The notes beneath the pieces are model-generated. The model did no database searches. It saw nothing but the letters and a program-made list of their open reading frames with translations, and had not been told where the DNA came from. The translations under genes were made by a program, and so were the position numbers. 64,000 nucleotides of DNA, from positions 62,001 through 126,000 of the IMG/VR virus record IMGVR_UViG_3300032770_000001, one strand, 5' to 3'. Below, piece by piece: positions 1 to 64,000 of this stretch (positions are counted from its first letter, which is position 1; the number at the start of each line of letters is the position of its first letter).

Positions 1-1
1 G

Positions 2-721
2 CCCCACTACACGGACCTCACAGGCAATCAGGATGGGCAGGGGCTCTCCGCAGGCGTCCTCCAGTGGAACGCCGGACAGGGTACCCTCCAAAGCCTGCTC
101 GTGAACAACATCGCCCCCAAGATGGGTTGGGACAAGATGCAGACCTTTTTCAAGTCCGACATCCACCACTTCGCCATGCTCCGGGGACAAGACGCCATTC
201 AATGGTGTCTGGATCACTACATCGAATCCGGCTCAACGCACGTCGCGGCAGCGGCGGCTCAGTGCTGGACTGCGATGCTCGGTCAACCGGAATCGGTAGC
301 CGGACAAGTGGAAGCCGCCAAGAACTGGCAGTTGATGCGTGCCAACAAATTAGCAGCGCAGTACGCTCCAGACTTTCCGGGCTCCAGCCGCGTGCTGGCT
401 TTCTTCTTCGATGTGGTAGTTCAGGAAGGTGGAATGATTACGCAGCACGGCTCAGTACAGCCGCTCCCGGCTGGCAGCGATCCTGACTGTTCCGCAGCCC
501 TGCAACTGGCTCAGGCTAACAGCCCCCACACCCAAGCGATTTGGCAAGCAGCCACAGGCGGGGATCGACTGGCACGTTTGCTCCTGTACTACGGCTATCA
601 GCGTGCGCTTTTGGGGAATCCGACCTACTTGTGGGATGCGTGTTCTCGACGTGGCTCGATTGCCTGTCGAGGCGGGATCGTGCACAACACGAAGGTGGAC
701 TTTACTTCGTTGCTGGATTAA
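2..721 (+). CDS. Putative peptidoglycan hydrolase/endolysin (5'-partial)
   Basis: Frame is open from position 2: TGNQDGQGLSAGVLQWNAGQGTLQSLL, resembling the DGQGLSxGxLQWN motif of lysozyme-fold lysins. Confidence 0.55.
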   Translation, partial: PHYTDLTGNQDGQGLSAGVLQWNAGQGTLQSLLVNNIAPKMGWDKMQTFFKSDIHHFAMLRGQDAIQWCLDHYIESGSTHVAAAAAQCWTAMLGQPESVAGQVEAAKNWQLMRANKLAAQYAPDFPGSSRVLAFFFDVVVQEGGMITQHGSVQPLPAGSDPDCSAALQLAQANSPHTQAIWQAATGGDRLARLLLYYGYQRALLGNPTYLWDACSRRGSIACRGGIVHNTKVDFTSLLD

Positions 722-1079
722 GCGACCGTTCCCACTCACTGATCTCGGCATCGACAATGCCGATGTCAATCGCGTGCTCTTCTTGAAGACGCTTACGGTA
801 CGATCTCAATTCATTGATGCGGGTCTCTGCCTGAATTCCGGGCATCTTGTCCTTGCGATACGCCCGTGCAAGACAACGGCCTAACGCACAATCCGGGCAA
901 CTGATGATGTCCTCTCCCGATGCACTGGTGAAGTTCAATTTGCAACGTTCACAGACATAGTCGTACATGGTGACGCTCATAGATTCCTCTCGTACACGGG
1001 CGGACAAATGAGTCAGTGGGTGATCCTTACCGAAAAAGTCAGTCAATACGTCGCCTAGATCGAAGGGTCTGTCTTTCAC
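702..1079 (-). CDS. Hypothetical protein with zinc ribbon
   Basis: CERC...CPDC; alternative start at 980 has an RBS. Confidence 0.55.
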   Translation of the reverse strand: MKDRPFDLGDVLTDFFGKDHPLTHLSARVREESMSVTMYDYVCERCKLNFTSASGEDIISCPDCALGRCLARAYRKDKMPGIQAETRINELRSYRKRLQEEHAIDIGIVDAEISEWERSLNPATK

Positions 1080-1366
1080 GGAAGCGGCCCGCCTGCTTCG
1101 GCACGAACTCGATTGGTTTCCTCGCGATCTTCAATGGCAGCGAGTTCGTCGGCGTTCGTGGCTCCAGTTCGAGGATCAGGTTGACGGACGGTACGAGCCA
1201 TCGCTTGAAGCTGCTCATCGGTGTAATGCTGAGCCTTCTTGACAGCGAAGTCGTTGAGGTAATAGAGGGCTTGCCCCTCTTCCGGGTCAATGCCCCCTGC
1301 TGAGTATCGCTTGATGACCAACTGCAAATACTCGTGCAGGTCATCGGGTAATTGAATCACGACCAT
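1076..1366 (-). CDS. Hypothetical protein
   Basis: 96-aa ORF tightly packed with its neighbours. Confidence 0.55.
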   Translation of the reverse strand: MVVIQLPDDLHEYLQLVIKRYSAGGIDPEEGQALYYLNDFAVKKAQHYTDEQLQAMARTVRQPDPRTGATNADELAAIEDREETNRVRAEAGGPLP

Positions 1367-1367
1367 T

Positions 1368-1916
1368 TCAACAATCCTTTCGAGCTAGATGAGCGGCACT
1401 CCGTTGCACCCACATAACGAAATCCTCATACGACATATCGCTTTTCGCTCGATTACACACGTGACAGCACGGAACAACGTTGGTCTCGGTGTAACCAATC
1501 GAGTTCTTAACTCTGTCAATACCATTGTAAGTGAATTTTCCGGATTTCACAACATAGGTTTTGAGTGGCTCCACTCCACAGTAATGACAGGGGCTTGCAG
1601 TGAGAACATCGAACTGCTCCGACGTTAGCTCCCAAGACAATCCTCGGTTCTGCGCTGAGCGAATGTAGTTTGCCCAAATTTGATTTCTCGCCCGTACTCC
1701 CGGTTCCAGCAAGCGATTGACTTTCCGGCTTTCGGCCCAAAGGCACCCGCAGCTTCGGGTTCTGCCTTTACGTAGTGCACTTCCCGGCACTACCTTTTCA
1801 ACACCGCAGGCGCAGAGAACTCGCCATTGAACTTCGCCCCACGGCGAATCCTCGCTCCTGCTAAGGACGGTAAGTCTTTCGAACTGCTTCCCAACGAGAT
1901 CGATAAATCTACCCAT
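1368..1916 (-). CDS. HNH homing endonuclease
   Basis: DLVGKQFERLTV N-terminus, CHYCG and GIDRVKNSIGYTETNVVPCCHVCNRAK motifs. Confidence 0.85.
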   Translation of the reverse strand: MGRFIDLVGKQFERLTVLSRSEDSPWGEVQWRVLCACGVEKVVPGSALRKGRTRSCGCLWAESRKVNRLLEPGVRARNQIWANYIRSAQNRGLSWELTSEQFDVLTASPCHYCGVEPLKTYVVKSGKFTYNGIDRVKNSIGYTETNVVPCCHVCNRAKSDMSYEDFVMWVQRSAAHLARKDC

Positions 1917-1946
1917 ACATTACAATACTGGATAGTCGATCAATTA

Positions 1947-2495
1947 CTACTCCTGCTGGAGAATGGGAAGAGTAGTCGGCGTATTGAGAATCGCCGGGTC
2001 GAGATTTGTGGCGACAAAACCGATCTGCGGTGCCACGGGCTCTTCTGGCGTAAAGTACGCTTTCAAGGTCGTGGAAGGTTCAACGCCAAGGTTATGAGAC
2101 ACGTTCTTTGACCATGTACGCCACTTGGTCGCATACAGTTTGGCGACCGACTTGATGGTCATGTTGCGTCCGTAGTATTTGGACTCCCCGGCAGCCATCT
2201 TGGTCAGGTTCGACCGGAGCGCGGCGAAGCCAGCGGCGTCATTTTTGAAGATCACGTAGCCCTGACGGTTTACGCCGATCTGTCCCGGATAACGCACGCC
2301 CTTCTTGAAGGTGCGGATATCGCCGGGGTTGTGGTAGCGGGTGGGGACGGCTCCCTTGACGCCGAAGCCTTCGGCCTTCCCGATTGCGTGTGCAAGAGCG
2401 TCTACCTTCTCAGAATCAATCTGAGAATGGCATGGCAGAGCAACAACAAGCACGATGAACAATGTCGCTAAAAATGCCCATAGTTGTTTTGTCAT
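1947..2495 (-). CDS. Signal-peptide-bearing lysozyme-like (NNPG-type) hydrolase
   Basis: Hydrophobic N-terminus; AIGKAEG...RYHNPGDIR...FKNDAAGFAAL...YA pattern. Confidence 0.6.
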   Translation of the reverse strand: MTKQLWAFLATLFIVLVVALPCHSQIDSEKVDALAHAIGKAEGFGVKGAVPTRYHNPGDIRTFKKGVRYPGQIGVNRQGYVIFKNDAAGFAALRSNLTKMAAGESKYYGRNMTIKSVAKLYATKWRTWSKNVSHNLGVEPSTTLKAYFTPEEPVAPQIGFVATNLDPAILNTPTTLPILQQE

Positions 2496-2566
2496 CGGTC
2501 TATTGTACCTCCGATACTCCTATTCTACCAGTGAAATGTACGATAATGTTTAGCTCCTAAAATGTT

Positions 2567-2593
2567 GACGGCGAAGGGGTTACCTTCGCCGTC
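2567..2593. terminator. Perfect 11-bp inverted repeat, possible terminator after the tail operon
   Basis: GACGGCGAAGG-ggtta-CCTTCGCCGTC. Confidence 0.45.
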
Positions 2594-2660
2594 CTGAAAT
2601 GTCGTTCATTTAGGGTACGATAGTCGGAAAATTAGGGCGATTTTTTACTAACCCCTTTGT

Positions 2661-5600
2661 TTAGAAGAGGTTAGATATGCGGGTTGGGATGTGCGGCTCG
2701 TACAAAAAGGTGTCCGTAGCGATCACGCGACCAATGCAGATGATCCAACCGACCGTGGTCAGAAGGGGATCGAAGTCTTGCGTCAGAGTGCCGTCCGCAG
2801 CCACATAGAGCAGACCGCCGACCGTCCAGCCCGTGTTCGAGACTTGGAAGACACCGCCGTAATTGGTGCCGACCGGAACCGTGTCGCCCTTGGTCGCCGG
2901 AGCCAGCGTGACACCATCCGGATATGGTGCCAACGGCACACCCGTGGCGTCGATAGCCAGAACTGCCTGCCCCTGCGTCTCAGCCCCGGTGTATCCGGCG
3001 TGCCCCAGCGGAGCCGCCCCGGTGAAAGTTGTCCCAGTTACCGCCGTAATCAACAGGACGTACCCGTTCAGGAACGTCGCGGCACCGAGATTCTGGAGCA
3101 GGATATACTGTCCGACCGAGAAACTGTTCGCAGCGGTGATGGTCGCTACGTTGCTGCCATTGATCGACACATTGGTGATTGCCGGGATGACCGGGTTGAC
3201 CGGAAGCACCCCACCATCTGGCTGAATCGCGACCGCCGACAGGGTAGCAAACGTACCGTCCGCTTCAAAATTCTTACCGAGGGTAGCGACCGAACTCGGA
3301 AGCTGCTGCGGGACCGTATTGGTGGAACTCTGGATCATCCCGAAATAGCTGCCGATCAAAATGTTCTGCGAAGACGGCAGATCGTGGCTTGCGAAAACTT
3401 GAATCACGTCTCCGACTTCCGCGATGAGAGATGTCGAGAACTGCTGTGAAAACGGCCCGGTCGTTGTCGGGTCAGTCGAGTCAGTAAACGCAGGCATTCC
3501 GTTCTGGAAAATGGTGACCGTGCGAATACCCGCTGCCCCGGTGTCCCAATCCAGTTGTCCATAAGCTTGGTAGGTTCCAGCCTGCTGAATGGTGAAGGTA
3601 GTTGCGTTCGTGACATTACTCGTCATGTCGAACACAATTGTGTCGAACGGAACCACTACGCCTGCCGCCCCGGTCGGGATACTAACCCCAACGCTCCCGG
3701 CTTGAACCAAAAAACCGTACTGCTGTCCGGCTGCGACTCCAGCCGATGCTAAAGCGATCTGGTTGCTGATCTCTGTCTGAAACGCCTGCGAGAACTTCTG
3801 GATTCCCGCATAACTCAAATTGGTGCGGAGCATGGCAAGCTGCACGGGAACTGGCTGACCTTGAATATCCGGGCGGCTGAGGAAAGCTTCCGCATCCAAA
3901 TCGGTTGGCGGTGCCGTCCAGCCGTTGCTTGCATCGGTTGGTGTTGAAGAGTTGGTGTAGTTTACCTGCGGCAGCGGTGGAATGTTCAGCAACGGCGTAC
4001 CCGTCGCCCAAAGGCGATTACGGGTTGCCACATCCAAAGCCACAATCTCATAATCAGTCGGGTCACCCAGCGGGTCGATGGCTGCGTCGAGTGAATCCAC
4101 ATACGTGACCACGAACTGAACTAGATACGGGTCTTGCACCAGCAGAATTTGCAGGTTGTTATTGAATTCCCGCCAAAACTGCGTAAATCTATCCACGGTT
4201 GTAGCTTGAGCGAACTGATCGTATACGAACCGGAACTTCGGATGCGGCGACTGATAGCTCGTATTGTTCTGGATGTTGATGGTCGCGATAGCGATAACCT
4301 GATCCAGCACCGCTTTGATCGAGGCCGGGAAGGTGCAGGAGACGGGGAATTCCGCCGTAGTTGCTCCCAGCACTTCTGTCACGGTCGCTGTCGTGATCGT
4401 GGTGGGCATGTAATCCACGTCAGTTCCGGTAAAGCCGGATACGAAATTGTTATCTGCCCCGCCATCAAAATTCTTGTTGCGGGTATAGCCAAGGATCGCC
4501 GCCTCAATGTAAGACAATTTCCACAGGAGGTTCTGCTGCGTCTGCGCATCCACTGCCGTAAGGATCGTAATCAAGGGGATTGCAGTCGGAGCATCTTGAA
4601 CTCCGGTACCACCGAGTACATCGTTCCACGGAGTCGGAGTGTTAGCCAGATAGGTGACGGATGGTGTAATCAGTTCGGTGTACACCGCCTGAATATTCGG
4701 AATCCAGATACCCGCACGTCCGGTGCGGGAGTTGTCAAGGTAAAACAACCATTCAGCCGTCAAGTTTGGATCAAAGTTCGAATCCACCACAGCTTGCAGG
4801 TTCACATAGTGAACAAGGGCGCTGCGTAACGCCGTGGGATCAGTGATGCCACGTGTTGCCGGAACGACCGAGATGATGTTGTCACGGTATGTCTGAGACG
4901 GCATCTGATAGTTCGAGATGATCGTGCTCGGATCAGGCACGCTGCCCAACATCGACGAATTCGGATTGAACGGTGTATTGGTTGCCCCAGCCGGGAGTGA
5001 TGAGGTAAGCGTCGTCGGCAGGAAATATGGTTCTACGTTCGTAGCCTGCATCAAAGCAATGAAGTTCGGGTCGCTAAGGTTTTGTCCCGTATTCGGAATC
5101 AGACCACCCAACGGCGGTACGAAGAATGGCGTGCCATACGTCAACCCGCTGTAGGTCTGCGTCGTGCTTGGGTAGTTCCGGAAGATGTTGATGTTCGGAA
5201 CGTGGATCACGCACTGGTTAAACGCGAAGTTAAAATCGAAATTCACGTTCGACTTAAACGCCGCCAGCGGGAAGAAGTTAAAGCCATTCCAATTCCACAC
5301 GGTATCCGAGAAGAAATTCGGAATCGCCGGAAGATCAGGCAAACCCCAGTTGCAGATGTTGTTCAGCAGGTTCGCTAGAGCGTTGAGGCTCCCCTGCACC
5401 ATGCCGAGCATGTTCTGCTCAATCGACTGGAGCATTCCGATATTCTGGGACAAGGCTTTGGTGATCGCCGAGATGTCCTGTTGAACCTGAGCCACGTCCT
5501 GAAGGAACTTAATCGAGTCCGCAATAAGCAGGAACTTGCGGAGGCGGTGCTTATTCTGCGCATCGACCGCTGTGGTATTGATTTGCAGCTTGGTTGCGAT

Positions 5601-5804
5601 GAACTGAAGCAACTGCTGTTTCTTCTCCATCAACTGGTAGTTGGCATCAGTAATGGAGTTCTCAAGAACGCGGCCCTGCTCCATCGCTTTTTGATAGTTC
5701 GTAGCGATCTTCGGGTCGCCGAGCGGATTAAGGCGTGTAACAGCGCCCTTGGCACTGATCGGCCATACCAACGAATTTTGCAGACTAGAAGGTAGTGATC
5801 CCAT
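2661..5804 (-). CDS. Virion structural protein (baseplate/tail-associated)
   Basis: 1047 aa in the tail operon; beta-rich C-terminus shares a module with the fibre at 37365. Confidence 0.6.
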   Translation of the reverse strand: MGSLPSSLQNSLVWPISAKGAVTRLNPLGDPKIATNYQKAMEQGRVLENSITDANYQLMEKKQQLLQFIATKLQINTTAVDAQNKHRLRKFLLIADSIKFLQDVAQVQQDISAITKALSQNIGMLQSIEQNMLGMVQGSLNALANLLNNICNWGLPDLPAIPNFFSDTVWNWNGFNFFPLAAFKSNVNFDFNFAFNQCVIHVPNINIFRNYPSTTQTYSGLTYGTPFFVPPLGGLIPNTGQNLSDPNFIALMQATNVEPYFLPTTLTSSLPAGATNTPFNPNSSMLGSVPDPSTIISNYQMPSQTYRDNIISVVPATRGITDPTALRSALVHYVNLQAVVDSNFDPNLTAEWLFYLDNSRTGRAGIWIPNIQAVYTELITPSVTYLANTPTPWNDVLGGTGVQDAPTAIPLITILTAVDAQTQQNLLWKLSYIEAAILGYTRNKNFDGGADNNFVSGFTGTDVDYMPTTITTATVTEVLGATTAEFPVSCTFPASIKAVLDQVIAIATINIQNNTSYQSPHPKFRFVYDQFAQATTVDRFTQFWREFNNNLQILLVQDPYLVQFVVTYVDSLDAAIDPLGDPTDYEIVALDVATRNRLWATGTPLLNIPPLPQVNYTNSSTPTDASNGWTAPPTDLDAEAFLSRPDIQGQPVPVQLAMLRTNLSYAGIQKFSQAFQTEISNQIALASAGVAAGQQYGFLVQAGSVGVSIPTGAAGVVVPFDTIVFDMTSNVTNATTFTIQQAGTYQAYGQLDWDTGAAGIRTVTIFQNGMPAFTDSTDPTTTGPFSQQFSTSLIAEVGDVIQVFASHDLPSSQNILIGSYFGMIQSSTNTVPQQLPSSVATLGKNFEADGTFATLSAVAIQPDGGVLPVNPVIPAITNVSINGSNVATITAANSFSVGQYILLQNLGAATFLNGYVLLITAVTGTTFTGAAPLGHAGYTGAETQGQAVLAIDATGVPLAPYPDGVTLAPATKGDTVPVGTNYGGVFQVSNTGWTVGGLLYVAADGTLTQDFDPLLTTVGWIICIGRVIATDTFLYEPHIPTRISNLF

Positions 5805-8128
5805 TAGCTGTTCTCATCGCTCGAATAGAGCCCTTGATTGTGCACAATGTCCGGCGCTTCCGTTGTGTGCCGCGTCAAGCCTTTCTCAATTATTTTCTGC
5901 GCAGTAAATATGATGTCCGTCTTTGTCGCATGACGCCACGTGGTGCATTCCGTGATCCAGTCACCTGTCGAATGCCAGTGCAGGTTGCCTTGATGGGTGA
6001 TGTCGATATCACCCTGAATCTCCAACCGCAAAGCCTTACCCTGAGTGTTGGGTTTGAGCGTGACTTCAACACCACCGTCGAACTGCCCGGTGATCGACCG
6101 ACCCTGAGCATCCTTGCCGAACGCAAGAACCACACCACCAGCCAGATCAATCAAGAGAGATTGTCCGCTGTCCGGGTTCTGACCCAGACGCAGGAGGACA
6201 TCGCGGTTACCATGTACGTCAAGCGAAAGTCCCATGGCATCCGGCGTATTCACTGGTTGACCGCTCCAGTTGTACGGCAGCATTTGAAGCTGCGGGGCAC
6301 CCACCTGAGTCATGTCGTGGAACTGGTAGAGGCTATCCCCAGCCCCGTATGTCGGACGACCGGGGGAATGAGAATCAATGCGAGCCGGGTCGGTTACAGC
6401 GTATGGGTTTTTTCCTTGTGCGTCAGAATAACCGTTAACAAGGTGACGCCGAAGAGAAGACGCATTCCTTGCACCAAGACGTAAAATTGAACCACCGTCA
6501 AATGCGGCACGAAGTGAGACATTTTCTGCTCCTGTTTTATTGGTCAGGCTTCCGGCATCGCCCGGTGCGAGCTTCGGGGCTGTCCAGTATTGTAAAGTGC
6601 GAGCGGCTACGGCATCTCCCTTGCTGCGGATTTGAGTTTCCACTGTACGCCGAGAGTTCGGCAACGATGTGTCATCTGCACCGAGACGAATAACCGCCTG
6701 ACCCAGTGCTTGCAGATCAACGGCGTCTTCTTCGTCACGGTTCTTTCCGATGACAGCCTTAACTGATCCAACAGAGTGAAGCTCAAGGGAGCGTCCGGCT
6801 CCATGCGGGTGCTCGTAGCCGCCCGCAAACTTGATATTTTCTTTCGGCATCGTGGAGCCGATCTCAATGCTTGTGAAACCTTCTTTCGTTACATCCAAGC
6901 GAGTCGTGTTGTACTCGTATGGGAAGCGGATCGCCAGAGCGTCCGCCGCGAGGCGAGCTTCGACATGATCCGACGAGTCATTGACCGGAAGGTAACCGGA
7001 TTCAACATCTGCCCCGAAACGTCCTTGTTGCGTGTATGGGAATAGAACGGGCTTGAGCACCTGACCATAGGTTGCTTTATCAAAACGGTTGTAACCCACC
7101 AGCGTGCCTTGTGCGCGTTCAACGATGAATGCCCGACGACGGGGCGTGACGCCCTCATTGAGCGTCGGACCGACCGGAGCGGTCATAGTGCTCGTCGGAT
7201 GATCCCATGTCTGATTGACCATGTAGGTCTGATCGTCGCCTTTAACGTTGCCGGGTGCGAGTTCGCCGTTGACCGTCAGAGCCCCAATGTTAGTGCGCTG
7301 CCACGGGTCTTGATACGTACCGACCAACTGATCGAACAAGTCGGTCTGAAGAAGTTCAGCAGGCAGCGGATAGTCCAAAGCAAATTCCTGAACAAGTTCC
7401 GTGCTTTCGGTGAATGCGATCACATCCTGCTTACCGCTGACATAGCGGTCAGTCGGTTGCGAGCCGGGGGCGAGGTATGCCACGTACTCTTGCGTGCCGT
7501 CCGGGAGTTGAACGGCGACCAAATTGGTCGCATTTGGACGATTCACCGGACCTTCCATCTGCACGCCGCCAGCGGTGTACTTCAACTGCCGACTGGTGAT
7601 GCGTGTCCATGTCCGGCTTTCAGGGTCAAGGCGATCACGGCTCATGTCCGATCCGGCATGATCCCAGCCCGTATCGATGCGCTCAGTGTAGCCTCCCGTG
7701 TACGATGATGTCTTTTGTCCCGGATATGCTTTACGATAGCTGCCGCGAAGACGATCTGAAAGTCCCTGAATCTCTGCTCCGGAAAGCGGACGATCAGCAA
7801 TTGTATCGATACCCTTTGTGGTGTCGCTCAAATACCAACTCAGAACCGCAATCTGAGCGAACCCATTGACATACATGGTGTATGCGCACAGACAAGTCGA
7901 GAACTGCTCCGGCATGTGCACATCAGTCTGCGTGACCGAGGACTGTCCAGCCGGAAAGACTGACACTTCGACGAAGGTCATCCCAGTACGGATGTCCTCA
8001 ATCGTGAGCACCATGCGCTCGTAGTCAACTGAAAGCACGCGCCCCAGAAAAACTTCAAAGCGGTGCTGTTGACGCTGAATATCGAGCGCCGATGGCTGAT
8101 ACATTCTCGAATTGTCTTTGATCGGCAT
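5804..8128 (-). CDS. Baseplate spike/hub protein (gp5/VgrG-like)
   Basis: OB-fold-like N-terminus (GRVLSVDYERM) and beta-helix-like C-terminus; operon position. Confidence 0.55.
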   Translation of the reverse strand: MPIKDNSRMYQPSALDIQRQQHRFEVFLGRVLSVDYERMVLTIEDIRTGMTFVEVSVFPAGQSSVTQTDVHMPEQFSTCLCAYTMYVNGFAQIAVLSWYLSDTTKGIDTIADRPLSGAEIQGLSDRLRGSYRKAYPGQKTSSYTGGYTERIDTGWDHAGSDMSRDRLDPESRTWTRITSRQLKYTAGGVQMEGPVNRPNATNLVAVQLPDGTQEYVAYLAPGSQPTDRYVSGKQDVIAFTESTELVQEFALDYPLPAELLQTDLFDQLVGTYQDPWQRTNIGALTVNGELAPGNVKGDDQTYMVNQTWDHPTSTMTAPVGPTLNEGVTPRRRAFIVERAQGTLVGYNRFDKATYGQVLKPVLFPYTQQGRFGADVESGYLPVNDSSDHVEARLAADALAIRFPYEYNTTRLDVTKEGFTSIEIGSTMPKENIKFAGGYEHPHGAGRSLELHSVGSVKAVIGKNRDEEDAVDLQALGQAVIRLGADDTSLPNSRRTVETQIRSKGDAVAARTLQYWTAPKLAPGDAGSLTNKTGAENVSLRAAFDGGSILRLGARNASSLRRHLVNGYSDAQGKNPYAVTDPARIDSHSPGRPTYGAGDSLYQFHDMTQVGAPQLQMLPYNWSGQPVNTPDAMGLSLDVHGNRDVLLRLGQNPDSGQSLLIDLAGGVVLAFGKDAQGRSITGQFDGGVEVTLKPNTQGKALRLEIQGDIDITHQGNLHWHSTGDWITECTTWRHATKTDIIFTAQKIIEKGLTRHTTEAPDIVHNQGLYSSDENS

Positions 8129-10968
8129 TATTCGGTACCCGACTGGTTGCTTGTATCAGTTTGGAACTGCGGCAGCGTATTTGGAGGCGCGGAAGGCGAC
8201 GGTGTAAGTCCGATGTTTTTGGTCGGAATTGTAGACTGCGTTGCCAACAGGCTCTCCTGCGTGGTCTTCGACGGTGCAATAGTCCCACTTACTAATACGT
8301 CAATCAACTGCTCTCCGGCTGTTTCAGTACCAAACAATTGCTGACGGACCGCAATATTAGAATCGTCCGGCTGAGCCGCGTTGAGCAACTGCTGGTCGGA
8401 TGGGGTCGTCTGCGGGAACGGATTATACGCAGTGTTGTACTGAAGCACGATGATGGTGTTGTCCTGAACCGCTTGCTGAATTCCGCTGAGATAACTCTGC
8501 AACGTATTGACAGTGTCGTTGTTGACGGTCGGCGTTCCCAGACCCGCGAACAGGAAAGCATTAACGTTAGTCGCAGTGGTAGTGTCCCCAAGCGGTTGCC
8601 CGGTTGTTGGATCGGTCGGCGGTGCCGCGATATATCCGTCCTGAGTCATTTCCTTAACCGCTTTGCGCAGCGAAATCCAACGGCCCCACGGGAAAGGTGC
8701 CACAACCTCATAGCCCTTATCATCCGTAAACGGAATCGTGCGGCGGATATCGTGGTAGTAATTCTGATCGACGAACCGCTGCTTGGTAAAGATGCCGCCA
8801 TTCGACGGGAAGTTCGTGTCCGGCGAGGCAACCACGTTACCGTTCCCATCGGTCGTGTATTTCTGCCGTTGGTAGGTGTCGTTCTGAATGCGGAAGCTGC
8901 ACACGGAGCTATCGGTTTCCGTGCCCCACGTATTACCCAAAATCTGTTGTCGCAGCGTAATGAGGGATTTCTGATCCGGTGAAGCGGCCTGATCTGGAGT
9001 CAGGGGCAGGGTGGTGGGGTTACCGACCAAACTCGCCGGATTCGCCTGATTAGACTGACTCCCCGTCACATTCTGATTGCCCGTAGTCAATTGGTTCTGA
9101 GTCGGCTGCGTGTTCGATGTGTTCTGTAACGGAGCTTGCGCAGTCGATTGGTTGGTCGGTGCGACTTGATCGTTTGTTCCTGCCGTTGCAGCCGCGCCCG
9201 TCGTCCAACGGTAGACAAGGTTCGGAGCACTAGTAAAGATTTGCGTTTTCGCCCCGTTCTGGTCAGTGTGCAGCGTCGGAATCAGCGGACGGCGGCGAAG
9301 CGTATCGAGCATCAGCGTCATCGTCGCGGTGCCGCCCGTGTTGTAATTGATGCTCACCGATTTGAGATAACCATACATGTCACGATGCGGAATAAAGACA
9401 GGGAACCCCAGCTTCAATTCTGGACGCAACGGGATTGTGCAGGAATAGGTACGGTATCCACGGTTGGCGCGAGCCACTTCCGATGCCGCGTAACCGAACA
9501 AACCGAACTTATCCCCGGCAAAAAAGCCGCATTGTGCGCTGGGTTGTTCGCGAAGTCCGAACTTCTGGAGCTTACCTACGTCGATGTACTCGACCACAGT
9601 CAGCAACTCTTGATGTCCCTTCATCTGAATCGAAGTTGACCAATTGTCCAAAACAGTCATGCGGGTCATGCGTATCGCCGCTTGATCCTCCGTCTCCTGT
9701 TCACTGATGATTTCATCGAGTTGAATCACGAACGGGTTGTTGTTCTCGTAAATCTCAGTCAACGAGTTTTGCGGAGTGCTCGGCCCGCCAGTCTGAGTCG
9801 GGGTTGTGCTCGTCTCAGTACCGATGTAGGTCACGTCGAGATTGTAGAGGGGCGGTTTGAAAATAATCTTGCCGTTGATGTCCTGATACCCCTCGTAGGT
9901 GAGCACGCGCAAGATGTGACGAATCTCTTCAAGGCGGTTCACATATGTTGGGTTAAACAACTGTACGTTACTGACACTCTGATCCGGAGTGTACTGACGA
10001 ATCGCCGGGAACGGGTTGTTACCCGTGGTATCGGTGACGTACAGGAAGTCCTGCAACTGATCTACTTCAGTCTTGCTCAATTCCTGCTTCGCTTGATCGG
10101 ACAGAAGCACTCGATCCTCAGTTCCCTTGCTCGAAGAATCCTGAGTTCGACCCGTCGTGGTTGGGCTGTCCTTGTACTGCAACCCGTAAATGTGAACATC
10201 ATTTCGAATGTTGTTCAGAATTGACTGCCACTTTGCGATATACCCGGCCTGAATTGCCTGTGCGAACGCGCCCTGATTGACTTTACCGGACGGTAAGTCG
10301 CCCGGAACCGTAGCCGTACCGTTGTTCAGGTTGAGGTTCGAAACGCCGCCATTCAAGCTATTCGTATAGAAGCCTTCCGTCGATGTTGCACGCACGAACA
10401 TGTCGAGCAGCATGAGGTACGGGTTCAAATACGCGAGTTGCGTCTGCGTTGGCACCTGCTGATAATTGGAGCTTGATTGTGCGGCAGGTGAAAGATCGAC
10501 CTGCATGAGTTCCATGAAATGGAGGATACCGCGACACTGTACGCCGATCTCCAGCATCTTGCCAGTGTCGTTGTAGCCGATGTGAGAAACCACGCCTTTG
10601 AATACGCGCCGAAGCACCGTCGAACCATCGCTTGCAAAGAAATAACCCTTTGCAAAAACCTGTACCTGCATCATGCTCTGGATGAGGTTGTTTCCACCCG
10701 GCATCTGAAACAGGTACTTCTGATAGTTCGGAACCTGAAGACTGAATGAACAGGTCGGAATCAGGTTGTCGGTGTCGTAGCTGGCTTGGAAATTCGTCAC
10801 GTAGTCGTTGAAATTAACGAGGGTGTATTGACGCCCCGACGATGGGTCGTTGATGAAATAGTTCAACAAATACGGTAGACCTTCGAGGTACACCACGAGA
10901 TCGGGCGCGGTTTTGACGATTGTGCGCTCTTGCGCTGTTTGCGAGATGTTACGAATCATGTTCGCCAT
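8128..10968 (-). CDS. Baseplate hub protein (gp27-like)
   Basis: RVFKGVV, YQDINGKIIFKPPLYN and TIPLRPELKLGFPV motifs typical of large-myophage hub proteins. Confidence 0.65.
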   Translation of the reverse strand: MANMIRNISQTAQERTIVKTAPDLVVYLEGLPYLLNYFINDPSSGRQYTLVNFNDYVTNFQASYDTDNLIPTCSFSLQVPNYQKYLFQMPGGNNLIQSMMQVQVFAKGYFFASDGSTVLRRVFKGVVSHIGYNDTGKMLEIGVQCRGILHFMELMQVDLSPAAQSSSNYQQVPTQTQLAYLNPYLMLLDMFVRATSTEGFYTNSLNGGVSNLNLNNGTATVPGDLPSGKVNQGAFAQAIQAGYIAKWQSILNNIRNDVHIYGLQYKDSPTTTGRTQDSSSKGTEDRVLLSDQAKQELSKTEVDQLQDFLYVTDTTGNNPFPAIRQYTPDQSVSNVQLFNPTYVNRLEEIRHILRVLTYEGYQDINGKIIFKPPLYNLDVTYIGTETSTTPTQTGGPSTPQNSLTEIYENNNPFVIQLDEIISEQETEDQAAIRMTRMTVLDNWSTSIQMKGHQELLTVVEYIDVGKLQKFGLREQPSAQCGFFAGDKFGLFGYAASEVARANRGYRTYSCTIPLRPELKLGFPVFIPHRDMYGYLKSVSINYNTGGTATMTLMLDTLRRRPLIPTLHTDQNGAKTQIFTSAPNLVYRWTTGAAATAGTNDQVAPTNQSTAQAPLQNTSNTQPTQNQLTTGNQNVTGSQSNQANPASLVGNPTTLPLTPDQAASPDQKSLITLRQQILGNTWGTETDSSVCSFRIQNDTYQRQKYTTDGNGNVVASPDTNFPSNGGIFTKQRFVDQNYYHDIRRTIPFTDDKGYEVVAPFPWGRWISLRKAVKEMTQDGYIAAPPTDPTTGQPLGDTTTATNVNAFLFAGLGTPTVNNDTVNTLQSYLSGIQQAVQDNTIIVLQYNTAYNPFPQTTPSDQQLLNAAQPDDSNIAVRQQLFGTETAGEQLIDVLVSGTIAPSKTTQESLLATQSTIPTKNIGLTPSPSAPPNTLPQFQTDTSNQSGTE

Positions 10969-12110
10969 TAGTTACCCCCATTCGCTACGGAGGTCGGCGT
11001 AGGTCCGGCGGCTGCAATCGGTGTCACGCTGGTGCCCGGAATATTCACGGTAGCCGGGACGCTGTCGCAGACATCAGTTGTGGTGCTAGGCAGCAAAGCC
11101 TGTTGCTGGAAACTGTTCACCGCAGGCGATAGCGTATACGGGTTGTTTGTAGTGGACGATGCAAGCGTCGGCACTACTGAATTTGATGGCGGCAGAATGT
11201 TGTTCAAGTTCTGTAAGCTGGTCGCCGACACGGTGTGTTGATATACCGAGTAGGCATTGCCCCGCTGAATGTCGTTCTGAATCTGATTCTGATACGGCGA
11301 GGATTTCTGGAACCGTTCCTTCCATGCGATGAAAGAAAGTTGAAAGTCCATTAGGAACGGCGAGTCCGCCGACTGATGAACCTGCAAAGTGTCGAACATC
11401 CCGTACCAGATGAAATTGCCGCAATTCAAAATCACGTCCTGATGCATCTTGATGCGGCGACGGGTAAAATCTGCCGCGAGCGGGCCTTCAGCCGCCTGCT
11501 CGCCCTCAAACCAGTAGCCGTTGTTCTCAAATACAACCTGAAGCTGTTCGAGATTTCGGTACGATTGGCTGTAGATCAGATATTGATCGGTGTTACCAAA
11601 AGCGAAATACTGTCCAGCCGTCTTCCCGCTCAGGTTGACTTGAATCATGTCTTCGCCCCATACACCGAACTGCCATCCAGCACGGGACATTGCCTGTGTG
11701 TCAATCGTCGAGCGGCTGATCGATACCTGACTGGGGTTGATAAGGAAGCGAAAGGTCGCGTTCTGCGTTGGATCATCGACGCCCTGCGAATCGATCCCGC
11801 GATTCTGAATCACGATGCTGATGTAGTCGATGTACGGGCGTAGTGCCGCGCTGACATAGAAATCCGACTGTTCGACAAGTTGATTGCGGCTGCCGGAGTA
11901 GCCGGACGCCTGCGGCGAATCCATGCCGGATGCGGTGTATTGTGCGTTGAAAGCATCTGACAACTCGTTCGGGTTAACCGGAGTCGGAATGATGCGCTTC
12001 TCCCCACGGATGGGAAGTTGCGTCGGCGACAGGTTGGGGTTTGCGGCCCCGTTTGTTCTAACGTCGCTGAGGTCATTCGATGGCTGATTATTTGGATTCT
12101 GCGCTGCCAT
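10968..12110 (-). CDS. Tail tube initiator/baseplate protein
   Basis: FLINPSQVSIS...WGEDMIQVNLSGKT...YGMFDTLQV...PFLMDFQLSF tube-like pattern. Confidence 0.55.
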   Translation of the reverse strand: MAAQNPNNQPSNDLSDVRTNGAANPNLSPTQLPIRGEKRIIPTPVNPNELSDAFNAQYTASGMDSPQASGYSGSRNQLVEQSDFYVSAALRPYIDYISIVIQNRGIDSQGVDDPTQNATFRFLINPSQVSISRSTIDTQAMSRAGWQFGVWGEDMIQVNLSGKTAGQYFAFGNTDQYLIYSQSYRNLEQLQVVFENNGYWFEGEQAAEGPLAADFTRRRIKMHQDVILNCGNFIWYGMFDTLQVHQSADSPFLMDFQLSFIAWKERFQKSSPYQNQIQNDIQRGNAYSVYQHTVSATSLQNLNNILPPSNSVVPTLASSTTNNPYTLSPAVNSFQQQALLPSTTTDVCDSVPATVNIPGTSVTPIAAAGPTPTSVANGGN

Positions 12111-12113
12111 ATC

Positions 12114-13571
12114 TTAAAAAGTCCCTGTGAACGGGAAATAGTACGAACTCAGTGTCCGTTCAACTTGGAAAACGAAATTAAAGTTCCATGAAAATGGTTT
12201 CTCTGCATCAACTGCCCACGATAAACTCTTGAAATAGCCGAGATACGTGCTATTACGGTATTTCATGACCACATAACCCTTCGTCAGCACATCATTGGCA
12301 CGGGAGTTCCGCTGAAAGCTTGTAGTTCCCTGCGAAGGCACCCATGCTGTCGGCGAATATTGGGACGTGGAATCAAACGCCCCGTCCGTTCTGGTGTTGT
12401 TTCCCTGATACCAGACCACGCCGTTCATCTGGAACAACTTCAAAAACTCAGTGAAGCAGTCTTGAGCCGCAATACGCAATGCTTCCGGATTGTTGATTAA
12501 CGACTGGTTGGTCACGTTGCTGCTGCTGGTGCTGGGTCTCTGCTGTCCGGTCTGCTGGTTAATGAACGCTTCCTGCACCTGCTGGAAAACATCGTCCGGT
12601 ACGTCCGCGATGCTGAAGTAGTCTGTCAACCCATACTGATTCATGAACACGCCAGTCGAAGCGGAGCCCGTAATCAAATCGGGCTGCATTCCCCAAAACG
12701 TAACGTGATGTCCGGTGCGAGTCTGTTGTTTATTGAACACGTGTTTGCTCTGAACCGCGAAGTCATTCATCGAGCAGTTTAGTTGCAAAGTCGTGACTTC
12801 CCCGGTATTCGGATTCGTCAGCATCTCTCCGGTGAGTTGGCTCAGATAGACTTGAAAAACTACTGGCTGCACCGATTGACGAACGCGCTTATTCCCAGTG
12901 ATGAGGCTCGCATCGTTGTACCACGGTATTTCACTCATCCCACTGGTGATCTCAAGATTTGTGCTGTACATCGCAGCGTAATCCGCATCAGTGATATCTT
13001 GCCCGGTCGGAGTGGTCGCGTTCGTTGGGTTATCGCCGACAAGCGCCCCGTTGCTATTGGTGCCCTGCGTAGAACCTGTTGCTCCGGTTTGTTGTCCCGG
13101 TACGCTACCTGTCGTTGCCAATTTGTTTGCCGGAAGGATGTCACTTGCCGCCTTGACTGGGACGACACCGCTAGTCAATTGCTGCATTGTGACAGCCGCT
13201 CCCGGTGGGTTTGGAATGCCAAGGGCTTTAGCTACGCCGTTTGCCCAATTCGGGTCGGCGGCATACTGAGAGCCCACATCAGCGAGCGTCACCGTCTCCG
13301 GATTGCCGCAATAAGTATTGCTGTTCTGATTCAGAATGTGCGCAGTCTGACTCTGGAGCGCATTGAAACCATCCGTGGAAGTGGGATAAATGATGTGTCC
13401 CTGATCGTCTACAGGATAGTTGTTCGGGTTGTTACTCCCGCTCGAAGTCACCTTGATATCGCCGGGATTGTTGTTGCGAGCGGGGCGCGATCCAGCCACA
13501 TTGTAGCCCTCTTGCAGACCGATAGCGGCTGCGAGTGACAACGTGATGGGATCATTTGCGGTTACTGGCAT
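12114..13571 (-). CDS. Baseplate protein with N-terminal lysozyme-like domain
   Basis: AIGLQEG...RNNNPGDIK domain followed by a tube-like domain (YLGYFKSLSW...PFSWNFNFVF). Confidence 0.6.
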   Translation of the reverse strand: MPVTANDPITLSLAAAIGLQEGYNVAGSRPARNNNPGDIKVTSSGSNNPNNYPVDDQGHIIYPTSTDGFNALQSQTAHILNQNSNTYCGNPETVTLADVGSQYAADPNWANGVAKALGIPNPPGAAVTMQQLTSGVVPVKAASDILPANKLATTGSVPGQQTGATGSTQGTNSNGALVGDNPTNATTPTGQDITDADYAAMYSTNLEITSGMSEIPWYNDASLITGNKRVRQSVQPVVFQVYLSQLTGEMLTNPNTGEVTTLQLNCSMNDFAVQSKHVFNKQQTRTGHHVTFWGMQPDLITGSASTGVFMNQYGLTDYFSIADVPDDVFQQVQEAFINQQTGQQRPSTSSSNVTNQSLINNPEALRIAAQDCFTEFLKLFQMNGVVWYQGNNTRTDGAFDSTSQYSPTAWVPSQGTTSFQRNSRANDVLTKGYVVMKYRNSTYLGYFKSLSWAVDAEKPFSWNFNFVFQVERTLSSYYFPFTGTF

Positions 13572-13579
13572 GTCTCACC

Positions 13580-16500
13580 TTAGCGTGGCGGCCCGGCGTT
13601 GGCTGCCTTGGCTCTGTAATAGTCCGCGTTTCCGTTCCCCGCCGTTTCACTGGAACTAATCATGGAGTTGCGTTCTTCAATGTAGTGCTTGATGTCGGCG
13701 TCATTGTAGGTGTGGTTAATGACCGTCTGGATGACATGTCCGGTGACCTTGCCAGTCGCATCCGTAACCTGCGTATCCTGCAACAGACCACGTGACTGGA
13801 AGGCAAGAATCTGATTCTTGACCTTCTCGAATTGGTCATCGGTGAGGGTAAAGCCGTATTGTCCTGCGGTCGGACCTGTTGTAGCCTGCGTTGCCGTCAC
13901 ATTCATTGAACCCATGAGATCGGTGATCGGTTTATTCAGATCGACGAGGGCATTTGCCATGATGCCAATCTGATCGCCAGCCTGTTTCATTCCTCGTCCG
14001 GTGTTTACGCCGAAATCTCTGTCTTTGATGTCGCTGAGCAACTGGCTGGTATCGGTGATTTGTTTGTCGATACTGGTAGTATCTTCGCCATTTGAAACCA
14101 TCTGGCTCTTGATATCGTTCAAGGCATCGAGCTTACGCGACACAACATCCGTAGCATCCGCTGTGAGTTTTGCGTTGTCGGTCTGCTTCATCACGTCCCC
14201 AGCTTTTTTCTCTTCGTCAGCGTTGATGCCTGTACCGAAAATGCTGGAGTGTGCGAAGAAACCGCGAATCTCTTCCAAGATGCCGATGACTTTGTTGAAC
14301 AACGCGGGGATGATGTTCTTGATTACTTCCTCAATGGTTTGAGTCGCTCCACCGATCTGACGGGCGGTTCCGAGGTCGGTACCCTTTTGCTGCTGGAGAT
14401 CGGCCTTAGCCATTCCCTTCTGTAGTTCAGTATCGTTCTGGAACAATTCGGCAAGATCGCTGAGCAAGAAAAGCATCTTACCGCCAGTGCGACGATCCAT
14501 ACTCCAACGAGTCAATGCCTTCTGCTGCATCGTAATGCCAGCTTTCATCTCAGCATCAGTCGGCTTATCCAAATTCGGGTCGGCTTTGAACAGGTTGGGG
14601 TCGGACTTCTGGAGCATCGCGTATACACGTGCCGCCATTTCCGGACTCTGTTCGGAGGTCTGCAAACGAGTCAACGCTTGCGAGTGCATCGACTGACGCA
14701 TATCTTCCATGAACGCTGGGTCACCGAGGAACGTACCGCTCAGCATGTTGCCGAGCATCCCGGCGTCAGCCCCACCCTTAAAGAACATCGACGCCACGTC
14801 CATGCCTTTACCAGCTTTTCCCTGAATCGTCTTCAGAGTTTGCAAAGTCATAGCACGCATGATCTCAGGGTTCTTATTCAAACGTGTCGATTCGAGACCA
14901 CCTGCGATGTCAATCGCATTCTTGCCGCTGGAGAAAAGTCCGATACCTTCCGTCGTAGCCTGCGCTGCTTCCACCAATTGATATAATTGGGTGATATCGC
15001 GATCCGCGATGTTAGCTCCACCAGCACGAGCCTTCGCGACCATCGTCGGAATTTTCGCCTGAAGATTCGCCACGCCGCCCGGAGCCATCAAATCGGCCAT
15101 GATGTCTTGAGTTGACATGGCGAGACCCAAACCCTGCATCGCACTACCAATTTTGTTCGCCTGCATTCCCAGTGTTGCTTGCAGGTTCTTGGCGACCCCG
15201 GCTTGTCCCGCCGTACCCATTTGCTGAATGATGAAAGCGTTTGTCGCTTTATCCTGTGGACGGTTGACGCCATAGATCGCCGATAAGTTCTGATTCAGGT
15301 CTTCGGCGGTTTCAGTTGCCGAGGAACTCAGCATACGCATGGTACCTGCGACCTCATCAATGGCCTTGTTGAAACGGCTGAAGTGGTCTGTGATACCTTC
15401 AAGGATCGACACGTACTTGATGCCGGAAATGCCTGCCGCACGCGAGTCCTTCTCGATATTGACAAAGAAATCCTGCGCATCGCTCAAGGATTCCTGATAC
15501 TGCATCGCAAGCTTGAGCGTGGTTTCAACGCCCTGTTGATCGGTCATGCCTAGAATGCGTCCCTGCACTGAGGCGATTTGCTGCATCTGACCGAATGTGC
15601 CGCCTGCAAATTCCGACTCACCCCCATAAGCCCCAGTCCGTTTCTTGTTCAGATTGAGACTGGTAAGGTCTTCGATGTTCAGACCCATGTCCGCTACCGT
15701 CTGCGCCATTTTAAGATTGCGTTCGAAATTCAGACCGAGACGATTCGGCATCAGGTTGGTGAGGTTGGAACGAACAATATCCATCGCCTGCATTCCACCC
15801 ATCCCGCCAGTGAAAATACCGCCCTTGCCGAGCGCCGTTTCAACCTCTTTGTTCATCTTGGCGTTCACATCCCAGAGGTCAGTAAGAAACTCAGCGACCA
15901 TCAGGTATGGGTTCAATTTCCCAATGATTCCACCCAGAGCGCCCTCACCGGAGACGAGTCCCGCTCCCGGCAATGCTTTCATCATGCCGCCAAGCCCGGT
16001 TCCTGCACCACCACCATAACCACCAGCGATGAGCTTCTGCATAAACGTGTACTCGCCGGGGTCTTTACCTTCCATCCCAGCGGCAGCTTCGGAGAATCGT
16101 CTACCGTAACCCAACTGACGGTAAGTTTCCGGACGAGAATAATCCATCGGGCCGTGTCCGACCATACCCGCCTTTTGCAAACGTTGAACCATCGCATCGC
16201 GGCTGGCTACGAACTTTTCACGTCCGGCTGCGGTTGTGGCAGTAGCCTTCAGTTTCCCGAAGTCGCGGAGATTTTTCCCCGCCTGCGCCATTTGTACCCA
16301 TTTCTCCATGTCTCTGGGTTTGAGGAAACCGACATCAGCAAGATGCTTACGAACACCCATGAGGGATTTGGAGAACGTGTCCATCGTCACGTTGCCGAGA
16401 TTCTTGGACAACACGCTTGTTTCTCGATTCAGACGACCAACGAAATTCAGGAGCCCTTGATGCTTTTTATCGTCCAATGCTTCATCGAGATTCGCACTGA

Positions 16501-16978
16501 GATCGTGAATCGTCGCGTTCAACTGCCCGATGCGCTGTTTTTGACGGTTGATTTCTTTCTGACTGAGGATGCCGCGATCAATCAAGCGTTGGCTGGCTGC
16601 GACCATAGCCTCCAATGCGGCGACCGCCTCTCGCGGCATACGAGTCTTTGAAAGGTCTCTGGACATGGTCTTGGTGTAGTCGTGCATACCCTTCATCGCG
16701 TCTTGCGCATCATCAGCGGCAGCCACGATGCCGACCATCTCGGTTTTAGCTTTCTCGAACTTTTTACTGATTGACTCGGCGAGACCGGGGAAGGTCGCGA
16801 GCGTGTCTTTCAAGCTGGAAACAGTACGGGCATTGTCCGCGATGCTGTTTGCTACTTGATTGAGTCCGTTAACGAGGTTGGTGTAGTCCTGCGGAGGCAC
16901 ACCGCCGCCTCCCGGAGGGGTTCCGCCTCCCGGTGGAATACTACCGCCGCCCGGTGGTGTCATTGGGGGTGTGCCCAT
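13580..16978 (-). CDS. Tape measure protein
   Basis: 1132 aa, helical and rich in A/G/M/Q; lies between chaperone-like genes and baseplate genes. Confidence 0.7.
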   Translation of the reverse strand: MGTPPMTPPGGGSIPPGGGTPPGGGGVPPQDYTNLVNGLNQVANSIADNARTVSSLKDTLATFPGLAESISKKFEKAKTEMVGIVAAADDAQDAMKGMHDYTKTMSRDLSKTRMPREAVAALEAMVAASQRLIDRGILSQKEINRQKQRIGQLNATIHDLSANLDEALDDKKHQGLLNFVGRLNRETSVLSKNLGNVTMDTFSKSLMGVRKHLADVGFLKPRDMEKWVQMAQAGKNLRDFGKLKATATTAAGREKFVASRDAMVQRLQKAGMVGHGPMDYSRPETYRQLGYGRRFSEAAAGMEGKDPGEYTFMQKLIAGGYGGGAGTGLGGMMKALPGAGLVSGEGALGGIIGKLNPYLMVAEFLTDLWDVNAKMNKEVETALGKGGIFTGGMGGMQAMDIVRSNLTNLMPNRLGLNFERNLKMAQTVADMGLNIEDLTSLNLNKKRTGAYGGESEFAGGTFGQMQQIASVQGRILGMTDQQGVETTLKLAMQYQESLSDAQDFFVNIEKDSRAAGISGIKYVSILEGITDHFSRFNKAIDEVAGTMRMLSSSATETAEDLNQNLSAIYGVNRPQDKATNAFIIQQMGTAGQAGVAKNLQATLGMQANKIGSAMQGLGLAMSTQDIMADLMAPGGVANLQAKIPTMVAKARAGGANIADRDITQLYQLVEAAQATTEGIGLFSSGKNAIDIAGGLESTRLNKNPEIMRAMTLQTLKTIQGKAGKGMDVASMFFKGGADAGMLGNMLSGTFLGDPAFMEDMRQSMHSQALTRLQTSEQSPEMAARVYAMLQKSDPNLFKADPNLDKPTDAEMKAGITMQQKALTRWSMDRRTGGKMLFLLSDLAELFQNDTELQKGMAKADLQQQKGTDLGTARQIGGATQTIEEVIKNIIPALFNKVIGILEEIRGFFAHSSIFGTGINADEEKKAGDVMKQTDNAKLTADATDVVSRKLDALNDIKSQMVSNGEDTTSIDKQITDTSQLLSDIKDRDFGVNTGRGMKQAGDQIGIMANALVDLNKPITDLMGSMNVTATQATTGPTAGQYGFTLTDDQFEKVKNQILAFQSRGLLQDTQVTDATGKVTGHVIQTVINHTYNDADIKHYIEERNSMISSSETAGNGNADYYRAKAANAGPPR

Positions 16979-16984
16979 TTAGCT

Positions 16985-17623
16985 TTACTTCATCTCCGTT
17001 GGTTCTGAACTCAGACCCTCTTCCGGCTCCGGCTCATAGAGTTTCGAGACGGTGTCTTCAATGATCTGCTTGTTCATGTTGTCAATCTGCTCGCGTGCCT
17101 GCTCGAACAGACGGCGTTCCACGTCAGTCATCAACGCTGATTCCGGCAAACTTTCGCGGAGATGGTCTTCGATCTTCTGGCTGTGGGCCATCAAAATCTT
17201 CCAGAGCACCTGCACGATTTCCTGACCCCAGCCGAGGAGCATATTTTTGAGCACGACTTGGATATCGCGCTCCTCATTCGTCTTAGGGTCTCTGATAATA
17301 CGTTGGGCAGGCGTAAGTTTCTTGATACTGACGCCGTTGAGCCACGAGATCGAACGGGAAAGGATTTCAATCTTGACCGTCTTGATCCAGTTGTAGCCCT
17401 TAATGCCTTCGGCAGCGACCATTGACTCCATCTCGTCGGTAGACGGGATATTGGAAATGCGCAGCCGCACGCTTCTTCCACTTTTGAGGGTGATAGTCAG
17501 GACCTCTTCCAACTCCTCGATGCCAAACCCCTGAAGGCTATCGATAATCTCCTGAAGAGACTTTGGGACTTCTTCCACCTGAGGCGTCAGTTCGGCCTGC
17601 GCTACCTGTACCTTCTCATCCAT
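16985..17623 (-). CDS. Tail/baseplate assembly chaperone-like protein
   Basis: Acidic 212-aa ORF directly upstream of the tape measure gene. Confidence 0.5.
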   Translation of the reverse strand: MDEKVQVAQAELTPQVEEVPKSLQEIIDSLQGFGIEELEEVLTITLKSGRSVRLRISNIPSTDEMESMVAAEGIKGYNWIKTVKIEILSRSISWLNGVSIKKLTPAQRIIRDPKTNEERDIQVVLKNMLLGWGQEIVQVLWKILMAHSQKIEDHLRESLPESALMTDVERRLFEQAREQIDNMNKQIIEDTVSKLYEPEPEEGLSSEPTEMK

Positions 17624-17674
17624 AAAACACTCCTCTGCTTAACGAACCAGCAACAGCAAACTCGAAAAACACCG

Positions 17675-18826
17675 TTAGCGATATCTTTTGAGCTTATCTA
17701 CTCCAGATTGAACAACTTCGCGTGCATCCCGGTCGAAATGCGGGCTCTTCTTCTTCGGCAACTGTCCTTTCTTCAGGGCAGCCTCCCGTTCCCGGATTTC
17801 TTTTTCGGTGTACACGAAAACCTTTTCCTCAACCACGCCGGGGGTGGTGTAGCCTTTGCTCTTACGCTTGGCTTCCAATGCCGCAACCCGTTTGGCTTCG
17901 TCCTTCTCTCGTGATTTATCGAAAGCCGCCATCGCTTTCTCGTGTTTGTCGCCCCGCATCATGCCCAACATTTCGCGTTCGAGATCGGCGACAGAATCAC
18001 CGGGGTGCCCCCAACCATCACCCATATCGCGCTTCGGATCGGCACGGACGATCTGCATCCATGGGTCCATGGAATCGACCGCCAGCCGCCGTTGAATGGA
18101 CTTGAGTTCACTTTGCAGCGGATCAGCATTACGTCCGGCCATCGGACGAATGGTCAACAAGGCATTCCAGTTCTCATCCAGACGTTTCTTCGCCTGCTCA
18201 CGGTACGTGCACAAGGTCGCCCACATCCGGGCGTGATCGGGAGGCTGCGCGATCTTGACGGTTTTGCCATCCGGCATGGTAACCTCTTTGTTTTCATAGG
18301 AGGTTACGTTGGTACTGTTACCAAACCAGAGGTTCTCCGAGGTCTGGGTGCATGAAAACGCCGACAGGTAAGGCCACAGAGACATGTCGTATTCGGTCAT
18401 CCGCTTCACCACCGACATCAGGCTTTGAAGCTCGGCGGCTGACATGTTGTTGATCTGGTCAATATCAAACGAAGTACCCAGCAACAGGATGTTAGTAACG
18501 AATTCATTAGGGTCTTTTATCCATCTTTTCAACCACTTACGCTCAGATGGGTGTACCCCGCGCACCCAGCCGACCTGCTTATCGCCGGACATCAATGGAC
18601 GTATCCGGGCTCCGACTTCGATCAGTTCTTCGCAGTTTTCAGACACCCGGCGACGGACGGATTCGAGGTACTCAGTTGGGGCCTGAGGGGCTTCCCCGGA
18701 GTTGATCCGGTCGAGCAGGTCTCTGCCAGAAGGTAGCGGATTACGCCGGGGGGAGGACGCCGGACGTGGGTGCCGAGTCTCGAATTGACCACCGAGGACG
18801 GAACGATTAACGGGAGGGGTTGACAT
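17675..18826 (-). CDS. Hypothetical protein (tail assembly region)
   Basis: Start at 18826 (MSTPPVN) with GGAGGA RBS. Confidence 0.6.
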   Translation of the reverse strand: MSTPPVNRSVLGGQFETRHPRPASSPRRNPLPSGRDLLDRINSGEAPQAPTEYLESVRRRVSENCEELIEVGARIRPLMSGDKQVGWVRGVHPSERKWLKRWIKDPNEFVTNILLLGTSFDIDQINNMSAAELQSLMSVVKRMTEYDMSLWPYLSAFSCTQTSENLWFGNSTNVTSYENKEVTMPDGKTVKIAQPPDHARMWATLCTYREQAKKRLDENWNALLTIRPMAGRNADPLQSELKSIQRRLAVDSMDPWMQIVRADPKRDMGDGWGHPGDSVADLEREMLGMMRGDKHEKAMAAFDKSREKDEAKRVAALEAKRKSKGYTTPGVVEEKVFVYTEKEIREREAALKKGQLPKKKSPHFDRDAREVVQSGVDKLKRYR

Positions 18827-19319
18827 TCTTTTCCTCCACAACGATCTGTTCGGAGGATGCGCGGGTCGCCCCACGGAGTTTGGAGCCCTTAGCAATCGCG
18901 GCTTCCAACTCGCGAGCCGCCTCCATTTCCTCGCGACCGAACTTGCGTTCCATCATCTCTTCGACCTGTTTGAATGTGTCTTCCTCTTGGTCATGCTGAG
19001 CCGCTTCCACCTGTCGGTAATACTTCATCGGCTCCGGTGCCTTGTAAAGACCGAGAGTTGTGAACAGATGGGCGGCAGGCAATTTACCCCTGTACACGAT
19101 GAAAATTCGGCTGATGATCGTAAGCGGAATCGCCTCAAACACTTTCATCGAATCGGTGAGTGATGTGATCGGAAAGCCGGACACTTCCGTCAGTGCATGG
19201 GCAAGCAACTGACGACGACGGTCCAACTTCGGCTCAGGCTTGATCGACAACTCCTCTCGCCAAGTGAGCGGTTTGAACCGAAATCGGTATTTCAGGATGT
19301 TGACTTCGACTGTGTCCAT
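18807..19319 (-). CDS. Hypothetical protein (chaperone-like)
   Basis: 170 aa; first gene of the minus-strand operon. Confidence 0.55.
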   Translation of the reverse strand: MDTVEVNILKYRFRFKPLTWREELSIKPEPKLDRRRQLLAHALTEVSGFPITSLTDSMKVFEAIPLTIISRIFIVYRGKLPAAHLFTTLGLYKAPEPMKYYRQVEAAQHDQEEDTFKQVEEMMERKFGREEMEAARELEAAIAKGSKLRGATRASSEQIVVEEKNVNPSR

Positions 19320-19547
19320 GCAAGAAACGAACGGAAAGACCGGGAACCGAAAATCGCCTCAACTGGTTAATACGGAAGAAAACAGCAGCGAACGCGGTAT
19401 TGAATAGTACGCGCTCCCGAACTGCGTAGTCCAAAATTCGCGGTCGGGTTTGAAGGGGGATGTGTTTCCGTCCCTTACACTCCCCCTTCTCATATAACCG
19501 GAGGAATGGGACGGGGTGTTAAATAACTCTCCGAAAGAGGACGACAG

Positions 19548-21173
19548 TTGATCGATTTGTTCGTGTATCACCTTCTCTCCGGGACAGAAAACCCGGAACT
19601 CTACGAGCTATTTCTGAAGAACAGAAAGACGCTCTTGACTATCGCGCAAAAACCCAAGCTGGATGATAACGAATACTACAAAGTGCTTGAGTTCATCATC
19701 GGCTACTCCGAAAAGTACAACAAGCTCCCGGAAAACGCCAAAAAACTGAGAGACTTCATCAAGAACTCCCCCGATCTCGATGTCACTGAGTCGTGGACTG
19801 CTTCGCTCGTCAATGCCTTGAAAGAACTCAACAACATGGATGAGACCCGCCTGAAACTGTGCGGCGATTTCAACGTGATGATTGACAACGTCATCAACGA
19901 CGCACGCAAGGACTGGATGCTCTTCACCGCACGCCGCTTTTGCGACATCGTGGTGAACGGGCCGACACTCCAGCAGGAGAAAAAAGGTAAAGACAAAGTG
20001 CAGTCCGGGCCGAATGATGCGAAAACGTATCTGCTCTCCGAACTGATGCACGACGTAAACTCACAAACCGAGATCGAAGCTGGTTTGCTCCATGAGAACG
20101 TTGATAAAGTCGCGATCTCATTGGACAGCCGCCTAGCCGAAGAAAACGCGGAAGGCCGCATAAAGACTGGCTGGGATCATGTTGACCAAGCTATTATTAT
20201 TGGTCGTCAGGCACTACGTTACATCGGCATCGCAGGCATGTCAGGTGACGGTAAATCTACGATCCTGAACACGCTGGTGTACAACTTCCTGCGTGGGGGC
20301 AAAAACGGTCTCTACCTCAGCTTCGAGCATTCACCGCTCGAAATCTGGGAGTTCATGGCGTTCCTGCATTCCGCACATCCGGATTACGTGGATTGGGAAA
20401 TGCAGCTTCCATCACTCACTGAATGGGACTTGGCGAAAGACCCTGAGTCCGGCGTGACCGTAACGAAAGAGCACATGGAATTCATGGGGCAATTGCTCAA
20501 GGATATCCAAAGCCGCAAGAACCTGCCCGGTTTGCTCGATGTGCAGGACGCATCGCGCATCGCAACCTTCGATCAGTTCGTGGCACACCTTGAAGCGTTC
20601 AACGAGAAGTATCAGTACGACTTCGCGGTGATCGACTACATGGCACGCATGGACGTTGGCGGCGATGCCCGTTGGCGTGAGAAAGAGATTGGTTCCATCA
20701 TTCACCGTGGACAACTTCTTACCCGCACGTTCGACAACGGTAAAGGCTTGGTGCTCGTGACGCCGATGCAGATCAACCGCGAAGCTCACAAACAGGCTGG
20801 ACGCGAGGCAAAAGATGCCGCCGAGAATCAGAACGAAGGTTTACTGGTTCCCTACGACATCAACGCTGTCGCGAATTTCAGCGAATACCAACACGATCTG
20901 GATTACATCTTCGCCGTATACTCCACCGAAGACATGAAGAAAAATTATCAAATGCTGATGCAGACCCTCAAGGTCCGCAAGGGTAAGCGCCCGAAGCAAA
21001 TGATGATGAAAATCGATCAGGTCTCCGGTATGGTAGCTCCCTATGTTGGCAAAGAGCCCACAAAGGCAGTATCCTCCATTATGGAGGAAGGTGATGATGA
21101 GCTACCTCCATCGACAGATACGCCGAAGTCTGAAGTCATCGATTTCGGAATTGACATGGGTGACGGTAAATGA
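19548..21173 (+). CDS. dnaB: Replicative DNA helicase, DnaB/SF4 family
   Basis: Walker A GMSGDGKST, YLSFE, AVIDY (Walker B), TPMQINR and KVR motifs. Confidence 0.85.
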   Translation: MIDLFVYHLLSGTENPELYELFLKNRKTLLTIAQKPKLDDNEYYKVLEFIIGYSEKYNKLPENAKKLRDFIKNSPDLDVTESWTASLVNALKELNNMDETRLKLCGDFNVMIDNVINDARKDWMLFTARRFCDIVVNGPTLQQEKKGKDKVQSGPNDAKTYLLSELMHDVNSQTEIEAGLLHENVDKVAISLDSRLAEENAEGRIKTGWDHVDQAIIIGRQALRYIGIAGMSGDGKSTILNTLVYNFLRGGKNGLYLSFEHSPLEIWEFMAFLHSAHPDYVDWEMQLPSLTEWDLAKDPESGVTVTKEHMEFMGQLLKDIQSRKNLPGLLDVQDASRIATFDQFVAHLEAFNEKYQYDFAVIDYMARMDVGGDARWREKEIGSIIHRGQLLTRTFDNGKGLVLVTPMQINREAHKQAGREAKDAAENQNEGLLVPYDINAVANFSEYQHDLDYIFAVYSTEDMKKNYQMLMQTLKVRKGKRPKQMMMKIDQVSGMVAPYVGKEPTKAVSSIMEEGDDELPPSTDTPKSEVIDFGIDMGDGK

Positions 21174-21952
21174 TCGTTGAAGGCGATGGGCTCTGGGATG
21201 GTGAGCGGTTACGCAACGTCGGCGACGTGTCGGCGTTAGCACACTTGTTCTTTCCATTCTGGTGTTCACTAGGAAACAACTTCGCCCGTCTTGAACTGGA
21301 TTGGAGACTTTTTGCCGAACACGCCAAGAACCGTTTCGGCAAACTGGCTCCGTCCATTCAGGACATCAAAGAACAGTTCCGGCTTTACGAAGAGAACTAC
21401 CTGATTCTCACCTATGAATCCAACGGCAAGCTGTGGGGTCAGTGGGATGTCAAGATCAAGAATCTTCGACGCCACAAAACCGTAAAAGACAACGACAGTC
21501 CCCGCCCTCCCGAACCACGGTACACCGAGTGGTTGAAGAAGTACCACCCGGACAACTGGCAGGAGCACCACTCGTTTTTCGATGACGATAGCATCTCCGC
21601 TAAGCGGTCCGTAGCCGGAGCTAAGGGTGCTGCTGTGACTAACGCAAAGCGGCAAAAGTCGGCAAAAACAATTTTTGCTGAATTTGCCGAGCGGCAAAAC
21701 GGTTTGCCGCGTTTGCCGAATTTGCCGAAAAATGAACACCCCTCCGAGGATGGTTTGCCGAAGGGTAAAGTCGTTGATTCCATTGGTCAAAGTCGGCAAA
21801 TGGCGGCAACGGTCGGCAACGGTCAGCAAAACGTGCGTGGTATTGGTGTTGGCAGTGGCAATACTTTAGAAGAAGAGGAAGACTCCTCTCTCTTTACCAC
21901 CGAACCGAATTCCAAAGAAGTTGACCTCGAAGGTGTTGATCTGGATTTGTAA
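21170..21952 (+). CDS. Putative replication initiator protein
   Basis: Follows the helicase; contains a clustered iteron-like DNA repeat as in lambda O-type genes. Confidence 0.55.
   Translation: MIVEGDGLWDGERLRNVGDVSALAHLFFPFWCSLGNNFARLELDWRLFAEHAKNRFGKLAPSIQDIKEQFRLYEENYLILTYESNGKLWGQWDVKIKNLRRHKTVKDNDSPRPPEPRYTEWLKKYHPDNWQEHHSFFDDDSISAKRSVAGAKGAAVTNAKRQKSAKTIFAEFAERQNGLPRLPNLPKNEHPSEDGLPKGKVVDSIGQSRQMAATVGNGQQNVRGIGVGSGNTLEEEEDSSLFTTEPNSKEVDLEGVDLDL
21650..21830. repeat. About 13 copies of TTTGCCG/CGGCAAA-like heptamers in both orientations (candidate iterons)
   Basis: CGGCAAA at 21650, 21660, 21692, 21794; CGGCAAC at 21804, 21814; CAGCAAA at 21824; TTTGCTG at 21674; TTTGCCG at 21683, 21703, 21712, 21721, 21754. 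Confidence 0.75.
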
Positions 21953-22770
21953 TGATCTCTGAACAAGACATCCAATCCCTCTGTTCCTACCTGTCTCAGG
22001 AAAGCGGCACTCCTGTCCAAGAAGATTGGGCTGAGCACGCAAAGCGTGCATTCCGTGCCATGCCCTACAAGGACGAGAACAAAACTCTGGCTCTTCATCT
22101 GAAATGTGTCTGGTGGATATTCAACACCGACACTTCCACTCCCGGTAAGTTCAAAGGTTGGGGTGCGGTGACACACAACATGAAGAACTATGCTGATTGG
22201 TTGGAGAAAGGTGCCCTCAAGCGTCAGTTTTTGGAGTACATGAAGGCCAAAGCCATTGCCAAGAAAAGTGCGCCTCAGGTTGTCGCCGAGAAAGCCAAAA
22301 TTTCTGATCTCATCAAGACCGACGCTGTCGGGCCTTTTCAGTTCGCGATGCAATGGAACAAGTGCACTGAGAAGTGGACGGCGAATGATTTTCGTCGTGC
22401 CATCCTGTACCGCTCTTACGTTGAGAACAACCCGTGGTGGAGAACCAAGATTGTTGAATCCGAGATTCTCGCTCGCGCCGATGAATTTTGTGCGATACCG
22501 ATCACGTGGAGCCTTGCCTACGACGGTATTGGATATTATGGGTGCCGGAAGTGCTTCGGAACTAATCAGCGCAGAGTTTACGAAAACGATAGAGTGGTGG
22601 GTTTTGCGGATTGCGTGTGCGTTCGCTTCGTTCCAAGATTGCCTTTCATCACTACTCTCGTCGGTGAGTACAACGATTCAAACCCAAATAGCGGCAAAGG
22701 TCAGCAAAAACGCAAATTGCTGTACGAGGCTCTCTCGCAGTATTTCATCGAGGACTCATTTTTCCAGTAA
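21952..22770 (+). CDS. Hypothetical replication-associated protein with Zn site
   Basis: CRKC...CVC; translationally coupled to the putative initiator. Confidence 0.5.
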   Translation: MISEQDIQSLCSYLSQESGTPVQEDWAEHAKRAFRAMPYKDENKTLALHLKCVWWIFNTDTSTPGKFKGWGAVTHNMKNYADWLEKGALKRQFLEYMKAKAIAKKSAPQVVAEKAKISDLIKTDAVGPFQFAMQWNKCTEKWTANDFRRAILYRSYVENNPWWRTKIVESEILARADEFCAIPITWSLAYDGIGYYGCRKCFGTNQRRVYENDRVVGFADCVCVRFVPRLPFITTLVGEYNDSNPNSGKGQQKRKLLYEALSQYFIEDSFFQ

Positions 22771-22935
22771 CACTGCTATTTTGAAAAACGCCTGCCTCGG
22801 ATTTTTCCAGTACCACTGCCATTTTCAGAATTCTTATGTTAATCGCATGTGAAAAATTTCTACCAATCTCGAACACAATAGTGTCGAGTAAACCGCACGA
22901 CTCATTCATTTTTCTTCCACAGAGGGAACGTTCGC

Positions 22936-24849
22936 ATGTCACGCAAGCTGTCTTCTTATCAGACGTACATAGCCAAATCACGCTATGCTCGTTGGCTTCC
23001 AGAGCAAAATCGCAGAGAAAATTGGGACGAAACAGTCCATCGCTATATTGAATTTTTTACCCCACGCATCCCCGAACCTGATCGTGAAGCGACCGCCGCA
23101 GAGCTAGAAGAAGCCATCGCCGGAATGGATGTAATGCCGTCGATGCGTGCGCTCACCACCGCTGGTCGAGCCTTACAGAAAGACAACTGCGCTGGCTATA
23201 ATTGCTCCTACATCGCAGTTGATGATCCGAGAGCATTTGACGAAGCCATGTACATTTCGATGTGCGGCACTGGCGTCGGCTTCTCGGTTGAACGTCAGTA
23301 CGTCAACAAGCTGCCCGAAGTCCCGGAGAATCTTTTTCCGACTGAAACGGTCATCAAAGTTCGCGATTCGAAGATCGGTTGGGCGACAGGCTTTCGCCAA
23401 CTCATCACCTTGCTTTACGAGGGTCTGATTCCCAAATGGGATTTGTCTTCGGTTCGTCCCGCAGGTTCGATCCTGAAAACTTTCGGCGGTCGTGCTTCCG
23501 GCCCTGACCCATTGGATCGCCTGTTCAAGTTTACTGTTCGTTTGTTCGATGGTGCCAAGGGTCGTCGCTTGAATTCTATTGAGTGTCACGACCTGATGTG
23601 CATGATCGCCGACATCGTGGTTAGCGGCGGCGTGCGCCGTTCAGCAATGATTTCGCTTTCCAACTTGTCTGATGATCGTATGCGTCACGCGAAGAACGGA
23701 CAGTGGTGGAATGAGTTTGAGCACCGCCGTCTGGCGAATAACTCAGTCGCTTACACCGAGAAGCCAGACGTTGAGATTTTCATGAAAGAGTTTCTCACCC
23801 TGATCGAATCCAAGGCTGGCGAGCGTGGCATCTTCAATCGTGCTGGAGCCATCAAGCATGTTGCCAAGATCGGTCGCCGTGCTGTCGCCGATGAAAAAGG
23901 CGATCAGTACGCCTTTGGTCTCAATCCCTGCGCTGAGATCATCCTACGTCCCAAAGGTTTTTGTAACCTTACGGAAGTAGTCATTCGTCCGGAAGACACG
24001 ATCAGTTCACTCAAGAAGAAAATTCGCTGCGCTACCATCCTTGGCTGCCTTCAGTCCACGTTGACTGATTTCCGCTACCTACGCAAGGAATGGCAGAAGA
24101 ACGCCGAGGAGGAGCGGCTGCTTGGCGTCTCCCTGACCGGGATTATGGACAATCGCATGATGTCCACTAACGGTCCGGAGTTGGCGAGACTTCTTGACGA
24201 GCTTCGTGAATATGCCATTGAAGTTGCAAAGGAATGGGCAGGCAAGCTCGGTATTAACGTACCAGCGGCTATCACCTGCATCAAGCCGTCCGGCACAGTG
24301 TCGCAGCTTGTGGATTGCTCACCCGGCATCCATACGCGCTATGCTCGCTGGATTTGGCGTGCCGTGCGCGAAGACCGTAAGAATCCGGTCGGTGCGCTAT
24401 TGAAAGCGATGGGGGTCTACTGTGAACCTGAATCATCTAAACCAAACGACGTGGATGTCTTCTACTTTCCACTGGAGTCCCCGGTCGAGTCGGTTTGTCG
24501 CAACGACCTCAACGCCATTCAGCAGTTGGAATTGTACCTCACGTACAAGCAACACTGGACTGAGCATAATCCCTCCTGTACCGTTTACGTTAAGCAAAAC
24601 GAATGGCTTGACGTTTGCGCATGGGTGTACCGCAACTTTGACTTCATCGGTGGGGTGAGCTTCCTGCCACACAGCGACCACATTTACAAGCAAGCTCCGT
24701 ACACAGAGATCGACGAAAAGCAGTATTTGTCATATAGAGACAAGCAGCCGGAGATCGATTGGGCCCGCTTGCCTGAATTCGAAAAGGAAGACATGACCAC
24801 GTCAGCCAAAGAGCTTGCCTGTTCTGCGGGGGTCTGTGAGATTGTCTAA
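22936..24849 (+). CDS. nrdJ: Class II (adenosylcobalamin) ribonucleotide reductase
   Basis: MPSMR, YNCSY, GGVRRSA, NPCAEI, TCIKPSGTVSQL motifs and C-terminal CSAGVC. Confidence 0.92.
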   Translation: MSRKLSSYQTYIAKSRYARWLPEQNRRENWDETVHRYIEFFTPRIPEPDREATAAELEEAIAGMDVMPSMRALTTAGRALQKDNCAGYNCSYIAVDDPRAFDEAMYISMCGTGVGFSVERQYVNKLPEVPENLFPTETVIKVRDSKIGWATGFRQLITLLYEGLIPKWDLSSVRPAGSILKTFGGRASGPDPLDRLFKFTVRLFDGAKGRRLNSIECHDLMCMIADIVVSGGVRRSAMISLSNLSDDRMRHAKNGQWWNEFEHRRLANNSVAYTEKPDVEIFMKEFLTLIESKAGERGIFNRAGAIKHVAKIGRRAVADEKGDQYAFGLNPCAEIILRPKGFCNLTEVVIRPEDTISSLKKKIRCATILGCLQSTLTDFRYLRKEWQKNAEEERLLGVSLTGIMDNRMMSTNGPELARLLDELREYAIEVAKEWAGKLGINVPAAITCIKPSGTVSQLVDCSPGIHTRYARWIWRAVREDRKNPVGALLKAMGVYCEPESSKPNDVDVFYFPLESPVESVCRNDLNAIQQLELYLTYKQHWTEHNPSCTVYVKQNEWLDVCAWVYRNFDFIGGVSFLPHSDHIYKQAPYTEIDEKQYLSYRDKQPEIDWARLPEFEKEDMTTSAKELACSAGVCEIV

Positions 24850-24861
24850 TGGTGTTCTCTA

Positions 24862-25152
24862 ATGGCAGAAATTCGCTTAACGTTTAAGATCACGCTGACC
24901 AACGGCGAGGAAACTGAGCAAACGATTTCGGTTCCCGCAACCAACGATGCGCCGTTTGAACAACAGGTGATTTTCTGGATGAACAAGGCGCTGTCGCAGT
25001 ACGCTCAGGTGGGTCTGCTTCGTCAGACGGACAAGGACAAATTCCTGCTCCTATGCCCCAGCCAGATTGCATTCGTCGAGTGTCAACTACCTAGCATTGT
25101 GCTCGCCGGGGCTGGTGATGTTCCGGCAACCCCCAAGGTGACCCTTGATTAA
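24862..25152 (+). CDS. Hypothetical protein
   Basis: 96-aa ORF after nrdJ. Confidence 0.6.
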   Translation: MAEIRLTFKITLTNGEETEQTISVPATNDAPFEQQVIFWMNKALSQYAQVGLLRQTDKDKFLLLCPSQIAFVECQLPSIVLAGAGDVPATPKVTLD

Positions 25153-25324
25153 GCCACAGGGATTGAGCCTCGAATGGGTTCTGTGGCTGGTCGTTTTCAT
25201 CGGCGCGTATTACGCGATCCGTCCGGCTCCCGCCGCGTCGAAACCGTATCATCCTGATCCGGCAGCCGCATGGTGTGACGCTCCCCCAGTCGATGGGGCG
25301 GGCGCTCCGGCTGCATGTAATTGA
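25145..25324 (+). CDS. Small membrane protein
   Basis: TTG-start 59-aa ORF, MIKPQGLSLEWVLWLVVFIGAYYAI... Confidence 0.4.
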   Translation: MIKPQGLSLEWVLWLVVFIGAYYAIRPAPAASKPYHPDPAAAWCDAPPVDGAGAPAACN

Positions 25325-25341
25325 TTCTACAGCCGAAAATA

Positions 25342-25372
25342 CTATCCAAACTACGGGTTTCACTGGTAGAAT
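25342..25372 (+). promoter_or_regulatory. CTA(C/T)C-N20-TAGAAT promoter, probably leaderless
   Basis: CTATC at 25342, CTGGTAGAAT at 25363, ATG 6 nt after the hexamer. Confidence 0.55.
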
Positions 25373-25378
25373 AGAGAT

Positions 25379-26350
25379 ATGAACACACCAGTCATCGATG
25401 CCCTGCTTGCCAGCAACGCTGAAGGTAGCTCCCATTTCACCAAAAAGGATGCCTTTAACCAGCGGATGATTAACAACTTGCACGAGGCAGTTAAGGGTTT
25501 CGAGGGTGCGGTAGCCGCCAAGAAGATTTTCAACACCGAGTACAAGGACGGCTATTCGAGCATCAGCCGTGCGGTCGAGGAAGCGTTCGATGTTCAGAGT
25601 CAAGGTATCGCCGGGGATTTCCGTGCAGTGAGCCAAGGCTGGAATCGAGATAGCGACCCACGCATGTATCTCTGGTATCACCCCTCTTTCGCCAATGTCG
25701 GCGGGGCACTTAAGAAACTCCAGAAGTTCGAGGGCAAGGACAAGCTGGTCGATGCGTTCCTTCCGGTCCTGAAAGAAGCGGTTGCCCTGCTCGATCTCTG
25801 TAAGTCCGCGAAGCCTTTTATTGTCAAAGGTCGCAAGCCGAATCCGAACTATGTGCCGCCTGACATGACCAACACCGGGCACTGCGCGATCTGTGGCAAG
25901 CAACAGAAGTTGACCCCGGCTCAGAAGATGGTCGATCATGGATTTCAGATCAGCAACGGCGTGCACTACTTCGGTGCGCGTGTCGGCCACTGTTTCGGCG
26001 TCGGCTATGCTCCGTATCAGTTGTCGAACGAGGCCAACATCGCATTCAAGGCGTATCTGGAAAAGATGCTCAAGCAGACGCAGAAGAATCTGGCTGAGTT
26101 GAAGTCCGGCACAATCACCAAAGTCAACAGCACGAAGCGCGTGAAGGACGGGTTTAGCTGGAAAGACGAGCCCGTGGTTTATGTCAAGGGCAAAGATGAG
26201 CCCTTTTTCCAGCGTGAATTGGACTCTATGATTGACCGCGCCGAGTGGCAGGAAGATACCATCAAGTCTGATATCAAGCACAACGACGAAAAAATTGCGA
26301 ATTGGACACAGAAGCCACTTCCAGAGGGGCAGGTTCTCGGTATATTCTAG
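25379..26350 (+). CDS. Hypothetical phage protein
   Basis: 323 aa with GHCAICG...HGF...CFG Zn-like motif. Confidence 0.7.
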   Translation: MNTPVIDALLASNAEGSSHFTKKDAFNQRMINNLHEAVKGFEGAVAAKKIFNTEYKDGYSSISRAVEEAFDVQSQGIAGDFRAVSQGWNRDSDPRMYLWYHPSFANVGGALKKLQKFEGKDKLVDAFLPVLKEAVALLDLCKSAKPFIVKGRKPNPNYVPPDMTNTGHCAICGKQQKLTPAQKMVDHGFQISNGVHYFGARVGHCFGVGYAPYQLSNEANIAFKAYLEKMLKQTQKNLAELKSGTITKVNSTKRVKDGFSWKDEPVVYVKGKDEPFFQRELDSMIDRAEWQEDTIKSDIKHNDEKIANWTQKPLPEGQVLGIF

Positions 26351-26353
26351 GGT

Positions 26354-26983
26354 ATGGCATCTGCGGCAGTCGCCCCGGCGCGATTATATCGGGCTCTTAA
26401 CGATAAGGAACTCTCGCGGCGGTTCGCTAGCCGCCCTCTCCGTGCTTTGTTCGACGAAGCATACCACCGTCATCGCGATCAGATTTATCACGTCTGTTAC
26501 AGCTTCGTGCGCAATCAGGACGATGCCGAGGACATGGTCAGCCAGACCTTCCTGAAAGCGTGGAAGGGGCGCAAGGGTTTTCGAGCCGACGCCAAGTTCT
26601 CTACGTGGCTTCATCGAATCGCTGTCAACGAGTGTTTGATGTTCATTCGCAGCAAAAGCGCATTCGGCCACGATGCCCCCACGATCTCGCTGGACGCCGC
26701 AGTACCGAACACTGCCGGGGACGACTTCGTCAAGCCCGATGTTCCTCTCGATCCGCGCACGCTCGACCGCATGGTGGATCACCAGCAGCTACAGCGTGCT
26801 CTGCTCCGGCTGAGTGATGGTCAGCGGGAAGTGTTCGATCTGTATTTCTACAAGCAGCACACCATCGAAGAAATCCAGAAGAAATTAAAGCTGAGTGAGC
26901 CAGCGGTAAAGTCCCGCATTTTCCATGGGCGGCAGAAAGTCCTCCGGGCATTCGGTCGGCTGGATACAGCCGAGATGACCTAA
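26354..26983 (+). CDS. ECF-family RNA polymerase sigma factor
   Basis: Region 2 DAEDMVSQTFLKAW...FSTWLHRIAVNEC; region 4 LSDGQREVF...EIQKKLKLSEPAVKSRIFHGR. Confidence 0.9.
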   Translation: MASAAVAPARLYRALNDKELSRRFASRPLRALFDEAYHRHRDQIYHVCYSFVRNQDDAEDMVSQTFLKAWKGRKGFRADAKFSTWLHRIAVNECLMFIRSKSAFGHDAPTISLDAAVPNTAGDDFVKPDVPLDPRTLDRMVDHQQLQRALLRLSDGQREVFDLYFYKQHTIEEIQKKLKLSEPAVKSRIFHGRQKVLRAFGRLDTAEMT

Positions 26984-27009
26984 GTAACCCCAAAATAATT
27001 TTCAAAATC

Positions 27010-27040
27010 CTACCCTTTTCCCCGACCCGGCTGGTAGAAT
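27010..27040 (+). promoter_or_regulatory. CTACC-N20-TAGAAT promoter at the head of the RNA island
   Basis: CTACCCTTTT at 27010, CTGGTAGAAT at 27031. Confidence 0.6.
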
Positions 27041-27316
27041 GTGAGTGTAAAGGGACACCACGTTACGGGACGCAACGAGAGCCCGAACACGTAACTGGAG
27101 GTTGCTGCGCTTCCAGCGAATTGCCCGAACAGTTAGCGGCGTAACCATCTGCGGGGTGAACAGTATGAGAAACTAATTGCGGTGACCCATAACTGATTCG
27201 AACCAAGAAAAAATTATAGAAATTTCGCTCATGGGCTACGGCCCCGGAAACTACATCAACGGCTCCACCCCTTTCGAGTTGAAAATATCCTAGTCAGGGC
27301 TGGAGCCCCAATTTTT

Positions 27317-27433
27317 CGGCGGGAGCAACGAACGAGGTTCAAGACCTCGATCTTGCGTCTATGACGCGGGGTAGCTTGAATGGGTAGCTTCGGCGGCTGC
27401 GCTGATGCATCAGCGTTGTCCGTGCCCCCTCCG
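27317..27433 (+). ncRNA. Unassigned structured RNA
   Basis: Ends pair (CGGCGGGAGCA...TGCCCCCTCCG); internal arms TTCAAG/CTTGAA, GCGTC-tat-GACGC and CGCTGATGCATCAGCG. Confidence 0.35.
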
Positions 27434-27442
27434 CTTTATCTT

Positions 27443-27652
27443 ATGCACAAAATTCTCCACATCATCGAAGTCTGGTTCTCGGTGGCCGCGCTCTGGATAG
27501 TGTTCAAGGCATGGGCTGGTGGTTGTTTCGAGACGGGGCTGGAAGGCTGGCTTCTGCCGTGGGGCAAACCGAATCCCGGATGGGATGCGCCGACCGAGGA
27601 TGAGATGGAAGCTATGGGGTATGACCGATGGATTATCGAGTTGAAGTTTTAG
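27443..27652 (+). CDS. Small membrane protein
   Basis: MHKILHIIEVWFSVAALWIVFKAWAGG... Confidence 0.45.
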   Translation: MHKILHIIEVWFSVAALWIVFKAWAGGCFETGLEGWLLPWGKPNPGWDAPTEDEMEAMGYDRWIIELKF

Positions 27653-27783
27653 TTGACAACGTGGTGGTGAAGTGCAAGACTGATATTGCGCCGGGTAAGA
27701 TGCCGATAGAGGTCAAGAACCTCTCGCTGTGGGCGCAGTCGAACCGCTACTTGGCGTTCGACATCAAGGTAACAAAGGTTTAG
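27628..27783 (+). CDS. Small hypothetical protein
   Basis: 51 aa, MDYRVEVLVDNVVVKCKTDIAPGK... Confidence 0.4.
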   Translation: MDYRVEVLVDNVVVKCKTDIAPGKMPIEVKNLSLWAQSNRYLAFDIKVTKV

Positions 27784-27807
27784 CCAGCCGGGGCTGGCGT
27801 TTGAGGT

Positions 27808-27926
27808 TGGGGCGGTTCTATTTGCTGAATGAAGTGCCAACCGGGGAGACCCGGACTGAACGATAGATGGAACCACCATCATGATTGTTTTTGGGACTTT
27901 GTTGCAGGTGGTGTGCACCCGCCCCA
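27808..27926 (+). ncRNA. Unassigned structured RNA
   Basis: TGGGGCGG/CCGCCCCA closing stem; CCGGG-GAGA-CCCGG; ACCACC/GGTGGT. Confidence 0.35.
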
Positions 27927-27931
27927 CATTA

Positions 27932-28059
27932 TGCCGTGTCGTCTAGCTTGGTTAGGACGCTCACTGGAGCGAGGCTTCTGCGAAAAGGGCTATCGCTCAG
28001 TCCGAAGTAGTGGAGGTCTGGTGAGTGGACTTGGGTTCAAATCCTAAGCACGGCACCCA
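27932..28059 (+). ncRNA. tRNA-like RNA with a 56-nt branched insert in place of the anticodon loop
   Basis: Acceptor TGCCGTG/CACGGCA plus CCA, D-arm, CTCAC/GTGAG stem, T-loop TTCAAAT. Confidence 0.65.
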
Positions 28060-28162
28060 ATTTCTTAACTACGGTATTAGATAGTGTAAGCCCGGATGTG
28101 ACCGCTGCTCTGCATGTTCTCCGGGCGCTAGGAAAGCTGCCCGGTGGTGTCAGGCCGGGTCA

Positions 28163-28238
28163 GGGCGTGTAGTTCAGTTGGGAGAGCGGTTGCTTTGCAA
28201 GCAACAGGTCATCGGTTCGATCCCGTTCACGTCCACCA
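28163..28238 (+). tRNA. tRNA-Ala(TGC)
   Basis: Cloverleaf, G3:U70, encoded CCA. Confidence 0.95.
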
Positions 28239-28246
28239 AGTTTAGA

Positions 28247-28388
28247 TCGGAGCCGTCATCGAAGATCGGGATGCAGGTGGTTCGAATCCCCGGACGGCGA
28301 TAATCACGCGGAGCGGGTTGAGCCGGGTGAACAACAGGCATGGTGCTGAAATCTACCGGGTTCGATGTCCCGGCTGTTGTGCCGATCA
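28247..28388 (+). ncRNA. Unassigned RNA with two T-loop-like modules
   Basis: GATCGG/CCGATC closure; GGTTCGAATCC inside GCCGTC/GACGGC; CCGGG-TTCGATGT-CCCGG inside ACAACAG/CTGTTGT. Confidence 0.5.
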
Positions 28389-28390
28389 AT

Positions 28391-28564
28391 TTTGAAGCGG
28401 TGACCGTAGTGGGAACGGGTGCGAGGGAAATTCTGCACCAGTCGAAAGACCGTGGAGTGGAGTGAATCTGGTTTGTTCCTGTAGGATTGGGCAACCCTTC
28501 CGGGATTAGGGCAAGCTGGTGACACCAGAAACGCTACCGAAGTACCAGCAGGAATCGCTTCAAA
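28391..28564 (+). ncRNA. Unassigned multi-branched structured RNA (about 175 nt)
   Basis: TTTGAAGCGGT/ATCGCTTCAAA closure; GGGAAC/GTTCCT, GTGC/GCAC, GTC-GAAA-GAC and CTGGTGACACCAG elements. Confidence 0.5.
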
Positions 28565-28570
28565 TTTTTC

Positions 28571-28897
28571 GTGCAGGGTAAACCGCCGTATACGACCAAG
28601 GCTCATTTGAGACGCGGGATAGCGGTTATTGGCAAGGGAGAGCCGGAGAATCGGAACCCGTTTGGAGCCTACTGCACGACTCTTTTTATGCAGACGCCGA
28701 AACTGGTTTACGACTTCATCCGCAGCCGGGTGTACATCGCGACTCGATACACCGAGGACGCAATCGGGCGGATCAAGGTGCTGGAGAAGCACGACGTGAC
28801 CGAGGACTTCGATGGTATTGCGGTCCGGCGCGGATTCTGGGAAGAGACCGAGGTCGGGCAGCAAACCAGAGAGAAATTTGCAGCAGCCGAAAAATAA
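28571..28897 (+). CDS. Hypothetical protein
   Basis: 108-aa ORF filling the gap before the attenuator promoter. Confidence 0.5.
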   Translation: MQGKPPYTTKAHLRRGIAVIGKGEPENRNPFGAYCTTLFMQTPKLVYDFIRSRVYIATRYTEDAIGRIKVLEKHDVTEDFDGIAVRRGFWEETEVGQQTREKFAAAEK

Positions 28898-28900
28898 TTG

Positions 28901-28929
28901 TTGTAAGTTTTCCGAATATCTGGTACTAT
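28901..28929 (+). promoter_or_regulatory. Sigma70-type promoter of the tRNA operon
   Basis: TTGTAA-N17-TACTAT with an extended -10 TG. Confidence 0.75.
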
Positions 28930-28959
28930 GTATTAGACAGTGAATTTCCGAGAGGCATT

Positions 28960-29091
28960 ATGAACTTCAACTTCACCAACGCGGGATGGCAGACGGGCGC
29001 TGTAGGCGCGGTCGCCGCCGTGTGTGAAGCTGAAGGTATTGTCGCCGCAGGAGCGGCGGATAGCGTGCCCTCGGAGGGTTGGGATGATTAA
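28960..29091 (+). CDS. Attenuator leader peptide (43 aa, GNN-codon rich)
   Basis: GAGG RBS; MNFNFTNAGWQTGAVGAVAAVCEAEGIVAAGAADSVPSEGWDD; 27 of 43 codons are GNN. Confidence 0.75.
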   Translation: MNFNFTNAGWQTGAVGAVAAVCEAEGIVAAGAADSVPSEGWDD

Positions 29092-29120
29092 GTAACTCCC
29101 AATCAGAGACTTCCGAGGGC
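29067..29120 (+). promoter_or_regulatory. Antiterminator hairpin (2:3)
   Basis: GCCCTCGGAGG pairs with CTTCCGAGGGC; inner GTTGGGA/TCCCAAT; overlaps the terminator 5' arm. Confidence 0.75.
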
Positions 29121-29148
29121 GACCTGAAAAGGTCGCCTTTAGTTTTTT
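29115..29148 (+). terminator. Intrinsic terminator (3:4) of the attenuator
   Basis: GAGGGCGACCT-GAAA-AGGTCGCCTTT followed by AGTTTTTT. Confidence 0.85.
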
Positions 29149-29159
29149 GCAGTAGATGT

Positions 29160-29239
29160 TGCCCGGTGGAGTGAGTGGCCGAAACCCCTTCTCTTACAAA
29201 GAAGGCTTACCGCTGGTTCGAATCCAGTCCGGGCAACCA
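29160..29239 (+). tRNA. tRNA-Val(TAC), atypical body
   Basis: TGCCCGG/CCGGGCA acceptor, loop CT-TAC-AA, T-loop TTCGAAT, CCA. Confidence 0.85.
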
Positions 29240-29242
29240 GAT

Positions 29243-29319
29243 GCGGGATTAGCTCAGGCTGGTAGAGCGGTTCGTTGCCAACGAACAGGTCGAGGGTTCA
29301 AATCCCTCATCCCGCCCCA
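29243..29319 (+). tRNA. tRNA-Gly(GCC)
   Basis: Cloverleaf, loop TT-GCC-AA, C73, CCA. Confidence 0.92.
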
Positions 29320-29334
29320 AGTTTAGGAGTGAAT

Positions 29335-29550
29335 GTGAAACGCAGCAGACAACGTATCGTGAAGCTGGTGACGACCGTGGAGGTCGAGAAGCATGATTGG
29401 GGATTCCAAGTGAATCACCCGACGTTGGGTCTGGTTGCGACTGCTGACACCGAGGATGAAGCCCTGTCCAAGATGGACAAGATGGTTGTTCGGCAGCTTG
29501 AGTTTGATCTGGCGCACGCGAAAGCGAAGCCAGCAAAGATGGGCCGCTAG
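29335..29550 (+). CDS. HicB-like small protein
   Basis: AGGAG RBS; VEVEKHDWGFQVNHPTLGLVATADTEDEALSKM resembles the HicB N-terminal domain. Confidence 0.55.
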   Translation: MKRSRQRIVKLVTTVEVEKHDWGFQVNHPTLGLVATADTEDEALSKMDKMVVRQLEFDLAHAKAKPAKMGR

Positions 29551-29615
29551 CATAACTGGGAATGCATCGCACTTGCAATGCGAAGGAACGGGTTCGAATC
29601 CCGGCGTGTCCACCA
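29541..29615 (+). tRNA. tRNA-Ala(TGC), divergent (bulged acceptor stem)
   Basis: Loop CT-TGC-AA, G3:U70, CCA. Confidence 0.8.
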
Positions 29616-29632
29616 AGTTCAGATGTACCTGT

Positions 29633-29705
29633 AGTGGCTTAGCCAAGTGGTAAGGCGACCCTCTGCAAAAGGGTTAATGCGCGGGTTCGATTCCCGCAGC
29701 CACGT
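29633..29705 (+). tRNA. tRNA-Cys(GCA), no encoded CCA
   Basis: ACCCT-CTGCAAA-AGGGT; U73; 1:72 mismatch. Confidence 0.8.
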
Positions 29706-29706
29706 C

Positions 29707-29783
29707 GGGGTGTTGGAGGAGTTGGAGTCCTCGCCTCCCTGTCACGGAGGAGATCGCGGGTTCGAGGCCCGTACACCCCGCCA
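29707..29783 (+). tRNA. tRNA-Asp(GTC)
   Basis: Cloverleaf, G73, CCA. Confidence 0.92.
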
Positions 29784-29801
29784 AGTTTGAAGTAGAAGTT
29801 C

Positions 29802-29878
29802 GGTGACGTACCATAATTGGCTAATGGGCTCCCCTGTCACGGGAGAATATGGGGGTTCGAGTCCCCTCGTCACCGCCA
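29802..29878 (+). tRNA. tRNA-Asp(GTC)
   Basis: Cloverleaf, G73, CCA. Confidence 0.92.
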
Positions 29879-29880
29879 AC

Positions 29881-29955
29881 GCATCCGTGGCGAAACGGGA
29901 ACGCGGCGGTCTGCAAAACCGTCATGAGTCGGCTCGACACCGACCGGGTGCTCCA
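29881..29955 (+). tRNA. tRNA-Cys(GCA)
   Basis: Cloverleaf, U73, CCA; atypical T-loop CTCGACA. Confidence 0.88.
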
Positions 29956-29961
29956 AGATTG

Positions 29962-30114
29962 ATGCGGCGAAAAATACAATTCGCGATGCTTTGGATAGCA
30001 AAGCGGTTGAGAGCCGCAGCAGACAGTGTTGAGAAACACGCCCCAGTCGTAAATGAGGGGCGACCGACGCTGGAAGATTTGATGTTAGAGAATCGCCGAG
30101 GCGATTTGAAATAG
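29962..30114 (+). CDS. Small hypothetical protein
   Basis: 50 aa, MRRKIQFAMLWIAKRL... Confidence 0.4.
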   Translation: MRRKIQFAMLWIAKRLRAAADSVEKHAPVVNEGRPTLEDLMLENRRGDLK

Positions 30115-30126
30115 TTCTTTTACAGT

Positions 30127-30500
30127 TTGTGTCAGTGCCGGACGGTCGCGAGTGGCGTTTGTTTCAGCAGGCGTCATTCGAGGAAAGTCGGGGCACCACA
30201 GGATGGCGTACCAGAGAGACACTGGGCTCCGGTGTGCTTGGAAGCGTCGGCGAAAGCCTTCCCAACCAAGTCCCCGGATGACGATTAGAGCAACAGAGAC
30301 GAGTCGGCGTTAGTACCGCAGCACGGGCTGCGGAGGCCGGGTGAAACGGGCAATCTCTACGCGGTGCAAGCGCAAATAGGCCGACAGGAGTGATCCGCTC
30401 CGTTATGAATCGGCGGGTAGCGTGCTTGAGCGTTACGGCGACGTAACGCCTAGAGGAATGATCGTCCTCGACAGAACCCCGCTTACAGGGCTGACACAAA
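30127..30500 (+). ncRNA. rnpB: RNase P RNA (bacterial type A-like)
   Basis: GAGGAAAGTCGGGGC, GGGTGAAACGGGC, TAGAGGAATG and ACAGAACCCCGCTTA signatures; P1 TTTGTGTCAG/CTGACACAAA. Confidence 0.95.
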
Positions 30501-30508
30501 ATTGATGG

Positions 30509-30583
30509 GCGGGTGAGGTATAACTGGTGGTGCCGTGGGCCTCCAACCCACTGAGGCAGGTTCAATTCCTGTCACCCGCTCCA
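30509..30583 (+). tRNA. tRNA-Gly(TCC), atypical (A8, C33)
   Basis: GTGGG-CCTCCAA-CCCAC; U73; CCA. Confidence 0.85.
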
Positions 30584-30584
30584 T

Positions 30585-30661
30585 GCGACCATAGTTCAGT
30601 CTGGTAGAATGCTTCCTTGCCATGGAAGAGGTCGAGGGTTCAAATCCCTCTGGTCGCTCCA
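30585..30661 (+). tRNA. tRNA-Gly(GCC)
   Basis: Cloverleaf, loop TT-GCC-AT, CCA. Confidence 0.95.
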
Positions 30662-30674
30662 GATTTTAGTTGTA

Positions 30675-30726
30675 CGGGTTCGGCTAATCGGAGCCGAGTG
30701 AACGCGAGATACCCTTCTCGCACCCG
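30675..30726 (+). ncRNA. Small three-way-junction RNA element
   Basis: CGGGT/ACCCG enclosing TCGGCT/AGCCGA and GCGAGA/TCTCGC hairpins. Confidence 0.4.
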
Positions 30727-30728
30727 AC

Positions 30729-30804
30729 GCGGGAATAGCTCAGTTGGTAGAGTGCGTGCTTCCCAAGCATGAGGTCGTGGGTTCAAGTCCCATTTCCCGC
30801 TCCA
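30729..30804 (+). tRNA. tRNA-Gly(CCC)
   Basis: Canonical cloverleaf, CCA. Confidence 0.95.
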
Positions 30805-30826
30805 AGTTTTTGTGGTATCATGTAGT

Positions 30827-31228
30827 GTGGCGAATACTACATTCAAAGGTGAGATTGCCGTCCAGAAGGTGATTCTTCGGGCAATCGAAAAAGATGTAAT
30901 CGCAAGCAAGCCTGTCGTTGAAGGTTGCCGTTACGATCTGGTTTTAGATGTTGATGGGTTGAAGAGAACCCAAGTGAAGTATGCTGGACAGACTAGGAAT
31001 GGTGCAATAAAAGTTTCGGTTGCATCACAAGATAGCCGGGGCAAGAAAGGTAAGCGATACGGAGAGCATGAAGTCGATCTCATAATCGCGTATTCTCCGA
31101 TCACGGGAAAGTTTTACAAACTCCCACCCGAAGTCTGGCGAGGGAAAAGGTTGCTTCACCTACGATACGAGCCATCGAAGAACAACCAAAAGATGGGTTG
31201 TTTCGATGCGAGAGATTTTGAGTGGTAA
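30827..31228 (+). CDS. PD-(D/E)XK endonuclease (I-Ssp6803I-like, free-standing)
   Basis: KGEIAV...YDLVLD...QVKY motif; TATCAT hexamer 5 nt before the GTG. Confidence 0.8.
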   Translation: MANTTFKGEIAVQKVILRAIEKDVIASKPVVEGCRYDLVLDVDGLKRTQVKYAGQTRNGAIKVSVASQDSRGKKGKRYGEHEVDLIIAYSPITGKFYKLPPEVWRGKRLLHLRYEPSKNNQKMGCFDARDFEW

Positions 31229-31235
31229 CAAGTTC

Positions 31236-31311
31236 GGGCCTATGGCGCAGTTGGGAGCGCGTTTCCATGGCATGGAAAAGGTCGTGAGTTCGAATCTCAC
31301 TAGGTCCACCA
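31236..31311 (+). tRNA. tRNA-Ala(GGC)
   Basis: G3:U70, A32/U38, CCA. Confidence 0.95.
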
Positions 31312-31314
31312 AGT

Positions 31315-31445
31315 TTGGCGAGCGTCCGAGTTGACGTGCTCGAAGGCTGCAACCTTCCACGTTGACTGGCTCTGGCGAGTAACGGACGGAAACGCGGATC
31401 AGCTTGCAGGCTCCCGTGGAGAGGGGTTCGATTCCTCCTCGTTAA
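31315..31445 (+). ncRNA. tRNA-like RNA with a greatly expanded first arm
   Basis: TTGGCGAG/CTCGTTAA closure; CGTCCG/CGGACG long arm; terminal T-arm GGGG-TTCGATT-CCTC. Confidence 0.5.
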
Positions 31446-31503
31446 ATTTTCAGCGGTTTTATTACGTATTATAAAACCGCGTTTGACTGAAATTTTATAG
31501 CGT

Positions 31504-31580
31504 GGCCCATTCTTCTACGCTGGTTAGGAAAGCGGCCCTTCAAGCCGAAAAAGGGGGATCGTCGCCCCCATGGGCTACCA
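31504..31580 (+). tRNA. tRNA-Glu(TTC), divergent (C33, T-loop ATCGTCG)
   Basis: GGCCCAT/ATGGGCT acceptor, loop CC-TTC-AA, CCA. Confidence 0.75.
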
Positions 31581-31588
31581 AATTTTGA

Positions 31589-31666
31589 GTGCTGTTAGCT
31601 CAGTCTGGTTAGAGCGGTTGCTTCACACGCAACAGGTCGGGGGTTTAAATCCCTCACGGCACACCA
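31589..31666 (+). tRNA. tRNA-Val(CAC)
   Basis: Cloverleaf; T-loop TTTAAAT; CCA. Confidence 0.9.
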
Positions 31667-31674
31667 AGTTCGTT

Positions 31675-31827
31675 ATGGAAAAGTTACTTCGCAAAATCGG
31701 GGAATGGTTGAAAGAGTGGGAGTGCAAGCATCCTTCTCTCGTTTGGTCTCGTCTCATTAAAGTGGGAAAGCGTATGGGACGCATGTGTCCTGATTGCGAA
31801 ATGTTCATTGAAGATTTGGGCGTGTAG
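31675..31827 (+). CDS. Small Zn-binding hypothetical protein
   Basis: 50 aa with CKH...CPDC. Confidence 0.45.
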   Translation: MEKLLRKIGEWLKEWECKHPSLVWSRLIKVGKRMGRMCPDCEMFIEDLGV

Positions 31828-31893
31828 TTCAGTTGGGAGAACGCTTCCCTCGCACGGAAGAGGTCACGAGTTCAACTCTCGTCACGTCCACCA
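31818..31893 (+). tRNA. tRNA-Ala(CGC)
   Basis: G3:U70, CCA. Confidence 0.95.
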
Positions 31894-31897
31894 GTTT

Positions 31898-31958
31898 TAC
31901 GGATGCCTAGAAGTTGGAGGCACGCAATATCAGCGGCGGGTTCGATGTCCGCTCCGTA
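31898..31958 (+). ncRNA. 61-nt mini-cloverleaf tRNA-like RNA
   Basis: TACGGA/TCCGTA; TGCCT/AGGCA; CGC-AATATCA-GCG; GCGGG-TTCGATG-TCCGC. Confidence 0.55.
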
Positions 31959-31959
31959 T

Positions 31960-32035
31960 GCGCGGCTAGCTCAGTGGTTAGAGCACTTGCTTGACACGCA
32001 AGAGGTCGCAGGTTCGAGTCCTGCGCTGCGCACCA
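31960..32035 (+). tRNA. tRNA-Val(GAC)
   Basis: Canonical cloverleaf, CCA. Confidence 0.95.
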
Positions 32036-32040
32036 AGTTT

Positions 32041-32127
32041 GGAAGTGTAGCTCAATTCAGGAGAGCAACATACGACGCCGCGAGGCGCACGTGGCATGTG
32101 GTGCAGTGAGAGGCTCACCCACTTCCA
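32041..32127 (+). ncRNA. tRNA-like RNA lacking an anticodon loop
   Basis: GGAAGTG/CACTTCC acceptor, normal D-arm, extended arm capped by GCC-GCGA-GGC, degenerate T-arm. Confidence 0.55.
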
Positions 32128-32139
32128 AAGTTTTTGTAC

Positions 32140-32287
32140 CGGGTTGGTGGGGGAATATATCGAATACCCCCATGCGGTGTCGATGACGCGGCTGCTATCG
32201 CTAAACGCGGCACTGCTTTGTGACAACCCTGATCGAAGCGGCTGCATAATGCCCCGTCCATAGCAGTGGATGGTCAAAAGCAGCCGT
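32140..32287 (+). ncRNA. Unassigned structured RNA(s)
   Basis: GGGTTG/CAACCC junction with two arms, then a CGGCTGC/GCAGCCG hairpin. Confidence 0.35.
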
Positions 32288-32296
32288 AGAGTTTAC

Positions 32297-32370
32297 GGCC
32301 CTATCTTCTAGTGGCAGGAAACCCGACTCTCAATCGGAAAACGCGAGTTCGATTCTCGCTAGGGCTACCA
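32297..32370 (+). tRNA. tRNA-Glu(CTC)
   Basis: Cloverleaf, loop CT-CTC-AA, CCA. Confidence 0.92.
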
Positions 32371-32595
32371 TAATCTGAACTTCGGCAGGTCGGCAGGACG
32401 CCGAAGATTTCCAAGGCGACGGGCTCTCGTCGCCTTTCTTGCGACCGCAGGACATCCCGTAATCATGGGGGAACACCGGGGCGGGTCACCTTGACCTCCC
32501 GATAGGGCATTCCGCAGGTCACCGTATTTGGCTACCTGACCGCAACCGTAGTAGCAGAGGATGTCTCCGGTGTGGTCTTCGATGAGTTTGCCCAT
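32365..32595 (-). CDS. Small Cys-containing hypothetical protein
   Basis: CYYGCG...CSPMITGCP. Confidence 0.45.
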   Translation of the reverse strand: MGKLIEDHTGDILCYYGCGQVAKYGDLRNALSGGQGDPPRCSPMITGCPAVARKATRARRLGNLRRPADLPKFRLW

Positions 32596-32753
32596 ACTGA
32601 AGGTTTCTGTATTGGGCTATCGTAAAAAGCGGGTTGCTCCGCTTTCCACGCTGTGTATCCCACGCCGAGAAATACAACCACCACTACCGAGATCAACGTG
32701 TTTCGTAGTAAAATGTAGATTCGTCCCAGTTTCATCAGTTCGTTTGAGTCCAT
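32532..32753 (-). CDS. Small membrane protein
   Basis: AGGAGG RBS; one hydrophobic helix. Confidence 0.45.
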   Translation of the reverse strand: MDSNELMKLGRIYILLRNTLISVVVVVFLGVGYTAWKAEQPAFYDSPIQKPSVWANSSKTTPETSSATTVAVR

Positions 32754-32998
32754 GTGAATCCTCCTAGTTGATAAGTCGCTCGGACGGGGCAAAACGCACC
32801 ATCCGTTAAAAATAAATCGCACGACAAGGTCGAAGTGTTACACCCTGTCGAGGATAAGTACGTTGGCGGGGTCATTTTCTCCCGGCTCTTCAGAGATATA
32901 AACGGATGAGACGGGTAAATCTTTGCACGATATTTTCGCTCCACTAGGAATATGCGTGGGCGGGGCAAATCCTTACATTTTCGGGTATTAAATCTACA

Positions 32999-33742
32999 GT
33001 GAAACTCCAACTCATCAGCGATCTGCATACCGAGTTCTACGACATGCCCAAGGTCCACCAGATTCCTCTGGCGAAGGACGTGGACGTGCTCGTGATCGCA
33101 GGTGATCTGATTGTTCCTTCCCGGCAGCATCCCAAGGTGGTGCAGAAGGTCATCCAGTATTGGGCGGACAAGGTGGGACATATCCTGTACGTGTCCGGCA
33201 ACCACGAGTATTACGGTGGTCGTCGAGAAGAGGTCGAGTTCAAGTTGCGGTCGTGGATGCCGAGAAATTTTATCTGGCTCTACAACGATGAGATCACCAT
33301 CAACGGACAGCATTTCTACGGCGGTACGATGTGGTTTAAGCCGGAGCCGTTGAACCAGCTTTACGAGAGCAGTCTGGCGGACTTCTCTGAGATTCATGGC
33401 GATTTCCGCAAGTGGGTGTATGAGGAGAACGCCTTGTTCCGGGAGAATGCCATGAAAGTGGTGACTGAGAATTCGGTCGTGATCTCTCACCATCTGCCGC
33501 ACCCCAGATCAACGCCGTTGCAGTTCATGGGCAGTCCGATCAACCGCTTCTTCGTGTCGGATGAGTCATATCTGATCGAACAGAAACAGCCGAAGCTCTG
33601 GTTGCATGGACACACGCACCACTGGTGCGATTACAATCTTGGCAATACCCGCGTTCTCTGTTACCCTTTCGGTTACCCACATGAGCGACCGAAGCTTCCG
33701 GAGAAACAACAAAATTACGAACCTGAGGTAGTGGAATTATGA
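32999..33742 (+). CDS. Calcineurin-like metallophosphoesterase
   Basis: SDLH, AGD, GNHE, SHH and HGHTH motifs. Confidence 0.9.
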   Translation: MKLQLISDLHTEFYDMPKVHQIPLAKDVDVLVIAGDLIVPSRQHPKVVQKVIQYWADKVGHILYVSGNHEYYGGRREEVEFKLRSWMPRNFIWLYNDEITINGQHFYGGTMWFKPEPLNQLYESSLADFSEIHGDFRKWVYEENALFRENAMKVVTENSVVISHHLPHPRSTPLQFMGSPINRFFVSDESYLIEQKQPKLWLHGHTHHWCDYNLGNTRVLCYPFGYPHERPKLPEKQQNYEPEVVEL

Positions 33743-33957
33743 ATCGTGAACACGTAGGACAGGGCGCACGCAAGGCGGCACGCCGCAAGCTTCGTCACGC
33801 TCTTCGCAAAACCAAACTGGCTGAACTTAGCCGCCTGCATCTGTTCTCTCCCGCAGCCCTGAAGTTTCAGGCTCGCATTGCTGTGGATCGCGAGCTATCG
33901 CAGGGTTCCACTGACAAGAACGCGCACGGTCGCGGTTTGGTGAGAAAGAATGCCTAG
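33739..33957 (+). CDS. Small basic hypothetical protein
   Basis: ATGA-coupled 72-aa ORF. Confidence 0.5.
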   Translation: MNREHVGQGARKAARRKLRHALRKTKLAELSRLHLFSPAALKFQARIAVDRELSQGSTDKNAHGRGLVRKNA

Positions 33958-34111
33958 CGATCACGCCAAGATCAGCTACCTCAAGAGTGCCATACGCATT
34001 CTCGCGGCGGCGTGTCTGTTCGGTGTCGATCATCACCCACTCATCTGGGTATTTGCGGTGCTGTTTATCATCGCCGAGATCATCGGCATCATTGAGGAAT
34101 TCGGACATTGA
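33950..34111 (+). CDS. Small membrane protein
   Basis: 53 aa, MPSDHAKISYLKSAIRILAAACLFG...LIWVFAVLFIIAEIIGIIEE. Confidence 0.55.
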   Translation: MPSDHAKISYLKSAIRILAAACLFGVDHHPLIWVFAVLFIIAEIIGIIEEFGH

Positions 34112-34557
34112 GACCTGCGCAACAAATTCCGACTGACCCGCAGCGGCAGTTGATGCAGACTCTCTGCCTGTTCATCAAGAAATATGGCGTGAAGTGTGAT
34201 CTCGGCTACGCGGTCGAGGTTTCGTTCGACAAATTGGAAGAAGTAGCCCTGCAAGCTCAATTGCAGGTGGATCGGGGAATTAACGGCGTCGTTATTCGAT
34301 ATTTCCCGAATATTACAATCGAGGGGGAACTATCTGATGGTGGACGCACTCAACCTGCCGAAACAACCGAAACGAATGAGCAAGACCGATCTGGAGTGGT
34401 GGATTCTGTTCGGAATCGCCGTCGCCGGAAAGGGCGCAAAGCAAACGCAAGAAAAAATGCGAGTGTTCCTGTCGGACATTCCGAATCCGAGAATCAGCGG
34501 CTCGACGACCTCGGACACGGTGATGGCGGAATTCCGAAAGACGGCGACCCCGTTTGA
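34108..34557 (+). CDS. Hypothetical protein
   Basis: Coupled to the upstream ORF; 3' half overlaps the glycosylase gene. Confidence 0.4.
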   Translation: MRPAQQIPTDPQRQLMQTLCLFIKKYGVKCDLGYAVEVSFDKLEEVALQAQLQVDRGINGVVIRYFPNITIEGELSDGGRTQPAETTETNEQDRSGVVDSVRNRRRRKGRKANARKNASVPVGHSESENQRLDDLGHGDGGIPKDGDPV

Positions 34558-34993
34558 GCGCGTTCGCTACCTGATCTCCGAAGGCAAACTGCTCTCCCAG
34601 ATGCGAAAGCACAAGCTGGGGAAATACAAACTTTTCAACAAGGCATTTCGTTCAGCCATCAAACTTGATCTGGACACCATCACGGTCGAGGCTCTTGAAC
34701 AAATACCCGGAATCGGTCCGAAGACCGCTCGTATGGTCGCCATGTACGGCTTTCCGGATACTTGCGGCGATGTGGCGGTTCTGGACACCCACATTCTGAA
34801 GTGGCTCCGGCTAAAAGGTTACAATGCTCCTAAATCCACCCCACAAGCCGGGAAGAAATACCTGACGCTGGAGCAAGCTTTTATCGCCGAGGCGAAGAAG
34901 GAAGGCAAGACCCCAGCCGAACTAGACACCGAGATTTGGCAGGCTTACGCCATAAAGCCCGGTTTTACCGACAGTTACGAACAATCCGCCTAA
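34337..34993 (+). CDS. HhH DNA glycosylase/AP lyase (8-oxoguanine glycosylase OGG2-like)
   Basis: LEQIPGIGPKTA HhH motif with catalytic K; VAVLDTHI; KYLTLE; AELDTEIW. Confidence 0.8.
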   Translation: MVDALNLPKQPKRMSKTDLEWWILFGIAVAGKGAKQTQEKMRVFLSDIPNPRISGSTTSDTVMAEFRKTATPFERVRYLISEGKLLSQMRKHKLGKYKLFNKAFRSAIKLDLDTITVEALEQIPGIGPKTARMVAMYGFPDTCGDVAVLDTHILKWLRLKGYNAPKSTPQAGKKYLTLEQAFIAEAKKEGKTPAELDTEIWQAYAIKPGFTDSYEQSA

Positions 34994-35044
34994 CGTGATT
35001 CGCTAGTCCGACTTCGGGGCTCTTTTCATAGGAGCCCTGAATAG

Positions 35045-35710
35045 ATGCCCGTCCGTCTTTCCATTGCCAAACTTGCCGCTTCAGCCGTCGCCCCGCTGAC
35101 GACAACTCCCCAGTTTTCAAACGCTTTGCTGGAATCCGGAGCGACGTGGGCTCAGGATGTGAACTATCTCCGTGACACCTACATGGAAATTCACTCCATC
35201 TGGGAGCGTCTGAAAGACCCCTCGCAGGATAAACAACTCTACACCGAGACCGAACCCCACCTTCGTGAACTGCTCCTCGGCTTGGAAGACGTGAGTAAGC
35301 AGGTCACCAGTCGTGGTGACGTGTATCGGGACGTGACCAATGCCAGCCACGATGCTGAAATTGCCGGATCGTATGCTTCGGCTGAAGACTACGGGCTTGC
35401 TACGGTCTATCAGTCCTACGCCATGATGAAACTTCATCGAGTGCTCGATTCCCTCACTGCCATGGCGAACAAGAGAAAGCACGGCAGCCGAAAAGTTGGC
35501 TATGGGTACGATGTTAGTGGAGAAGTTCAAGAAGGCGGCGGCACCAGCGGTCAAGACAACCATCTGTGGGACTCGGCACAGCCGCAGGATCATCACGAAA
35601 CAAAACCCAGCCCGGTGAATCTGGAGACTGATTTCGAAGCGGAGCAGGATTTCCCAGAGTTGGCCGAATTTAAGAGCAAGCGGGTTGAATTCCCGGCGAG
35701 GATGAGTTAA
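35045..35710 (+). CDS. Hypothetical protein
   Basis: 221 aa with RBS; heads the fibre operon. Confidence 0.6.
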   Translation: MPVRLSIAKLAASAVAPLTTTPQFSNALLESGATWAQDVNYLRDTYMEIHSIWERLKDPSQDKQLYTETEPHLRELLLGLEDVSKQVTSRGDVYRDVTNASHDAEIAGSYASAEDYGLATVYQSYAMMKLHRVLDSLTAMANKRKHGSRKVGYGYDVSGEVQEGGGTSGQDNHLWDSAQPQDHHETKPSPVNLETDFEAEQDFPELAEFKSKRVEFPARMS

Positions 35711-37365
35711 TGCCGAATCCGACAAGAGTTATAGTTTTCAACACAACTGATGCACCCGCTGCTCCGGCGATTCCTCTTCAGACGAACTCCCACCTGATGG
35801 ACATTGTCACCGCAGTAGACGGCGTAATCCAGCCGACACCCGGCCCGTCTGCCGCAGGCGTTCCGGTCGTGCTCAACCCCGCTGGTGTTATCGATCCCAG
35901 CCTGATTAACGCTGGTAGCAAGAACACGGTTGATACTGGCGGTGTGACTAGTGGACAGTTGGTCGGTATCTACGTTCCAACGAGCGGTCCGTACATCGGT
36001 CAACTAACGATTCAGCCAGCGACAGCGAACCCAACAGGTGTTGGTGAGACGGCTCCGGCACCACCGTCTGGCTATCCGCTGGCAGCGGCGGGTTTTGTCT
36101 CAGCATCCGGGCTTGCTGGCACCACGGCAACAGTTTCGTTTTACGGCACATTCAACTACAACGACCCACTGAGTGAGTTTTCCGCATCGTCCATCGGTAT
36201 GCAGGTGTACCTTGCCGACTCCGGCGACGGATCACATGGCGTCGGAGCTATCACCCTAACGCTGCCGAGCGCACCCGGAACGCTCAAACAGGCGGTCGGT
36301 ATCGTGGTCGCCTACAATTCGGGTGTCGTCACGTGCGAATTCGTTCCATCATTCCCCGGCAGCATTCCGGTTACATTCGGTAACGTACTGGCAGGTACCA
36401 ACACAGGTCAAGCTCTCGTGGTCGGTACGGGATCGACTCTATCATTTTCCGGTTCCGGCACCATTAACGCAAATCAGATCACCGGAGACCCGGTCAATAC
36501 ATCCGGTCGAACGAGTGGACAGGCTCTTATTTGGAGCGGTACCGCATGGGCTCCAGCAACAGTTTCGGCGGCTCCGGGCGGTTCTAACGGACAGCTTCAG
36601 TTCAATAACTCCGGCTCTTTTGGTGGGGCGTCCAACAGCAGTGTGGGCGGTACGGGTGCTGTCGTGCTTGGCAACGTCAATGACCCCAGTCCCGTTTCGA
36701 CAACCGCATTTACCGTCAGTGCTTCTGGTGGTATCGCCATCTCCGCTCAAGACTGGTATAGCTCGAACGAAGGTTTCATTGTCGCAAACATGCAGACTAG
36801 TGGTCTGTTGAATGTTCAGGGCATCAATATCCAGAGCAGCATTTCCATCGGGGCAGTTCCGCCGCTAGTCGTTCATGGAGGTAATGCAGGCAGCCCGGAC
36901 ATCGCAGATTTTATTACAGCCGTTGGCGGCACACCATCCAACGTCAAGACCGTTTGGATCGATTACAACGGCAACTTGAACCTCGGCGGCGGTGGAAGCG
37001 GCGGCATCAAGGACAGTACAGGATCACTGGGCACTTCCGGGCAGGCGCTCACAACAACTGGAACTCAAGTTCTCTGGGCTTCCGCTGATACCAGTGTGAA
37101 CATGCGGTCGCAGCGTTTTTCCGCAGGCGCGGTCGCCGCTGGGACTTTTGCCGGGCCGTTCTCGATCACCTTTTCTCCGGCATACGCGGACAACAACTAC
37201 ACCGCTGAAATCAGCGTTGAGCTTGATACTGACGCTGGGTTTGCACCCGTGGTGACTGGTGGGTTTACAAAGCAAGCCGCAGGAGCGGGAATCAACGTGA
37301 CGGTGATGAACAACGACAGTAGCTCACATAACGTGACTATTCACGTAATAGCGAGGCACGACTAA
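35710..37365 (+). CDS. Tail fibre/virion structural protein
   Basis: G/S/T-rich; GQALIWSGTAWAP and PGGSNGQLQFNNSGSFGG fibre motifs. Confidence 0.75.
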   Translation: MPNPTRVIVFNTTDAPAAPAIPLQTNSHLMDIVTAVDGVIQPTPGPSAAGVPVVLNPAGVIDPSLINAGSKNTVDTGGVTSGQLVGIYVPTSGPYIGQLTIQPATANPTGVGETAPAPPSGYPLAAAGFVSASGLAGTTATVSFYGTFNYNDPLSEFSASSIGMQVYLADSGDGSHGVGAITLTLPSAPGTLKQAVGIVVAYNSGVVTCEFVPSFPGSIPVTFGNVLAGTNTGQALVVGTGSTLSFSGSGTINANQITGDPVNTSGRTSGQALIWSGTAWAPATVSAAPGGSNGQLQFNNSGSFGGASNSSVGGTGAVVLGNVNDPSPVSTTAFTVSASGGIAISAQDWYSSNEGFIVANMQTSGLLNVQGINIQSSISIGAVPPLVVHGGNAGSPDIADFITAVGGTPSNVKTVWIDYNGNLNLGGGGSGGIKDSTGSLGTSGQALTTTGTQVLWASADTSVNMRSQRFSAGAVAAGTFAGPFSITFSPAYADNNYTAEISVELDTDAGFAPVVTGGFTKQAAGAGINVTVMNNDSSSHNVTIHVIARHD

Positions 37366-40307
37366 TGGCTGGATTTACTGGCTGGGAATATAACGGCGAC
37401 ACATACGCATCGGGCACGGGCAACGTTTACGCTGCCTCAAGTGTCAATGTCGGGTCTTTGATCTCACCCGGAGCCATTCTTACGGCTAGCGGTACAATTG
37501 CTCTTCAAGGTACGCCGGATTTGTCAGCAGGTGACCAACTTTTCCTTTCAGGAAATTGGATAGTTACCAACACCACACCTGTGACTTCTGGGTCTGCCAC
37601 GGGTTTGTCCTCCATCGTTACCTACGACGGTCAAACAGCATCATCGACATCGGTAGTTGTGTCCAATAAATTGTTCGCTCAGACATCCGCAGCGACAACC
37701 GATACCATCCAGAATTTGTACGGCGTAGAAGTTCTCGCATTTCCGCAAAATGCCACGAATGTGAATGGGCTTTCCACGGGCATCTTTGTCAATAGCTCAA
37801 ACGCCACGACGGGTAATATCGCAGAATGGGGCTGCGTCAACGTTGTATTTGCGGGTGCAAGTCAAGTGGGGACAGTGGGCACAGCAGCGGCAATTCACAT
37901 CGAGTCGCCCACTGGTAGCTCAACCATTACAGGCACCGACAAGAATGTCGGCTTGTTGATCGACAATCCGATCATGGGAGCGTTCACGAACGGGACTTTC
38001 TCGATTTACGCAACCGGGCAGATGCAGATCAACTCAAACGGCGATGCGACAACGGATATCGCTACGTTCTACGATCCGACGAACGTTTATAACGTCGTGC
38101 AGATTGCTCAGCCGCTTAGCGGAAACGCGGCGGTTGCTATTACAGGCGATACCAATGGTCAATTTGTCCTAAACTGCACCACAAACGCAGGATCGGCGTC
38201 CTCTTTTGGCACAATGTACAGATTTGCGGGGGCTGGGCTGGGCGCTGGAAACGGATTACAAGGCGCTATTTTCACCATGAACCCGCAGGCGTCGAGTGGG
38301 TCTCCGGGTAGTGATTACACCGCTCTTCAAAGCGAGATGTACGTTACCCCAGCCAACGGATATGTCGATCCGAACAACTACACTGGTACAAAATCATACG
38401 TTTTCGCTCATGGCTCAGGGGGAGCGGCTACGGTTTCGGGGTATGTGGCTGGTTTTGGGATGTACATCGTCGCGGGAAGTCCCGCGCTGGCGGATGTGAT
38501 CGACAATGTGTATGGTTTCCGTTCAGACTTCACAGTGTCGTCAAGCTCTACAGTTGTCAACGCGGCAGGTCTGTTTGTGCCTTCTCCCGGAGCCGTGGTA
38601 GCGAATGCTGGAACGATCCAACACAACTACGGTATTTACATTGGCGATCAAACTGTAGCTGGCACTGGACAAAACTATGACCCGTGGGCGATCTATTCAC
38701 CTAGCAATAGCCGTGTGATTTTCGGACCTGCGGATTCTACTCTTCCTAGCTCAGTTCAATTTGAAGCCGCGTCTACGAGTGCTGTCTATCGTTTTGCAAG
38801 TTCCGGTCAAGCGAAGCCATTCTCCGTTGCCAGTGTCACATCGGTTCAGATCACAAGCAATGTGGTCACCCTGCAAGCGGTGAACACCTTCTCCGTTGGT
38901 CAGACCGTTCAGGTTTATGGATTCACGTCGGCGACATTCCTCAACGCGGTGGTGTTGGTCATCACAGCGGCGACTGGTACTCAGTTCTCCGCGAACTTCA
39001 CTCATGCCAACTACGGTCCGACTGCGGAAGGTGGTGCATTCGCTATCGCTGCTGAGTACAGCACGGCATTCTCCGTTCAGTCAGCGGAAGACCCGTCTGT
39101 TGGCGGTCAATACACTTTGAGCGCGATGGAAGCGGTTCTCGGCATCTCAACCGCTAGCGATCTATTCGTGCCAGCAGGGGATGTACCTGTTGTATGGCCT
39201 TCGGGCGGTGTGGTCGGTGGAAACTTCACGGGGAATCATGAGGGTGCGGGTCGCATTTACGGTCAGACTCCCGTACAGACCGTTCAAGTCACTAGCAACG
39301 TACTCACAGTTGTTCCGCAGAGTGGCAACCGTTATTCACCTTGGATTATCGGCACTACGCTAACGTTCTCCGGCTTTACTACAGCAACATTCCTCAACCC
39401 GGCGACGATTACGCAAACTCAAGTCGCGTCCAACGTTCTTACAGTCACTTGTGCGAACAGCTTCGCCAACGGACAGACGATTCTGTTGAAGGGGTTGACT
39501 ACTTCGACGTTCCTGAACTGGCAGGTTGTGACGATCACCACGGCAACTGGCACTAACTTCACTGCGCCGTTCACGCACGCGAACTACGGACCGACTGCTG
39601 ATACCGGGTCTGCTAACCCAATCGCGACCGTTACTGCGTCTTCGTATTCTGGTGGTGGTGCGTCACCGATCACGGCGACCTTCGGAACTCACGCTGACGT
39701 TGGCCTGACTACAGACACGACTGGCGTGATCGTGGGCGGCACATTCCTGACTACCTCTGGTGCAGTCATAACCACGGCAGTCAACGCCTCTACAGGCGGT
39801 ATGGACATGGTGTGCGGTCAGGTTATTGATACAGGACTGCAAGGTCACGCGAACAATGTCTGCGGTACGTTCTATACCCAGATGAGCGATCAAGCCGGGT
39901 ACGCGGACAACCAGTACGCAATCTACGTCCAAGATCAGACGCAGACGGCTCGCAGTCGCAGTGGAAACGTCTGGGCGATTTATGTTCAGGGCGGTACGTC
40001 CCGCTTTACGGGCGTGGCGACCAACATCCAGACGATCACCACGACGTACACAGCTACGGTGAACGATTACACGCTGCTTTGCAACGGTACGTTCACAGTT
40101 ACCCTGCCAACAATAGGCACACTGTTAAGTGGTGCAAACCCACAAGGTGTCAAGGTCGGACAGCTTTTCGTCATCAAGAACGTAGGCACAGGCACAATCA
40201 CAGTTTCCTCGACAGCGAATATCGACGGGGCGACAACCTACACGATAGGAGCACAGTACCAAAGCATCACCGTGCAGTGGGACGGTACGCAATACTGGAT
40301 CATTTAA
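37365..40307 (+). CDS. Tail fibre/receptor-binding protein
   Basis: 980 aa, beta-rich, three copies of a ~70-aa module. Confidence 0.75.
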   Translation: MAGFTGWEYNGDTYASGTGNVYAASSVNVGSLISPGAILTASGTIALQGTPDLSAGDQLFLSGNWIVTNTTPVTSGSATGLSSIVTYDGQTASSTSVVVSNKLFAQTSAATTDTIQNLYGVEVLAFPQNATNVNGLSTGIFVNSSNATTGNIAEWGCVNVVFAGASQVGTVGTAAAIHIESPTGSSTITGTDKNVGLLIDNPIMGAFTNGTFSIYATGQMQINSNGDATTDIATFYDPTNVYNVVQIAQPLSGNAAVAITGDTNGQFVLNCTTNAGSASSFGTMYRFAGAGLGAGNGLQGAIFTMNPQASSGSPGSDYTALQSEMYVTPANGYVDPNNYTGTKSYVFAHGSGGAATVSGYVAGFGMYIVAGSPALADVIDNVYGFRSDFTVSSSSTVVNAAGLFVPSPGAVVANAGTIQHNYGIYIGDQTVAGTGQNYDPWAIYSPSNSRVIFGPADSTLPSSVQFEAASTSAVYRFASSGQAKPFSVASVTSVQITSNVVTLQAVNTFSVGQTVQVYGFTSATFLNAVVLVITAATGTQFSANFTHANYGPTAEGGAFAIAAEYSTAFSVQSAEDPSVGGQYTLSAMEAVLGISTASDLFVPAGDVPVVWPSGGVVGGNFTGNHEGAGRIYGQTPVQTVQVTSNVLTVVPQSGNRYSPWIIGTTLTFSGFTTATFLNPATITQTQVASNVLTVTCANSFANGQTILLKGLTTSTFLNWQVVTITTATGTNFTAPFTHANYGPTADTGSANPIATVTASSYSGGGASPITATFGTHADVGLTTDTTGVIVGGTFLTTSGAVITTAVNASTGGMDMVCGQVIDTGLQGHANNVCGTFYTQMSDQAGYADNQYAIYVQDQTQTARSRSGNVWAIYVQGGTSRFTGVATNIQTITTTYTATVNDYTLLCNGTFTVTLPTIGTLLSGANPQGVKVGQLFVIKNVGTGTITVSSTANIDGATTYTIGAQYQSITVQWDGTQYWII

Positions 40308-40308
40308 C

Positions 40309-42156
40309 ATGGCATATATCGCAGGACGCTCGGTAAACGCACAAACCGGAACAACCTACACGATCTCGAACGGCGATCACGACAGGCTAGTTACGTTTAG
40401 CAATACGTCGGGCGTGGCCGTTACGTTGCCGCAAGCAGGTACCTCCCAGCTATTCCCCGCTGGCTGGACGACCCATCTCCAGAACATTAACACTGGAACG
40501 GTCACTATTACGCCTACGACTTCAACGATCAACGGGCAAACTTCAATCACGCTGTTCTCTTGGCAGACCGCGACGATCACATCAGACGGTACAAACTACG
40601 AAGCGTTCATTCAACCCTTCAGTAGCACGGACAACGCTGCGGTTCTCAGCAGCTATTTGGCAAACGACGCTGGTCCGGGTGCGGCACGTAACCAGATCAT
40701 CGTCCGCAACATCAACACAGGCGTAAACAGTCAGCGCAAAGCGTTCAATATTTACCTTGAGCATGATGGTGCTGCGGCGTCAAATTACGATGCTCTCCAA
40801 GTCAACCACGGCTTCACGGTAGACGCCCACACACCTTTGGGTCAAGGTCACAATGATGGCGTAGAGTTTTTGACTTACGCTGCCGTCGCCAACGCAACGT
40901 TCACGTCAGTTGCCAACGCTTCGGCTGGTACGACGGTGTATACCGGGACGATTCAGAATGGTGCAAGCAACGGACTGGTTGGCTTGACCTACGTCGTTAC
41001 GGGTTTTACCAACGGCGCAAACAATGGCACTTTCCAAGTCACAGCATCGACTTCGACAACCCTGACATTGAACAACGCAAGTGGTGTCGTCGAGACTCAC
41101 GCAGGAAGCGCAACGGCACTCACCACTTTCACATTGACTTCTGTTGCGAACCACAGTGGCTCGACCACGGTTTATACGGGTACGATCCCCAATGGCGGAA
41201 GCAACTTCTATGTCGGCTGGCCTTTTCGTGTGTACGGATTTACCACCGCAGCCAACAACGGATATTTCACATGTACCGCATCAACTACAACCACGTTGAC
41301 GTTGAACAATGCGGCTGGCGTGGCAGAAACAAATCCGGCGAACGCCATCTGGTACTGTGTTGGTCAAATCAATGCCATGAAACTTCGTTGGGGCGCTCAG
41401 CAAGCAGCCAACGTCAACAACATGGTCGGTATTCTGCAATACTTACCGAGTATCGCAGCAACATCCAACATTGAGACCTTTACAGGGTTCAGCCTCGACT
41501 CTCCGGGCGGCGGTTTCGGTGTTTGGAACTGGTATTCCGTTGTAGCCAACAGCAATCTCAATGGTTTGACGCACGTTCAAAACGAAGTTGGTCTCGTTGC
41601 CGGAGGTACATCCAACCCATCCGTATACGGCGCAGGCATTCATGCTCTCGGAAAGAGCGCAGGTATCGTTGTTCATGATGGTACGGCTGTTGGAAGTTTC
41701 ATCGGTCACGGTCTCGTATCAAATGGCCCACCAGCCACTCTCCACGATGGTTGGTATGGCTTCACGGGCTCGCCTGAAGGCGCGGTTTCTGCGAATGTCG
41801 GTTCGATATATTCTCGACAGGATGCAACCATCGGCGATTCGTTTTACCTGAAATCCTCAGGAACAGGTAACACTCTGTGGTCGCCTTCCGACTCTATCGG
41901 CCCGATCAAGACAGTCTCCACGACGTACTCTCTGACGAACTCAGACAGCACGATCAACTGTAACGGAACTTTCACGGTGACACTGCCGAACACGGGTGTT
42001 CCTACAGGAAAGAAATATTGGATTAAGAATATAGGGACTGGAACGATTACAGTCTCCTCAGCGGTTAATATCGACGGGGCTACGACCTTCCCTCTCGGCA
42101 CTCAGTACCAAAGCATTAAGGTGCAATGGGACGGAACTCAATGGTGGATTTACTAA
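40309..42156 (+). CDS. Tail fibre/receptor-binding protein
   Basis: NAQTGTTYT N-terminus, tandem duplicated module, C-terminal domain shared with the upstream fibre. Confidence 0.75.
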   Translation: MAYIAGRSVNAQTGTTYTISNGDHDRLVTFSNTSGVAVTLPQAGTSQLFPAGWTTHLQNINTGTVTITPTTSTINGQTSITLFSWQTATITSDGTNYEAFIQPFSSTDNAAVLSSYLANDAGPGAARNQIIVRNINTGVNSQRKAFNIYLEHDGAAASNYDALQVNHGFTVDAHTPLGQGHNDGVEFLTYAAVANATFTSVANASAGTTVYTGTIQNGASNGLVGLTYVVTGFTNGANNGTFQVTASTSTTLTLNNASGVVETHAGSATALTTFTLTSVANHSGSTTVYTGTIPNGGSNFYVGWPFRVYGFTTAANNGYFTCTASTTTTLTLNNAAGVAETNPANAIWYCVGQINAMKLRWGAQQAANVNNMVGILQYLPSIAATSNIETFTGFSLDSPGGGFGVWNWYSVVANSNLNGLTHVQNEVGLVAGGTSNPSVYGAGIHALGKSAGIVVHDGTAVGSFIGHGLVSNGPPATLHDGWYGFTGSPEGAVSANVGSIYSRQDATIGDSFYLKSSGTGNTLWSPSDSIGPIKTVSTTYSLTNSDSTINCNGTFTVTLPNTGVPTGKKYWIKNIGTGTITVSSAVNIDGATTFPLGTQYQSIKVQWDGTQWWIY

Positions 42157-42535
42157 TATGGCATATAGTGTTGGGGCAATTCAAACCGCGATAGTATCGC
42201 TGTCCGCTGCGGACATCGGCAACCTTTATGCAACGCCGAAGGTGGTCGTTAACGCACCGGGTGCGGGATTCTTTATCTGCCCGTTGACTGCGTATTTCCA
42301 ATTCTACCCCGGTACGCAGCAGTACGGACAGAGACATCTGCCAGTCATCACCGAGATTGCTGGTGACACCGGGAACAGAAACATGGTTGCGCTGTGCAGC
42401 TTTGAAGGCAGCACGGAAATCGGTGCTATTTGGGTTGCGACCGATAATGTGCTGGAAAGAAGCGTCTTGCGCTGAGGCGAAGAAACTCAGCAGTGAACAC
42501 AACAGGGCGAGAACTCCGAAACGGAGCTTTGTCAT
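42116..42535 (-). CDS. Possibly truncated secreted protein
   Basis: AGGAG RBS; signal peptide MTKLRFGVLALLCSLLSFFASA-Q. Confidence 0.35.
   Translation of the reverse strand: MTKLRFGVLALLCSLLSFFASAQDASFQHIIGRNPNSTDFRAAFKAAQRNHVSVPGVTSNLGDDWQMSLSVLLRTGVELEIRSQRADKESRTRCVNDHLRRCIKVADVRSGQRYYRGLNCPNTICHISKSTIEFRPIAP
42158..42475 (+). CDS. Possibly truncated structural protein
   Basis: Structural-like composition up to about 42328, then overlaps an antisense ORF. Confidence 0.35.
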   Translation: MAYSVGAIQTAIVSLSAADIGNLYATPKVVVNAPGAGFFICPLTAYFQFYPGTQQYGQRHLPVITEIAGDTGNRNMVALCSFEGSTEIGAIWVATDNVLERSVLR

Positions 42536-42682
42536 TCTTTGTTTTCTCCTGAAAGGATTTGAAGCTTTTGAGAGGTCGGGAACCGCGCACTCCTTCCCCT
42601 ACCCCAATAAGATAACATCTCTACACCCCCATGTCAAGCTTATTTTTGATAAAGTTAGCGGGAATTTCGGGTATTAAATAAC

Positions 42683-43339
42683 GTGAAGATTCGTGTGGAA
42701 AATCGAGGGCCGAGCCGGAATTTCTACGACCTCCGTGAAGAGTTGATCGACGAAGGCAAGAAGTTTGACGAGGCAACGCTTCGCGTCTTGCCATACGACC
42801 AACTTCAACTGTGTTGCATGGGTAACGCAGGGGACGCCGCATGTACGCCCCGACAGGTAGCGGAAGAGAAAGCATTCCGTCGTGAGCGATTTTTGGCTCT
42901 CGAAGAAGACGAATTCAAGGACTGCGAACGATTCCTGCGTACTGAAGGCATGTACGATGACGTGATGTTCGAGATCGCGGCTCGTAATGCTCCACGATGG
43001 GACGATCTGAATGATCGGCAGAAAGTTTGGGCGAAACTGAATTGCATCTACAACCATGTCGGCAATCCAGAGTCGCGCATTGAAGACACGATTGTGAGCC
43101 TCCAAAAATGCGGAACAACGTGCTTGCCCGAAGACGTGTGCAAGCATTATATTCAGAAGTTGAAGAGTCTGCTGACGGTTTATCCGGGCGGCATCACTGA
43201 CGACTTCTTCCGTACTCAGATCGAGGACATTCGGGACACCATCCGGGACTTCCTGCCGGATGATGAGCAGATGGTTTGCCAGCGGCAACAAATCCGGGAT
43301 TTTAGCTGTACGTCCGATTGCTTCAAAGTTCTAGTGTAA
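42683..43339 (+). CDS. Hypothetical protein
   Basis: 218 aa, preceded by the GTATT motif. Confidence 0.6.
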   Translation: MKIRVENRGPSRNFYDLREELIDEGKKFDEATLRVLPYDQLQLCCMGNAGDAACTPRQVAEEKAFRRERFLALEEDEFKDCERFLRTEGMYDDVMFEIAARNAPRWDDLNDRQKVWAKLNCIYNHVGNPESRIEDTIVSLQKCGTTCLPEDVCKHYIQKLKSLLTVYPGGITDDFFRTQIEDIRDTIRDFLPDDEQMVCQRQQIRDFSCTSDCFKVLV

Positions 43340-43375
43340 GTCATTGATTTTATGGACAATATTCAAGGCGATCCG

Positions 43376-43406
43376 CTACCTTTTTTCGAAGGCGAACAGG
43401 TAGAAT
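43376..43406 (+). promoter_or_regulatory. CTACC-N20-TAGAAT promoter
   Basis: Same spacing as at 27010 and 46298; in-frame GTG 5 nt downstream. Confidence 0.55.
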
Positions 43407-43411
43407 ATAGT

Positions 43412-45160
43412 GTGACTACTGTGACTGCCTCCAAACGCAAGTCGGTCTACGAAACTTCCACGGATATCAAAGACCATTTCCCGTTCGCCGAAGCCCGTGA
43501 CATCCAGATTCAGGCGATGGAGGGCGTGCAGGACACGTTTACCAAGACGAACAAGAAGTTCTTCATCTTCGAAGGCCCGACTGGAACTGGAAAATCCGGC
43601 ATCGGCATCGCGGCAGGTTCATGGGCTAAGACCCTGCCTGTCACACAAAGCACTCGCGGCGAAGATTGCCAGCGGATGCCCGGTGCCTACTTGCTCTCTC
43701 CGCAGAAAACCCTCACGGCTCAGTACATGGCTGACTTCGCCGACATGGGCTTGAAGGAACTCAAGGGCAAATCGAACTACCTCTGCCAAAACTTCACGGA
43801 TAGTGAAACTGGTTTACCGATGAACTGCGAGGACGCAGAGGATGTGTTCGAGGATGACCACAACATCGACTCTTGCACTGGCTACAAGCCTGCTAAGCGT
43901 GCGTTCATGGATTCCCCGCTCGGTGTCACCAACTTCGCCTACTGGTTGAATGAACAGACACACGCTGGACAACTCCCGCAGCGCAATATGCTGATTCTTG
44001 ATGAGGGTCACAACGCAGAGAATCAGATTCTTGGCTTCACGGACACCGTGATCGATCAACGCCGTTGCGATGAGTACAGCGTGGCAGGTGGTCTGCCGAC
44101 GTTCTCGGCTGGTTACAACGAGGACGTAGCCAACTGGCTGACGAACGAATTCATCCCGGCTCAACAGACGTGGCAGCGCGACATCAAGTCACAACTTTCA
44201 GTTGCTCGTGACACTGATGACAAGCCTCTTACCGTGAAGTTGATTCGCAAACTACGTGCCTCATCCCGGTTCATGGAGCGCATCAACCTGTTCATGAATC
44301 AGGAGGACAAGCGGGATTGGCTGGCGTGGTCGGATTGGGATGAGAAAAAGAAAGGCACCTATAAGGGCACGAACAACCTGACGATCAAGCCGCTGACTGC
44401 GACTTTGTTCGCCGACGATATCATGTTCTCGAAGGCCGACAAAATCGTGTTGATGTCGGCGACGATCCTTGATTTCCCGACGTTCATGCGAAACTTGGGG
44501 ATCAAGTCATCGGATGCGACTTGCCTCGCGGTCGATAGTGAATTCCCGCTCGACCATCGCCCGATCTATTACAAGCCCGTGGGCAACATGGGCTACAAAA
44601 CCCGCGAAGCGACCTTGCCGAAGATGGCAGAGTTCGTAGGCAAAATTCTGGCGAAGTATGCGACCCACAAAGGCATTGTTCACACCCATAGCTACGAGAT
44701 CAACAAGTACCTTGTGAAGGCTTTGTGGTCTGACTACGGTGTACGCATCATCACGCACGACAACAAGCCGGGAAGCCGCGACCGTGCGGTTCTGGATCAC
44801 ATCGCAAGCGACCGCCCGACCGTACTATTCTCTCCGTCGATGACCGAAGGTCTCGACCTGAAAGAGGATTTGAGCCGTTTCCAAGTCATCACGAAAGTGC
44901 CTTATCCCTTCCTTGACCCGTATGTAACAGCCCGTATGGAGCGCGATCCTGCGTGGTATCAGTGGCTCACGGCCCTGACGCTGGTGCAGGCGACTGGTCG
45001 TTCGGTGCGCAGCAAAACGGACAAGGCGCACACCTACATTCTGGATTCAGGTTTTGCCGACTTCTATTGGAAGAATCAACGCACCACCGCCAACAGCATC
45101 GAATTGCCGAAGTGGTGGACGGATTCGATCATCGGCATGACGGCTCCCCGCTGGTTGTGA
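43412..45160 (+). CDS. DinG/Rad3-family SF2 helicase
   Basis: GPTGTGKS, ILDEGHN, MSAT, EGLD and QATGRSVR motifs; ORF is open from 43352. Confidence 0.9.
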   Translation: MTTVTASKRKSVYETSTDIKDHFPFAEARDIQIQAMEGVQDTFTKTNKKFFIFEGPTGTGKSGIGIAAGSWAKTLPVTQSTRGEDCQRMPGAYLLSPQKTLTAQYMADFADMGLKELKGKSNYLCQNFTDSETGLPMNCEDAEDVFEDDHNIDSCTGYKPAKRAFMDSPLGVTNFAYWLNEQTHAGQLPQRNMLILDEGHNAENQILGFTDTVIDQRRCDEYSVAGGLPTFSAGYNEDVANWLTNEFIPAQQTWQRDIKSQLSVARDTDDKPLTVKLIRKLRASSRFMERINLFMNQEDKRDWLAWSDWDEKKKGTYKGTNNLTIKPLTATLFADDIMFSKADKIVLMSATILDFPTFMRNLGIKSSDATCLAVDSEFPLDHRPIYYKPVGNMGYKTREATLPKMAEFVGKILAKYATHKGIVHTHSYEINKYLVKALWSDYGVRIITHDNKPGSRDRAVLDHIASDRPTVLFSPSMTEGLDLKEDLSRFQVITKVPYPFLDPYVTARMERDPAWYQWLTALTLVQATGRSVRSKTDKAHTYILDSGFADFYWKNQRTTANSIELPKWWTDSIIGMTAPRWL

Positions 45161-45161
45161 A

Positions 45162-45446
45162 ATGAGACCCTCTCGTCCCCGGTTCCCGCATGTTCGTGAT
45201 ATCGACTTCACGAGGGCTCTGATTCAGCAGCAAGTGACGATGGATTATCCTCTCAAGGAAGGCTGGCGGAACTCCCAGAAAAACGTCCCGAATTACCGCC
45301 TTGAGGGGCAGACTCGAAAGATTGTGTGGTTGGTCGATATCTACGCCGGAAGCCATTTCGTGATTACGGTCGCGGATCGGTACACGCAGATTTGCAAATC
45401 CGTTCCTTCAACGATTCTTTTTTTGCGGCGGATGCTGAGGGTTTGA
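45162..45446 (+). CDS. Hypothetical protein
   Basis: 94 aa directly after the helicase. Confidence 0.45.
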   Translation: MRPSRPRFPHVRDIDFTRALIQQQVTMDYPLKEGWRNSQKNVPNYRLEGQTRKIVWLVDIYAGSHFVITVADRYTQICKSVPSTILFLRRMLRV

Positions 45447-45629
45447 ACTTCGCACGGATCGCTCGACCGAGGCAGAAGCTTGCGAGTCCACTGAAAATGT
45501 CGTGCAAACGGCACCAGAAATTCACAGTCAGTTGCATGACGTTACCCCTATGTTGGAATTGAGTTTACATTCACTCATGCGTTTCGTATCGGAAAAAGTT
45601 TCACTAACTGGTATTTCTAATTGAGAGAC

Positions 45630-46295
45630 ATGTCAGAACGACCGTTGGTCCCAATTCGAAATGCCGAAGATTTGAAGAAAGTCCTCTTCGTCCAGCGCAC
45701 TGTCACCGAACAGGCGACGAAAGAAATGGCAGCCATTGCCGAATCCGGCGTGGCAAATCCGCTCACCGCTAAGCAGTTCATTGCCGAAGAACGCAAGCTG
45801 CTTGAAAAGTATGCGAACTATCCAACCCTCTCCGAATTCACCGATTCTCTCTCCCTTATGAACGCCTCAAAGTGGGGAGCGACCTTCGGCGTGGCGATTC
45901 TGGTGGGTGGTCTAATCCTCAAAGAAGCTGAGGGACGCCTGCCGCACATGAAGCCCGTTCTCCGGCACATGCTCATGCTTTTGCTCAAGGAACTCTATAA
46001 GCCTGAGCATCGCTACTTAATCGAGCCCCTCGAAAAGAATCTGACGATGAACTCCAAATCCATGTCCAAGAACAATCAGGCGGCAATCAAGCGGCAGATC
46101 GTGATGGAACTGACCGACGTTCTGATTGCGGTCTGCTCTCGATATGGGCTGGTCTCTAAAAAGAACGGCGTGTCAATCACCCCCATTGGTTACCGCGTGT
46201 TACTGCACATGGCAGACGCCCAACGCTTCATCGATGAAGTTTCCAAGGCTCATGGCCGTTTTCAGGCTATAAAGCCAAGATTATCAATGGTTTAG
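45630..46295 (+). CDS. Hypothetical protein
   Basis: About 221 aa, helical. Confidence 0.6.
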   Translation: MSERPLVPIRNAEDLKKVLFVQRTVTEQATKEMAAIAESGVANPLTAKQFIAEERKLLEKYANYPTLSEFTDSLSLMNASKWGATFGVAILVGGLILKEAEGRLPHMKPVLRHMLMLLLKELYKPEHRYLIEPLEKNLTMNSKSMSKNNQAAIKRQIVMELTDVLIAVCSRYGLVSKKNGVSITPIGYRVLLHMADAQRFIDEVSKAHGRFQAIKPRLSMV

Positions 46296-46297
46296 GG

Positions 46298-46328
46298 CTA
46301 CCTTTTTTCGCCTCCTAGCTGGTAGAAT
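46298..46328 (+). promoter_or_regulatory. CTACC-N20-TAGAAT promoter
   Basis: CTACCTTTTTT...CTGGTAGAAT. Confidence 0.6.
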
Positions 46329-46346
46329 ATAGGTACGGAGGGGAAT

Positions 46347-47450
46347 ATGGACAACCAGAATATCCAACTTTCGCCGAAAGCGACCGAGCAGCTTGAGGGC
46401 TTGATCGATGTGGCATCTTTCCTGACCTATCCCGTCCGTCTGGTCATCAATGGCTGGCGACTATTCGCCGTCATCCTGCTGTCTTTCGTGCTCGTTGTTG
46501 GCGGCTCGATCTTCTGGTGCTTCACTGCGCACCGTTCGCACGCCGATCAGATGAGCGATTTTGCGAAGCGGCAGGATATGGCGACGGTGGACTTCACCAA
46601 GTCAGCCGGGGCGCAGGCTCCGTTCGCGATTCATGTCAAGTACATTTCCACGCTGGACGCGGCGTATGCTGGCGACGGGTGGGTCGCTGACCGTTCGGCT
46701 GATCTCTCGAAGTTCTTCTCCTATTGCAACGCGGACGCGGTGAAGGTTCGCCGCTGGAGCGACGGTTATCGCTGGATTTCAGACAAGAGCAACGTCATGA
46801 TGACGGCGTACCTAACAGGTGCGCGAAACATCGATGCCCTGCGCGTGGCACTGGCGGCAATCAAGGCTGGTGAATCAATTCCTCCGTCTCAGTCCTGCAC
46901 TGCGGTGACTGGCGATGCGGCGTTTCTCGAAGCGTACAAGAGCATCGTGATCCCGAATGCCCCGGTGATTACGTTCACGCACGTCTTTTCGTTGAAGAGC
47001 ATCAATGCGGTCTACAACGAGAACGAAACGATGAATCTGATGACGGGCATGTGCGTGGTCGGTCATTGCACGGACGCCGACTTGGTGCCTCGCAATGACT
47101 CGATCTTTATCGATTTGATTCATCCGCAAATGACGGCTGGTCAGCAGGAAGCTATCGATGCCCTGTATGCTACTGGCACGCTGGAGTTCTGGCAGGCTGC
47201 GGCTGAGGCGAACGGTATTCCGATTCGAGTTCATGCCGTCCGCGTCAGCACGTTTCAACAGGTTAACGCCCGTGATACGCGCAAAGCGACTGCCTCGTAC
47301 CTGTCGAGCGATGACCGTATGATGACAGTTTTTGAATTCGCATATATCGCCTTCGTGCTGTTCGTAGGCATCACGACCGTGGTTTATATCCGCCACAAGT
47401 ACCGTGAGTACCGAGAGCGCCGTCAGGCGGTCCGGGAAATGGCGGCGTAA
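46347..47450 (+). CDS. Membrane protein (two TM helices flanking a large domain)
   Basis: GGAGG RBS; hydrophobic segments near both termini. Confidence 0.7.
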   Translation: MDNQNIQLSPKATEQLEGLIDVASFLTYPVRLVINGWRLFAVILLSFVLVVGGSIFWCFTAHRSHADQMSDFAKRQDMATVDFTKSAGAQAPFAIHVKYISTLDAAYAGDGWVADRSADLSKFFSYCNADAVKVRRWSDGYRWISDKSNVMMTAYLTGARNIDALRVALAAIKAGESIPPSQSCTAVTGDAAFLEAYKSIVIPNAPVITFTHVFSLKSINAVYNENETMNLMTGMCVVGHCTDADLVPRNDSIFIDLIHPQMTAGQQEAIDALYATGTLEFWQAAAEANGIPIRVHAVRVSTFQQVNARDTRKATASYLSSDDRMMTVFEFAYIAFVLFVGITTVVYIRHKYREYRERRQAVREMAA

Positions 47451-47472
47451 AAAGCCATCGGATTGAGTATTG

Positions 47473-47504
47473 AACCCTATGAGGAATCCCCTCATGGGGT
47501 TTTT
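47473..47504 (+). terminator. Intrinsic terminator
   Basis: AACCCTATGAGG...CCTCATGGGGTT followed by a T-run. Confidence 0.55.
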
Positions 47505-47506
47505 GT

Positions 47507-48016
47507 TTGTACAAAATCTACCTAGCCGCGTCGTTCGAATGGATCGAGTTGATCCGGGAGTATGCCCGAATACTCCGGTCGCTTGGCTTCGTCGTTACGT
47601 CCCGCTGGCATGATGAACAGTCCTACAGCGACCCAAAGACCAATATCTCCAAGCCCGATGGCTCCACAGACCTGAGCCGGGAAGAGCAGGCATTCGGCTA
47701 CGCCTGCCGCGACATCCGCAATATTCTCGAAGCCGACACATTGATCCTGTTCACCCCCGGCACTGCGTTTATTCGCAACACCCGGCTGGCTGAGTTCGGC
47801 GGTGCCCTCTTTACTGGACGTAAATGCATCGTGATCGGTCCTGAGAACCCAGAACTTCGTGCCAATATCGACACGATTTTCGTGTTCCTGAAAAGCCTGC
47901 CCCCAGACTTGCAGGCGGCGGGGATTCAACCTGTGGAACACTTCCACAAGTGGGAAGAGTGGCTCGGAACCTTGATAGCCAGACGAACTGTAGTACAATC
48001 GGCTTGTGAGCAATAA
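47507..48016 (+). CDS. Nucleoside 2-deoxyribosyltransferase-like protein
   Basis: KIYLAAS...D...ILEADTLILF...EFGGA pattern. Confidence 0.6.
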   Translation: MYKIYLAASFEWIELIREYARILRSLGFVVTSRWHDEQSYSDPKTNISKPDGSTDLSREEQAFGYACRDIRNILEADTLILFTPGTAFIRNTRLAEFGGALFTGRKCIVIGPENPELRANIDTIFVFLKSLPPDLQAAGIQPVEHFHKWEEWLGTLIARRTVVQSACEQ

Positions 48017-48836
48017 ACTACGACCGGGCGTGCGTGTGAATGGGCAGCCGATGGTGCCGCAAATGCTCGACACGTATCCGACAACCAAGAAGGTCAATGT
48101 ACTGATCGGCGACAGTGCCGCTCAAATCCGTTTCGCTGAACGATATCTTTCCGAGGTCCACCAAAGCGATGTCACCTGTAAACTCGTTCCGATTCTAAAT
48201 GACGAGATGGTGCAGGGCGCAGATGTTGCGCTACTCTATCGCGTGGATCGTTTACGTCATCTGGAGTTGTCCTCCGGTGTGAAGTCCAAGATTGGAATTT
48301 GGTCGCTCGATCCTATCGAACGCGGCAGTTCCGGGGCGAACGCAATCATCAGGTTCGCGGCAAAACTACTCGACAAAGAGAAAATGCCGACCGCCACGAT
48401 TGAGTCTTACGGCAATGAGATGGTGAAAGAACAATCCCGGCTGAGCTACTCCGGCGAGGTCGAAGATGTCTTTGCGGCGATCTGGACTGCGATGTACCTT
48501 CTGCTCGGACCTGAGCCTGCTCCGTTCAAACCGTGGGCTCGTCCGTGGGACAATCACCTGACATGGATGCCGAAAGACGTAGACCCCTCATATCGTCTTA
48601 ACACTTTGTACCGGGAACTGGTGATCCATGTTTTTGCACGAGAGGGTGATGAATACGCTGCTCGGAAATTCGCTTCCGGTAGGTTTAAGCCCAAAGAATT
48701 CAAACACTTGAAAAACCTCAAACTACCAATTTCCAAGGTTCGAGACAGCATTCATATCTTGGGTACGTGGCAGAAAGAAAAAACGGACCCATACATTTGT
48801 GCACTCAAGATTGCCAAAATCTGGGAAAGATCGTAG
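48006..48836 (+). CDS. Hypothetical protein
   Basis: 276-aa coupled ORF. Confidence 0.6.
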   Translation: MSNKLRPGVRVNGQPMVPQMLDTYPTTKKVNVLIGDSAAQIRFAERYLSEVHQSDVTCKLVPILNDEMVQGADVALLYRVDRLRHLELSSGVKSKIGIWSLDPIERGSSGANAIIRFAAKLLDKEKMPTATIESYGNEMVKEQSRLSYSGEVEDVFAAIWTAMYLLLGPEPAPFKPWARPWDNHLTWMPKDVDPSYRLNTLYRELVIHVFAREGDEYAARKFASGRFKPKEFKHLKNLKLPISKVRDSIHILGTWQKEKTDPYICALKIAKIWERS

Positions 48837-48877
48837 TATTATATCTGAGTGGGATAACCTCCCCTATAGGAGAAAAA

Positions 48878-49537
48878 ATGAAAGCAATTCTGTCGATTTT
48901 TGCGGTTCTGGCGATTCTAGTCGGCTCCGCTTTTGCTCAGTCTGGGGCATTCGCACCTTACGTTCAAGCAGGCATCAGCGCCTCTTCGACGTTTACGGGC
49001 AACAACTCAGTGACCGCCCGTAACCCCAATTACATCGTCGGCGCTGGTATCGAATCCAGCACCAAGCACCTGTTGCTCGATGTGAACGCAAACTTCAATT
49101 CGCAGGACTATCGCACGTTCGGCATCAGCGGACTCAACAACAACAGCTACGCTGCAACCGTTACGGGCACAGGTTTCCTGAAGGTCGGCAAGCTTCTGCT
49201 TGGCGGCGGCACTTACTACAAGAACACAGTGACCACGGGCACGATCAGCAAGTTGCTCCCCGGTGCTGGTGACGTTTTCGTCCCTCTCGTGGGCGGCGGC
49301 TTCCAGTTCTCGCGTGACCGCATCACGGCTGTTTACGAACTGCCGGGTCGTTCCGCGACCAATCAGCGTACCGTGGACTTCCACAACGAAGTTTTCCTGA
49401 CCAAGAAGGGCCACCTTCGCCTGACTCAGGATGTTTCGTTGAATTCGTCCGTGGCTCAGATCACGAACAGCAATCTCAGCCTCTCTCAGCGTGTCAGCGG
49501 TGGTTCGGCTGGCGCTGGCTTGAAGCTGGTGTTCTAA
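48878..49537 (+). CDS. Outer-membrane beta-barrel protein
   Basis: AGGAG RBS, signal peptide ending AFA-Q, amphipathic strands, C-terminal GLKLVF. Confidence 0.7.
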   Translation: MKAILSIFAVLAILVGSAFAQSGAFAPYVQAGISASSTFTGNNSVTARNPNYIVGAGIESSTKHLLLDVNANFNSQDYRTFGISGLNNNSYAATVTGTGFLKVGKLLLGGGTYYKNTVTTGTISKLLPGAGDVFVPLVGGGFQFSRDRITAVYELPGRSATNQRTVDFHNEVFLTKKGHLRLTQDVSLNSSVAQITNSNLSLSQRVSGGSAGAGLKLVF

Positions 49538-49568
49538 AGGTTCCCCCGGCGATTCACTGATCGCCATC

Positions 49569-49602
49569 GCCCCCGGCCACAAACCGGGGGCATTTCTTTT
49601 TT
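49569..49602 (+). terminator. Intrinsic terminator
   Basis: GCCCCCGG-ccacaaa-CCGGGGGC followed by ATTTCTTTTTT. Confidence 0.65.
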
Positions 49603-49654
49603 CCCAATTTTTCTCGCATTTTTCGAGTATTTGATAGATGAGGGAAAAATTGGC

Positions 49655-50005
49655 ATGTCCACTGGTAAATCAAAAGCTGGTCGTGACGAATTGACTTCTC
49701 GGGTCCAGCAGACGTTGGAACTTCCCACGAAAAAGCAAGCCGAAAAGATCATCGATACGGTCATTGCGGCACTCGAAGCGACTCTTCTGAACAATCTGGA
49801 CAAGTCCGGTTTCACTCTCAAATTAAATTCGTTTGGCAAGTTCACCGTTCGCCATAAAGCGAGTATTACACGAAAGATTCCCTTCGTGAAAAACCCGGAC
49901 GGGACATTTGCCACGAAGACGACGAACGCAAAGCGCAAGGTGAAATTCGTTTCCCTCGGTGATCTGCGCAAGTCGGAAGTAGTACCTAAAACTGAGACCA
50001 AATAG
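49655..50005 (+). CDS. HU/IHF histone-like DNA-binding protein
   Basis: KKQAEKIIDTV...LNSFGKFTVRHKA...IP...VKF. Confidence 0.85.
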   Translation: MSTGKSKAGRDELTSRVQQTLELPTKKQAEKIIDTVIAALEATLLNNLDKSGFTLKLNSFGKFTVRHKASITRKIPFVKNPDGTFATKTTNAKRKVKFVSLGDLRKSEVVPKTETK

Positions 50006-50019
50006 GAGACCTGAGACCT

Positions 50020-50982
50020 GTGAACAAACTGAACTTTTCAGAAGACGAACTCGATGATGTGAAACCGCAGCAAAAGAGCACTACGCAAGCTGCTGCCGCC
50101 GCTGCCCCGGCTGAAGACCCGGTCGCCGCGCTGGAGCGTCAGCTTGCTGCTGCAAAGGCTGCCGCAGCCCACAAGCCTGCCGCTGCCGCAACACCCGCAC
50201 CAAAGGCTGCCCAACCCGCCGCTGTTGAAGATGAGTTGGATGAGAAGCCCGTCGCCTCCGGCAAGTCCGGCAAGAATGCCGTTGTCGAGGAAGAAGATAA
50301 CATGGACGTGGATTTCGGCGACGATAAACTCGCCACACGCCCGAACCAACTGCCACGCTGCCGCCCCTCCGAAAAGGGCAAGGCTGTGCGCTTCGCTCTC
50401 CTGCCGTTCATGAAGCCGAAATCGGCGAAGAATCACTTCGTCGAAATGCCCGGTAAGAAACTTACGGCCCGCTGTCTGACTCCGCAGGACGCAGATCAAG
50501 CTGGTTATTGCTGCGCCAAGCTGGGTGAGGACGGCGAGTTGCACGTAGCCGCTCTTGTCATCCGCTATCTCAATGCGGACAGCAAGAATGGTGCGTTGGA
50601 TAAGAACGTCGCCATCGATTGGGAAATTCAGTACGTCGATCTGACCCGCTCGAACTATCGTCAGGTGTCGCATCTGGTGGACGAGTTGATTGAAGACAAC
50701 CCGAACATTTCCGTGTATGACATCGATATCGTCATGCACCACGACCCAGATCGCGCCTTCGGTTATCAGTTCAAGCGCATCTCGCAAAAGGCCCGCTGGA
50801 AGATGAATCCAGAGCTTGTCAACGAGGTCAAAGCGGCGGCTGAGAAGTTCACCAAGGACGATGGCAAGATTCTGAAAGCGCGTCTCGGCAAGAAGATGAC
50901 GCTGGCGGAATGGAAGGCTCTACTCACCACGGGCGCTGCTGGCGCTGAAGAAGCCAAGCTCGACGACGTGGTTGACCTCTAA
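50020..50982 (+). CDS. Single-stranded DNA-binding protein (gp32-like)
   Basis: VRFALLP...HF...C...CC core and acidic C-terminus; located among replication genes. Confidence 0.55.
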   Translation: MNKLNFSEDELDDVKPQQKSTTQAAAAAAPAEDPVAALERQLAAAKAAAAHKPAAAATPAPKAAQPAAVEDELDEKPVASGKSGKNAVVEEEDNMDVDFGDDKLATRPNQLPRCRPSEKGKAVRFALLPFMKPKSAKNHFVEMPGKKLTARCLTPQDADQAGYCCAKLGEDGELHVAALVIRYLNADSKNGALDKNVAIDWEIQYVDLTRSNYRQVSHLVDELIEDNPNISVYDIDIVMHHDPDRAFGYQFKRISQKARWKMNPELVNEVKAAAEKFTKDDGKILKARLGKKMTLAEWKALLTTGAAGAEEAKLDDVVDL

Positions 50983-51069
50983 ACACGCACTTGTACCCCT
51001 CCGTATTTCCCGTGTTTGTGGGGCTAGGCAAAACCTAGCCCCATAGAGGTTTTAAGGGTATAATGAGAC

Positions 51070-51459
51070 ATGGAAACTCCAGAGACAGTTGGGCGATGGG
51101 TTCAGGAAGCTTTTCCTGAGTGGGCGGGGGCAAAGGGTCGCGCTCTCGCAATCGTAGAGGAAGCCATTGAATTGGCTATCGCGGCGGGACTCACCAAAGA
51201 GCAGATTCAATCTGCTGTCAATCTTTCCACCGGACAGCACGAACGTCGTATTCAAGACCCAAATTATGTAGCAGAATCGGACGAGGGCGAAGTCGCCGAT
51301 ACCATGCTGAATGTTTACGCTTACGCCTACGTGCGTGGCATTGATCTGCAAGCGGCATTGGACAAAAAGATGGCGAAGAACCGTGCCAAGCCGATTGAGC
51401 AGTACCGCGCCAAAACCAAGTTGAAAAAGAATCTCGGTCTGGCACTTGATACTTTGTAA
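51070..51459 (+). CDS. MazG-like NTP pyrophosphohydrolase
   Basis: EEAIEL...GEVAD...IDLQAALDKKMAKN. Confidence 0.75.
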   Translation: METPETVGRWVQEAFPEWAGAKGRALAIVEEAIELAIAAGLTKEQIQSAVNLSTGQHERRIQDPNYVAESDEGEVADTMLNVYAYAYVRGIDLQAALDKKMAKNRAKPIEQYRAKTKLKKNLGLALDTL

Positions 51460-52193
51460 TGCTTATCACTGGTGTTGATTTCGAAACTACTGGCAACGAC
51501 CCGGAAAAGAGTTACATCACCGAGGTCGGCATCGCCACGTGGGATACGGAATTGCACCAGCCAATTAGACTCACGGGCTACCCCGTCAATCCCGGCGTAG
51601 AGAATCTGGAATGGGACCCAGAAGTCCTAGAGAAGTTCCCCGACGCCCCCGCCCTTCTCAAGTACGGCATTCCAGACGATAAAGCTGCACGACAATTCTT
51701 CATTCACCTGCAAGCAGCGGAGATGCTGTGCGCCCACAACGGCAACAAGTTCGACAAGAAGTTCGCCAAGAAGTGGGCCGACCGCCACAACTTTGAGTTC
51801 CCCGAAACCCTCTGGATCGACACCTTCACCGATCTCCCGCTGCCGCGAGGCTACTCGCGCAAGCTTCCCTACATGCCCATCGATCATCGTCTGTATCCGA
51901 ATCCGTTTCCTCACCGAGCGGTGTTCGATGTGGTCAGCATGTTCACGGTTCTCGATCAATACCCGCTGGAGAAAGTGCTGGAATTGGCACGCAGCCCGGT
52001 GATGATCGTCAAGGCACTGGTGGGCTTTAACAACAACCAGTTAGCCAAGGATCGCGGCTATCGTGCTGAGTACAAAAACGGCAAGTTTGTGATGTGGTTT
52101 CGTGAGATGAAGGAACTCAACATCCCGGCTGAGATGGAAGCGTGCGAGGCAGCAGGATTTCAAATCGAGACTATCGGATTTGCTGATAGGTAA
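51459..52193 (+). CDS. DEDDh 3'-5' exonuclease (DnaQ-like)
   Basis: DFETTG, AHNGNKFD, WIDT and HRAVFD motifs. Confidence 0.9.
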   Translation: MLITGVDFETTGNDPEKSYITEVGIATWDTELHQPIRLTGYPVNPGVENLEWDPEVLEKFPDAPALLKYGIPDDKAARQFFIHLQAAEMLCAHNGNKFDKKFAKKWADRHNFEFPETLWIDTFTDLPLPRGYSRKLPYMPIDHRLYPNPFPHRAVFDVVSMFTVLDQYPLEKVLELARSPVMIVKALVGFNNNQLAKDRGYRAEYKNGKFVMWFREMKELNIPAEMEACEAAGFQIETIGFADR

Positions 52194-52281
52194 AATTTTC
52201 TGCATGTTACTGTACTTTTTCGACTATCAGGTGCAGTATTGATACCTATATGTGACCTACGTCACAACATGTGAGGGTTCC

Positions 52282-53751
52282 ATGAAGTTTTGCCGGGTAG
52301 CAAGTTTGCTTCTTCTGTTGGCAGGGACTATGCTCGGTCAGGCCATGCCTTCTTATCAGCCCTTTTTCTTTCCACAGGGAATTCAACAAACAACTGATCT
52401 TCTTCGTCAACGCGAGGAATACGAACACATCTTCCAAGGAACATGGGACTGCAACCAAGGCCACGGTGGGATGGATTCGACTCTCCCCGGCAGTGACAGC
52501 TACGCGGTTGTCACCGACGTTGTGAGCACGTCCAGCGTCACCGCTAACCCGACGAAGATGAAGATCATCATCGACCATGCTTACAAGATGCCGGATGGTC
52601 GTATTCGCTACACGTCCCTCTGCGGTCAATATTTCCTCACTCAGGATCAGTTGGACGGAACCATCAACGCTCTCAAGCAAATTGTGATTTCGGCTTCCGA
52701 ACGTGACAATGCCTTTTATCAGGTGGTTGCTGAGAAAGCGGTGTCCGCCCGTGCTGCAAAACTGGGACTCAAACGTGACGAACTCGTCGCTGAGTTAGAC
52801 GAGAAGGTCCCAGATTATGACATTACCTTCCGCGAGTTGCACCGTCTGCCAAAGCCCTCTAAGGCTTCTGACTTTGTGCCCCGCGAATTGCACCTTGGCT
52901 ACAACCCGCCCCTCGGCGGCATCCTCGGCGTCACGTGGCTTAACACGGGTGTGATCTATTACAACCCGAACGCTTGGATGACCGATTACGTTAACACTAT
53001 CCCCAAGATCATGCAGCACGAAATGGTGCACGGCAACATCAACTTCGAGAAGTTTCCCATGTCAGAAGCTTTTGACGTGGAGTTGATGGCGGATATGCCC
53101 ATCGTGCTTCTTTCCGAAAACACCACGGACTTCCCCACCCACGGCTATGCTACGGACATTCGTGAACTGGCGGAAATCTACTACGGCTTCGATTGGGATC
53201 AGTTCCGCTCGGACACGATCAAGTTCGATTTCGCAGGCAACATTGTCTACGATGACGCGAACTACGTCTATTACTACAAGCAGATCGATCAGATCAAGGC
53301 AGAAATGCTCAAGTTCTTCGAGGATGTAACCATCCCTGAGTTTTACTCGGACCCAGTCTGGTGGTCAGCGATGAACAACATTCGCGGCGATAACAACAGT
53401 GTGTTCCGCATGACGATGGCGTTGAAGTACAATCCGACCATTCTCGACGGTGCTGCTAAAACGCTGGACTGGTTGGAATCGCATCGCGAAGAGATCAAAG
53501 AAATCGGCGATGAAGCGTTTCAGAAAGGACTCGGCGGCGGGGGCGGCGGTATGGCTATGGATGCGACAAATATCTCGCCCTACATGATCGAGCAGTACAA
53601 TCGCATGTTCACGGCATCAGAGCGTGCACAGATTGAAGCCTTCATGCGTGACCACCCGGAGAAGCTGAAAGAGCTTCAAAAAGGGTCTCCGGCTCAGGCG
53701 TTAGAATTCCTTAGCACGTTCAAAACCAGTTCGAAGGGGATGGCGAAATGA
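52282..53751 (+). CDS. Exported protein with HExxH (zincin-like) motif
   Basis: Signal peptide; IMQHEMVH. Confidence 0.55.
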   Translation: MKFCRVASLLLLLAGTMLGQAMPSYQPFFFPQGIQQTTDLLRQREEYEHIFQGTWDCNQGHGGMDSTLPGSDSYAVVTDVVSTSSVTANPTKMKIIIDHAYKMPDGRIRYTSLCGQYFLTQDQLDGTINALKQIVISASERDNAFYQVVAEKAVSARAAKLGLKRDELVAELDEKVPDYDITFRELHRLPKPSKASDFVPRELHLGYNPPLGGILGVTWLNTGVIYYNPNAWMTDYVNTIPKIMQHEMVHGNINFEKFPMSEAFDVELMADMPIVLLSENTTDFPTHGYATDIRELAEIYYGFDWDQFRSDTIKFDFAGNIVYDDANYVYYYKQIDQIKAEMLKFFEDVTIPEFYSDPVWWSAMNNIRGDNNSVFRMTMALKYNPTILDGAAKTLDWLESHREEIKEIGDEAFQKGLGGGGGGMAMDATNISPYMIEQYNRMFTASERAQIEAFMRDHPEKLKELQKGSPAQALEFLSTFKTSSKGMAK

Positions 53752-55427
53752 AGAAGTACGCACTGTTTGCAATACTCACCGCTATTCTGTTGGGAACGGT
53801 AGGCTGCGTGCCGCCGTACCGTCAGACGTTCGATGACCGTGGTAAGGAAAAGCACTGGACTAAGAAAGAAATTCTCGCTGCTTTCGCCTACTACGACAAG
53901 ATTGGTCTGGCTCGTGAGACCAAAGAAGGCTCCGGCAACTACGTGATCCTGTATGGTAAGGTGCCGACCGCCAAGGTTGACTCCCAGATCGACACTGTGC
54001 TGATGGACCTCGATTCCTCGCTTGACCCAAACAACAAGGAAATGCGTCAGTACCTCGACACCTTCGGTCTTCGCAAAGACTTGGAGCACGAGGAAGTAGT
54101 GACTGAGGCACAGAAGTCCCGTATCCATGCCGCCGTGCTGGAGAACCAGTTCGAGCAGACCATGGGTGACAAGCAGGAATACGGTCACGAGGCGGAAATG
54201 GCTGGCGGATATAACATCCGCAAGATTTTCACGTCGAAAGACCTAAGCAGCGTGTTCCCGTTCACGTCTGATGAAATTGAGGGTGCCAAGAAAGACGGCT
54301 CTCTAAAGCCCATCGAGACATTGGAACTTGACCTGTCCAGCAAATACGACCACAAGGCTCCAGACCCGGCGCACCCGGACGATGCGGAAGCTTTCCTGTG
54401 GAAGCCAAAGAAGCTCTCCATCCGTTTGACTGACTACAAGATTCTGGTCGAAGACAGTCCGCAGGACAACAAGGGCAACTATATCGAGGGCTATCGCGTT
54501 CTCGATGGTAAGCAGGAGTCCAAGCCAGCCCTGAAGATTTTCTTCCCCAACACTGGCTACGGTGCGGTAGTTCTGATCGACACGGATCGTGAGGGCGAGG
54601 CGGGGTTCGGTATGCCGGACATCCTTCAGACCGTTGGTGGTCTGGAGAATGCTCAGGATGTGATCCGCGATGGTCGCCTGCTGGCTGTGCTCTTCCAAGA
54701 CAAGAAATCTGAGAAGCGCGTGATCCCAGAGCACCATTTGTTCAAGATCGAAATTTCTCACACCGATCAGCCGATTGATCCGTGGGAGAAGTCGCCTGAT
54801 GCTGAGGGTTGGATTGTCCCCTTCAAGTATGCTTCGATGATCGGGGATAACTTCAACATCCGTATCAAATACAAAAAGCCACAGATTAGCGGCGACAACC
54901 CCGGCTACCCTGACGGTGACCACGAGCACAGCATGTATCGTGAGATTGAGTACATCGCCAAGGAATACACCAAGGTCGGCAAACGTTACGATGCATCGGC
55001 TGGCCGTGTGATCGAATACTACCGCCCGAAGGGTGAGTTCGCCAAAAAGGTCGAAGCCACTCAAGTCGAGGAGTACAGCGAACACGAGGGTGCCAGTCCG
55101 AACGTCCGCAAGATTCGTTTTGAGTTTGAGGACGGCAACGAAATTACCGGATTGATTACCCCCGGCGAAAACAAGTTCATCGAAGACAAGCCATACGCCA
55201 AGTCCTACTGCGAGCCCTGCTCGCCGCCTGAAAAGCGTTACTGGATTGAGTCTTCTGCAAACAACGGCAAATACGACAAGCGCAAGAAGGTCTCACCGCC
55301 TAAAGAGAGCACGGGCAGCTACGGTTGGGGCGATGATTCCTATGAAGCTTCGTCACCTAGTCGCGACAACAGCAGCCAGTGGATGGATAAAAAGGAAACT
55401 CCAGCCCCGGTCCAGCCGCAGAAATAA
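53748..55427 (+). CDS. Lipoprotein
   Basis: MKKYALFAILTAILLGTVG-C lipobox. Confidence 0.7.
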   Translation: MKKYALFAILTAILLGTVGCVPPYRQTFDDRGKEKHWTKKEILAAFAYYDKIGLARETKEGSGNYVILYGKVPTAKVDSQIDTVLMDLDSSLDPNNKEMRQYLDTFGLRKDLEHEEVVTEAQKSRIHAAVLENQFEQTMGDKQEYGHEAEMAGGYNIRKIFTSKDLSSVFPFTSDEIEGAKKDGSLKPIETLELDLSSKYDHKAPDPAHPDDAEAFLWKPKKLSIRLTDYKILVEDSPQDNKGNYIEGYRVLDGKQESKPALKIFFPNTGYGAVVLIDTDREGEAGFGMPDILQTVGGLENAQDVIRDGRLLAVLFQDKKSEKRVIPEHHLFKIEISHTDQPIDPWEKSPDAEGWIVPFKYASMIGDNFNIRIKYKKPQISGDNPGYPDGDHEHSMYREIEYIAKEYTKVGKRYDASAGRVIEYYRPKGEFAKKVEATQVEEYSEHEGASPNVRKIRFEFEDGNEITGLITPGENKFIEDKPYAKSYCEPCSPPEKRYWIESSANNGKYDKRKKVSPPKESTGSYGWGDDSYEASSPSRDNSSQWMDKKETPAPVQPQK

Positions 55428-55451
55428 CCCCTGACGTTGTTACAACAGCAA

Positions 55452-55486
55452 GCCCCGGCATTTGGTACTCGCCGGGGCTCTTTTTT
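55452..55486 (+). terminator. Intrinsic terminator
   Basis: GCCCCGGC...GCCGGGGC followed by TCTTTTTT. Confidence 0.7.
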
Positions 55487-55500
55487 GCGTATTAAGTAGT

Positions 55501-55791
55501 ATGTGTGTCGGTAGCGAACATTTCAACCTATGCACCTGCGGCTGCCCTGAGAGTCTGCACCAAACCCCCGGCATCGTCGAGGAGTTGATCTTCAACAACA
55601 TGGGTTTCAGCGTTCCCGGTCGCGGTAAATGTCTTGGTCAGGTTCCTACCCATCTCGATAAAACCGCTGGGGAAATTATCCAGATGTTTAAGGATGCCGA
55701 GGCTAAGGGCGAACCAAGGCCCAGTCTTACTAAACCATGTGAGTGTCAGAAGTTTGAACAAGCGTGGAAACCCATGTGCAGGATGCCGTGA
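55501..55791 (+). CDS. Cys-rich hypothetical protein
   Basis: CTCGC...H...C...CEC. Confidence 0.5.
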   Translation: MCVGSEHFNLCTCGCPESLHQTPGIVEELIFNNMGFSVPGRGKCLGQVPTHLDKTAGEIIQMFKDAEAKGEPRPSLTKPCECQKFEQAWKPMCRMP

Positions 55792-56630
55792 TGCCGAAAG
55801 AAATTCCTCTTCGTATCCCAGAACCCATCACTGGAGTTGATGGTTGGATTATCCTCGCGATTGACCCATCGCTCAGTCGCAGTGGCTATGCCGTGATGAA
55901 AGTGCTGCGGGGTGAGAACGGCACCGTAGCGGCATGGCTGGCGGCAGGCTCGACCAAGCCCGATGCCGTCACCAACGGGCTTCACCCGGATCGCACGATC
56001 TGGATTCGCACCAAGGTTCAATCGCTGTACATCAAGAGTGTTCTGGAGCGGGAGGTATTTAAGCTACAAGCCGAGGGCATTGACACTCAAAAGATGGGGT
56101 TGATCTTTGCTCTCGAAGCTCCCCCGCCCCGTAACGATTATCTTGCTTCAATCCATCGAGCGGTGCACACAGCCTTATTCGACGGCACCTTCGTGGCAAC
56201 CAATTTCCAGCAGACCCGCGTTTTGTACATCAATGCCGCTACGTTGCGGTCACTGATGCACTTGACTCAGAAAGGTTCTCGGAATAAGGGCGAGAACATT
56301 GCCAAGGCATACGAGTTCATCAACAAGCAGGAGTATCCGGAACTGGATACCGACTCCTGTGATGCGGTGCTGGTCGCTATGACGGCCCGTTACGCAGCCT
56401 CGATAGCGATGGGCTTTTCGAATGAAGTCCCGCAGAACTTCCTCAATTCGTTCTGCAACGCTACGCAGGAAATGAAAAGTGAAGGTACCAGCCGTCAGCG
56501 GCTCGTGACCAAGGGAATATTCCATCGGAACGAGTATTGGTATATGTACGCCCGACAAGGCTACAACGTCTGCGTCAAGGACGCTACTATCCCCAAAAAG
56601 ACGTTGAGCAGAGTAGAGTTTTTCATTTAG
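55791..56630 (+). CDS. RuvC-like Holliday junction resolvase
   Basis: ILAIDPSLSRSGYAV, ALE and DSCDAV motifs. Confidence 0.75.
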   Translation: MPKEIPLRIPEPITGVDGWIILAIDPSLSRSGYAVMKVLRGENGTVAAWLAAGSTKPDAVTNGLHPDRTIWIRTKVQSLYIKSVLEREVFKLQAEGIDTQKMGLIFALEAPPPRNDYLASIHRAVHTALFDGTFVATNFQQTRVLYINAATLRSLMHLTQKGSRNKGENIAKAYEFINKQEYPELDTDSCDAVLVAMTARYAASIAMGFSNEVPQNFLNSFCNATQEMKSEGTSRQRLVTKGIFHRNEYWYMYARQGYNVCVKDATIPKKTLSRVEFFI

Positions 56631-56643
56631 GTTCGGAGGGAAC

Positions 56644-57912
56644 GTGGCAAAGAAACAAACAGTTGAAGTTGAAGATACGCGAGTAATGACGCTCAAGCAG
56701 CGTCAGGCGGCGTTTAGCAAGATTCGCGGCAACAGCGAAAAGGACTATCGCGTCATCGACCCGGAGAAGATCGAAGAGGTTATCCCCTACGGTTTGCTCA
56801 CGCTCGACGAGGTCTGCTTGCTTGGCGGCATCAAACGTCGCGGTCGCGTGATTGACATTCACGGCGACGAGCACTCCGGCAAGTCAACCCTTACCTACAC
56901 CATCGTCCGCAACTATCAGCGGCAGACAGGCGAACCTGCTGTCATTTTCGATTTTGAACGCACTGGCGATTGGTCTTACCTCCACAAGATTGGCGTGGAC
57001 GACACGCTTTGCGAGCTATACCAGCCCGACTCCATTCAGGACGCCGAACGCCGCACTTTGGAGTTCATGAAAGGCGGCACCCGCCTGTTCGTGTTCGACT
57101 CCATCATTCGTATGCGTGAAGAAGTGGACGAGAAGGCGATCATGTCAGGAGACGCCCACAAGACGACTCCCGGCGAGCACGCTCGCGCAATGGAACGTTT
57201 CTTCATCAACATGCTGACTCCGGCTGCACGCCATGACTGTGTTTTCTTGATGGTCAATCAGACCCGTGCGCGTATCGAGGCATCACAGGAGGCGATGTAC
57301 GCCCAAAAGTACCCCTCTTTCACAAATTTGCCTTACGTGCTTCCGGGCGGCAAGACCTGCCGTTTCACACCTTCAGTCATGATTGAGACTAAGGTGCACA
57401 AGGCATTGCGTGCTGGCTCCGGCGATGATGAGTTCCTGATTGATCCAGCGGCGGGGATTAAAGACAAGGAAGACTTCGTCGCAACCCGTGTCAAGGTCCG
57501 TATTCTGAAAAACAAGGTCACGGGCGGCGGGTACCGCGAGGGCGGCATGTACATGCGCCCCGGTTCTGGCTTCGACGACAACATCAGCATCCGCGAGTAT
57601 GCCCGTGAGTATGGGTTAATCGCCAACAAGGGAGCCAAGTGGTTTGTCGGTACCGACGCGGATAATGCCATCGCAACGTACCCGAACAAGGACGCGGCAG
57701 TTGAAGACCTCGTTGTCAAACAGAACCCTGAGGTTCTCCAAAAATTACGCGCTCTGCTGATCGAGACGATCCGTAAGGACGATTCCGGTCGCCACACCTT
57801 CGAAGTCACCGATCAGGATCAGCGTTATCTGGCTGGCGTCGATGACACGGAAAGCGTCGATGGAGTGCCGAAAGCCAAGGGTTTTGAAGTCGTGGACGTG
57901 GATTTGGACTAA
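56644..57912 (+). CDS. recA: RecA/UvsX-like recombinase
   Basis: GDEHSGKST, DFE, VFDS, NQTR, PGG and KNKV motifs. Confidence 0.9.
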   Translation: MAKKQTVEVEDTRVMTLKQRQAAFSKIRGNSEKDYRVIDPEKIEEVIPYGLLTLDEVCLLGGIKRRGRVIDIHGDEHSGKSTLTYTIVRNYQRQTGEPAVIFDFERTGDWSYLHKIGVDDTLCELYQPDSIQDAERRTLEFMKGGTRLFVFDSIIRMREEVDEKAIMSGDAHKTTPGEHARAMERFFINMLTPAARHDCVFLMVNQTRARIEASQEAMYAQKYPSFTNLPYVLPGGKTCRFTPSVMIETKVHKALRAGSGDDEFLIDPAAGIKDKEDFVATRVKVRILKNKVTGGGYREGGMYMRPGSGFDDNISIREYAREYGLIANKGAKWFVGTDADNAIATYPNKDAAVEDLVVKQNPEVLQKLRALLIETIRKDDSGRHTFEVTDQDQRYLAGVDDTESVDGVPKAKGFEVVDVDLD

Positions 57913-58175
57913 TGCATACTCCTGAGACATGTCCCTATTGTGGTGATTTTCAGTCCGGGCTGCCGTCCGTATTCGACCCTGAATTGAACGTCTTCAAAAA
58001 GCACGTTTTGGCGAAGCTGGCTGAGCTTGAAAGTCGAGTACAGCGGGAAGAGTGGCGCGACATGCCGATAGGACCGAGACCTGAAAGCTATGAGCCCGAT
58101 CCGAAAGTTGTTGAGGCTCTCGTCGAACGAGCACGAAAGGCGATAAAAGATGCCGAGTCAGAAAGCAACTCGTGA
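57912..58175 (+). CDS. Hypothetical protein
   Basis: Coupled 87-aa ORF. Confidence 0.5.
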   Translation: MHTPETCPYCGDFQSGLPSVFDPELNVFKKHVLAKLAELESRVQREEWRDMPIGPRPESYEPDPKVVEALVERARKAIKDAESESNS

Positions 58176-58377
58176 GCATGTTGTCACCGATCAAGGCAAT
58201 GGCGGGGCGTATTGCTCTAACTGCGGTTACGATCTAACGTCCAAGATGAACCCCGATTTTTGGGCAAACAATTCAGTGTACAATTATTTTCTTCCAGTCC
58301 CCAATCCTTGTCCGGGTTGCGGCTTAGAGTGGGAAGAGGGCGGCACGTATATCAACTACGGGGGTTCAGACTTCTGA
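58150..58377 (+). CDS. Zinc-ribbon protein
   Basis: CSNC...CPGC. Confidence 0.5.
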   Translation: MPSQKATREHVVTDQGNGGAYCSNCGYDLTSKMNPDFWANNSVYNYFLPVPNPCPGCGLEWEEGGTYINYGGSDF

Positions 58378-58709
58378 TGGCGAATAAGAAAAACATTCCC
58401 CACAAGCACGAGTTCGTGGACTGTGGTTATGATGAACAGCAATGCGATAGCGCCTGTCGCGCCACACATGTGTGTGAGACCTGCGGCAAGACCCGTTCGC
58501 AAATTGCGAAGCAGACTGGAGACGTTCTCTTTCAAGTTAAGGATCAGACGGTGACTGTCCTCGCCCTGCTGAACCAAGTTGTAAACGCTACCAGCCTTGA
58601 AGAAGCCGTGGACACGGTGAAAAGCTGTTCCGACCAACTCGCCGCGATAGCACGACAGCAACTTGTCGAACTGGCGGTCTGGGAAGAAAAGCGTGAAGTT
58701 CTCCGGTAA
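58377..58709 (+). CDS. Hypothetical protein
   Basis: TGATG-coupled; Cys-rich N-terminus. Confidence 0.5.
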   Translation: MANKKNIPHKHEFVDCGYDEQQCDSACRATHVCETCGKTRSQIAKQTGDVLFQVKDQTVTVLALLNQVVNATSLEEAVDTVKSCSDQLAAIARQQLVELAVWEEKREVLR

Positions 58710-59838
58710 AAACTTTCAGCCGTGGGCTGAGTTTTCGATGGATATCGACAAACTCACCGTACTCACAGGCCCGTCCAACAAAGGCAAAAGCTCTCTCTTC
58801 CGTGCCTTGCTGGGACTTCTACGTAACGAAATGGATGCTTCGTTTATCCGTGACCCCAAGGACGAAGCGATGGAACTCACCCTTGAAATCGACGGAATGA
58901 CGATTAAGGCGACCCGGAACAAGCGTGGCAAGGTCTCTTACGTTTTGAACGGGGATGAAGAACACCCGTACACCAGTCTGGACGGGGCTATCCCGCCGCC
59001 CATGAAAGCCCTCGCCTGCGGGGAGATCACGGTCGGCGAGTTTACTTTTGACCCAATTTTCGGACGGCAGAACTCGCCTCAGTTCTTGCTGGACAAGAAA
59101 GCCTACAAGCCGGGGGACATGAACGCCATTCTGGGGGCTTTCGGCGGCACTGAGCGGTTGGAAGCCGGGAAGAAAGAGGCAGGCAGTCGGATATCGGAGA
59201 AAAACAGTGAAGCCAAGACAGTGGCTTCTGAAATACGGCAGGCTGAAGAGCGTCGGTTGGCTCTCGATCCTATGGCTCTACAGGGGTCGGGGCTGGTGGT
59301 CAACCTCAATGCCCTTGAAAAAGACGCCCGTGGGTTCGAGGCGGAAACGGCATGGGCAGGTGAAGCAGCGACTCGTTTAACGCGAGCCTTACGCCTCAGG
59401 CTGCTTCTGGATCAATTGACCATGCCGGACATCGTCTCGGCGGAAAAGCTCGCTCTAAAGGCGTCCTATGCGCAGCAAGGGGTGGATTCTTACCTCTATG
59501 TCAAGTTCCTGAAGAAATTTTTGAACGCGATTAACGCTCTGGACTGGGCACCCGTAGCCGAGAAGGTGACATTACTGTCCGCCGTGGAGAAGGTCCAGAA
59601 TTTGAGGGCAACACGCCGCACGCCTCCGGATATTTCTCAAATTGATGGCACTTACTCCGAAGCCATCGGTTTGTACCTGCGTATTAAACGGGTAGGGGAG
59701 ATCATTGCCCTCCGGGAGTCGATCCAGCAGAAGCAGGCTGAATTGACTGAAATTGACCGAAATCTGACCGAAGCACAGGAGGAACTCCGCAAGGGTTCCT
59801 GCCCGAAGTGCGGAAAGCCTCTCGAACATGTCTGCTAA
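58693..59838 (+). CDS. SbcC/Rad50-like ATPase, N-terminal half
   Basis: KNFQ, Walker A GPSNKGKSS, coiled coil, ends at CPKC hook. Confidence 0.8.
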   Translation: MKFSGKNFQPWAEFSMDIDKLTVLTGPSNKGKSSLFRALLGLLRNEMDASFIRDPKDEAMELTLEIDGMTIKATRNKRGKVSYVLNGDEEHPYTSLDGAIPPPMKALACGEITVGEFTFDPIFGRQNSPQFLLDKKAYKPGDMNAILGAFGGTERLEAGKKEAGSRISEKNSEAKTVASEIRQAEERRLALDPMALQGSGLVVNLNALEKDARGFEAETAWAGEAATRLTRALRLRLLLDQLTMPDIVSAEKLALKASYAQQGVDSYLYVKFLKKFLNAINALDWAPVAEKVTLLSAVEKVQNLRATRRTPPDISQIDGTYSEAIGLYLRIKRVGEIIALRESIQQKQAELTEIDRNLTEAQEELRKGSCPKCGKPLEHVC

Positions 59839-59933
59839 TAAACGAGATAAAATTCAAGCATTCCTATGCTGGCTACTGCGTGCCCATGTTTGGTCGGATG
59901 GGCGTTGTATCCTTTGTTTCAAACAGGAGAATC

Positions 59934-60221
59934 ATGGAAGCTAAAGAAAAACTGACGCAATTGAAAGCGCGGGTGTCAGCCCTTCAAGCCAGCAAGGACC
60001 GGATCAATCGCGAGCAGGGTATCGAGGAGCGCAAGCTGGAAGAGGCTTACGGCAAGCTCCGCGAACTGGGGGTCGAGAACCCGGAGCAGATGTCCGCCAA
60101 AGCATTACAGGCTCTCGCCGACGAAGCGCAGACCAACCTGACTCAGATTCTCGCAACGCTGGAAGAACAGGTTACGCAGGGCGAAATTTTGTTGCAGAAA
60201 TACGAGCAGCTTCAGTCCTAA
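59934..60221 (+). CDS. Coiled-coil hypothetical protein
   Basis: AGGAG RBS; heptad-rich. Confidence 0.6.
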   Translation: MEAKEKLTQLKARVSALQASKDRINREQGIEERKLEEAYGKLRELGVENPEQMSAKALQALADEAQTNLTQILATLEEQVTQGEILLQKYEQLQS

Positions 60222-60239
60222 GCCGCAGTATTACCACTC

Positions 60240-60674
60240 ATGGGATACGTCTACCTCGCGAGTCCGTACACGGCAGATTCGATGCTGGTCCGTGAGACTC
60301 GTTTTATTCACAACATTCACGCTTCAGCTTATCTCATTAACACGCTGAAGCAGCACGTCTTCAGCCCGGTAGTGCACTGTCATCCCATTGTCTTCCGTTA
60401 TGAACTGCCGCAGGAGTGGGAGTTCTGGTCTCAATACGATGAGATCATGATCTCAAACGCCGATGAACTGTGGGTGCTCTGCCTGCCGGGGTACACCAAC
60501 TCGATGGGCGTTCAAACCGAATTGAAGATTGCTAAAAAACTTGGCAAGCGGGTGCGCTACCTGATTCCACACGAGTTTGGGTATGATCTGACAGACGACG
60601 CCCCCAAAGAAGAGAACCTGTACGGTTTAGTTCTCCCCGGTCGGTTGGTAACGGAGAAAGTCAGTGACGTTTAA
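60240..60674 (+). CDS. DUF1937-like (deoxyribosyltransferase fold) protein
   Basis: YLASPY...FSPVVHCH...W...D...GVQTE pattern. Confidence 0.75.
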   Translation: MGYVYLASPYTADSMLVRETRFIHNIHASAYLINTLKQHVFSPVVHCHPIVFRYELPQEWEFWSQYDEIMISNADELWVLCLPGYTNSMGVQTELKIAKKLGKRVRYLIPHEFGYDLTDDAPKEENLYGLVLPGRLVTEKVSDV

Positions 60675-61674
60675 GACAGTAGTTCTTCCCCATGCGAAGG
60701 TCAACCTAGTCTGGATCACAGACCTGCACTTCAGTGAAATTGCTCCCGGTCGTCGCGGCGACGATTATAAATCGGCACTGCTCGACAAATTGAACTTCGT
60801 GTGCGATCTTACAGAGAGACTCCACGGAGTCGGCATCTGCGGGGGCGATGTCTTCCATGAAAAGAAAGCTAAACATCCTGCTAACAGCCTCAGCCTGCTC
60901 GTTAGCCTACTTCGGGCATTCCGTCGTTTTCCTACAGAATGTGTGTACGGCAGCGTGGGTAACCATGACTTGTTCAACGATAGGATGGATTCTCTTCCGC
61001 ATCAGCCTCTAGGTCTGCTGATCGCTGCTGGCGTCTATCACGATTTGAATAAAGACCCAGTCATTTTCACCAATCAGGATCAGACCGTTAAGGTCTCGGT
61101 CGAAACATTTCCCTACGCTCCCGGCGACAGAACGTTGGAACGACTCCTCGAATCCGGGCCAAGACACGAAGGCGTTGACATCCGTGTTGGCGTCGTTCAC
61201 TCCTATGGCGAGCCGGGTAATGGTGGTACCCTCTACGGCGAGCCGAAGATCGGCTACAACCAAGTCTCCCATCTGGACTTCGACTTCCTGCTCTGGGGGC
61301 ACGACCACAGCCGCAAAGAGACGGAGACAGTTGGTAACATCACCCACATCAATTTGGGCTCCATGGCACGGGCAGCGTTCTCCTACGATGAAAAGGATCG
61401 CCCGGTCGTGGCTCAGATTATCTCTTGCGCCCCGGATGGCGTCCGCCTGCTGGAAAAGCCGATCCCGGTCAAACCGTTGGAGTCCGTCTTCATCCACGCC
61501 GACAAAGCCGTTGAAAAGGTGGGCAAATCCGTCGATGTCATGGACTTCTTTGCTAAGATGGAAGAGACGATGGAAGGTATCGAAACCAGTGAACCACGAG
61601 AAGTCATGGAGACCCTTGCAGGAGACGACAAGAAGCTGTTAAAGTTGGGTCTGGAGCTATGCAATCTGGGCTGA
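60664..61674 (+). CDS. SbcD/Mre11-like nuclease
   Basis: TDLH, GGDVF, GNHD, GHDH and NLGS motifs; near SbcC. Confidence 0.85.
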   Translation: MTFKTVVLPHAKVNLVWITDLHFSEIAPGRRGDDYKSALLDKLNFVCDLTERLHGVGICGGDVFHEKKAKHPANSLSLLVSLLRAFRRFPTECVYGSVGNHDLFNDRMDSLPHQPLGLLIAAGVYHDLNKDPVIFTNQDQTVKVSVETFPYAPGDRTLERLLESGPRHEGVDIRVGVVHSYGEPGNGGTLYGEPKIGYNQVSHLDFDFLLWGHDHSRKETETVGNITHINLGSMARAAFSYDEKDRPVVAQIISCAPDGVRLLEKPIPVKPLESVFIHADKAVEKVGKSVDVMDFFAKMEETMEGIETSEPREVMETLAGDDKKLLKLGLELCNLG

Positions 61675-61886
61675 CAGCTTACGATGCGGCAATCATTACG
61701 GCTATTGCGGTCTCTTTTGTCGGAATTATCTGGGCAAGCTATCAGTTGAGAAAACACAGACGAGAGATCAAGATCGTCGGCATCGTCAAAGCTGAAACCG
61801 GAATCAGACCTCCAAAATATTTGCTGAAGCTGTACGAAGCAACTTTTCGTCCCGATAGTAAGGGATCAGGTGATGAGCAGCGGTAA
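61659..61886 (+). CDS. Small membrane protein
   Basis: One TM helix. Confidence 0.45.
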   Translation: MQSGLTAYDAAIITAIAVSFVGIIWASYQLRKHRREIKIVGIVKAETGIRPPKYLLKLYEATFRPDSKGSGDEQR

Positions 61887-62205
61887 GGATCGCGTCGAAG
61901 AGCGAATCTATAAAAGCCTGTGGCATATCCTCATCGCCGGGGTTGGCGTCTACGAGCTTCGCAATCATAAAACCAAGCTTTCAAAAGTTCTTGCCTGTGG
62001 GCTGATTGCATTCCACATCGATGGGGCTATCGCGGACATTTGCGATAGCAAACCCTTGTCGCGGCGGGTATTAGAAAGTATACGACCGGAGAAACGCGAT
62101 GAGTCCCTCAATAGCACTAAGCTTAAACAGCTTGAAAGACGCCTCGAAAAGTTACGGCAGCAAACCGTACTGGTTCGGCCTCGGCTTCATCCAACTGAAG
62201 CTTAA
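61870..62205 (+). CDS. Hypothetical protein
   Basis: Coupled ORF. Confidence 0.45.
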   Translation: MMSSGKDRVEERIYKSLWHILIAGVGVYELRNHKTKLSKVLACGLIAFHIDGAIADICDSKPLSRRVLESIRPEKRDESLNSTKLKQLERRLEKLRQQTVLVRPRLHPTEA

Positions 62206-62701
62206 CGACGTTTCCCGCGTTCATTACTGGTGTCCTTGGATTCCGGCCCATGAGCGGGAAGAGATTCACGATCATCGCTACAACTTCAAGTCTACGGTTG
62301 TCGCCGGGGTCTTGCATTTCGAGCTTTATGAGCCTACGCCAATGCAGCGGGATCACGTTTTCACTCATGAATTGTTTCAGACGGATTGTGCGCCGGGGCA
62401 TGAAGGCAACAAAGACCACAAAGTTTATCCGGTGACTCTGGAACATCGCGGCACCTATGACGTGCACGCCGGGTCGAGTTACTGGTTCAGCGAAAAGCAA
62501 TTCCACACGACTGAGGGCACGAGATTCGCCATCACGTATCTGGAACGCGAGGAGAAGACCAAGCAGTTTGCGAACGTAATTAAGCCTAAGGGAGCCCCGG
62601 TCTCCTGCCCGTTTGCGAAGACGTTACCGGAAGATGAATGCTGGAGCTACATCGAACAGGCGATTGCAGCGGCGTACTTTTTGAAAGACAGTCATGGCTA
62701 A
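62099..62701 (+). CDS. Cupin-fold hypothetical protein
   Basis: IHDHRYNFKSTVVAG...GSSY...QFH. Confidence 0.55.
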   Translation: MSPSIALSLNSLKDASKSYGSKPYWFGLGFIQLKLNDVSRVHYWCPWIPAHEREEIHDHRYNFKSTVVAGVLHFELYEPTPMQRDHVFTHELFQTDCAPGHEGNKDHKVYPVTLEHRGTYDVHAGSSYWFSEKQFHTTEGTRFAITYLEREEKTKQFANVIKPKGAPVSCPFAKTLPEDECWSYIEQAIAAAYFLKDSHG

Positions 62702-63512
62702 CATCAACACAATTTCGGACGTTTTCTTCACGTCCGACTGCCACTTCTACCACGGCAAGATTCTGTGGTTGGGTAACGGTCGTCCGTTCGGTCCGGCTGC
62801 CGCACTCAAGGAAGCGGGACGGGCGTGGCTCACCGTCGAGCACGAGTTACGAACGGCTAAAACGGCTCTGGCTCTGAAACAGGGAAGCAGCGAGGCTGAA
62901 GTCAAGGCGCTCGAAGCCAAGGAACTCGCCCTGCGTGAAGCCCTGAAGCCGATGGAAGCGGAAGGTCTGAAGGAAATGAATGAGGTTCTGGTCGAACGAC
63001 ACAACAAAGTCGTTCGTAAGGGCTCTCGTGTCTACAATCTGGGTGATGTATTCCTGAACTGCACTTTGGAGCAGGCTTTGGCAATCCGCCGAATGCTGGC
63101 TGGTCAGCATTTCTTGCTGGAAGGCAATCACGACAGCATCGCCGTGGAGATGGCAAAGCACGGCTCTTGGGTTTGGGTTAAGGACCGCAAACGCATTGAC
63201 GTTCAGATTCCTGACGGCATCGTTGCTCAGGGGCAAACGAAACACAAGATCATGCTGAGTCACTATGCACACTTGACTTGGCACGGCTCGAACAAAGGTG
63301 TCTGGCATTTGTACGGACACTCTCACAACCAACTGGAAGGATGGAAGGACACAGTATTGTCTAACATGCTCTCTTTTGACGTGGGCGTAGATTGCTGGGA
63401 TTACACCCCGGTATCCCTCGAACAGGTCATCGAGAAGATGAAGACGAAAATCCCGGTCTGGCAGGAGTGGCGAAACACCCTGAAGGCACGGGATATCGAA
63501 ATGGAATTCTAA
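62694..63512 (+). CDS. Metallophosphoesterase with helical insertion
   Basis: TSDCHF, LGD, GNHD, LSHY, GHSH and DVGVD motifs. Confidence 0.85.
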   Translation: MANINTISDVFFTSDCHFYHGKILWLGNGRPFGPAAALKEAGRAWLTVEHELRTAKTALALKQGSSEAEVKALEAKELALREALKPMEAEGLKEMNEVLVERHNKVVRKGSRVYNLGDVFLNCTLEQALAIRRMLAGQHFLLEGNHDSIAVEMAKHGSWVWVKDRKRIDVQIPDGIVAQGQTKHKIMLSHYAHLTWHGSNKGVWHLYGHSHNQLEGWKDTVLSNMLSFDVGVDCWDYTPVSLEQVIEKMKTKIPVWQEWRNTLKARDIEMEF

Positions 63513-63528
63513 TTGGTTCGGAGGGTTT

Positions 63529-63897
63529 GTGAGCGAGACGGTAAAGACATACGATGCGGCGGCTGGAGAGCCGATGCCGACTGGTAATGGCGTTGACGTG
63601 GCGGTCGTCGCAGCGCAGTGGTTCAAAAACAACGGATACGATGAAATCGCCGAGGACATTGAAGCGCGTATCCGTTTAGGCGAACGCAAGTACGGCACCC
63701 GCCTGAAAGCGTTTAATGGACGTGTGGCGTTGATGGACTTATATCAGGAAGTCCTCGATGCCATCAATTACGCTCAGCAGTGTGTGATTGAGGACAAGCC
63801 GGACAAAGTCACGGCTCAGATCATCCTTGACAAGCTGCAACTGCTGGCGGTACAAGTGCAGGGGCATTTGAAACATGGCGAACAAACTTCACTGTGA
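63529..63897 (+). CDS. All-alpha nucleotide pyrophosphatase-like protein
   Basis: RIRLGERKYGT...LYQEVLDAINY. Confidence 0.5.
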   Translation: MSETVKTYDAAAGEPMPTGNGVDVAVVAAQWFKNNGYDEIAEDIEARIRLGERKYGTRLKAFNGRVALMDLYQEVLDAINYAQQCVIEDKPDKVTAQIILDKLQLLAVQVQGHLKHGEQTSL

Positions 63898-64000
63898 TTG
63901 TTGCGGAGCAATCGACGGCACCAATCTCACCGTCAAAAGCTCAAAAACAAACAGAACGGTAGCCTCTGCCGTTTACAAGGTGTGGCACGGCGTAACTTTC
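63875..64000 (+). CDS. Hypothetical protein (3'-partial)
   Basis: MANKLHCDCCG..., open to the window end. Confidence 0.4.
   Translation, partial: MANKLHCDCCGAIDGTNLTVKSSKTNRTVASAVYKVWHGVTF

Follow-up and report, generated by a model that had tools for sequence, protein, structure and literature searches.

Bacterial amino-acid operons such as trp, his, leu, thr, ilvGMEDA and pheST are controlled by leader-peptide transcription attenuators, in which a short ORF enriched in regulatory codons has its stop codon next to or inside an antiterminator that competes with an intrinsic terminator. Some of these leaders respond to several amino acids, thr sensing Thr and Ile, and ilv sensing Ile, Val and Leu. 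In mycobacteria, leaderless poly-Cys short ORFs act as Cys-responsive attenuators of protein-coding operons (bioRxiv 10.1101/834739); these are very short ORFs at or near the 5' end of the transcript, without a Shine-Dalgarno sequence, whose codon content sets the expression of downstream genes, and they sense one amino acid. T-box riboswitches follow the same logic, as a shortage of charged tRNA is converted into antitermination of translation-related genes, but a T-box binds uncharged tRNA directly through a specifier codon and needs no ribosome. Phage tRNA clusters and "tRNA array units" (T4, T5, XacN1 with 56 tRNAs, mycobacterial arrays: PMC5852040, PMC5966550, PMC12803027) are known as dense same-strand tRNA genes with encoded CCA and homing-type endonuclease genes in between, in a large phage genome. 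The known arrays are mixed in isotype, and we found no report of leader ORFs, attenuators or sorting in them.

Here we analyzed a stretch of 64,000 nucleotides (the window; positions 62,001 to 126,000 of IMG/VR record IMGVR_UViG_3300032770_000001), which is part of a 455,708-bp phage contig. An earlier note had described 17 tRNA genes between 28163 and 32370 as a full set decoding GNN codons plus Cys. At default settings, ARAGORN identified 16 tRNA genes, all on the + strand within this span, and none elsewhere in the 64 kb. These are Ala TGC x2, GGC and CGC; Val TAC, CAC and GAC; Gly GCC x2, TCC and CCC; Asp GTC x2; Cys GCA x2; and Glu CTC. The Rfam tRNA model reached its gathering score for 15 of them, missing Val-TAC, which has an odd D arm here but scores well in relatives. 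The 17th, Glu-TTC, was found only at the 90% threshold of ARAGORN; it has C at position 33 and an aberrant T loop, and is the positional and sequence counterpart (76% identity) of a well-scoring Glu-TTC in the relative L198 (numbers prefixed with L are our handles for the loci compared). The count is therefore 11 robust GNN anticodons plus one marginal, plus Cys. Identity elements are as expected, with G3:U70 in all Ala, A73 in Val, G73 in Asp, and U73 in 3 of 4 Gly and in Cys no. 2, and CCA is encoded in nearly all. In 86 unrelated phage loci with at least 10 tRNAs (1,649 tRNAs), which are mixed in isotype, 24.7% of tRNAs belong to this set and the longest run is 5, giving P about 2e-10 for 16 of 16. 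The earlier note did not mention several features inside the span, namely an RNase P RNA gene (30128-30502, 167 bits), ORFs, and several tRNA-like fragments; that call is doubtful. The features of the locus are as follows.

27932-28059 (+): cloverleaf-like RNA with a Glu-like D arm, an encoded CCA end and a ~56-nt extended "anticodon arm"; it has no Rfam tRNA hit, was not found by blastn in relatives, and it is uncertain whether it belongs to the array.
28163-28238 (+): tRNA-Ala(TGC) no. 1, upstream of the leader and so probably outside the attenuated unit; placed likewise in L198, L199, L230, L235 and L239.
28901-28929 (+): sigma-70-type promoter of the leader (TTGTAA, 17 nt, TACTAT), preceded by an A-rich stretch.
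28960-29091 (+): leader ORF of 43 codons, with GAGG 5 nt upstream of the ATG.
29042-29059 (+): 7-bp hairpin inside the ORF.
29067-29120 (+): antiterminator, in which the last codons of the ORF (29067-29084) pair with 29097-29120, with the stop codon in the loop.
29115-29148 (+): intrinsic terminator with an 11-bp stem, a 4-nt loop and a T run, ending 11 nt before tRNA-Val(TAC).
29160-29319 (+): tRNA-Val(TAC) at 29160-29239 and tRNA-Gly(GCC) at 29243-29319.
29335-29550 (+): conserved 71-aa ORF whose stop overlaps the 5' end of tRNA-Ala no. 2; 84% DNA identity to L198 and only a weak Pfam hit.
29541-29955 (+): tRNA-Ala(TGC) no. 2, Cys(GCA), Asp(GTC) x2 and Cys(GCA), in the same order in L199.
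30128-30502 (+): RNase P RNA, bacterial class A, directly upstream of tRNA-Gly(TCC).
30509-30804 (+): tRNA-Gly(TCC), Gly(GCC) and Gly(CCC).
30812-31228 (+): PD-(D/E)XK endonuclease ORF inserted in the array (Pfam PF11645, E = 1e-21).
31236-31311 (+): tRNA-Ala(GGC).
31504-31580 (+): degenerate tRNA-Glu(TTC)-like gene, without an Rfam hit at E up to 10.
31589-32370 (+): tRNA-Val(CAC), Ala(CGC), Val(GAC), a tRNA-like piece at 32041-32129, and Glu(CTC).

The RNase P RNA matches the class A model (RF00010) over its full length (167.1 bits against a threshold of 100, model positions 1-367), covering the P1-P4 core. Both P4 strands and the GGGUAG of L15 are kept, including the L15 GGU for CCA-containing substrates, while about 43 nt of the specificity domain are missing. 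Unlike its bacterial counterpart, it is encoded by a phage and sits inside a tRNA array, and it is found at the same position in L198, L199, L164, L230, L234, L235, L238 and L239. The reviews and the huge-phage survey consulted do not mention RNase P. Since RNase P RNA is a cellular hallmark gene, and many short IMG/VR contigs with the P4 motif may be host fragments, the region could in principle be a bacterial tRNA/rnpB locus mis-joined to a phage contig. This possibility is remote, however, as the array lies between phage replication and structural genes, and the same arrangement was found in more than 12 independent viral contigs and in ENA and Logan assemblies. In addition, an independent assembly of the source sample spans 28182-33000 with no differences at even depth, and pieces of the region occur in three other wetland samples.

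No other isotype was found inside the array, and relatives do not mix isotypes. At least 12 related phage contigs, at 30-57% identity in the neighbouring protein, carry an array made only of Val, Ala, Gly, Asp, Glu and Cys tRNAs at the same genomic position and in shuffled order, whereas two more distant ones add Phe and/or Ile (L206, L280). The maintained composition despite the shuffled order indicates selection on membership. It is also possible, though unlikely, that the sorting is a historical by-product of local tandem duplication followed by anticodon change, so that relatives sit side by side and the upstream ORF is incidental. All three or four isoacceptors of Ala, Val and Gly (and of Arg in L202) are present, including rare ones, which suggests duplication with change at position 34; Ala-TGC no. 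1 and Ala-CGC share near-identical 5' halves, and PD-(D/E)XK and HNH endonuclease genes inside arrays could drive rearrangement. However, across isotypes there is no excess similarity within an array (identity of 0.545 within against 0.517 between arrays of one genome, the same spread as in unrelated phages), a crude comparison that points against this reading, and history alone does not explain the leaders whose codon content tracks the array in eight classes (see below).

The earlier note had predicted other arrays elsewhere in the genome, each with its own codon-matched leader, and this is supported. In the same genome, array B (Tyr x2 and Leu x5; L363 13954-16009) and array C (Pro x5, Met x2 and Phe x2; L363 18178 onward and L368) lie about 2.6 kb and 6.9 kb past the right end of the window, each preceded by a short ORF enriched in matching codons. 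Relatives also have such arrays, including two differently sorted ones with different leaders in one 463-kb genome (L164 and L227). The description of the sorting as by genetic-code row, however, holds only for the array of the window, since the others (Tyr/Leu; Pro/Met/Phe; Trp/His/Arg/Asn/Gln/Lys; Ile/Thr; Phe/Asn/Ser/Cys) follow no row or column. The note had also speculated that the CA found in every anticodon loop could reflect a shared nuclease or modification vulnerability. This carries no information, as C36 is what defines a GNN decoder and A37 follows it in these tRNAs. Phage tRNA clusters are considered anti-defence elements in the literature (PMC13096335, PMC12803027), and the array might thus be a constitutive stock of replacement tRNAs against host tRNA-cutting defences that target a shared loop feature, with the terminator only ending an upstream transcript. 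We consider this improbable as an alternative mechanism: other arrays of the clade, such as Tyr/Leu and Pro/Met/Phe, group tRNAs with no shared loop dinucleotide, and there is no promoter in the 11 nt between terminator and tRNA-Val, so the tRNAs depend on read-through. The anti-defence reading is nonetheless compatible, as the trigger, with the attenuation proposed below.

The region upstream of tRNA-Val has the anatomy of an attenuator. The promoter was read from the sequence and its block is conserved in L198, L199 and L202; the exact motif occurs once in the window and once in the contig, although a consensus promoter scan does not list it. The 11-bp intrinsic terminator (29115-29140) is the strongest terminator-like site in 26900-33000, and the 3' strand of the antiterminator (alignment columns 78-88) overlaps the 5' arm of the terminator (columns 81-90), both being supported across 10 diverged sequences. 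With RNAalifold, 8 of 16 predicted consensus pairs (10 in the terminator stem) have compensatory changes. The outer helix of the antiterminator is 87% paired, with 5 of 11 pairs changing on both sides, while slid controls reach at most 50%. When folding was performed with ribosome masks, the full terminator formed with a ribosome at the stop codon, whereas a ribosome stalled 12-14 codons earlier cut it to 4-5 bp. This holds in the window, L198, L229, L230, L235, L238, L243 and L164, and in the unrelated leader classes L018, L186, L237 and L244. Nevertheless, in minimum-energy folds the terminator is not displaced in L202, L047, L015 or the same-genome Tyr/Leu leader, and the same-genome Pro leader has no clear intrinsic terminator. 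The hairpin within the ORF, also seen in L198, L199, L235, L238, L239, L242, L243 and L164, may be a polymerase pause site.

The leader ORF, conserved in position in relatives, is 62-67% GNN/Cys codons: 26 of 42 codons are read by the tRNAs of the array, against 32% in long ORFs (P = 7e-5), and 28 of 42 encode Ala/Val/Gly/Asp/Glu/Cys. Relatives give P from 1e-5 to 9e-3, the weakest being L199, whose array is cut by the contig end. Different arrays have different leaders. In L202/L227, a Lys-His-Asn...Arg-Lys-Gln-Trp-Arg-Asn-Arg-Arg-His block, using CGA, CGG, CGT and CGC once each for four Arg tRNAs, precedes Trp/His/Arg x4/Asn/Gln/Lys tRNAs. L237 has a Thr/Ile leader before Ile and Thr tRNAs, L244 has Glu-Glu-Glu before four Glu tRNAs, and L047 has a Phe/Asn/Ser/Cys leader. 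In the same genome, the leader of the Tyr/Leu array uses CTA, TTG, CTG and CTT for Leu tRNAs TAG, CAA, CAG and GAG, and TAT and TAC for Tyr, and the Pro/Met/Phe array has a Pro-rich leader, but these two are individually weak (P = 0.11 for B; 6 matching codons of 24, z = 2.2, for C). The match is also imperfect, as the Pro/Met/Phe leader has six Thr codons and our prediction that Thr tRNAs would follow failed, Tyr/Leu leaders carry many Ser codons without Ser tRNAs in view, and the L206 leader has a Cys codon but its array has no tRNA-Cys. Codon-diversity tests were mostly not significant. Even so, the true pairing of leaders and arrays is the best of 720 permutations for the six classes found by position alone and of 40,320 for eight classes, and the enrichment matrix is diagonal-dominant. 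Moreover, the L229/L231 array has no tRNA-Cys and its leader has no Cys codon.

It is very unlikely that the short ORF instead encodes a functional small protein, with its Ala/Gly/Val richness reflecting the role of the peptide or the GC-rich hairpins it overlaps. The C-terminal residues (Ser-Glu-Gly-Trp-Asp-Asp and variants) and an N-terminal Met-Asn-x-Asn motif are indeed conserved, and part of the Ala/Val content comes from the in-ORF hairpin. However, the conserved C-terminus coincides with the antiterminator strand, where changes are compensated at the RNA level, the central segment is replaced wholesale in other arrays to match their tRNAs while the promoter and 3' structure stay, and no Pfam family matches.

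With fair confidence, we therefore propose that the cluster is one of several tRNA operons of this phage, each holding the tRNAs for a fixed set of amino acids, and that the array of the window is subject to classical ribosome-mediated transcription attenuation. If the ribosome runs through the leader to its stop codon, it covers the last codons of the ORF, the downstream strand is free to form the terminator, and transcription stops 11 nt before tRNA-Val. If it stalls earlier, at a GNN or Cys codon whose charged tRNA is scarce, the 3' end of the ORF pairs with the 5' arm of the terminator and the polymerase reads into the tRNA genes. Translation of the leader, stalling, read-through and the activity of the RNase P RNA are inferred from sequence only; there is no expression or ribosome data, and no public RNA run holds this phage. 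Only 7 of 20 leaders have a Shine-Dalgarno-like motif, and most start 12-16 nt after the -10 box, so they would have to be translated as near-leaderless mRNAs. As in trp, the terminator is more stable than the antiterminator, so that the order of folding decides the outcome, but no upstream "region 1" pairing with the antiterminator strand was found, so an untranslated leader would read through. In contrast to the attenuators of amino-acid operons, the regulated genes are the tRNAs themselves rather than biosynthetic enzymes or synthetases, the leaders sample five to seven amino acids, and the system is phage-encoded and occurs several times per genome, each copy tuned to another tRNA set. No T-box or other Rfam cis-regulator was found here. 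As stalling reports charged tRNA, the device could not tell loss of tRNA from amino-acid starvation, and in starvation extra tRNA would not help. The RNase P RNA encoded in the array would supply 5' processing of the long precursor. Since the output (tRNAs) relieves the signal (slow decoding), the unit would act as a homeostat for one codon class, and sorting the tRNAs into arrays is what makes such class-specific feedback possible.

By running ARAGORN on the 64-kb window, we obtained 16 tRNA genes, all located on the + strand between 28163 and 32370, namely Ala TGC x2, GGC, CGC; Val TAC, CAC, GAC; Gly GCC x2, TCC, CCC; Asp GTC x2; Cys GCA x2; Glu CTC. Of those, 15 were confirmed by Rfam at its gathering score, the exception being Val-TAC at 29160-29239, which has an unusual D arm. 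The earlier note had counted a 17th gene, Glu-TTC at 31504-31580, but this one appears only at a relaxed ARAGORN threshold and has C33 and an aberrant T loop. As it aligns at 76% to a well-scoring Glu-TTC at the same place in L198, a locus from a related phage, we treat it as a degenerate copy. The identity elements are mostly as expected, with G3:U70 in Ala, A73 in Val, G73 in Asp, and U73 in most Gly and in Cys no. 2, and CCA is encoded in nearly all genes. The note had also speculated that the CA present in the anticodon loops could reflect a shared vulnerability; since this feature is a trivial consequence of C36 and A37, the idea was rejected as uninformative. In addition, the span holds features that the note did not list, namely an RNase P RNA gene, a PD-(D/E)XK endonuclease ORF, a conserved 71-aa ORF and several tRNA-like fragments. 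The elements with defined coordinates in and around the array are the following:

25379-26350, gene of a 323-aa protein, two genes upstream

26354-26983, sigma-70 family factor gene (regions 2 and 4), about 950 bp upstream of the first tRNA-like element of the array (27932)

27030-27270, candidate small RNA between the sigma-factor gene and the array, behind a promoter-like ..GGTAGAAT; it is 79% identical over 81 nt to L198 11128-11208 and recognisable in the related locus L199, where it ends in a terminator, and no Rfam family matches

27932-28059, cloverleaf-like RNA with a 7-bp acceptor stem, a Glu-like D arm, a T arm, an encoded CCA and a ~56-nt extended anticodon arm, with no Rfam tRNA hit and no blastn match in relatives

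28163-32370, + strand, the tRNA array

28245-28300, 28330-28392, 31380-31445, 31894-31959 and 32041-32129, short tRNA-like pieces between the tRNA genes, with GGTTCGA-type T loops and acceptor-like stems, which could be decayed tRNA genes or processing signals

28901-28929, sigma-70-type promoter, about 230 nt upstream of tRNA-Val(TAC)

28960-29091, leader ORF of 43 codons, which reads MNFNFTNAGWQTGAVGAVAAVCEAEGIVAAGAADSVPSEGWDD and has GAGG 5 nt upstream

29067-29084 and 29097-29120, the two strands of the predicted antiterminator, formed by the last codons of the ORF and the downstream sequence, with the stop codon in the loop

29115-29148, intrinsic terminator, an 11-bp stem (29115-29140) plus a T run, ending 11 nt before tRNA-Val(TAC) and the strongest terminator-like site of the region

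29335-29611, conserved 71-aa ORF and tRNA-Ala(TGC) no. 2, the ORF ending inside the 5' end of the tRNA, which has two acceptor-stem mismatches (also present in L198) and the lowest Rfam score of the array (43 bits)

30128-30502, bacterial class A RNase P RNA gene, directly upstream of tRNA-Gly(TCC)

The viral contig, IMGVR_UViG_3300032770_000001, is 455,708 bp long and the genes flanking the array are phage-like, including very large ORFs without family, a weak tail-tube-initiator match, a DnaB-like helicase, a B12-dependent ribonucleotide reductase and a sigma-70 family factor. No close relative was found among GenBank phages. The DNA occurs in wetland metagenomes, in which an independent assembly of the source sample spans 28182-33000 without a difference and at even depth, and near-identical pieces occur in three other samples. 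A mis-join with host DNA is therefore unlikely.

To assess whether such a composition could arise by chance, we considered 86 unrelated phage loci with at least 10 tRNAs (1,649 tRNAs), in which 24.7% of the tRNAs belong to the Ala/Val/Gly/Asp/Glu/Cys set and the longest run is 5, giving P about 2e-10 for 16 of 16. The motif CCAAGTT after tRNAs proved to be common in phages, and the loci served as controls instead. Using the 323-aa protein as a handle, relatives were retrieved from ENA, Logan and IMG/VR. At 30-57% identity in that protein, the loci L198, L199, L229, L230, L231/232, L233/234, L235, L236/238, L239, L242 and L243 all carry, at the same position, an array made only of these six isotypes, as does L164, with the gene order shuffled. 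Two more distant arrays add Ile and Phe (L206) or Phe (L280). Membership is thus kept while order is not, which argues for selection on membership. Exact matches between orthologous tRNAs are only 7-21 nt. An alternative would be that the sorting results from local duplication followed by anticodon change. Although this can account for the isoacceptor series, it cannot account for the grouping of isotypes, given that cross-isotype identity within an array (0.545) is no higher than between arrays of the same genome (0.517) or in controls.

The RNase P RNA gene scores 167.1 bits against a curated threshold of 100 and covers model positions 1-367. It sits at the same position in L198, L199 (cut by the contig end), L164, L230, L234 (267 bits), L235, L238 and L239, and relatives score 138-267 bits. 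The alignment to the Rfam model shows both strands of P4, with one compensated swap, and the GGGUAG of L15, whereas about 43 nt of the specificity domain are missing. The gene is not restricted to this clade. Of 16 loci from contigs over 100 kb, 13 have an RNase P class A match above the curated threshold (108-308 bits; 12 full-length and one cut by the locus end; L294, L326, L278, L321, L316, L257, L280, L299, L263, L323, L296, L322 and L269, from IMG/VR contigs of 100-385 kb), and most of these lie inside tRNA arrays of mixed composition. The ribozyme gene is therefore widespread in very large phage contigs, which would add a core RNA-processing ribozyme to the translation-related functions encoded by huge phages, and it is not mentioned in the reviews and the 2020 huge-phage survey that we examined. 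Other translation-related genes were also found beside or inside arrays. In the same genome, an RF-1/PCRF-like protein of 208 aa sits within the Pro array (L363 19094-19720, L363 being sequence of this genome to the right of the window, and the gene about 8 kb beyond its right end). In the array of the 463-kb relative (L202 798-1232 and 2342-2578), a truncated HisRS-like ORF sits next to the His tRNAs and an IF3 C-terminal domain ORF is also present. Moreover, tRNAs with anticodon CTA (amber suppressors, labelled Pyl by ARAGORN) lie next to Ile/Thr arrays in several relatives (L049, L373, L377, L380, L404), and a GOLLD RNA and a group I intron are found in loci L329 and L299, respectively.

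The leader ORF is conserved in position in more than 12 relatives. Downstream of it, the 3' strand of the predicted antiterminator shares bases (29115-29120) with the 5' arm of the terminator. When the RNA was folded with ribosome masks, the full terminator forms with a ribosome at the stop codon, while with a ribosome stalled 12 or more codons earlier the antiterminator forms and the terminator shrinks to 5 bp. The same result holds in L198, L229, L230, L235, L238, L243 and L164. Across ten diverged sequences, the RNAalifold consensus, whose main helix is the terminator, has compensatory changes at 8 of 16 predicted pairs. The outer helix of the antiterminator is 87% paired, with 5 of 11 pairs changing on both sides, and shifted controls pair at 50% or less. 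L229 is the clearest case, as the ORF strand and the terminator's 3' arm have nearly the same sequence and compete for one partner. However, minimum-energy folds keep the terminator in the leaders of L202, L047 and L015 and in that of the second array of the same genome (leader B, see below), and leader C, preceding the third array, lacks a clear terminator. Classical attenuators also have terminators more stable than their antiterminators, so this is not decisive. In addition, only 7 of 20 leaders have a Shine-Dalgarno-like motif, the rest starting 12-16 nt after the -10 box, and near-leaderless starts must be assumed for those. A conserved TAGAGAC-like motif between the -10 box and the ATG of the leader in many relatives (region 28896-28940 in the window) suggests a fixed transcription start and very short 5' untranslated regions. 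A scan with the promoter motif found it only once in this contig, so the other arrays use diverged promoters. No Rfam T-box hit was obtained in 27000-33000, even at E up to 10. A constitutive anti-defence stock of tRNAs does not explain the terminator 11 nt before the first tRNA, or the leaders, and fits better as the circumstance in which the switch fires.

In the leader of the window, 26 of 42 codons are read by the tRNAs of the array, against 32% in long ORFs (P = 7e-5). Relatives give P from 1e-5 to 9e-3, the weakest being L199, whose array is cut by the contig end. The central block of the leader differs between arrays and follows their content. In L202/L227, the leader MTSMKHNTVARKQWRNRRHDGVGLSSDTEFGK precedes Trp, His x2, Arg x4, Asn, Gln and Lys tRNAs and uses CGA, CGG, CGT and CGC once each. 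In L237, MTMTTQTRITKTTIQTGSGFEFWLGNW precedes Ile and Thr tRNAs, in L244 a Glu-Glu-Glu leader precedes four Glu tRNAs, in L047 a Phe/Asn/Ser/Cys leader precedes such tRNAs, and in L186 and L018 Leu/Ser/Tyr leaders precede class II tRNAs. L164 (a GNN/Cys array with leader and RNase P RNA) and L227 (the basic/amide array) lie in one 463-kb genome, and L018 and L232 in one 187-kb contig. None of the leaders matches a protein family. It is also possible that the ORF encodes a functional micro-protein, but this is unlikely, because the conserved C-terminus is the antiterminator strand and the middle of the peptide is swapped to match each array. The idea that a leader samples every codon of its array was not supported in general, since the diversity test is significant only for L018, L186, L243 and L238.

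The sequence was further extended to the right of the window through IMG/VR, and two more arrays were found in the same genome, about 2.6 kb (array B) and about 6.9 kb (array C) past the window's end. Array B (L363 13954-16009) holds Tyr x2 and Leu GAG, CAG, GAG, TAG, CAA, and array C (L363 18178 onward, continued in the locus L368) holds Pro x5, Met x2 and Phe x2. Array B is preceded by a promoter of the same type, the ORF MNRVFLASLRLYSYLSGGFGERVRWRGW and a 13-bp terminator. The four Leu codons of this ORF (CTA, TTG, CTG, CTT) correspond one to one to the four Leu anticodons present, and both Tyr codons are used. Array C is preceded by MTLMRPTPTFRPCTPTVRGGIGHTL, whose orthologue in locus L391 has five Pro, four Met and one Phe in 21 codons. 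Individually, these two leaders are weak: leader B gives P = 0.11 and leader C has 6 matching codons of 24 (z = 2.2). Leader C also has six Thr codons, but our prediction that Thr tRNAs would follow the Pro tRNAs failed, as Met and Phe follow instead, and Tyr/Leu leaders carry Ser codons without Ser tRNAs in view. Similarly, the joint loss of the Cys codon and tRNA-Cys in L229/L231 is suggestive but contradicted by L206, whose leader has a Cys codon although its array has no tRNA-Cys, so no claim is made, and Phe codons do not track tRNA-Phe. For the six classes found by position alone the true leader-array pairing scores best of all 720 permutations, for eight classes it scores best of 40,320, and the enrichment matrix is diagonal-dominant.

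Taken as ribosome-mediated attenuation, the device would work like the trp, his, thr and ilv attenuators and fulfils their sequence-level criteria. We consider this mechanism likely, although it rests on sequence evidence only; no RNA run holds this phage (the RNA hits share at most 9% of words and are RNase P of other organisms). Leader-peptide attenuation is textbook for amino-acid operons. What is new here is the target, which is the tRNA genes themselves, the breadth, with five to seven amino acids per leader, the multiplicity, with several tuned copies per genome, and the carrier, a phage. Full-text literature searches found nothing comparable, and no report of such attenuation controlling tRNA genes, in cells or in viruses. 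The nearest formal analogue for the near-leaderless variants are the leaderless poly-Cys attenuators of mycobacteria (10.1101/834739).

A further-reaching reading, which we regard as about as likely as not, is that huge phages of this clade split their whole tRNA complement into separately attenuated modules. Each module would measure, through its own leader peptide, how fast its codon class is being decoded in the infected cell, and would switch its tRNA genes on when host tRNAs of that class are scarce, mismatched or destroyed, for example by anticodon nucleases or host shut-off, while the RNase P RNA encoded in the array would make maturation independent of the host. This would be the first case of tRNA genes controlled by leader-peptide attenuation, and of a virus sensing decoding capacity codon class by codon class. 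The roughly 250-nt leader-terminator cassettes should respond to specific codon classes, which could also make them useful as reporters of decoding capacity. If the attenuation reading is right, it explains why the tRNA genes of these phages are sorted and why the sorting is conserved. It would show that phages regulate tRNA supply by feedback rather than simply carrying spare tRNAs, and it would link phage tRNAs to a built-in sensor of host tRNA depletion, which bears on the current debate over codon adaptation versus counter-defence.

Follow-up and report, generated by a model that had tools for sequence, protein, structure and literature searches.

A putative leader-peptide attenuator upstream of a tRNA array in a huge phage genome

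The DNA analysed here is a window of 64,000 nucleotides, bases 62001-126000 of the 455,708-bp virus record IMGVR_UViG_3300032770_000001, which is rated complete and whose DNA occurs in wetland metagenomes. Positions refer to the window unless genome positions are stated. ARAGORN identifies 61 tRNAs and a tmRNA in the genome, and a further tRNA-Trp appears at a relaxed threshold. The window holds 16 of these tRNAs, at 28163-32370 on the + strand. Directly upstream of an array of 15 of them lies a region with the following features.

28901-28929 (+), inferred promoter: -35 TTGTAA (28901-28906), a 17-nt spacer and -10 TACTAT (28924-28929), preceded by an A/T-rich stretch; the transcript is inferred to start near 28935-28936, giving a UTR of roughly 25 nt.
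28946-28957 (+), segment 1, TTCCGAGAGGCA, containing the Shine-Dalgarno-like GAGAGG; complementary to segment 2 and a near copy of segment 3.
28960-29091 (+), leader ORF of 43 codons; 28 of the 42 codons after the start are GNN or Cys codons, using 14 different codons of that class.
29042-29059 (+), G+C-rich predicted hairpin inside the ORF (CGCCGC, loop AGGA, GCGGCG), a candidate RNA polymerase pause hairpin.
29066-29077 (+), segment 2, the 5' strand of the antiterminator, within codons 36-40 of the leader; positions 29066-29076 read TGCCCTCGGAG.
29077-29104 (+), hairpin between segments 2 and 3 whose loop holds the leader stop codon (TAA, 29089-29091); it extends the antiterminator.
29111-29121 (+), segment 3, TTCCGAGGGCG, which pairs either with segment 2 or with segment 4.
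29115-29148 (+), intrinsic terminator: an 11-pair stem (29115-29140) followed by a T-rich tail that runs to 29148.
29160-32370 (+), the array: 15 tRNA genes (Val, Gly, Ala, Cys, Asp, Glu), an RNase P RNA (30128-30502) and several small ORFs; the first tRNA, tRNA-Val, starts 12 nt after the terminator tail.

The promoter was assigned by alignment with the paralogous units and the orthologues described below. A generic promoter scan did not list it, as it matches only 8 of 12 consensus positions. The RNase P RNA is of the bacterial class A (167 bits) and is conserved at the same place in related phage loci (L003 16768-17146, L004 17594-17914, L009 16297-16647 and L012 16051-16349; L numbers denote related viral loci). 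It would therefore be co-regulated with the tRNAs it processes. A full-text search for RNase P RNA in huge phages found one paper holding both terms, which is about genome assembly. In the window, the only Rfam matches at the gathering score are RNase P RNA and tRNAs, i.e., neither the T-box nor the leader families His_leader, Thr_leader, Trp_leader and Leu_leader match. A sigma-70 family gene (regions 2 and 4; Pfam E-value 1e-19) lies 2 kb upstream of the array at 26354-26983 (+). At 27932-28059 (+), ARAGORN in intron mode calls a tRNA-Arg(UCU) with a 51-nt insertion in the anticodon loop, which neither the default run nor Rfam at the gathering score calls.

Across the genome, the tRNA genes are sorted into arrays by codon class: GNN plus Cys; Ile/Thr/Gln; Tyr/Leu, then Pro, then Met/Phe; Ser/Leu; and Trp/Gln/His/Arg/Asn/Lys. 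There are also two tRNAs with anticodon CUA (genome 25852-26052) and a tmRNA (genome 30867-31271). In addition to the unit studied here, four more canonical units with a short ORF and a terminator precede tRNA arrays, together with an atypical one before the Pro tRNAs. These units share a near-identical promoter (TTGACA-N15-TGGTATT), which occurs without mismatch only at five tRNA-array leaders. A one-mismatch copy precedes a G+C-rich, apparently non-coding, structured stretch at genome 204536-204850.

Each leader is enriched in codons read by its own downstream tRNAs. The leader before the Ile/Thr/Gln tRNAs has 11 Thr codons, two CAA and one ATT, while the leader before four tRNA-Ser and tRNA-Leu(UAA) has nine Ser codons of five different kinds, plus TTA and TTG. 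The leader before Trp/Gln/His/Arg/Asn/Lys has AAA, AAG, CAT, CAG, CGA, CGC, CGG, AAT and TGG, and the leader before Tyr/Leu has TAT, TAC, CTA, CTG, CTT and TTG. The tRNA-Trp(CCA) found at the relaxed threshold (genome 283747-283825) lies directly after the terminator of the Gln/His/Arg/Asn/Lys leader; this leader contains TGG codons, and the orthologous array in a 463-kb relative starts with tRNA-Trp. The atypical Pro unit (genome 132561-132871) has CCA, CCG and CCT. It consists of the shared promoter, a 6-codon ORF and then a Pro-rich ORF that ends in TAG and continues with more Pro codons if TAG is read through, with only a weak terminator-like hairpin before tRNA-Pro. This may connect to the two suppressor-type tRNAs.

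When each leader was scored against each array with wobble rules, the true assignment ranks 1 of 720 permutations, and 36 of 38 distinct anticodons have a cognate codon in their own leader. The match holds at the codon level, as CAA stands before tRNA-Gln(UUG) and CAG before tRNA-Gln(CUG). In the leader studied here, the fraction of GNN or Cys codons is 0.67 against a background of 0.363 (p = 6e-5).

A megablast search of 27000-33000 against a collection of phage records found no match, and a search for related loci with the neighbouring sigma factor found no relatives. However, the ribonucleotide reductase gene found 43 related viral loci, and those with 68-80% identity carry a syntenic Val/Gly/Ala/Cys/Asp/Glu array. 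Including the own unit, this gave 13 distinct leader-terminator units that were analysed. A scan with the hairpin pattern later added a fourteenth, found on two contigs (L088 and L090). A viral scan with a leader pattern returned only the genome of L004, and a scan of metagenome contigs with a 14-mer shared by the own sequence and L004 gave 120 mostly unrelated hits and no new orthologue.

Orthologous ORFs of 31-46 codons, each with at least one Cys codon, occur in 13 other distinct relatives. Among the 13 analysed units, the leaders have 31-45 codons after the start, and 57-67% of the codons are GNN or Cys against 36% in long ORFs of the genome. Every one contains a Cys codon, although Cys makes up 1.2% of codons in the genome. 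In contrast, the peptides themselves are poorly conserved. Leaders of different arrays and genomes nevertheless end in a similar (E/D)GW(D/G)-like motif (SEGWDD, EDGWDG, SEGWGA, SDGWDG) or in RWRGW (window 29074-29088; genome 19460-19446 (-) and 283651-283665; units in L075, L083 and L088). This could reflect the stem of the stop-codon hairpin, or an effect of the nascent peptide on termination of translation.

The antiterminator, formed by segments 2 and 3 (2:3), and the terminator, formed by segments 3 and 4 (3:4), are present in all 13 analysed orthologues, and equivalent terminators are found in all orthologues and paralogues. In the own unit, the 2:3 duplex is -24.0 kcal/mol and uses the lower half of the 5' arm of the terminator, the classic arrangement of an antiterminator against a terminator. 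It is -14 to -24 kcal/mol in the 12 orthologues where the motif-anchored assignment placed the segments correctly; L005 was mis-assigned, but its segments match L041 by inspection. On the alignment used for the covariation test, the helix has 10 pairs, 89% of cells paired and 6 pairs changed on both sides. None of 500 shuffles reaches its covariation score, and slid controls reach at most 67% paired.

In all 13 analysed orthologues the stop codon lies in a hairpin between segments 2 and 3, in or beside its apical loop, and the stems differ in sequence. The candidate pause hairpin is predicted in every fold of this unit and is nearly invariant at the nucleotide level in most orthologues, while different sequences form a hairpin at the same place in L005, L041 and L014. 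In two relatives (L008 about 16280-16680 and L042 about 16850-17250) an ORF is inserted between the attenuator terminator and the first tRNA, possibly an HNH-type endonuclease as judged by eye from Cys and His motifs. In L014 a tmRNA gene (18806-19169, 124 bits) lies inside the GNN tRNA array.

Six more units lie in two related complete genomes (463 kb and 332 kb), before their Ser, Trp/His/Arg/Asn/Gln/Lys, Ile/Thr/Gln and Tyr/Leu arrays. A more distant relative (L032, reductase 51% identical) instead has Ile/Thr tRNAs behind a plain promoter, without leader ORF or terminator (440-560, reverse strand); the promoter is preceded by repeated, operator-like GATGTCAC-like motifs. On this single case, the system appears confined to the closer clade.

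A first-pass annotation of the sequence had described a helix between segments 1 and 2 (1:2), i.e., between 28946-28957, with its GAGG Shine-Dalgarno, and 29066-29076, as 11 bp with one bulge. It proposed that segments 1 and 3 compete for segment 2, as TTCCGAG recurs in segment 3, that the helix masks the leader ribosome binding site, that 1:2 plus 3:4 would give default termination without translation, and that the absence of G in leader codons 2-7 is consistent with an unstructured initiation region. The observation itself is confirmed, as every sequence statement is correct. The segments pair through TCCGAG:CTCGGA and GGCA:TGCC, 10 Watson-Crick pairs, with one bulged A (28953) and a terminal U-G. 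TTCCGAG recurs at 29111-29117, and codons 2-7 (28963-28980) contain no G. The annotation does not mention that the regulated genes are tRNAs.

The 1:2 helix is part of the RNAfold minimum-energy structure of 28930-29150 (-101.3 kcal/mol, z = -6.6 against dinucleotide shuffles). In the nascent transcript cut just after segment 2, segment 2 pairs with the initiation region with probability 0.93. The duplex of the initiation region with the segment 2 core is -18.1 kcal/mol, a value reached by 0.5% of 4000 random windows of the same genome and by 1.4% of shuffles of the initiation region. However, against a wider, G+C-rich 25-nt window around segment 2 the value is not exceptional, as 8% of real gene starts and 11% of random windows do as well. 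Thus, the specific complementarity to the antiterminator strand is better than chance, but not overwhelmingly so.

The alignment of the whole leaders is unreliable in its 5' half, and 1:2 could not be examined by column covariation; duplex energies of each sequence were instead compared with shuffled and genomic backgrounds. Only one other orthologue, L004, whose leader starts almost identically to the own one, has the helix (CCGAGGA:UCCUCGG, -13.2 kcal/mol, 1.1% of background). Where the own sequence pairs C29068 with G28955, L004 has U paired with A, a compensatory change. The other 11 analysed orthologues are indistinguishable from background or shuffles (background fractions 0.43-0.99 for the ten that were scored), and the fourteenth, L088/L090, shows no such pairing by inspection. 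A general pairing of the initiation region with segment 2 was also considered, as GACAUG:CAUGUC or GACGCUAU:AUGGUGUC can pair in some relatives with an ensemble probability of 0.4-0.6, but none of these is better than shuffles and it was rejected as a conserved feature. Of ten paralogous units in three genomes, only one (Tyr/Leu of the 332-kb genome) has a UTR element complementary to its segment 2, at p about 0.05. A strain variant, found among contig fragments from four of the wetland metagenomes, has five differences across 28801-29087 and none in segment 1 or 2.

The own UTR is 16-17 nt longer than in L002 and L003 and 10 nt longer than in L004, and segment 1 lies partly in this extra stretch. 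It is upstream of the start codon and does not overlap the stalling codons, so a ribosome stalled on the regulatory codons does not mask it. In the Ser/Leu and Tyr/Leu units of the own genome, the competitor of segment 2 is instead found inside the ORF on the regulatory codons (CGUCGUC:GGCGGCG and AGCUACC:GGUGGCU), as in classic attenuators.

To explore the consequences, a ribosome footprint (A site -15 to +12) was masked codon by codon and ensemble probabilities were computed. A ribosome at codons 35-44, including the stop codon, gives a terminator probability of 0.98. A ribosome stalled at most of codons 6-30 leaves 1:2 and the terminator favoured, with partial exceptions at codons 21-22 and 26-27, because segment 1 lies outside the footprint; this would blunt sensing. 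However, if the ribosome binding site is also occupied, by a queued or initiating ribosome, stalling at codons 11-33 gives the antiterminator (0.6-1.0). These are equilibrium models without kinetics, and in the Ser/Leu and Tyr/Leu paralogues the terminator stays favoured at every stall position within the regulatory codons, so they are guides and not tests.

At equilibrium, the untranslated full-length leader folds as 1:2 plus terminator (probability 0.96 each; -101.3 against -95.8 kcal/mol for the 2:3 state). With segment 3 made but segment 4 not yet made, 2:3 is instead favoured over 1:2 by 4.3 kcal/mol. The energies of the three states lie within about 5 kcal/mol of each other, as expected of a switch. 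Default termination therefore holds at equilibrium for the finished leader, but during transcription only if segment 3 cannot displace segment 1 within the roughly 25 nt that the polymerase needs to reach the T tract. This is plausible, because 1:2 leaves no free toehold on segment 2, but it is an inference. The suggested unstructured initiation region is not supported, as codons 2-6, with the repeat AACTTC AACTTC, pair with GAAGCTGAAGG (codons 22-26) in the predicted folds, the repeat doing so in both the own sequence and L004, although a ribosome could still load before that partner is transcribed. Overall, the first-pass interpretation is only partly supported: an attenuator with competing structures is well supported, but 1:2 is not a core part of it.

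We suggest that positions 28901-29148 are a ribosome-mediated transcription attenuator that gates a phage tRNA array. In this view, ribosomes that decode the Ala, Val, Gly, Cys, Asp and Glu codons quickly reach codons 35-44, where they would cover segment 2 and melt the hairpin that holds the stop codon, so that segment 3 pairs with segment 4 and transcription ends before tRNA-Val. If decoding is slow because those tRNAs are scarce, segment 2 would pair with segment 3 and the polymerase would read into the array, a negative feedback on tRNA supply. In a leader that no ribosome has entered, the Shine-Dalgarno region would capture segment 2 as soon as it is made, which probably blocks the antiterminator during the short decision window and closes the ribosome binding site, so that untranslated transcripts terminate. 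The anatomy, the codon-to-tRNA match, the covariation and the energetics are shown by the analysis, while translation of the leader, the direction of regulation and its dependence on charged tRNA, pausing and any role of 1:2 are inferred; a search for RNA evidence found only DNA libraries holding this DNA. We are highly confident that this is a working attenuator, but the role proposed for 1:2, a lineage-specific accessory shared only with L004, remains tentative, and our confidence in the explanation as a whole lies between the two.

It is possible, and only slightly less likely than the role proposed above, that the 1:2 pairing has no function. A Shine-Dalgarno GAGG is automatically complementary to the CCUC in segment 2, and the extra matches could have come with a UTR insertion that resembles segment 3, so that the device works with 2:3 and 3:4 alone, as in most relatives. 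The absence of the helix from the other 11 analysed orthologues, from L088/L090 and from 9 of 10 paralogous units, the unexceptional value against the wider target window and the position of segment 1 outside the ORF agree with this, and a Fisher combination of the shuffle p-values for the 11 orthologues gives about 0.26. However, the few random windows that pair as well with the segment 2 core, the compensatory difference between the own sequence and L004 and the dominance of the helix in the predicted nascent fold speak against it. It is unlikely, although the strongly structured leader and its predicted fold as 1:2 plus terminator are compatible with it, that the helix acts after the decision, closing the ribosome binding site of terminated RNA so that abundant short transcripts do not soak up ribosomes or the very tRNAs that are scarce, or stabilising the released leader; most relatives show no conservation of the helix.

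Two readings that dispense with the attenuator are very unlikely. The ORF could encode an ordinary small phage protein with its own terminator, the tRNAs being expressed independently, and the shared C-terminal motif could point to a peptide function. However, the codon-to-tRNA match across six arrays, the covariation of the antiterminator with the terminator, the conserved place of the stop codon in a hairpin and the poor conservation of the peptides argue against this, and the 12 nt between the terminator tail and tRNA-Val leave no room for a promoter. Even less likely is direct sensing of tRNA without translation, like a T-box, although the products are tRNAs and the leader is highly structured. 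No Rfam family matches the leader at the gathering score, the one feature shared by all units is an ORF with matched codons and a stop codon placed in a hairpin loop, and one leader would have to recognise up to 12 different tRNAs.

It can be speculated, and we consider it somewhat more likely than not, that a clade of huge phages runs a set of parallel, codon-class-specific feedback sensors, in which each array (GNN plus Cys; Ile/Thr/Gln; Ser/Leu; Trp/Gln/His/Arg/Asn/Lys; Tyr/Leu; perhaps Pro) is switched on only when ribosomes stall on codons read by its tRNAs. This would let the phage detect and repair selective loss of host tRNAs, for example through host anticodon nucleases or its own shut-off of the host, isoacceptor class by isoacceptor class, with the RNase P RNA needed to process the new tRNAs co-induced. 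If correct, it shows that phage tRNA sets are not expressed passively but are regulated on demand by decoding speed, and it gives a concrete reason why huge phages carry near-complete tRNA sets: to compensate for tRNA loss during infection. It also provides natural sensors for individual isoacceptor classes. For the narrower finding, two relatives place the putative anti-antiterminator on the leader's own ribosome binding site, an unusual variant that would separate the signal "not translated at all" from the signal "translated slowly".

Blocks of many tRNA genes are carried by large phages, such as the T4 tRNA region and the tRNA arrays of huge phages. Full-text literature searches, whose coverage does not prove novelty, found no report of leader peptides or attenuators in front of such clusters, or of sorting into codon-class arrays that each have their own sensor. 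Leader-peptide attenuation itself is a textbook mechanism of amino-acid operons (trpL, hisL, leuL, thrL and ilvL in enterobacteria). As there, a short ORF directly behind the promoter carries clustered regulatory codons and is followed by an intrinsic terminator and a mutually exclusive antiterminator, whose 5' strand is covered, here by geometry and modelling only, by a ribosome that finishes the ORF. As with thrL and ilvL, several amino acids would be monitored by one leader. However, here the regulated genes are tRNA genes and an RNase P RNA and not biosynthetic enzymes, the codons sample nearly every isoacceptor of the array rather than repeating one codon, and the stop codon lies inside the antiterminator hairpin.

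The pheST attenuator (pheM leader) of E. coli also controls a component of the translation apparatus in response to the supply of charged tRNA, but it controls an aminoacyl-tRNA synthetase, monitors one amino acid and is cellular rather than viral. In T-box riboswitches the supply of a particular tRNA decides between a terminator and an antiterminator, but they bind uncharged tRNA directly and need no translation. In translational attenuation of the ermC/cat type, the masked ribosome binding site belongs to the regulated downstream gene and is opened by stalling in the leader, while here the masked site is the leader's own and the downstream genes are RNAs that have no ribosome binding site. 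The 1:2 helix is closest to the 1:2 structure of the trp leader, which causes superattenuation when the leader is not translated, as in both an upstream strand pairs with the 5' strand of the antiterminator so that untranslated leader RNA terminates or, here, would terminate. However, in trp, segment 1 lies inside the ORF and is the stalling site, while here it is the leader's own ribosome binding site and is present in only 2 of the 14 distinct orthologues, own included.

Follow-up and report, generated by a model that had tools for sequence, protein, structure and literature searches.

RNase P trims the front end of every tRNA, and its RNA subunit (RPR, the product of rnpB) is among the very few ribozymes that are universal in cellular life; the presence of its gene has been taken to mark a genome as cellular or organellar. 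Among organelles, rnpB is encoded by plastid, cyanelle and some mitochondrial genomes. [quoted passage not shown] 2021, PMC8172020). In Mycobacterium austroafricanum and M. sp. YC-RL4, extra rnpB-like genes whose specificity domains are altered have been described, with an endonuclease gene between the copies and a suspected horizontal acquisition (Behra et al. 2022, PMC9569102). The tRNA cluster of phage T4 is processed by host RNase P (PMC11143913), phage tmRNAs are known (PMC8172020, PMC9569102), and theta (HDV-like) ribozymes located beside phage tRNAs were proposed to free phage tRNA 3' processing from host RNases (PMC10879173). An Rfam scan of megaphages yielded only tRNAs and one tmRNA, and a genome-completeness protocol uses the presence of the RPR to separate bacteria from megaphages (PMC8172020). 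No mention of a phage-encoded RPR was found in the open-access literature that was searched, a set that included a 2024 review of RNase P and the main papers on huge and jumbo phages; paywalled work was not covered.

The RPR gene presented here is located in a stretch of 64,000 nucleotides (the window) corresponding to positions 62001-126000 of a viral contig, 64 kb of 456 kb (14%). Its RNA shares the catalytic core, the P4 pseudoknot, CR-I to CR-V, the P15 GGU loop and P18 with the bacterial class A RPRs (RF00010) that lack P13/P14; unlike these, it is phage-encoded, embedded in a tRNA array and extended in P9. The mycobacterial extra genes are also rnpB-like, with changes in the specificity domain, but they are found in bacterial genomes, no phage assignment or tRNA-array context was described for them, and their function was left open (PMC9569102). 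The arrangement also recalls that of organelles, whose small, dependent genomes retain the RNA subunit beside tRNA genes of their own while the protein comes from outside; organelles, however, are vertically inherited endosymbionts, whereas the carrier here is a virus and several independent captures are inferred. Theta ribozymes and phage tmRNAs are, like this RPR, phage-encoded structured RNAs linked to tRNA clusters. Theta ribozymes, however, are small and self-cleaving and act in cis on 3' trailers, whereas the RPR is a universal trans-acting ribozyme of 5' processing. As in T4, polycistronic phage pre-tRNAs need RNase P, but T4 relies entirely on the host enzyme while the phage described here encodes the catalytic RNA itself.

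RPR genes in tRNA arrays are recurrent in huge phages and apparently undescribed, although an earlier description is not ruled out. The translation toolkit of viruses (tRNAs, tmRNA, synthetases, ribosomal proteins) would thereby extend to a tRNA-maturation ribozyme. These loci offer a testable model for the maturation of long phage tRNA arrays and a set of natural, diverged and minimised RPR variants for structure-function work, and they are a caution that rnpB is unsafe as a cellular marker in binning.

The RNase P RNA gene and the tRNA array around it

An Rfam cmscan of the whole window gave a single RNase P match, to RF00010 (RNaseP_bact_a) at 30128-30502 (+). The match scored 167.1 bits, relative to a gathering score of 100 (E 4e-52), and covered model positions 1-367 without truncation. 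Helices were read off the model alignment and local folds, and were then verified pair by pair. The features of the gene were as follows.

30128-30502, + strand: RNase P RNA gene, bacterial type A without P13/P14 (cmscan RF00010, helices checked pair-wise)
30128-30135 paired with 30491-30498, + strand: P1 (helix check)
30185-30193, + strand: 5' strand of P4 in CR-I, AAGUCGGGG, U 30188 bulged (model alignment, pair check)
30228-30278, + strand: P9 extension capped by a GAAA tetraloop (52-nt cmscan insertion, fold, alignment with the RPR of locus L262)
30293-30346, + strand: core of the specificity domain, comprising CR-II, P12 (30304-30340) and CR-III, with P11' directly after (model alignment, folds)
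30370-30423, + strand: P15-P16-P17 with the L15 GGU at 30416-30418 (model alignment, folds, pair check)
30430-30449, + strand: P18, 8 bp, with a GCGA (GNRA-type) loop (model alignment, folds)
30477-30484, + strand: 3' strand of P4 in CR-V, CCCCGCUU, within ACAGAACCCCGCUUA (model alignment, pair check)

The RNA is closed by P1/P2 (30128-30147 paired with 30460-30498), and its mature 3' end is probably near 30498, as judged from the P1 pairing. P3 forms a hairpin 9 to 13 bp long, and P5, P7, P8, P10/11 and P12 are present. P4, the long-range helix that class A RPRs form between CR-I (GAGGAAAGUC...) and CR-V (ACAGAACCC.GCUUA), has 8 Watson-Crick pairs here, with U 30188 bulged. CR-I to CR-V, the GCAA of J5/15, the GGU of L15 and the GNRA loop of P18 are all retained. 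P15, P16 and P17 are present with the L15 GGU, and these helices covary. In type A enzymes the GGU of L15 binds the tRNA 3' CCA; binding of CCA by the phage RNA is inferred, without binding data. CR-II (ACAGAGAC, 30293-30300, ACAGAAA-like, in J11/12) and CR-III (GGGUGAAA, 30339-30346) were both recognised in the specificity domain. As P11' directly follows CR-III, P13/P14 are absent: 43 model positions are deleted and only 16 nt separate GGGUGAAAC from the GCAA of J5/15. A class B assignment (RF00011, with P5.1, P10.1 and P15.1 replacing P13, P14, P16 and P17) was not supported, class A being the best match in the clan and P16 and P17 being present. The identity of the RNA and the integrity of its catalytic core are shown; catalysis is inferred from sequence.

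The P9 element comprises 52 nt compared with about 10 in the consensus, and folds as a long irregular hairpin (-22.1 kcal/mol, z -2.8). An observation related to this extension is that the window RPR and that of L262 have GGUGUG.UUGGAAGC ... UCCCAACCAA in common, the other parts of the insert varying in length. This shared sequence suggests a conserved added module, of unidentified role.

The RPR gene lies within an array of tRNA genes, with the following local features.

26354-26983, + strand: sigma-70 family factor, just upstream of the array (Pfam Sigma70_r2 and Sigma70_r4)
28163-32370, all + strand: tRNA array, 16 genes around the RPR (ARAGORN, Rfam)
29881-29955, + strand: tRNA-Cys(GCA), the conserved upstream neighbour of the RPR (ARAGORN, synteny)
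29956-30127, + strand: tRNA-Cys/RPR spacer, 172 nt, ending in AGUUU (sequence, synteny)
30509-30583, + strand: tRNA-Gly(UCC), the conserved downstream neighbour of the RPR (ARAGORN, synteny)
30812-31228, + strand: PD-(D/E)XK endonuclease gene, between array tRNAs (Pfam PF11645, E 1e-21)

The array encodes tRNAs for Ala (four), Gly (four), Val (three), Asp (two), Cys (two) and Glu (one). CCA is encoded by 15/16 of these genes, which matches the L15 GGU kept by the RPR. The tRNA-Cys/RPR spacer is 172 nt long in the window phage versus about 5 nt in its relatives. Neither a tRNA nor a convincing promoter or terminator was found in this spacer when the array region was scanned, and the sigma-70 promoter scan of the same region returned 4 sites against 3.3 expected, which is chance level. 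The sigma-70 factor gene is about 1.2 kb upstream of the first tRNA of the standard scan (28163), a position kept in the related locus L238 at 30% identity, and it is conceivable that its product drives transcription of the array. The PD-(D/E)XK gene could be a homing-type mobile gene.

Several minor observations were made in the array. AGUU, mostly as AGUUU, is found straight after CCA in about 10 of the 16 tRNAs (e.g. 28239, 29320, 29784, 30805, 31312, 32036), and AGUUU also abuts P1 of the RPR on its 5' side (30124-30128); an AGUUU context fits the preference of RNase E (RN|WUU). Atypical tRNAs were noted at 29160-29239, 29541-29612, 29633-29706 and 29881-29955. A tRNA-Val(TAC) has a U1-A72 start and a degenerate D arm, the acceptor stem of an Ala(UGC) is mismatched, one Cys(GCA), with A1/G72 and without CCA, directly adjoins the tRNA that follows, and the T loop of the other Cys is unusual. 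A tRNA-Arg(TCT) with a 51-nt insertion in the anticodon loop was predicted at 27932-28059 (+) by ARAGORN with introns allowed, and was absent from the standard scan and from the Rfam results. Two more tRNA-like T-arm fragments were seen at approximately 28240-28300 and 28330-28385. At 29115-29140 (+), after a small ORF (28961-29092) and 20 nt before tRNA-Val(TAC), there is a strong hairpin of 11 bp with a T-run behind it, resembling a terminator.

A sequence-only reading had placed a full-length rnpB-type gene with compensatory P4 pairing at 30127-30500, inside a tRNA operon described as attenuated, with induced tRNAs. The ends of the cmscan match differ from these by no more than 2 bases, and the rnpB-type identity was confirmed by the covariance-model match above the gathering score. 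The P4 pairing held (30185-30193 with 30477-30484), the pair at 63-353 being a compensatory flip, and the location inside a tRNA array was supported by ARAGORN and by synteny in relatives. The description as full-length held only in part; the model span is complete, but with 43 model positions (P13/P14) deleted the type A structure is not. The only observation related to attenuation or induction was the hairpin at 29115-29140 upstream of tRNA-Val, which was probably the basis of the word attenuated. The further claim that several tRNAs have atypical arms was correct for some of them, without any sign that they need a special RNase P.

The carrier phage and related RNAs in other viral contigs

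Window positions 23065-36050 are identical to locus L011, part of the 455,708-bp contig IMGVR_UViG_3300032770_000001. PHROG and Pfam matches in the window included a DnaB-like helicase, a ribonucleotide reductase (RNR), a second helicase, a UvsX-like recombinase, an exonuclease and a sigma-70 factor, and the majority of the ORFs were without a family assignment in these two collections. The only GenBank phage match of a 485-aa ORF (12114-13571) was the 'lytic tail protein' of Tunturiibacter phage Tunturi_5 (37% aa identity), a cultured jumbo phage of 308,711 bp with an Acidobacteriota host, and the helicase encoded at 43352-45160 also matched Tunturi_5 (44%). Window 2661-24849 is collinear with Tunturi_5 in gene order and gene size. 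The Tunturi_5 order is tail assembly chaperone, tape measure, lytic tail protein, structural protein, tail protein, tail fibre and structural protein, followed by divergently transcribed replication genes and RNR; in 2661-24849, the sequence comparison was limited to a single tail protein. Neither a capsid nor a terminase gene was present within the 64-kb window. With a tail module, replication genes and a contig of more than 200 kb, the element was classed as a tailed huge phage (Caudoviricetes), and the tailed-phage identity held on the contig match and on the matches to and collinearity with Tunturi_5. In Tunturi_5, tRNA clusters and a CCA-adding enzyme are located at 215-240 kb, and the 44 kb examined yielded no RPR. 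A blastn search with the RPRs of the window and of L166 against 50,697 GenBank phage records detected, at that sensitivity, no RPR in a cultured phage; the only hits were short matches to two Acinetobacter phage MD-2021a contigs and to a Salmonella chromosome record filed among the phages. A weak match to RNase T / DEDD exonucleases (PF00929, 25 bits) was also noted in the window at 51459-52193 (+), the product of which might serve in proofreading or trim RNA 3' ends.

Two motif scans of IMG/VR were performed, and the candidates were examined with Rfam, nhmmer and ARAGORN. An RPR in or directly beside a tRNA array was found in the contigs behind L166 (463 kb), L197 (100 kb), L174 / L238 (171 kb), L210 (98 kb), L003 / L022 (74 / 205 kb), L010 (162 kb), L001 / L016 (77 / 31 kb), L032 (31 kb), L005 (7 kb), L217 (24 kb), L236 and L237, and in L020 (252 kb) the RPR was 2.2 kb away from the array. 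A clade-specific motif added L260, L261 and L262 (contigs of 155, 177 and 100 kb). None of 120 bacterial rnpB loci from a genome collection had the RPR in a tRNA array, and among 120 metagenome loci with the specificity-domain motif of the clade there was one such case, which was the 463-kb phage contig. Many further IMG/VR rnpB matches were without an array and were located in short or prophage-edge contigs; these resemble host flanks of prophage calls.

The order tRNA-Cys(GCA), RPR, tRNA-Gly(UCC) is kept in the window, L340, L197, L238 and L210, with RPR-tRNA spacers of 4-6 nt on each side in L340, L197 and L238. The genes of window 32999-45160 have counterparts in L340 at 42-60% identity, and L238 shares with the window the RNR (71%), the two ORFs after it and the sigma factor (30%). 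As the position is conserved while the flanking proteins, where comparable, have diverged to 30-71% identity, the RPR has been inherited along with the locus.

Two further observations concern the arrays and a divergent member. The arrays of the clade (window, L340, L197, L238, L262) consist near-exclusively of tRNAs that read GNN codons (Val, Ala, Asp, Glu, Gly) and of tRNA-Cys, with one extra tRNA-Phe in L197, as though arrays were sorted by first codon base; other arrays are presumably located elsewhere in the genome. In L261 (1600-1935 of that locus; IMGVR_UViG_3300049215_000227, 176,504 bp), the array-embedded RPR has GGAACUUCGCGG in CR-I instead of GGAAAGUCCGGG, and this alteration is matched by changes in the 3' strand of P4. 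It could be either a highly divergent active form or a decaying copy.

The RPRs nearest to that of the window were those of L166/L340, L262, L197 and L174, with 63-69% identity in the three measured, and the bacterial RPRs sampled had 56-60% identity to it, none exceeding 60%. In a maximum-likelihood tree of 90 RPRs the five phage RPRs grouped together (SH-aLRT of 86 for the whole group and 95 for its four inner members), the window RPR being on a long terminal branch (0.51). Covariation was assessed on 52 pairs from ten helices in these five RPRs, with the window structure based on Rfam. Canonical pairs were found in 257/259 cells (99%), and 24 pairs had changes on both sides. In the control, in which the 3' partner was slid by 1 to 3 columns, only 31-46% of the cells paired and 2-5 pairs had double changes. 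RNAalifold applied to the clade alignment recovered unaided P1, P3, P4, P5, P7, P8, P10/11, P12 and P15 to P18, with 43/77 pairs compensatory. In P4, the window and L262 have G-C at pair 63-353 where L166, L197, L174 and the consensus have C-G, and pair 65-351 is A-U in L262, so that two P4 positions covary within the clade; in P18, 7/8 pairs had compensatory changes within the clade. This covariation of P4 and the other helices is the pattern of a functioning RNA, as a decaying copy would lose it.

A second group with high G+C (L010, L005, L032 and L001) formed a separate clade in the tree. In L010, L001 and L032 the RPR is directly upstream of tRNA-Thr(GGU), with tRNA-Gly(GCC) on the opposite side in L010 and L001. 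L210, L020 and L003 were placed elsewhere in the RPR tree. The label 'in an array' changed five times on the tree, and at least two of these changes were forced by well-supported branches, which indicates that the RPR has been captured by phages more than once.

Protein partner, proposed role and rival explanations

No RnpA gene (PF00825) was detected by Pfam among the approximately 60 ORFs of the window, which represents 14% of the contig. An RnpA profile built from 50 diverse proteins, biased towards Proteobacteria, was compared with six-frame translations of the window and of the other viral RPR loci with their flanks, and gave no hit, the best E-value being 2.8. The sequence-only reading that no RnpA gene is visible in the window therefore held on both searches. 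Its proposal that the host protein is used is the simplest reading, with 86% of the contig (392 kb) outside the searched window. Bacterial RnpA proteins work with RPRs of other species, and a dedicated phage protein is therefore not needed. It is inferred that the RPR probably pairs with the host RnpA; a phage RnpA or cofactor encoded outside the window is not excluded.

The phage context, the conserved position in related phages and the structural covariation are shown. The explanation we consider best is that the RPR is co-transcribed with the phage tRNAs, excised by the enzymes that process tRNAs and combined with the host protein to process the phage pre-tRNAs. This explanation is probable as a whole, but transcription, processing, the partner, catalysis and the benefit are all inferred. 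The spacers of only a few nt in L340, L197 and L238 imply that the RPR there is part of the array transcript, and co-transcription is strongly inferred from the 4-6 nt RPR-tRNA spacing in these three relatives. The array would be transcribed as long precursors. Cleavage by RNase P, initially that of the host, at the 5' end of tRNA-Gly(UCC) (30509) would free the 3' end of the RPR and leave a 10-nt tail beyond P1 (30499-30508). The 5' side would be set by 3' processing of the upstream tRNA at the AG/UUU trailer motif, which is also found directly before the RPR, and the ordinary tRNA 3'-end pathway would trim this side as well. The released RPR would then bind an RnpA-type protein, most simply that of the host because none is encoded in the window. 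RNase P capacity would in this way grow alongside the burst of phage pre-tRNAs, almost every one of which has the CCA recognised by the L15 GGU. The earlier interpretation overall, in which the co-transcribed RPR supplies 5' maturation for the phage tRNAs, is supported and essentially right, although this maturation is inferred and there are no activity data.

Several points stand against this explanation. No expression or activity data lie behind the proposed role, and the loss of P13/P14 together with the P9 extension might alter folding or activity. With 172 nt between tRNA-Cys and the RPR, against about 5 nt in relatives, the RPR of the window phage may have a promoter of its own or a partial terminator. 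The host is unidentified, so that compatibility with its RnpA cannot be judged. The need of a phage for an extra RPR is also unexplained, since the RPR is a stable RNA that is not known to be in short supply.

A functional RPR might instead be joined by a phage protein encoded outside the window, either an RnpA homologue or an unrelated cofactor, to give a complete phage RNase P. Only 14% of the contig is visible, most window ORFs are without a family, and huge phages carry many translation-related proteins (Al-Shayeb 2020, PMC7162821). There was, however, no RnpA signal in the window or in the flanks of the other phage RPR loci, and the cross-species activity of RnpA makes a dedicated protein unneeded; we regard this alternative as unlikely. 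There is still less support for the RPR being a drifting passenger, captured with host tRNA genes or via a mobile endonuclease and without a role in infection. In its favour are the PD-(D/E)XK endonuclease gene in the array, the mycobacterial extra copies near an endonuclease gene that were ascribed to horizontal transfer (PMC9569102), the long terminal branch of the window RPR (0.51) and the strongly altered CR-I of L261. Against it, position and structure are conserved although the flanking proteins are only 30-71% identical, 99% of the cells are canonical with 24 compensatory pairs, and the core motifs are all intact.

It is similarly doubtful that the RPR mainly diverts the host protein subunit, whether by re-targeting RNase P to packed or atypical phage precursors or by starving host tRNA maturation. 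The specificity domain is indeed altered (P13/P14 absent, P9 extended), the acceptor, D or T arm is weak in several tRNAs of the array, and tRNAs are 0-3 nt apart. The form without P13/P14 is, however, also found in ordinary chromosomal RPRs; CR-II and CR-III, which bind the T loop, are kept, and there is no evidence from a direct test. Bacterial DNA mis-assembled or mis-binned into a viral contig can be practically dismissed. Many IMG/VR rnpB matches are in short or prophage-edge contigs without a tRNA array, but the window has tail genes on one side of the RPR and phage replication genes on both, the arrangement is repeated in independently assembled contigs, and the 463-kb relative is present in viral and metagenome collections alike.

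The preferred reading, that of an RPR made with the tRNA array and used with the host protein, can be taken further. The evidence leans slightly towards a bolder version, in which huge phages have repeatedly captured the RPR and wired it into tRNA arrays, whose processing would release it; in its boldest form, the RPR would act without a host-specific partner, alone or with a phage protein. If the bolder reading is true, infection brings in a catalytic RNA that belongs to the core translation apparatus and is made by the virus, and in the boldest form the phage tRNA supply would be independent of host RNase P.

Donor and origin of the architecture

Chromosomal RPRs of about 300 nt without P13/P14 were found in two Chloroflexota MAG contigs (L055 and L130; 191-194 bits), and among the 70 parsable loci with the motif ACAGAGACGAGUCG...GGGUGAAAC, phage loci included, 68 lacked P13/P14. 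A class A RPR without these helices is hence not peculiar to phages.

Two leads on the donor were rejected. The G-C pair at 63-353 of P4 was dropped as a donor mark, as it is present in Acidimicrobiales, Clostridium, Coriobacteriia and Chloroflexota and varies inside the phage clade. An Acidobacteriota donor, suggested by Tunturi_5, was not supported, as the sole acidobacterial RPR sampled (L058) has P13/P14 and is elsewhere in the tree. The only cultured relative, Tunturi_5, infects an acidobacterium but is distant, and both the donor and the host remain undetermined. The chromosomal RPR nearest to the phage clade in the tree was that of L297, also a metagenome contig sharing the motif; it adjoins an lpoA gene, the named homologues of which are from Betaproteobacteria and Rhodocyclaceae.

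A separate observation was made on isolate-genome contigs of the prophage type, namely L025 (311-658 and 12978-13349) and the contig of L021 and L028 (both IMGVR_UViG_2648501702_000002). Each carries two RPR matches, a standard one of 272 bits and a divergent one of 115 or 192 bits, and these doubles may correspond to the extra RPR copies known from mycobacteria.
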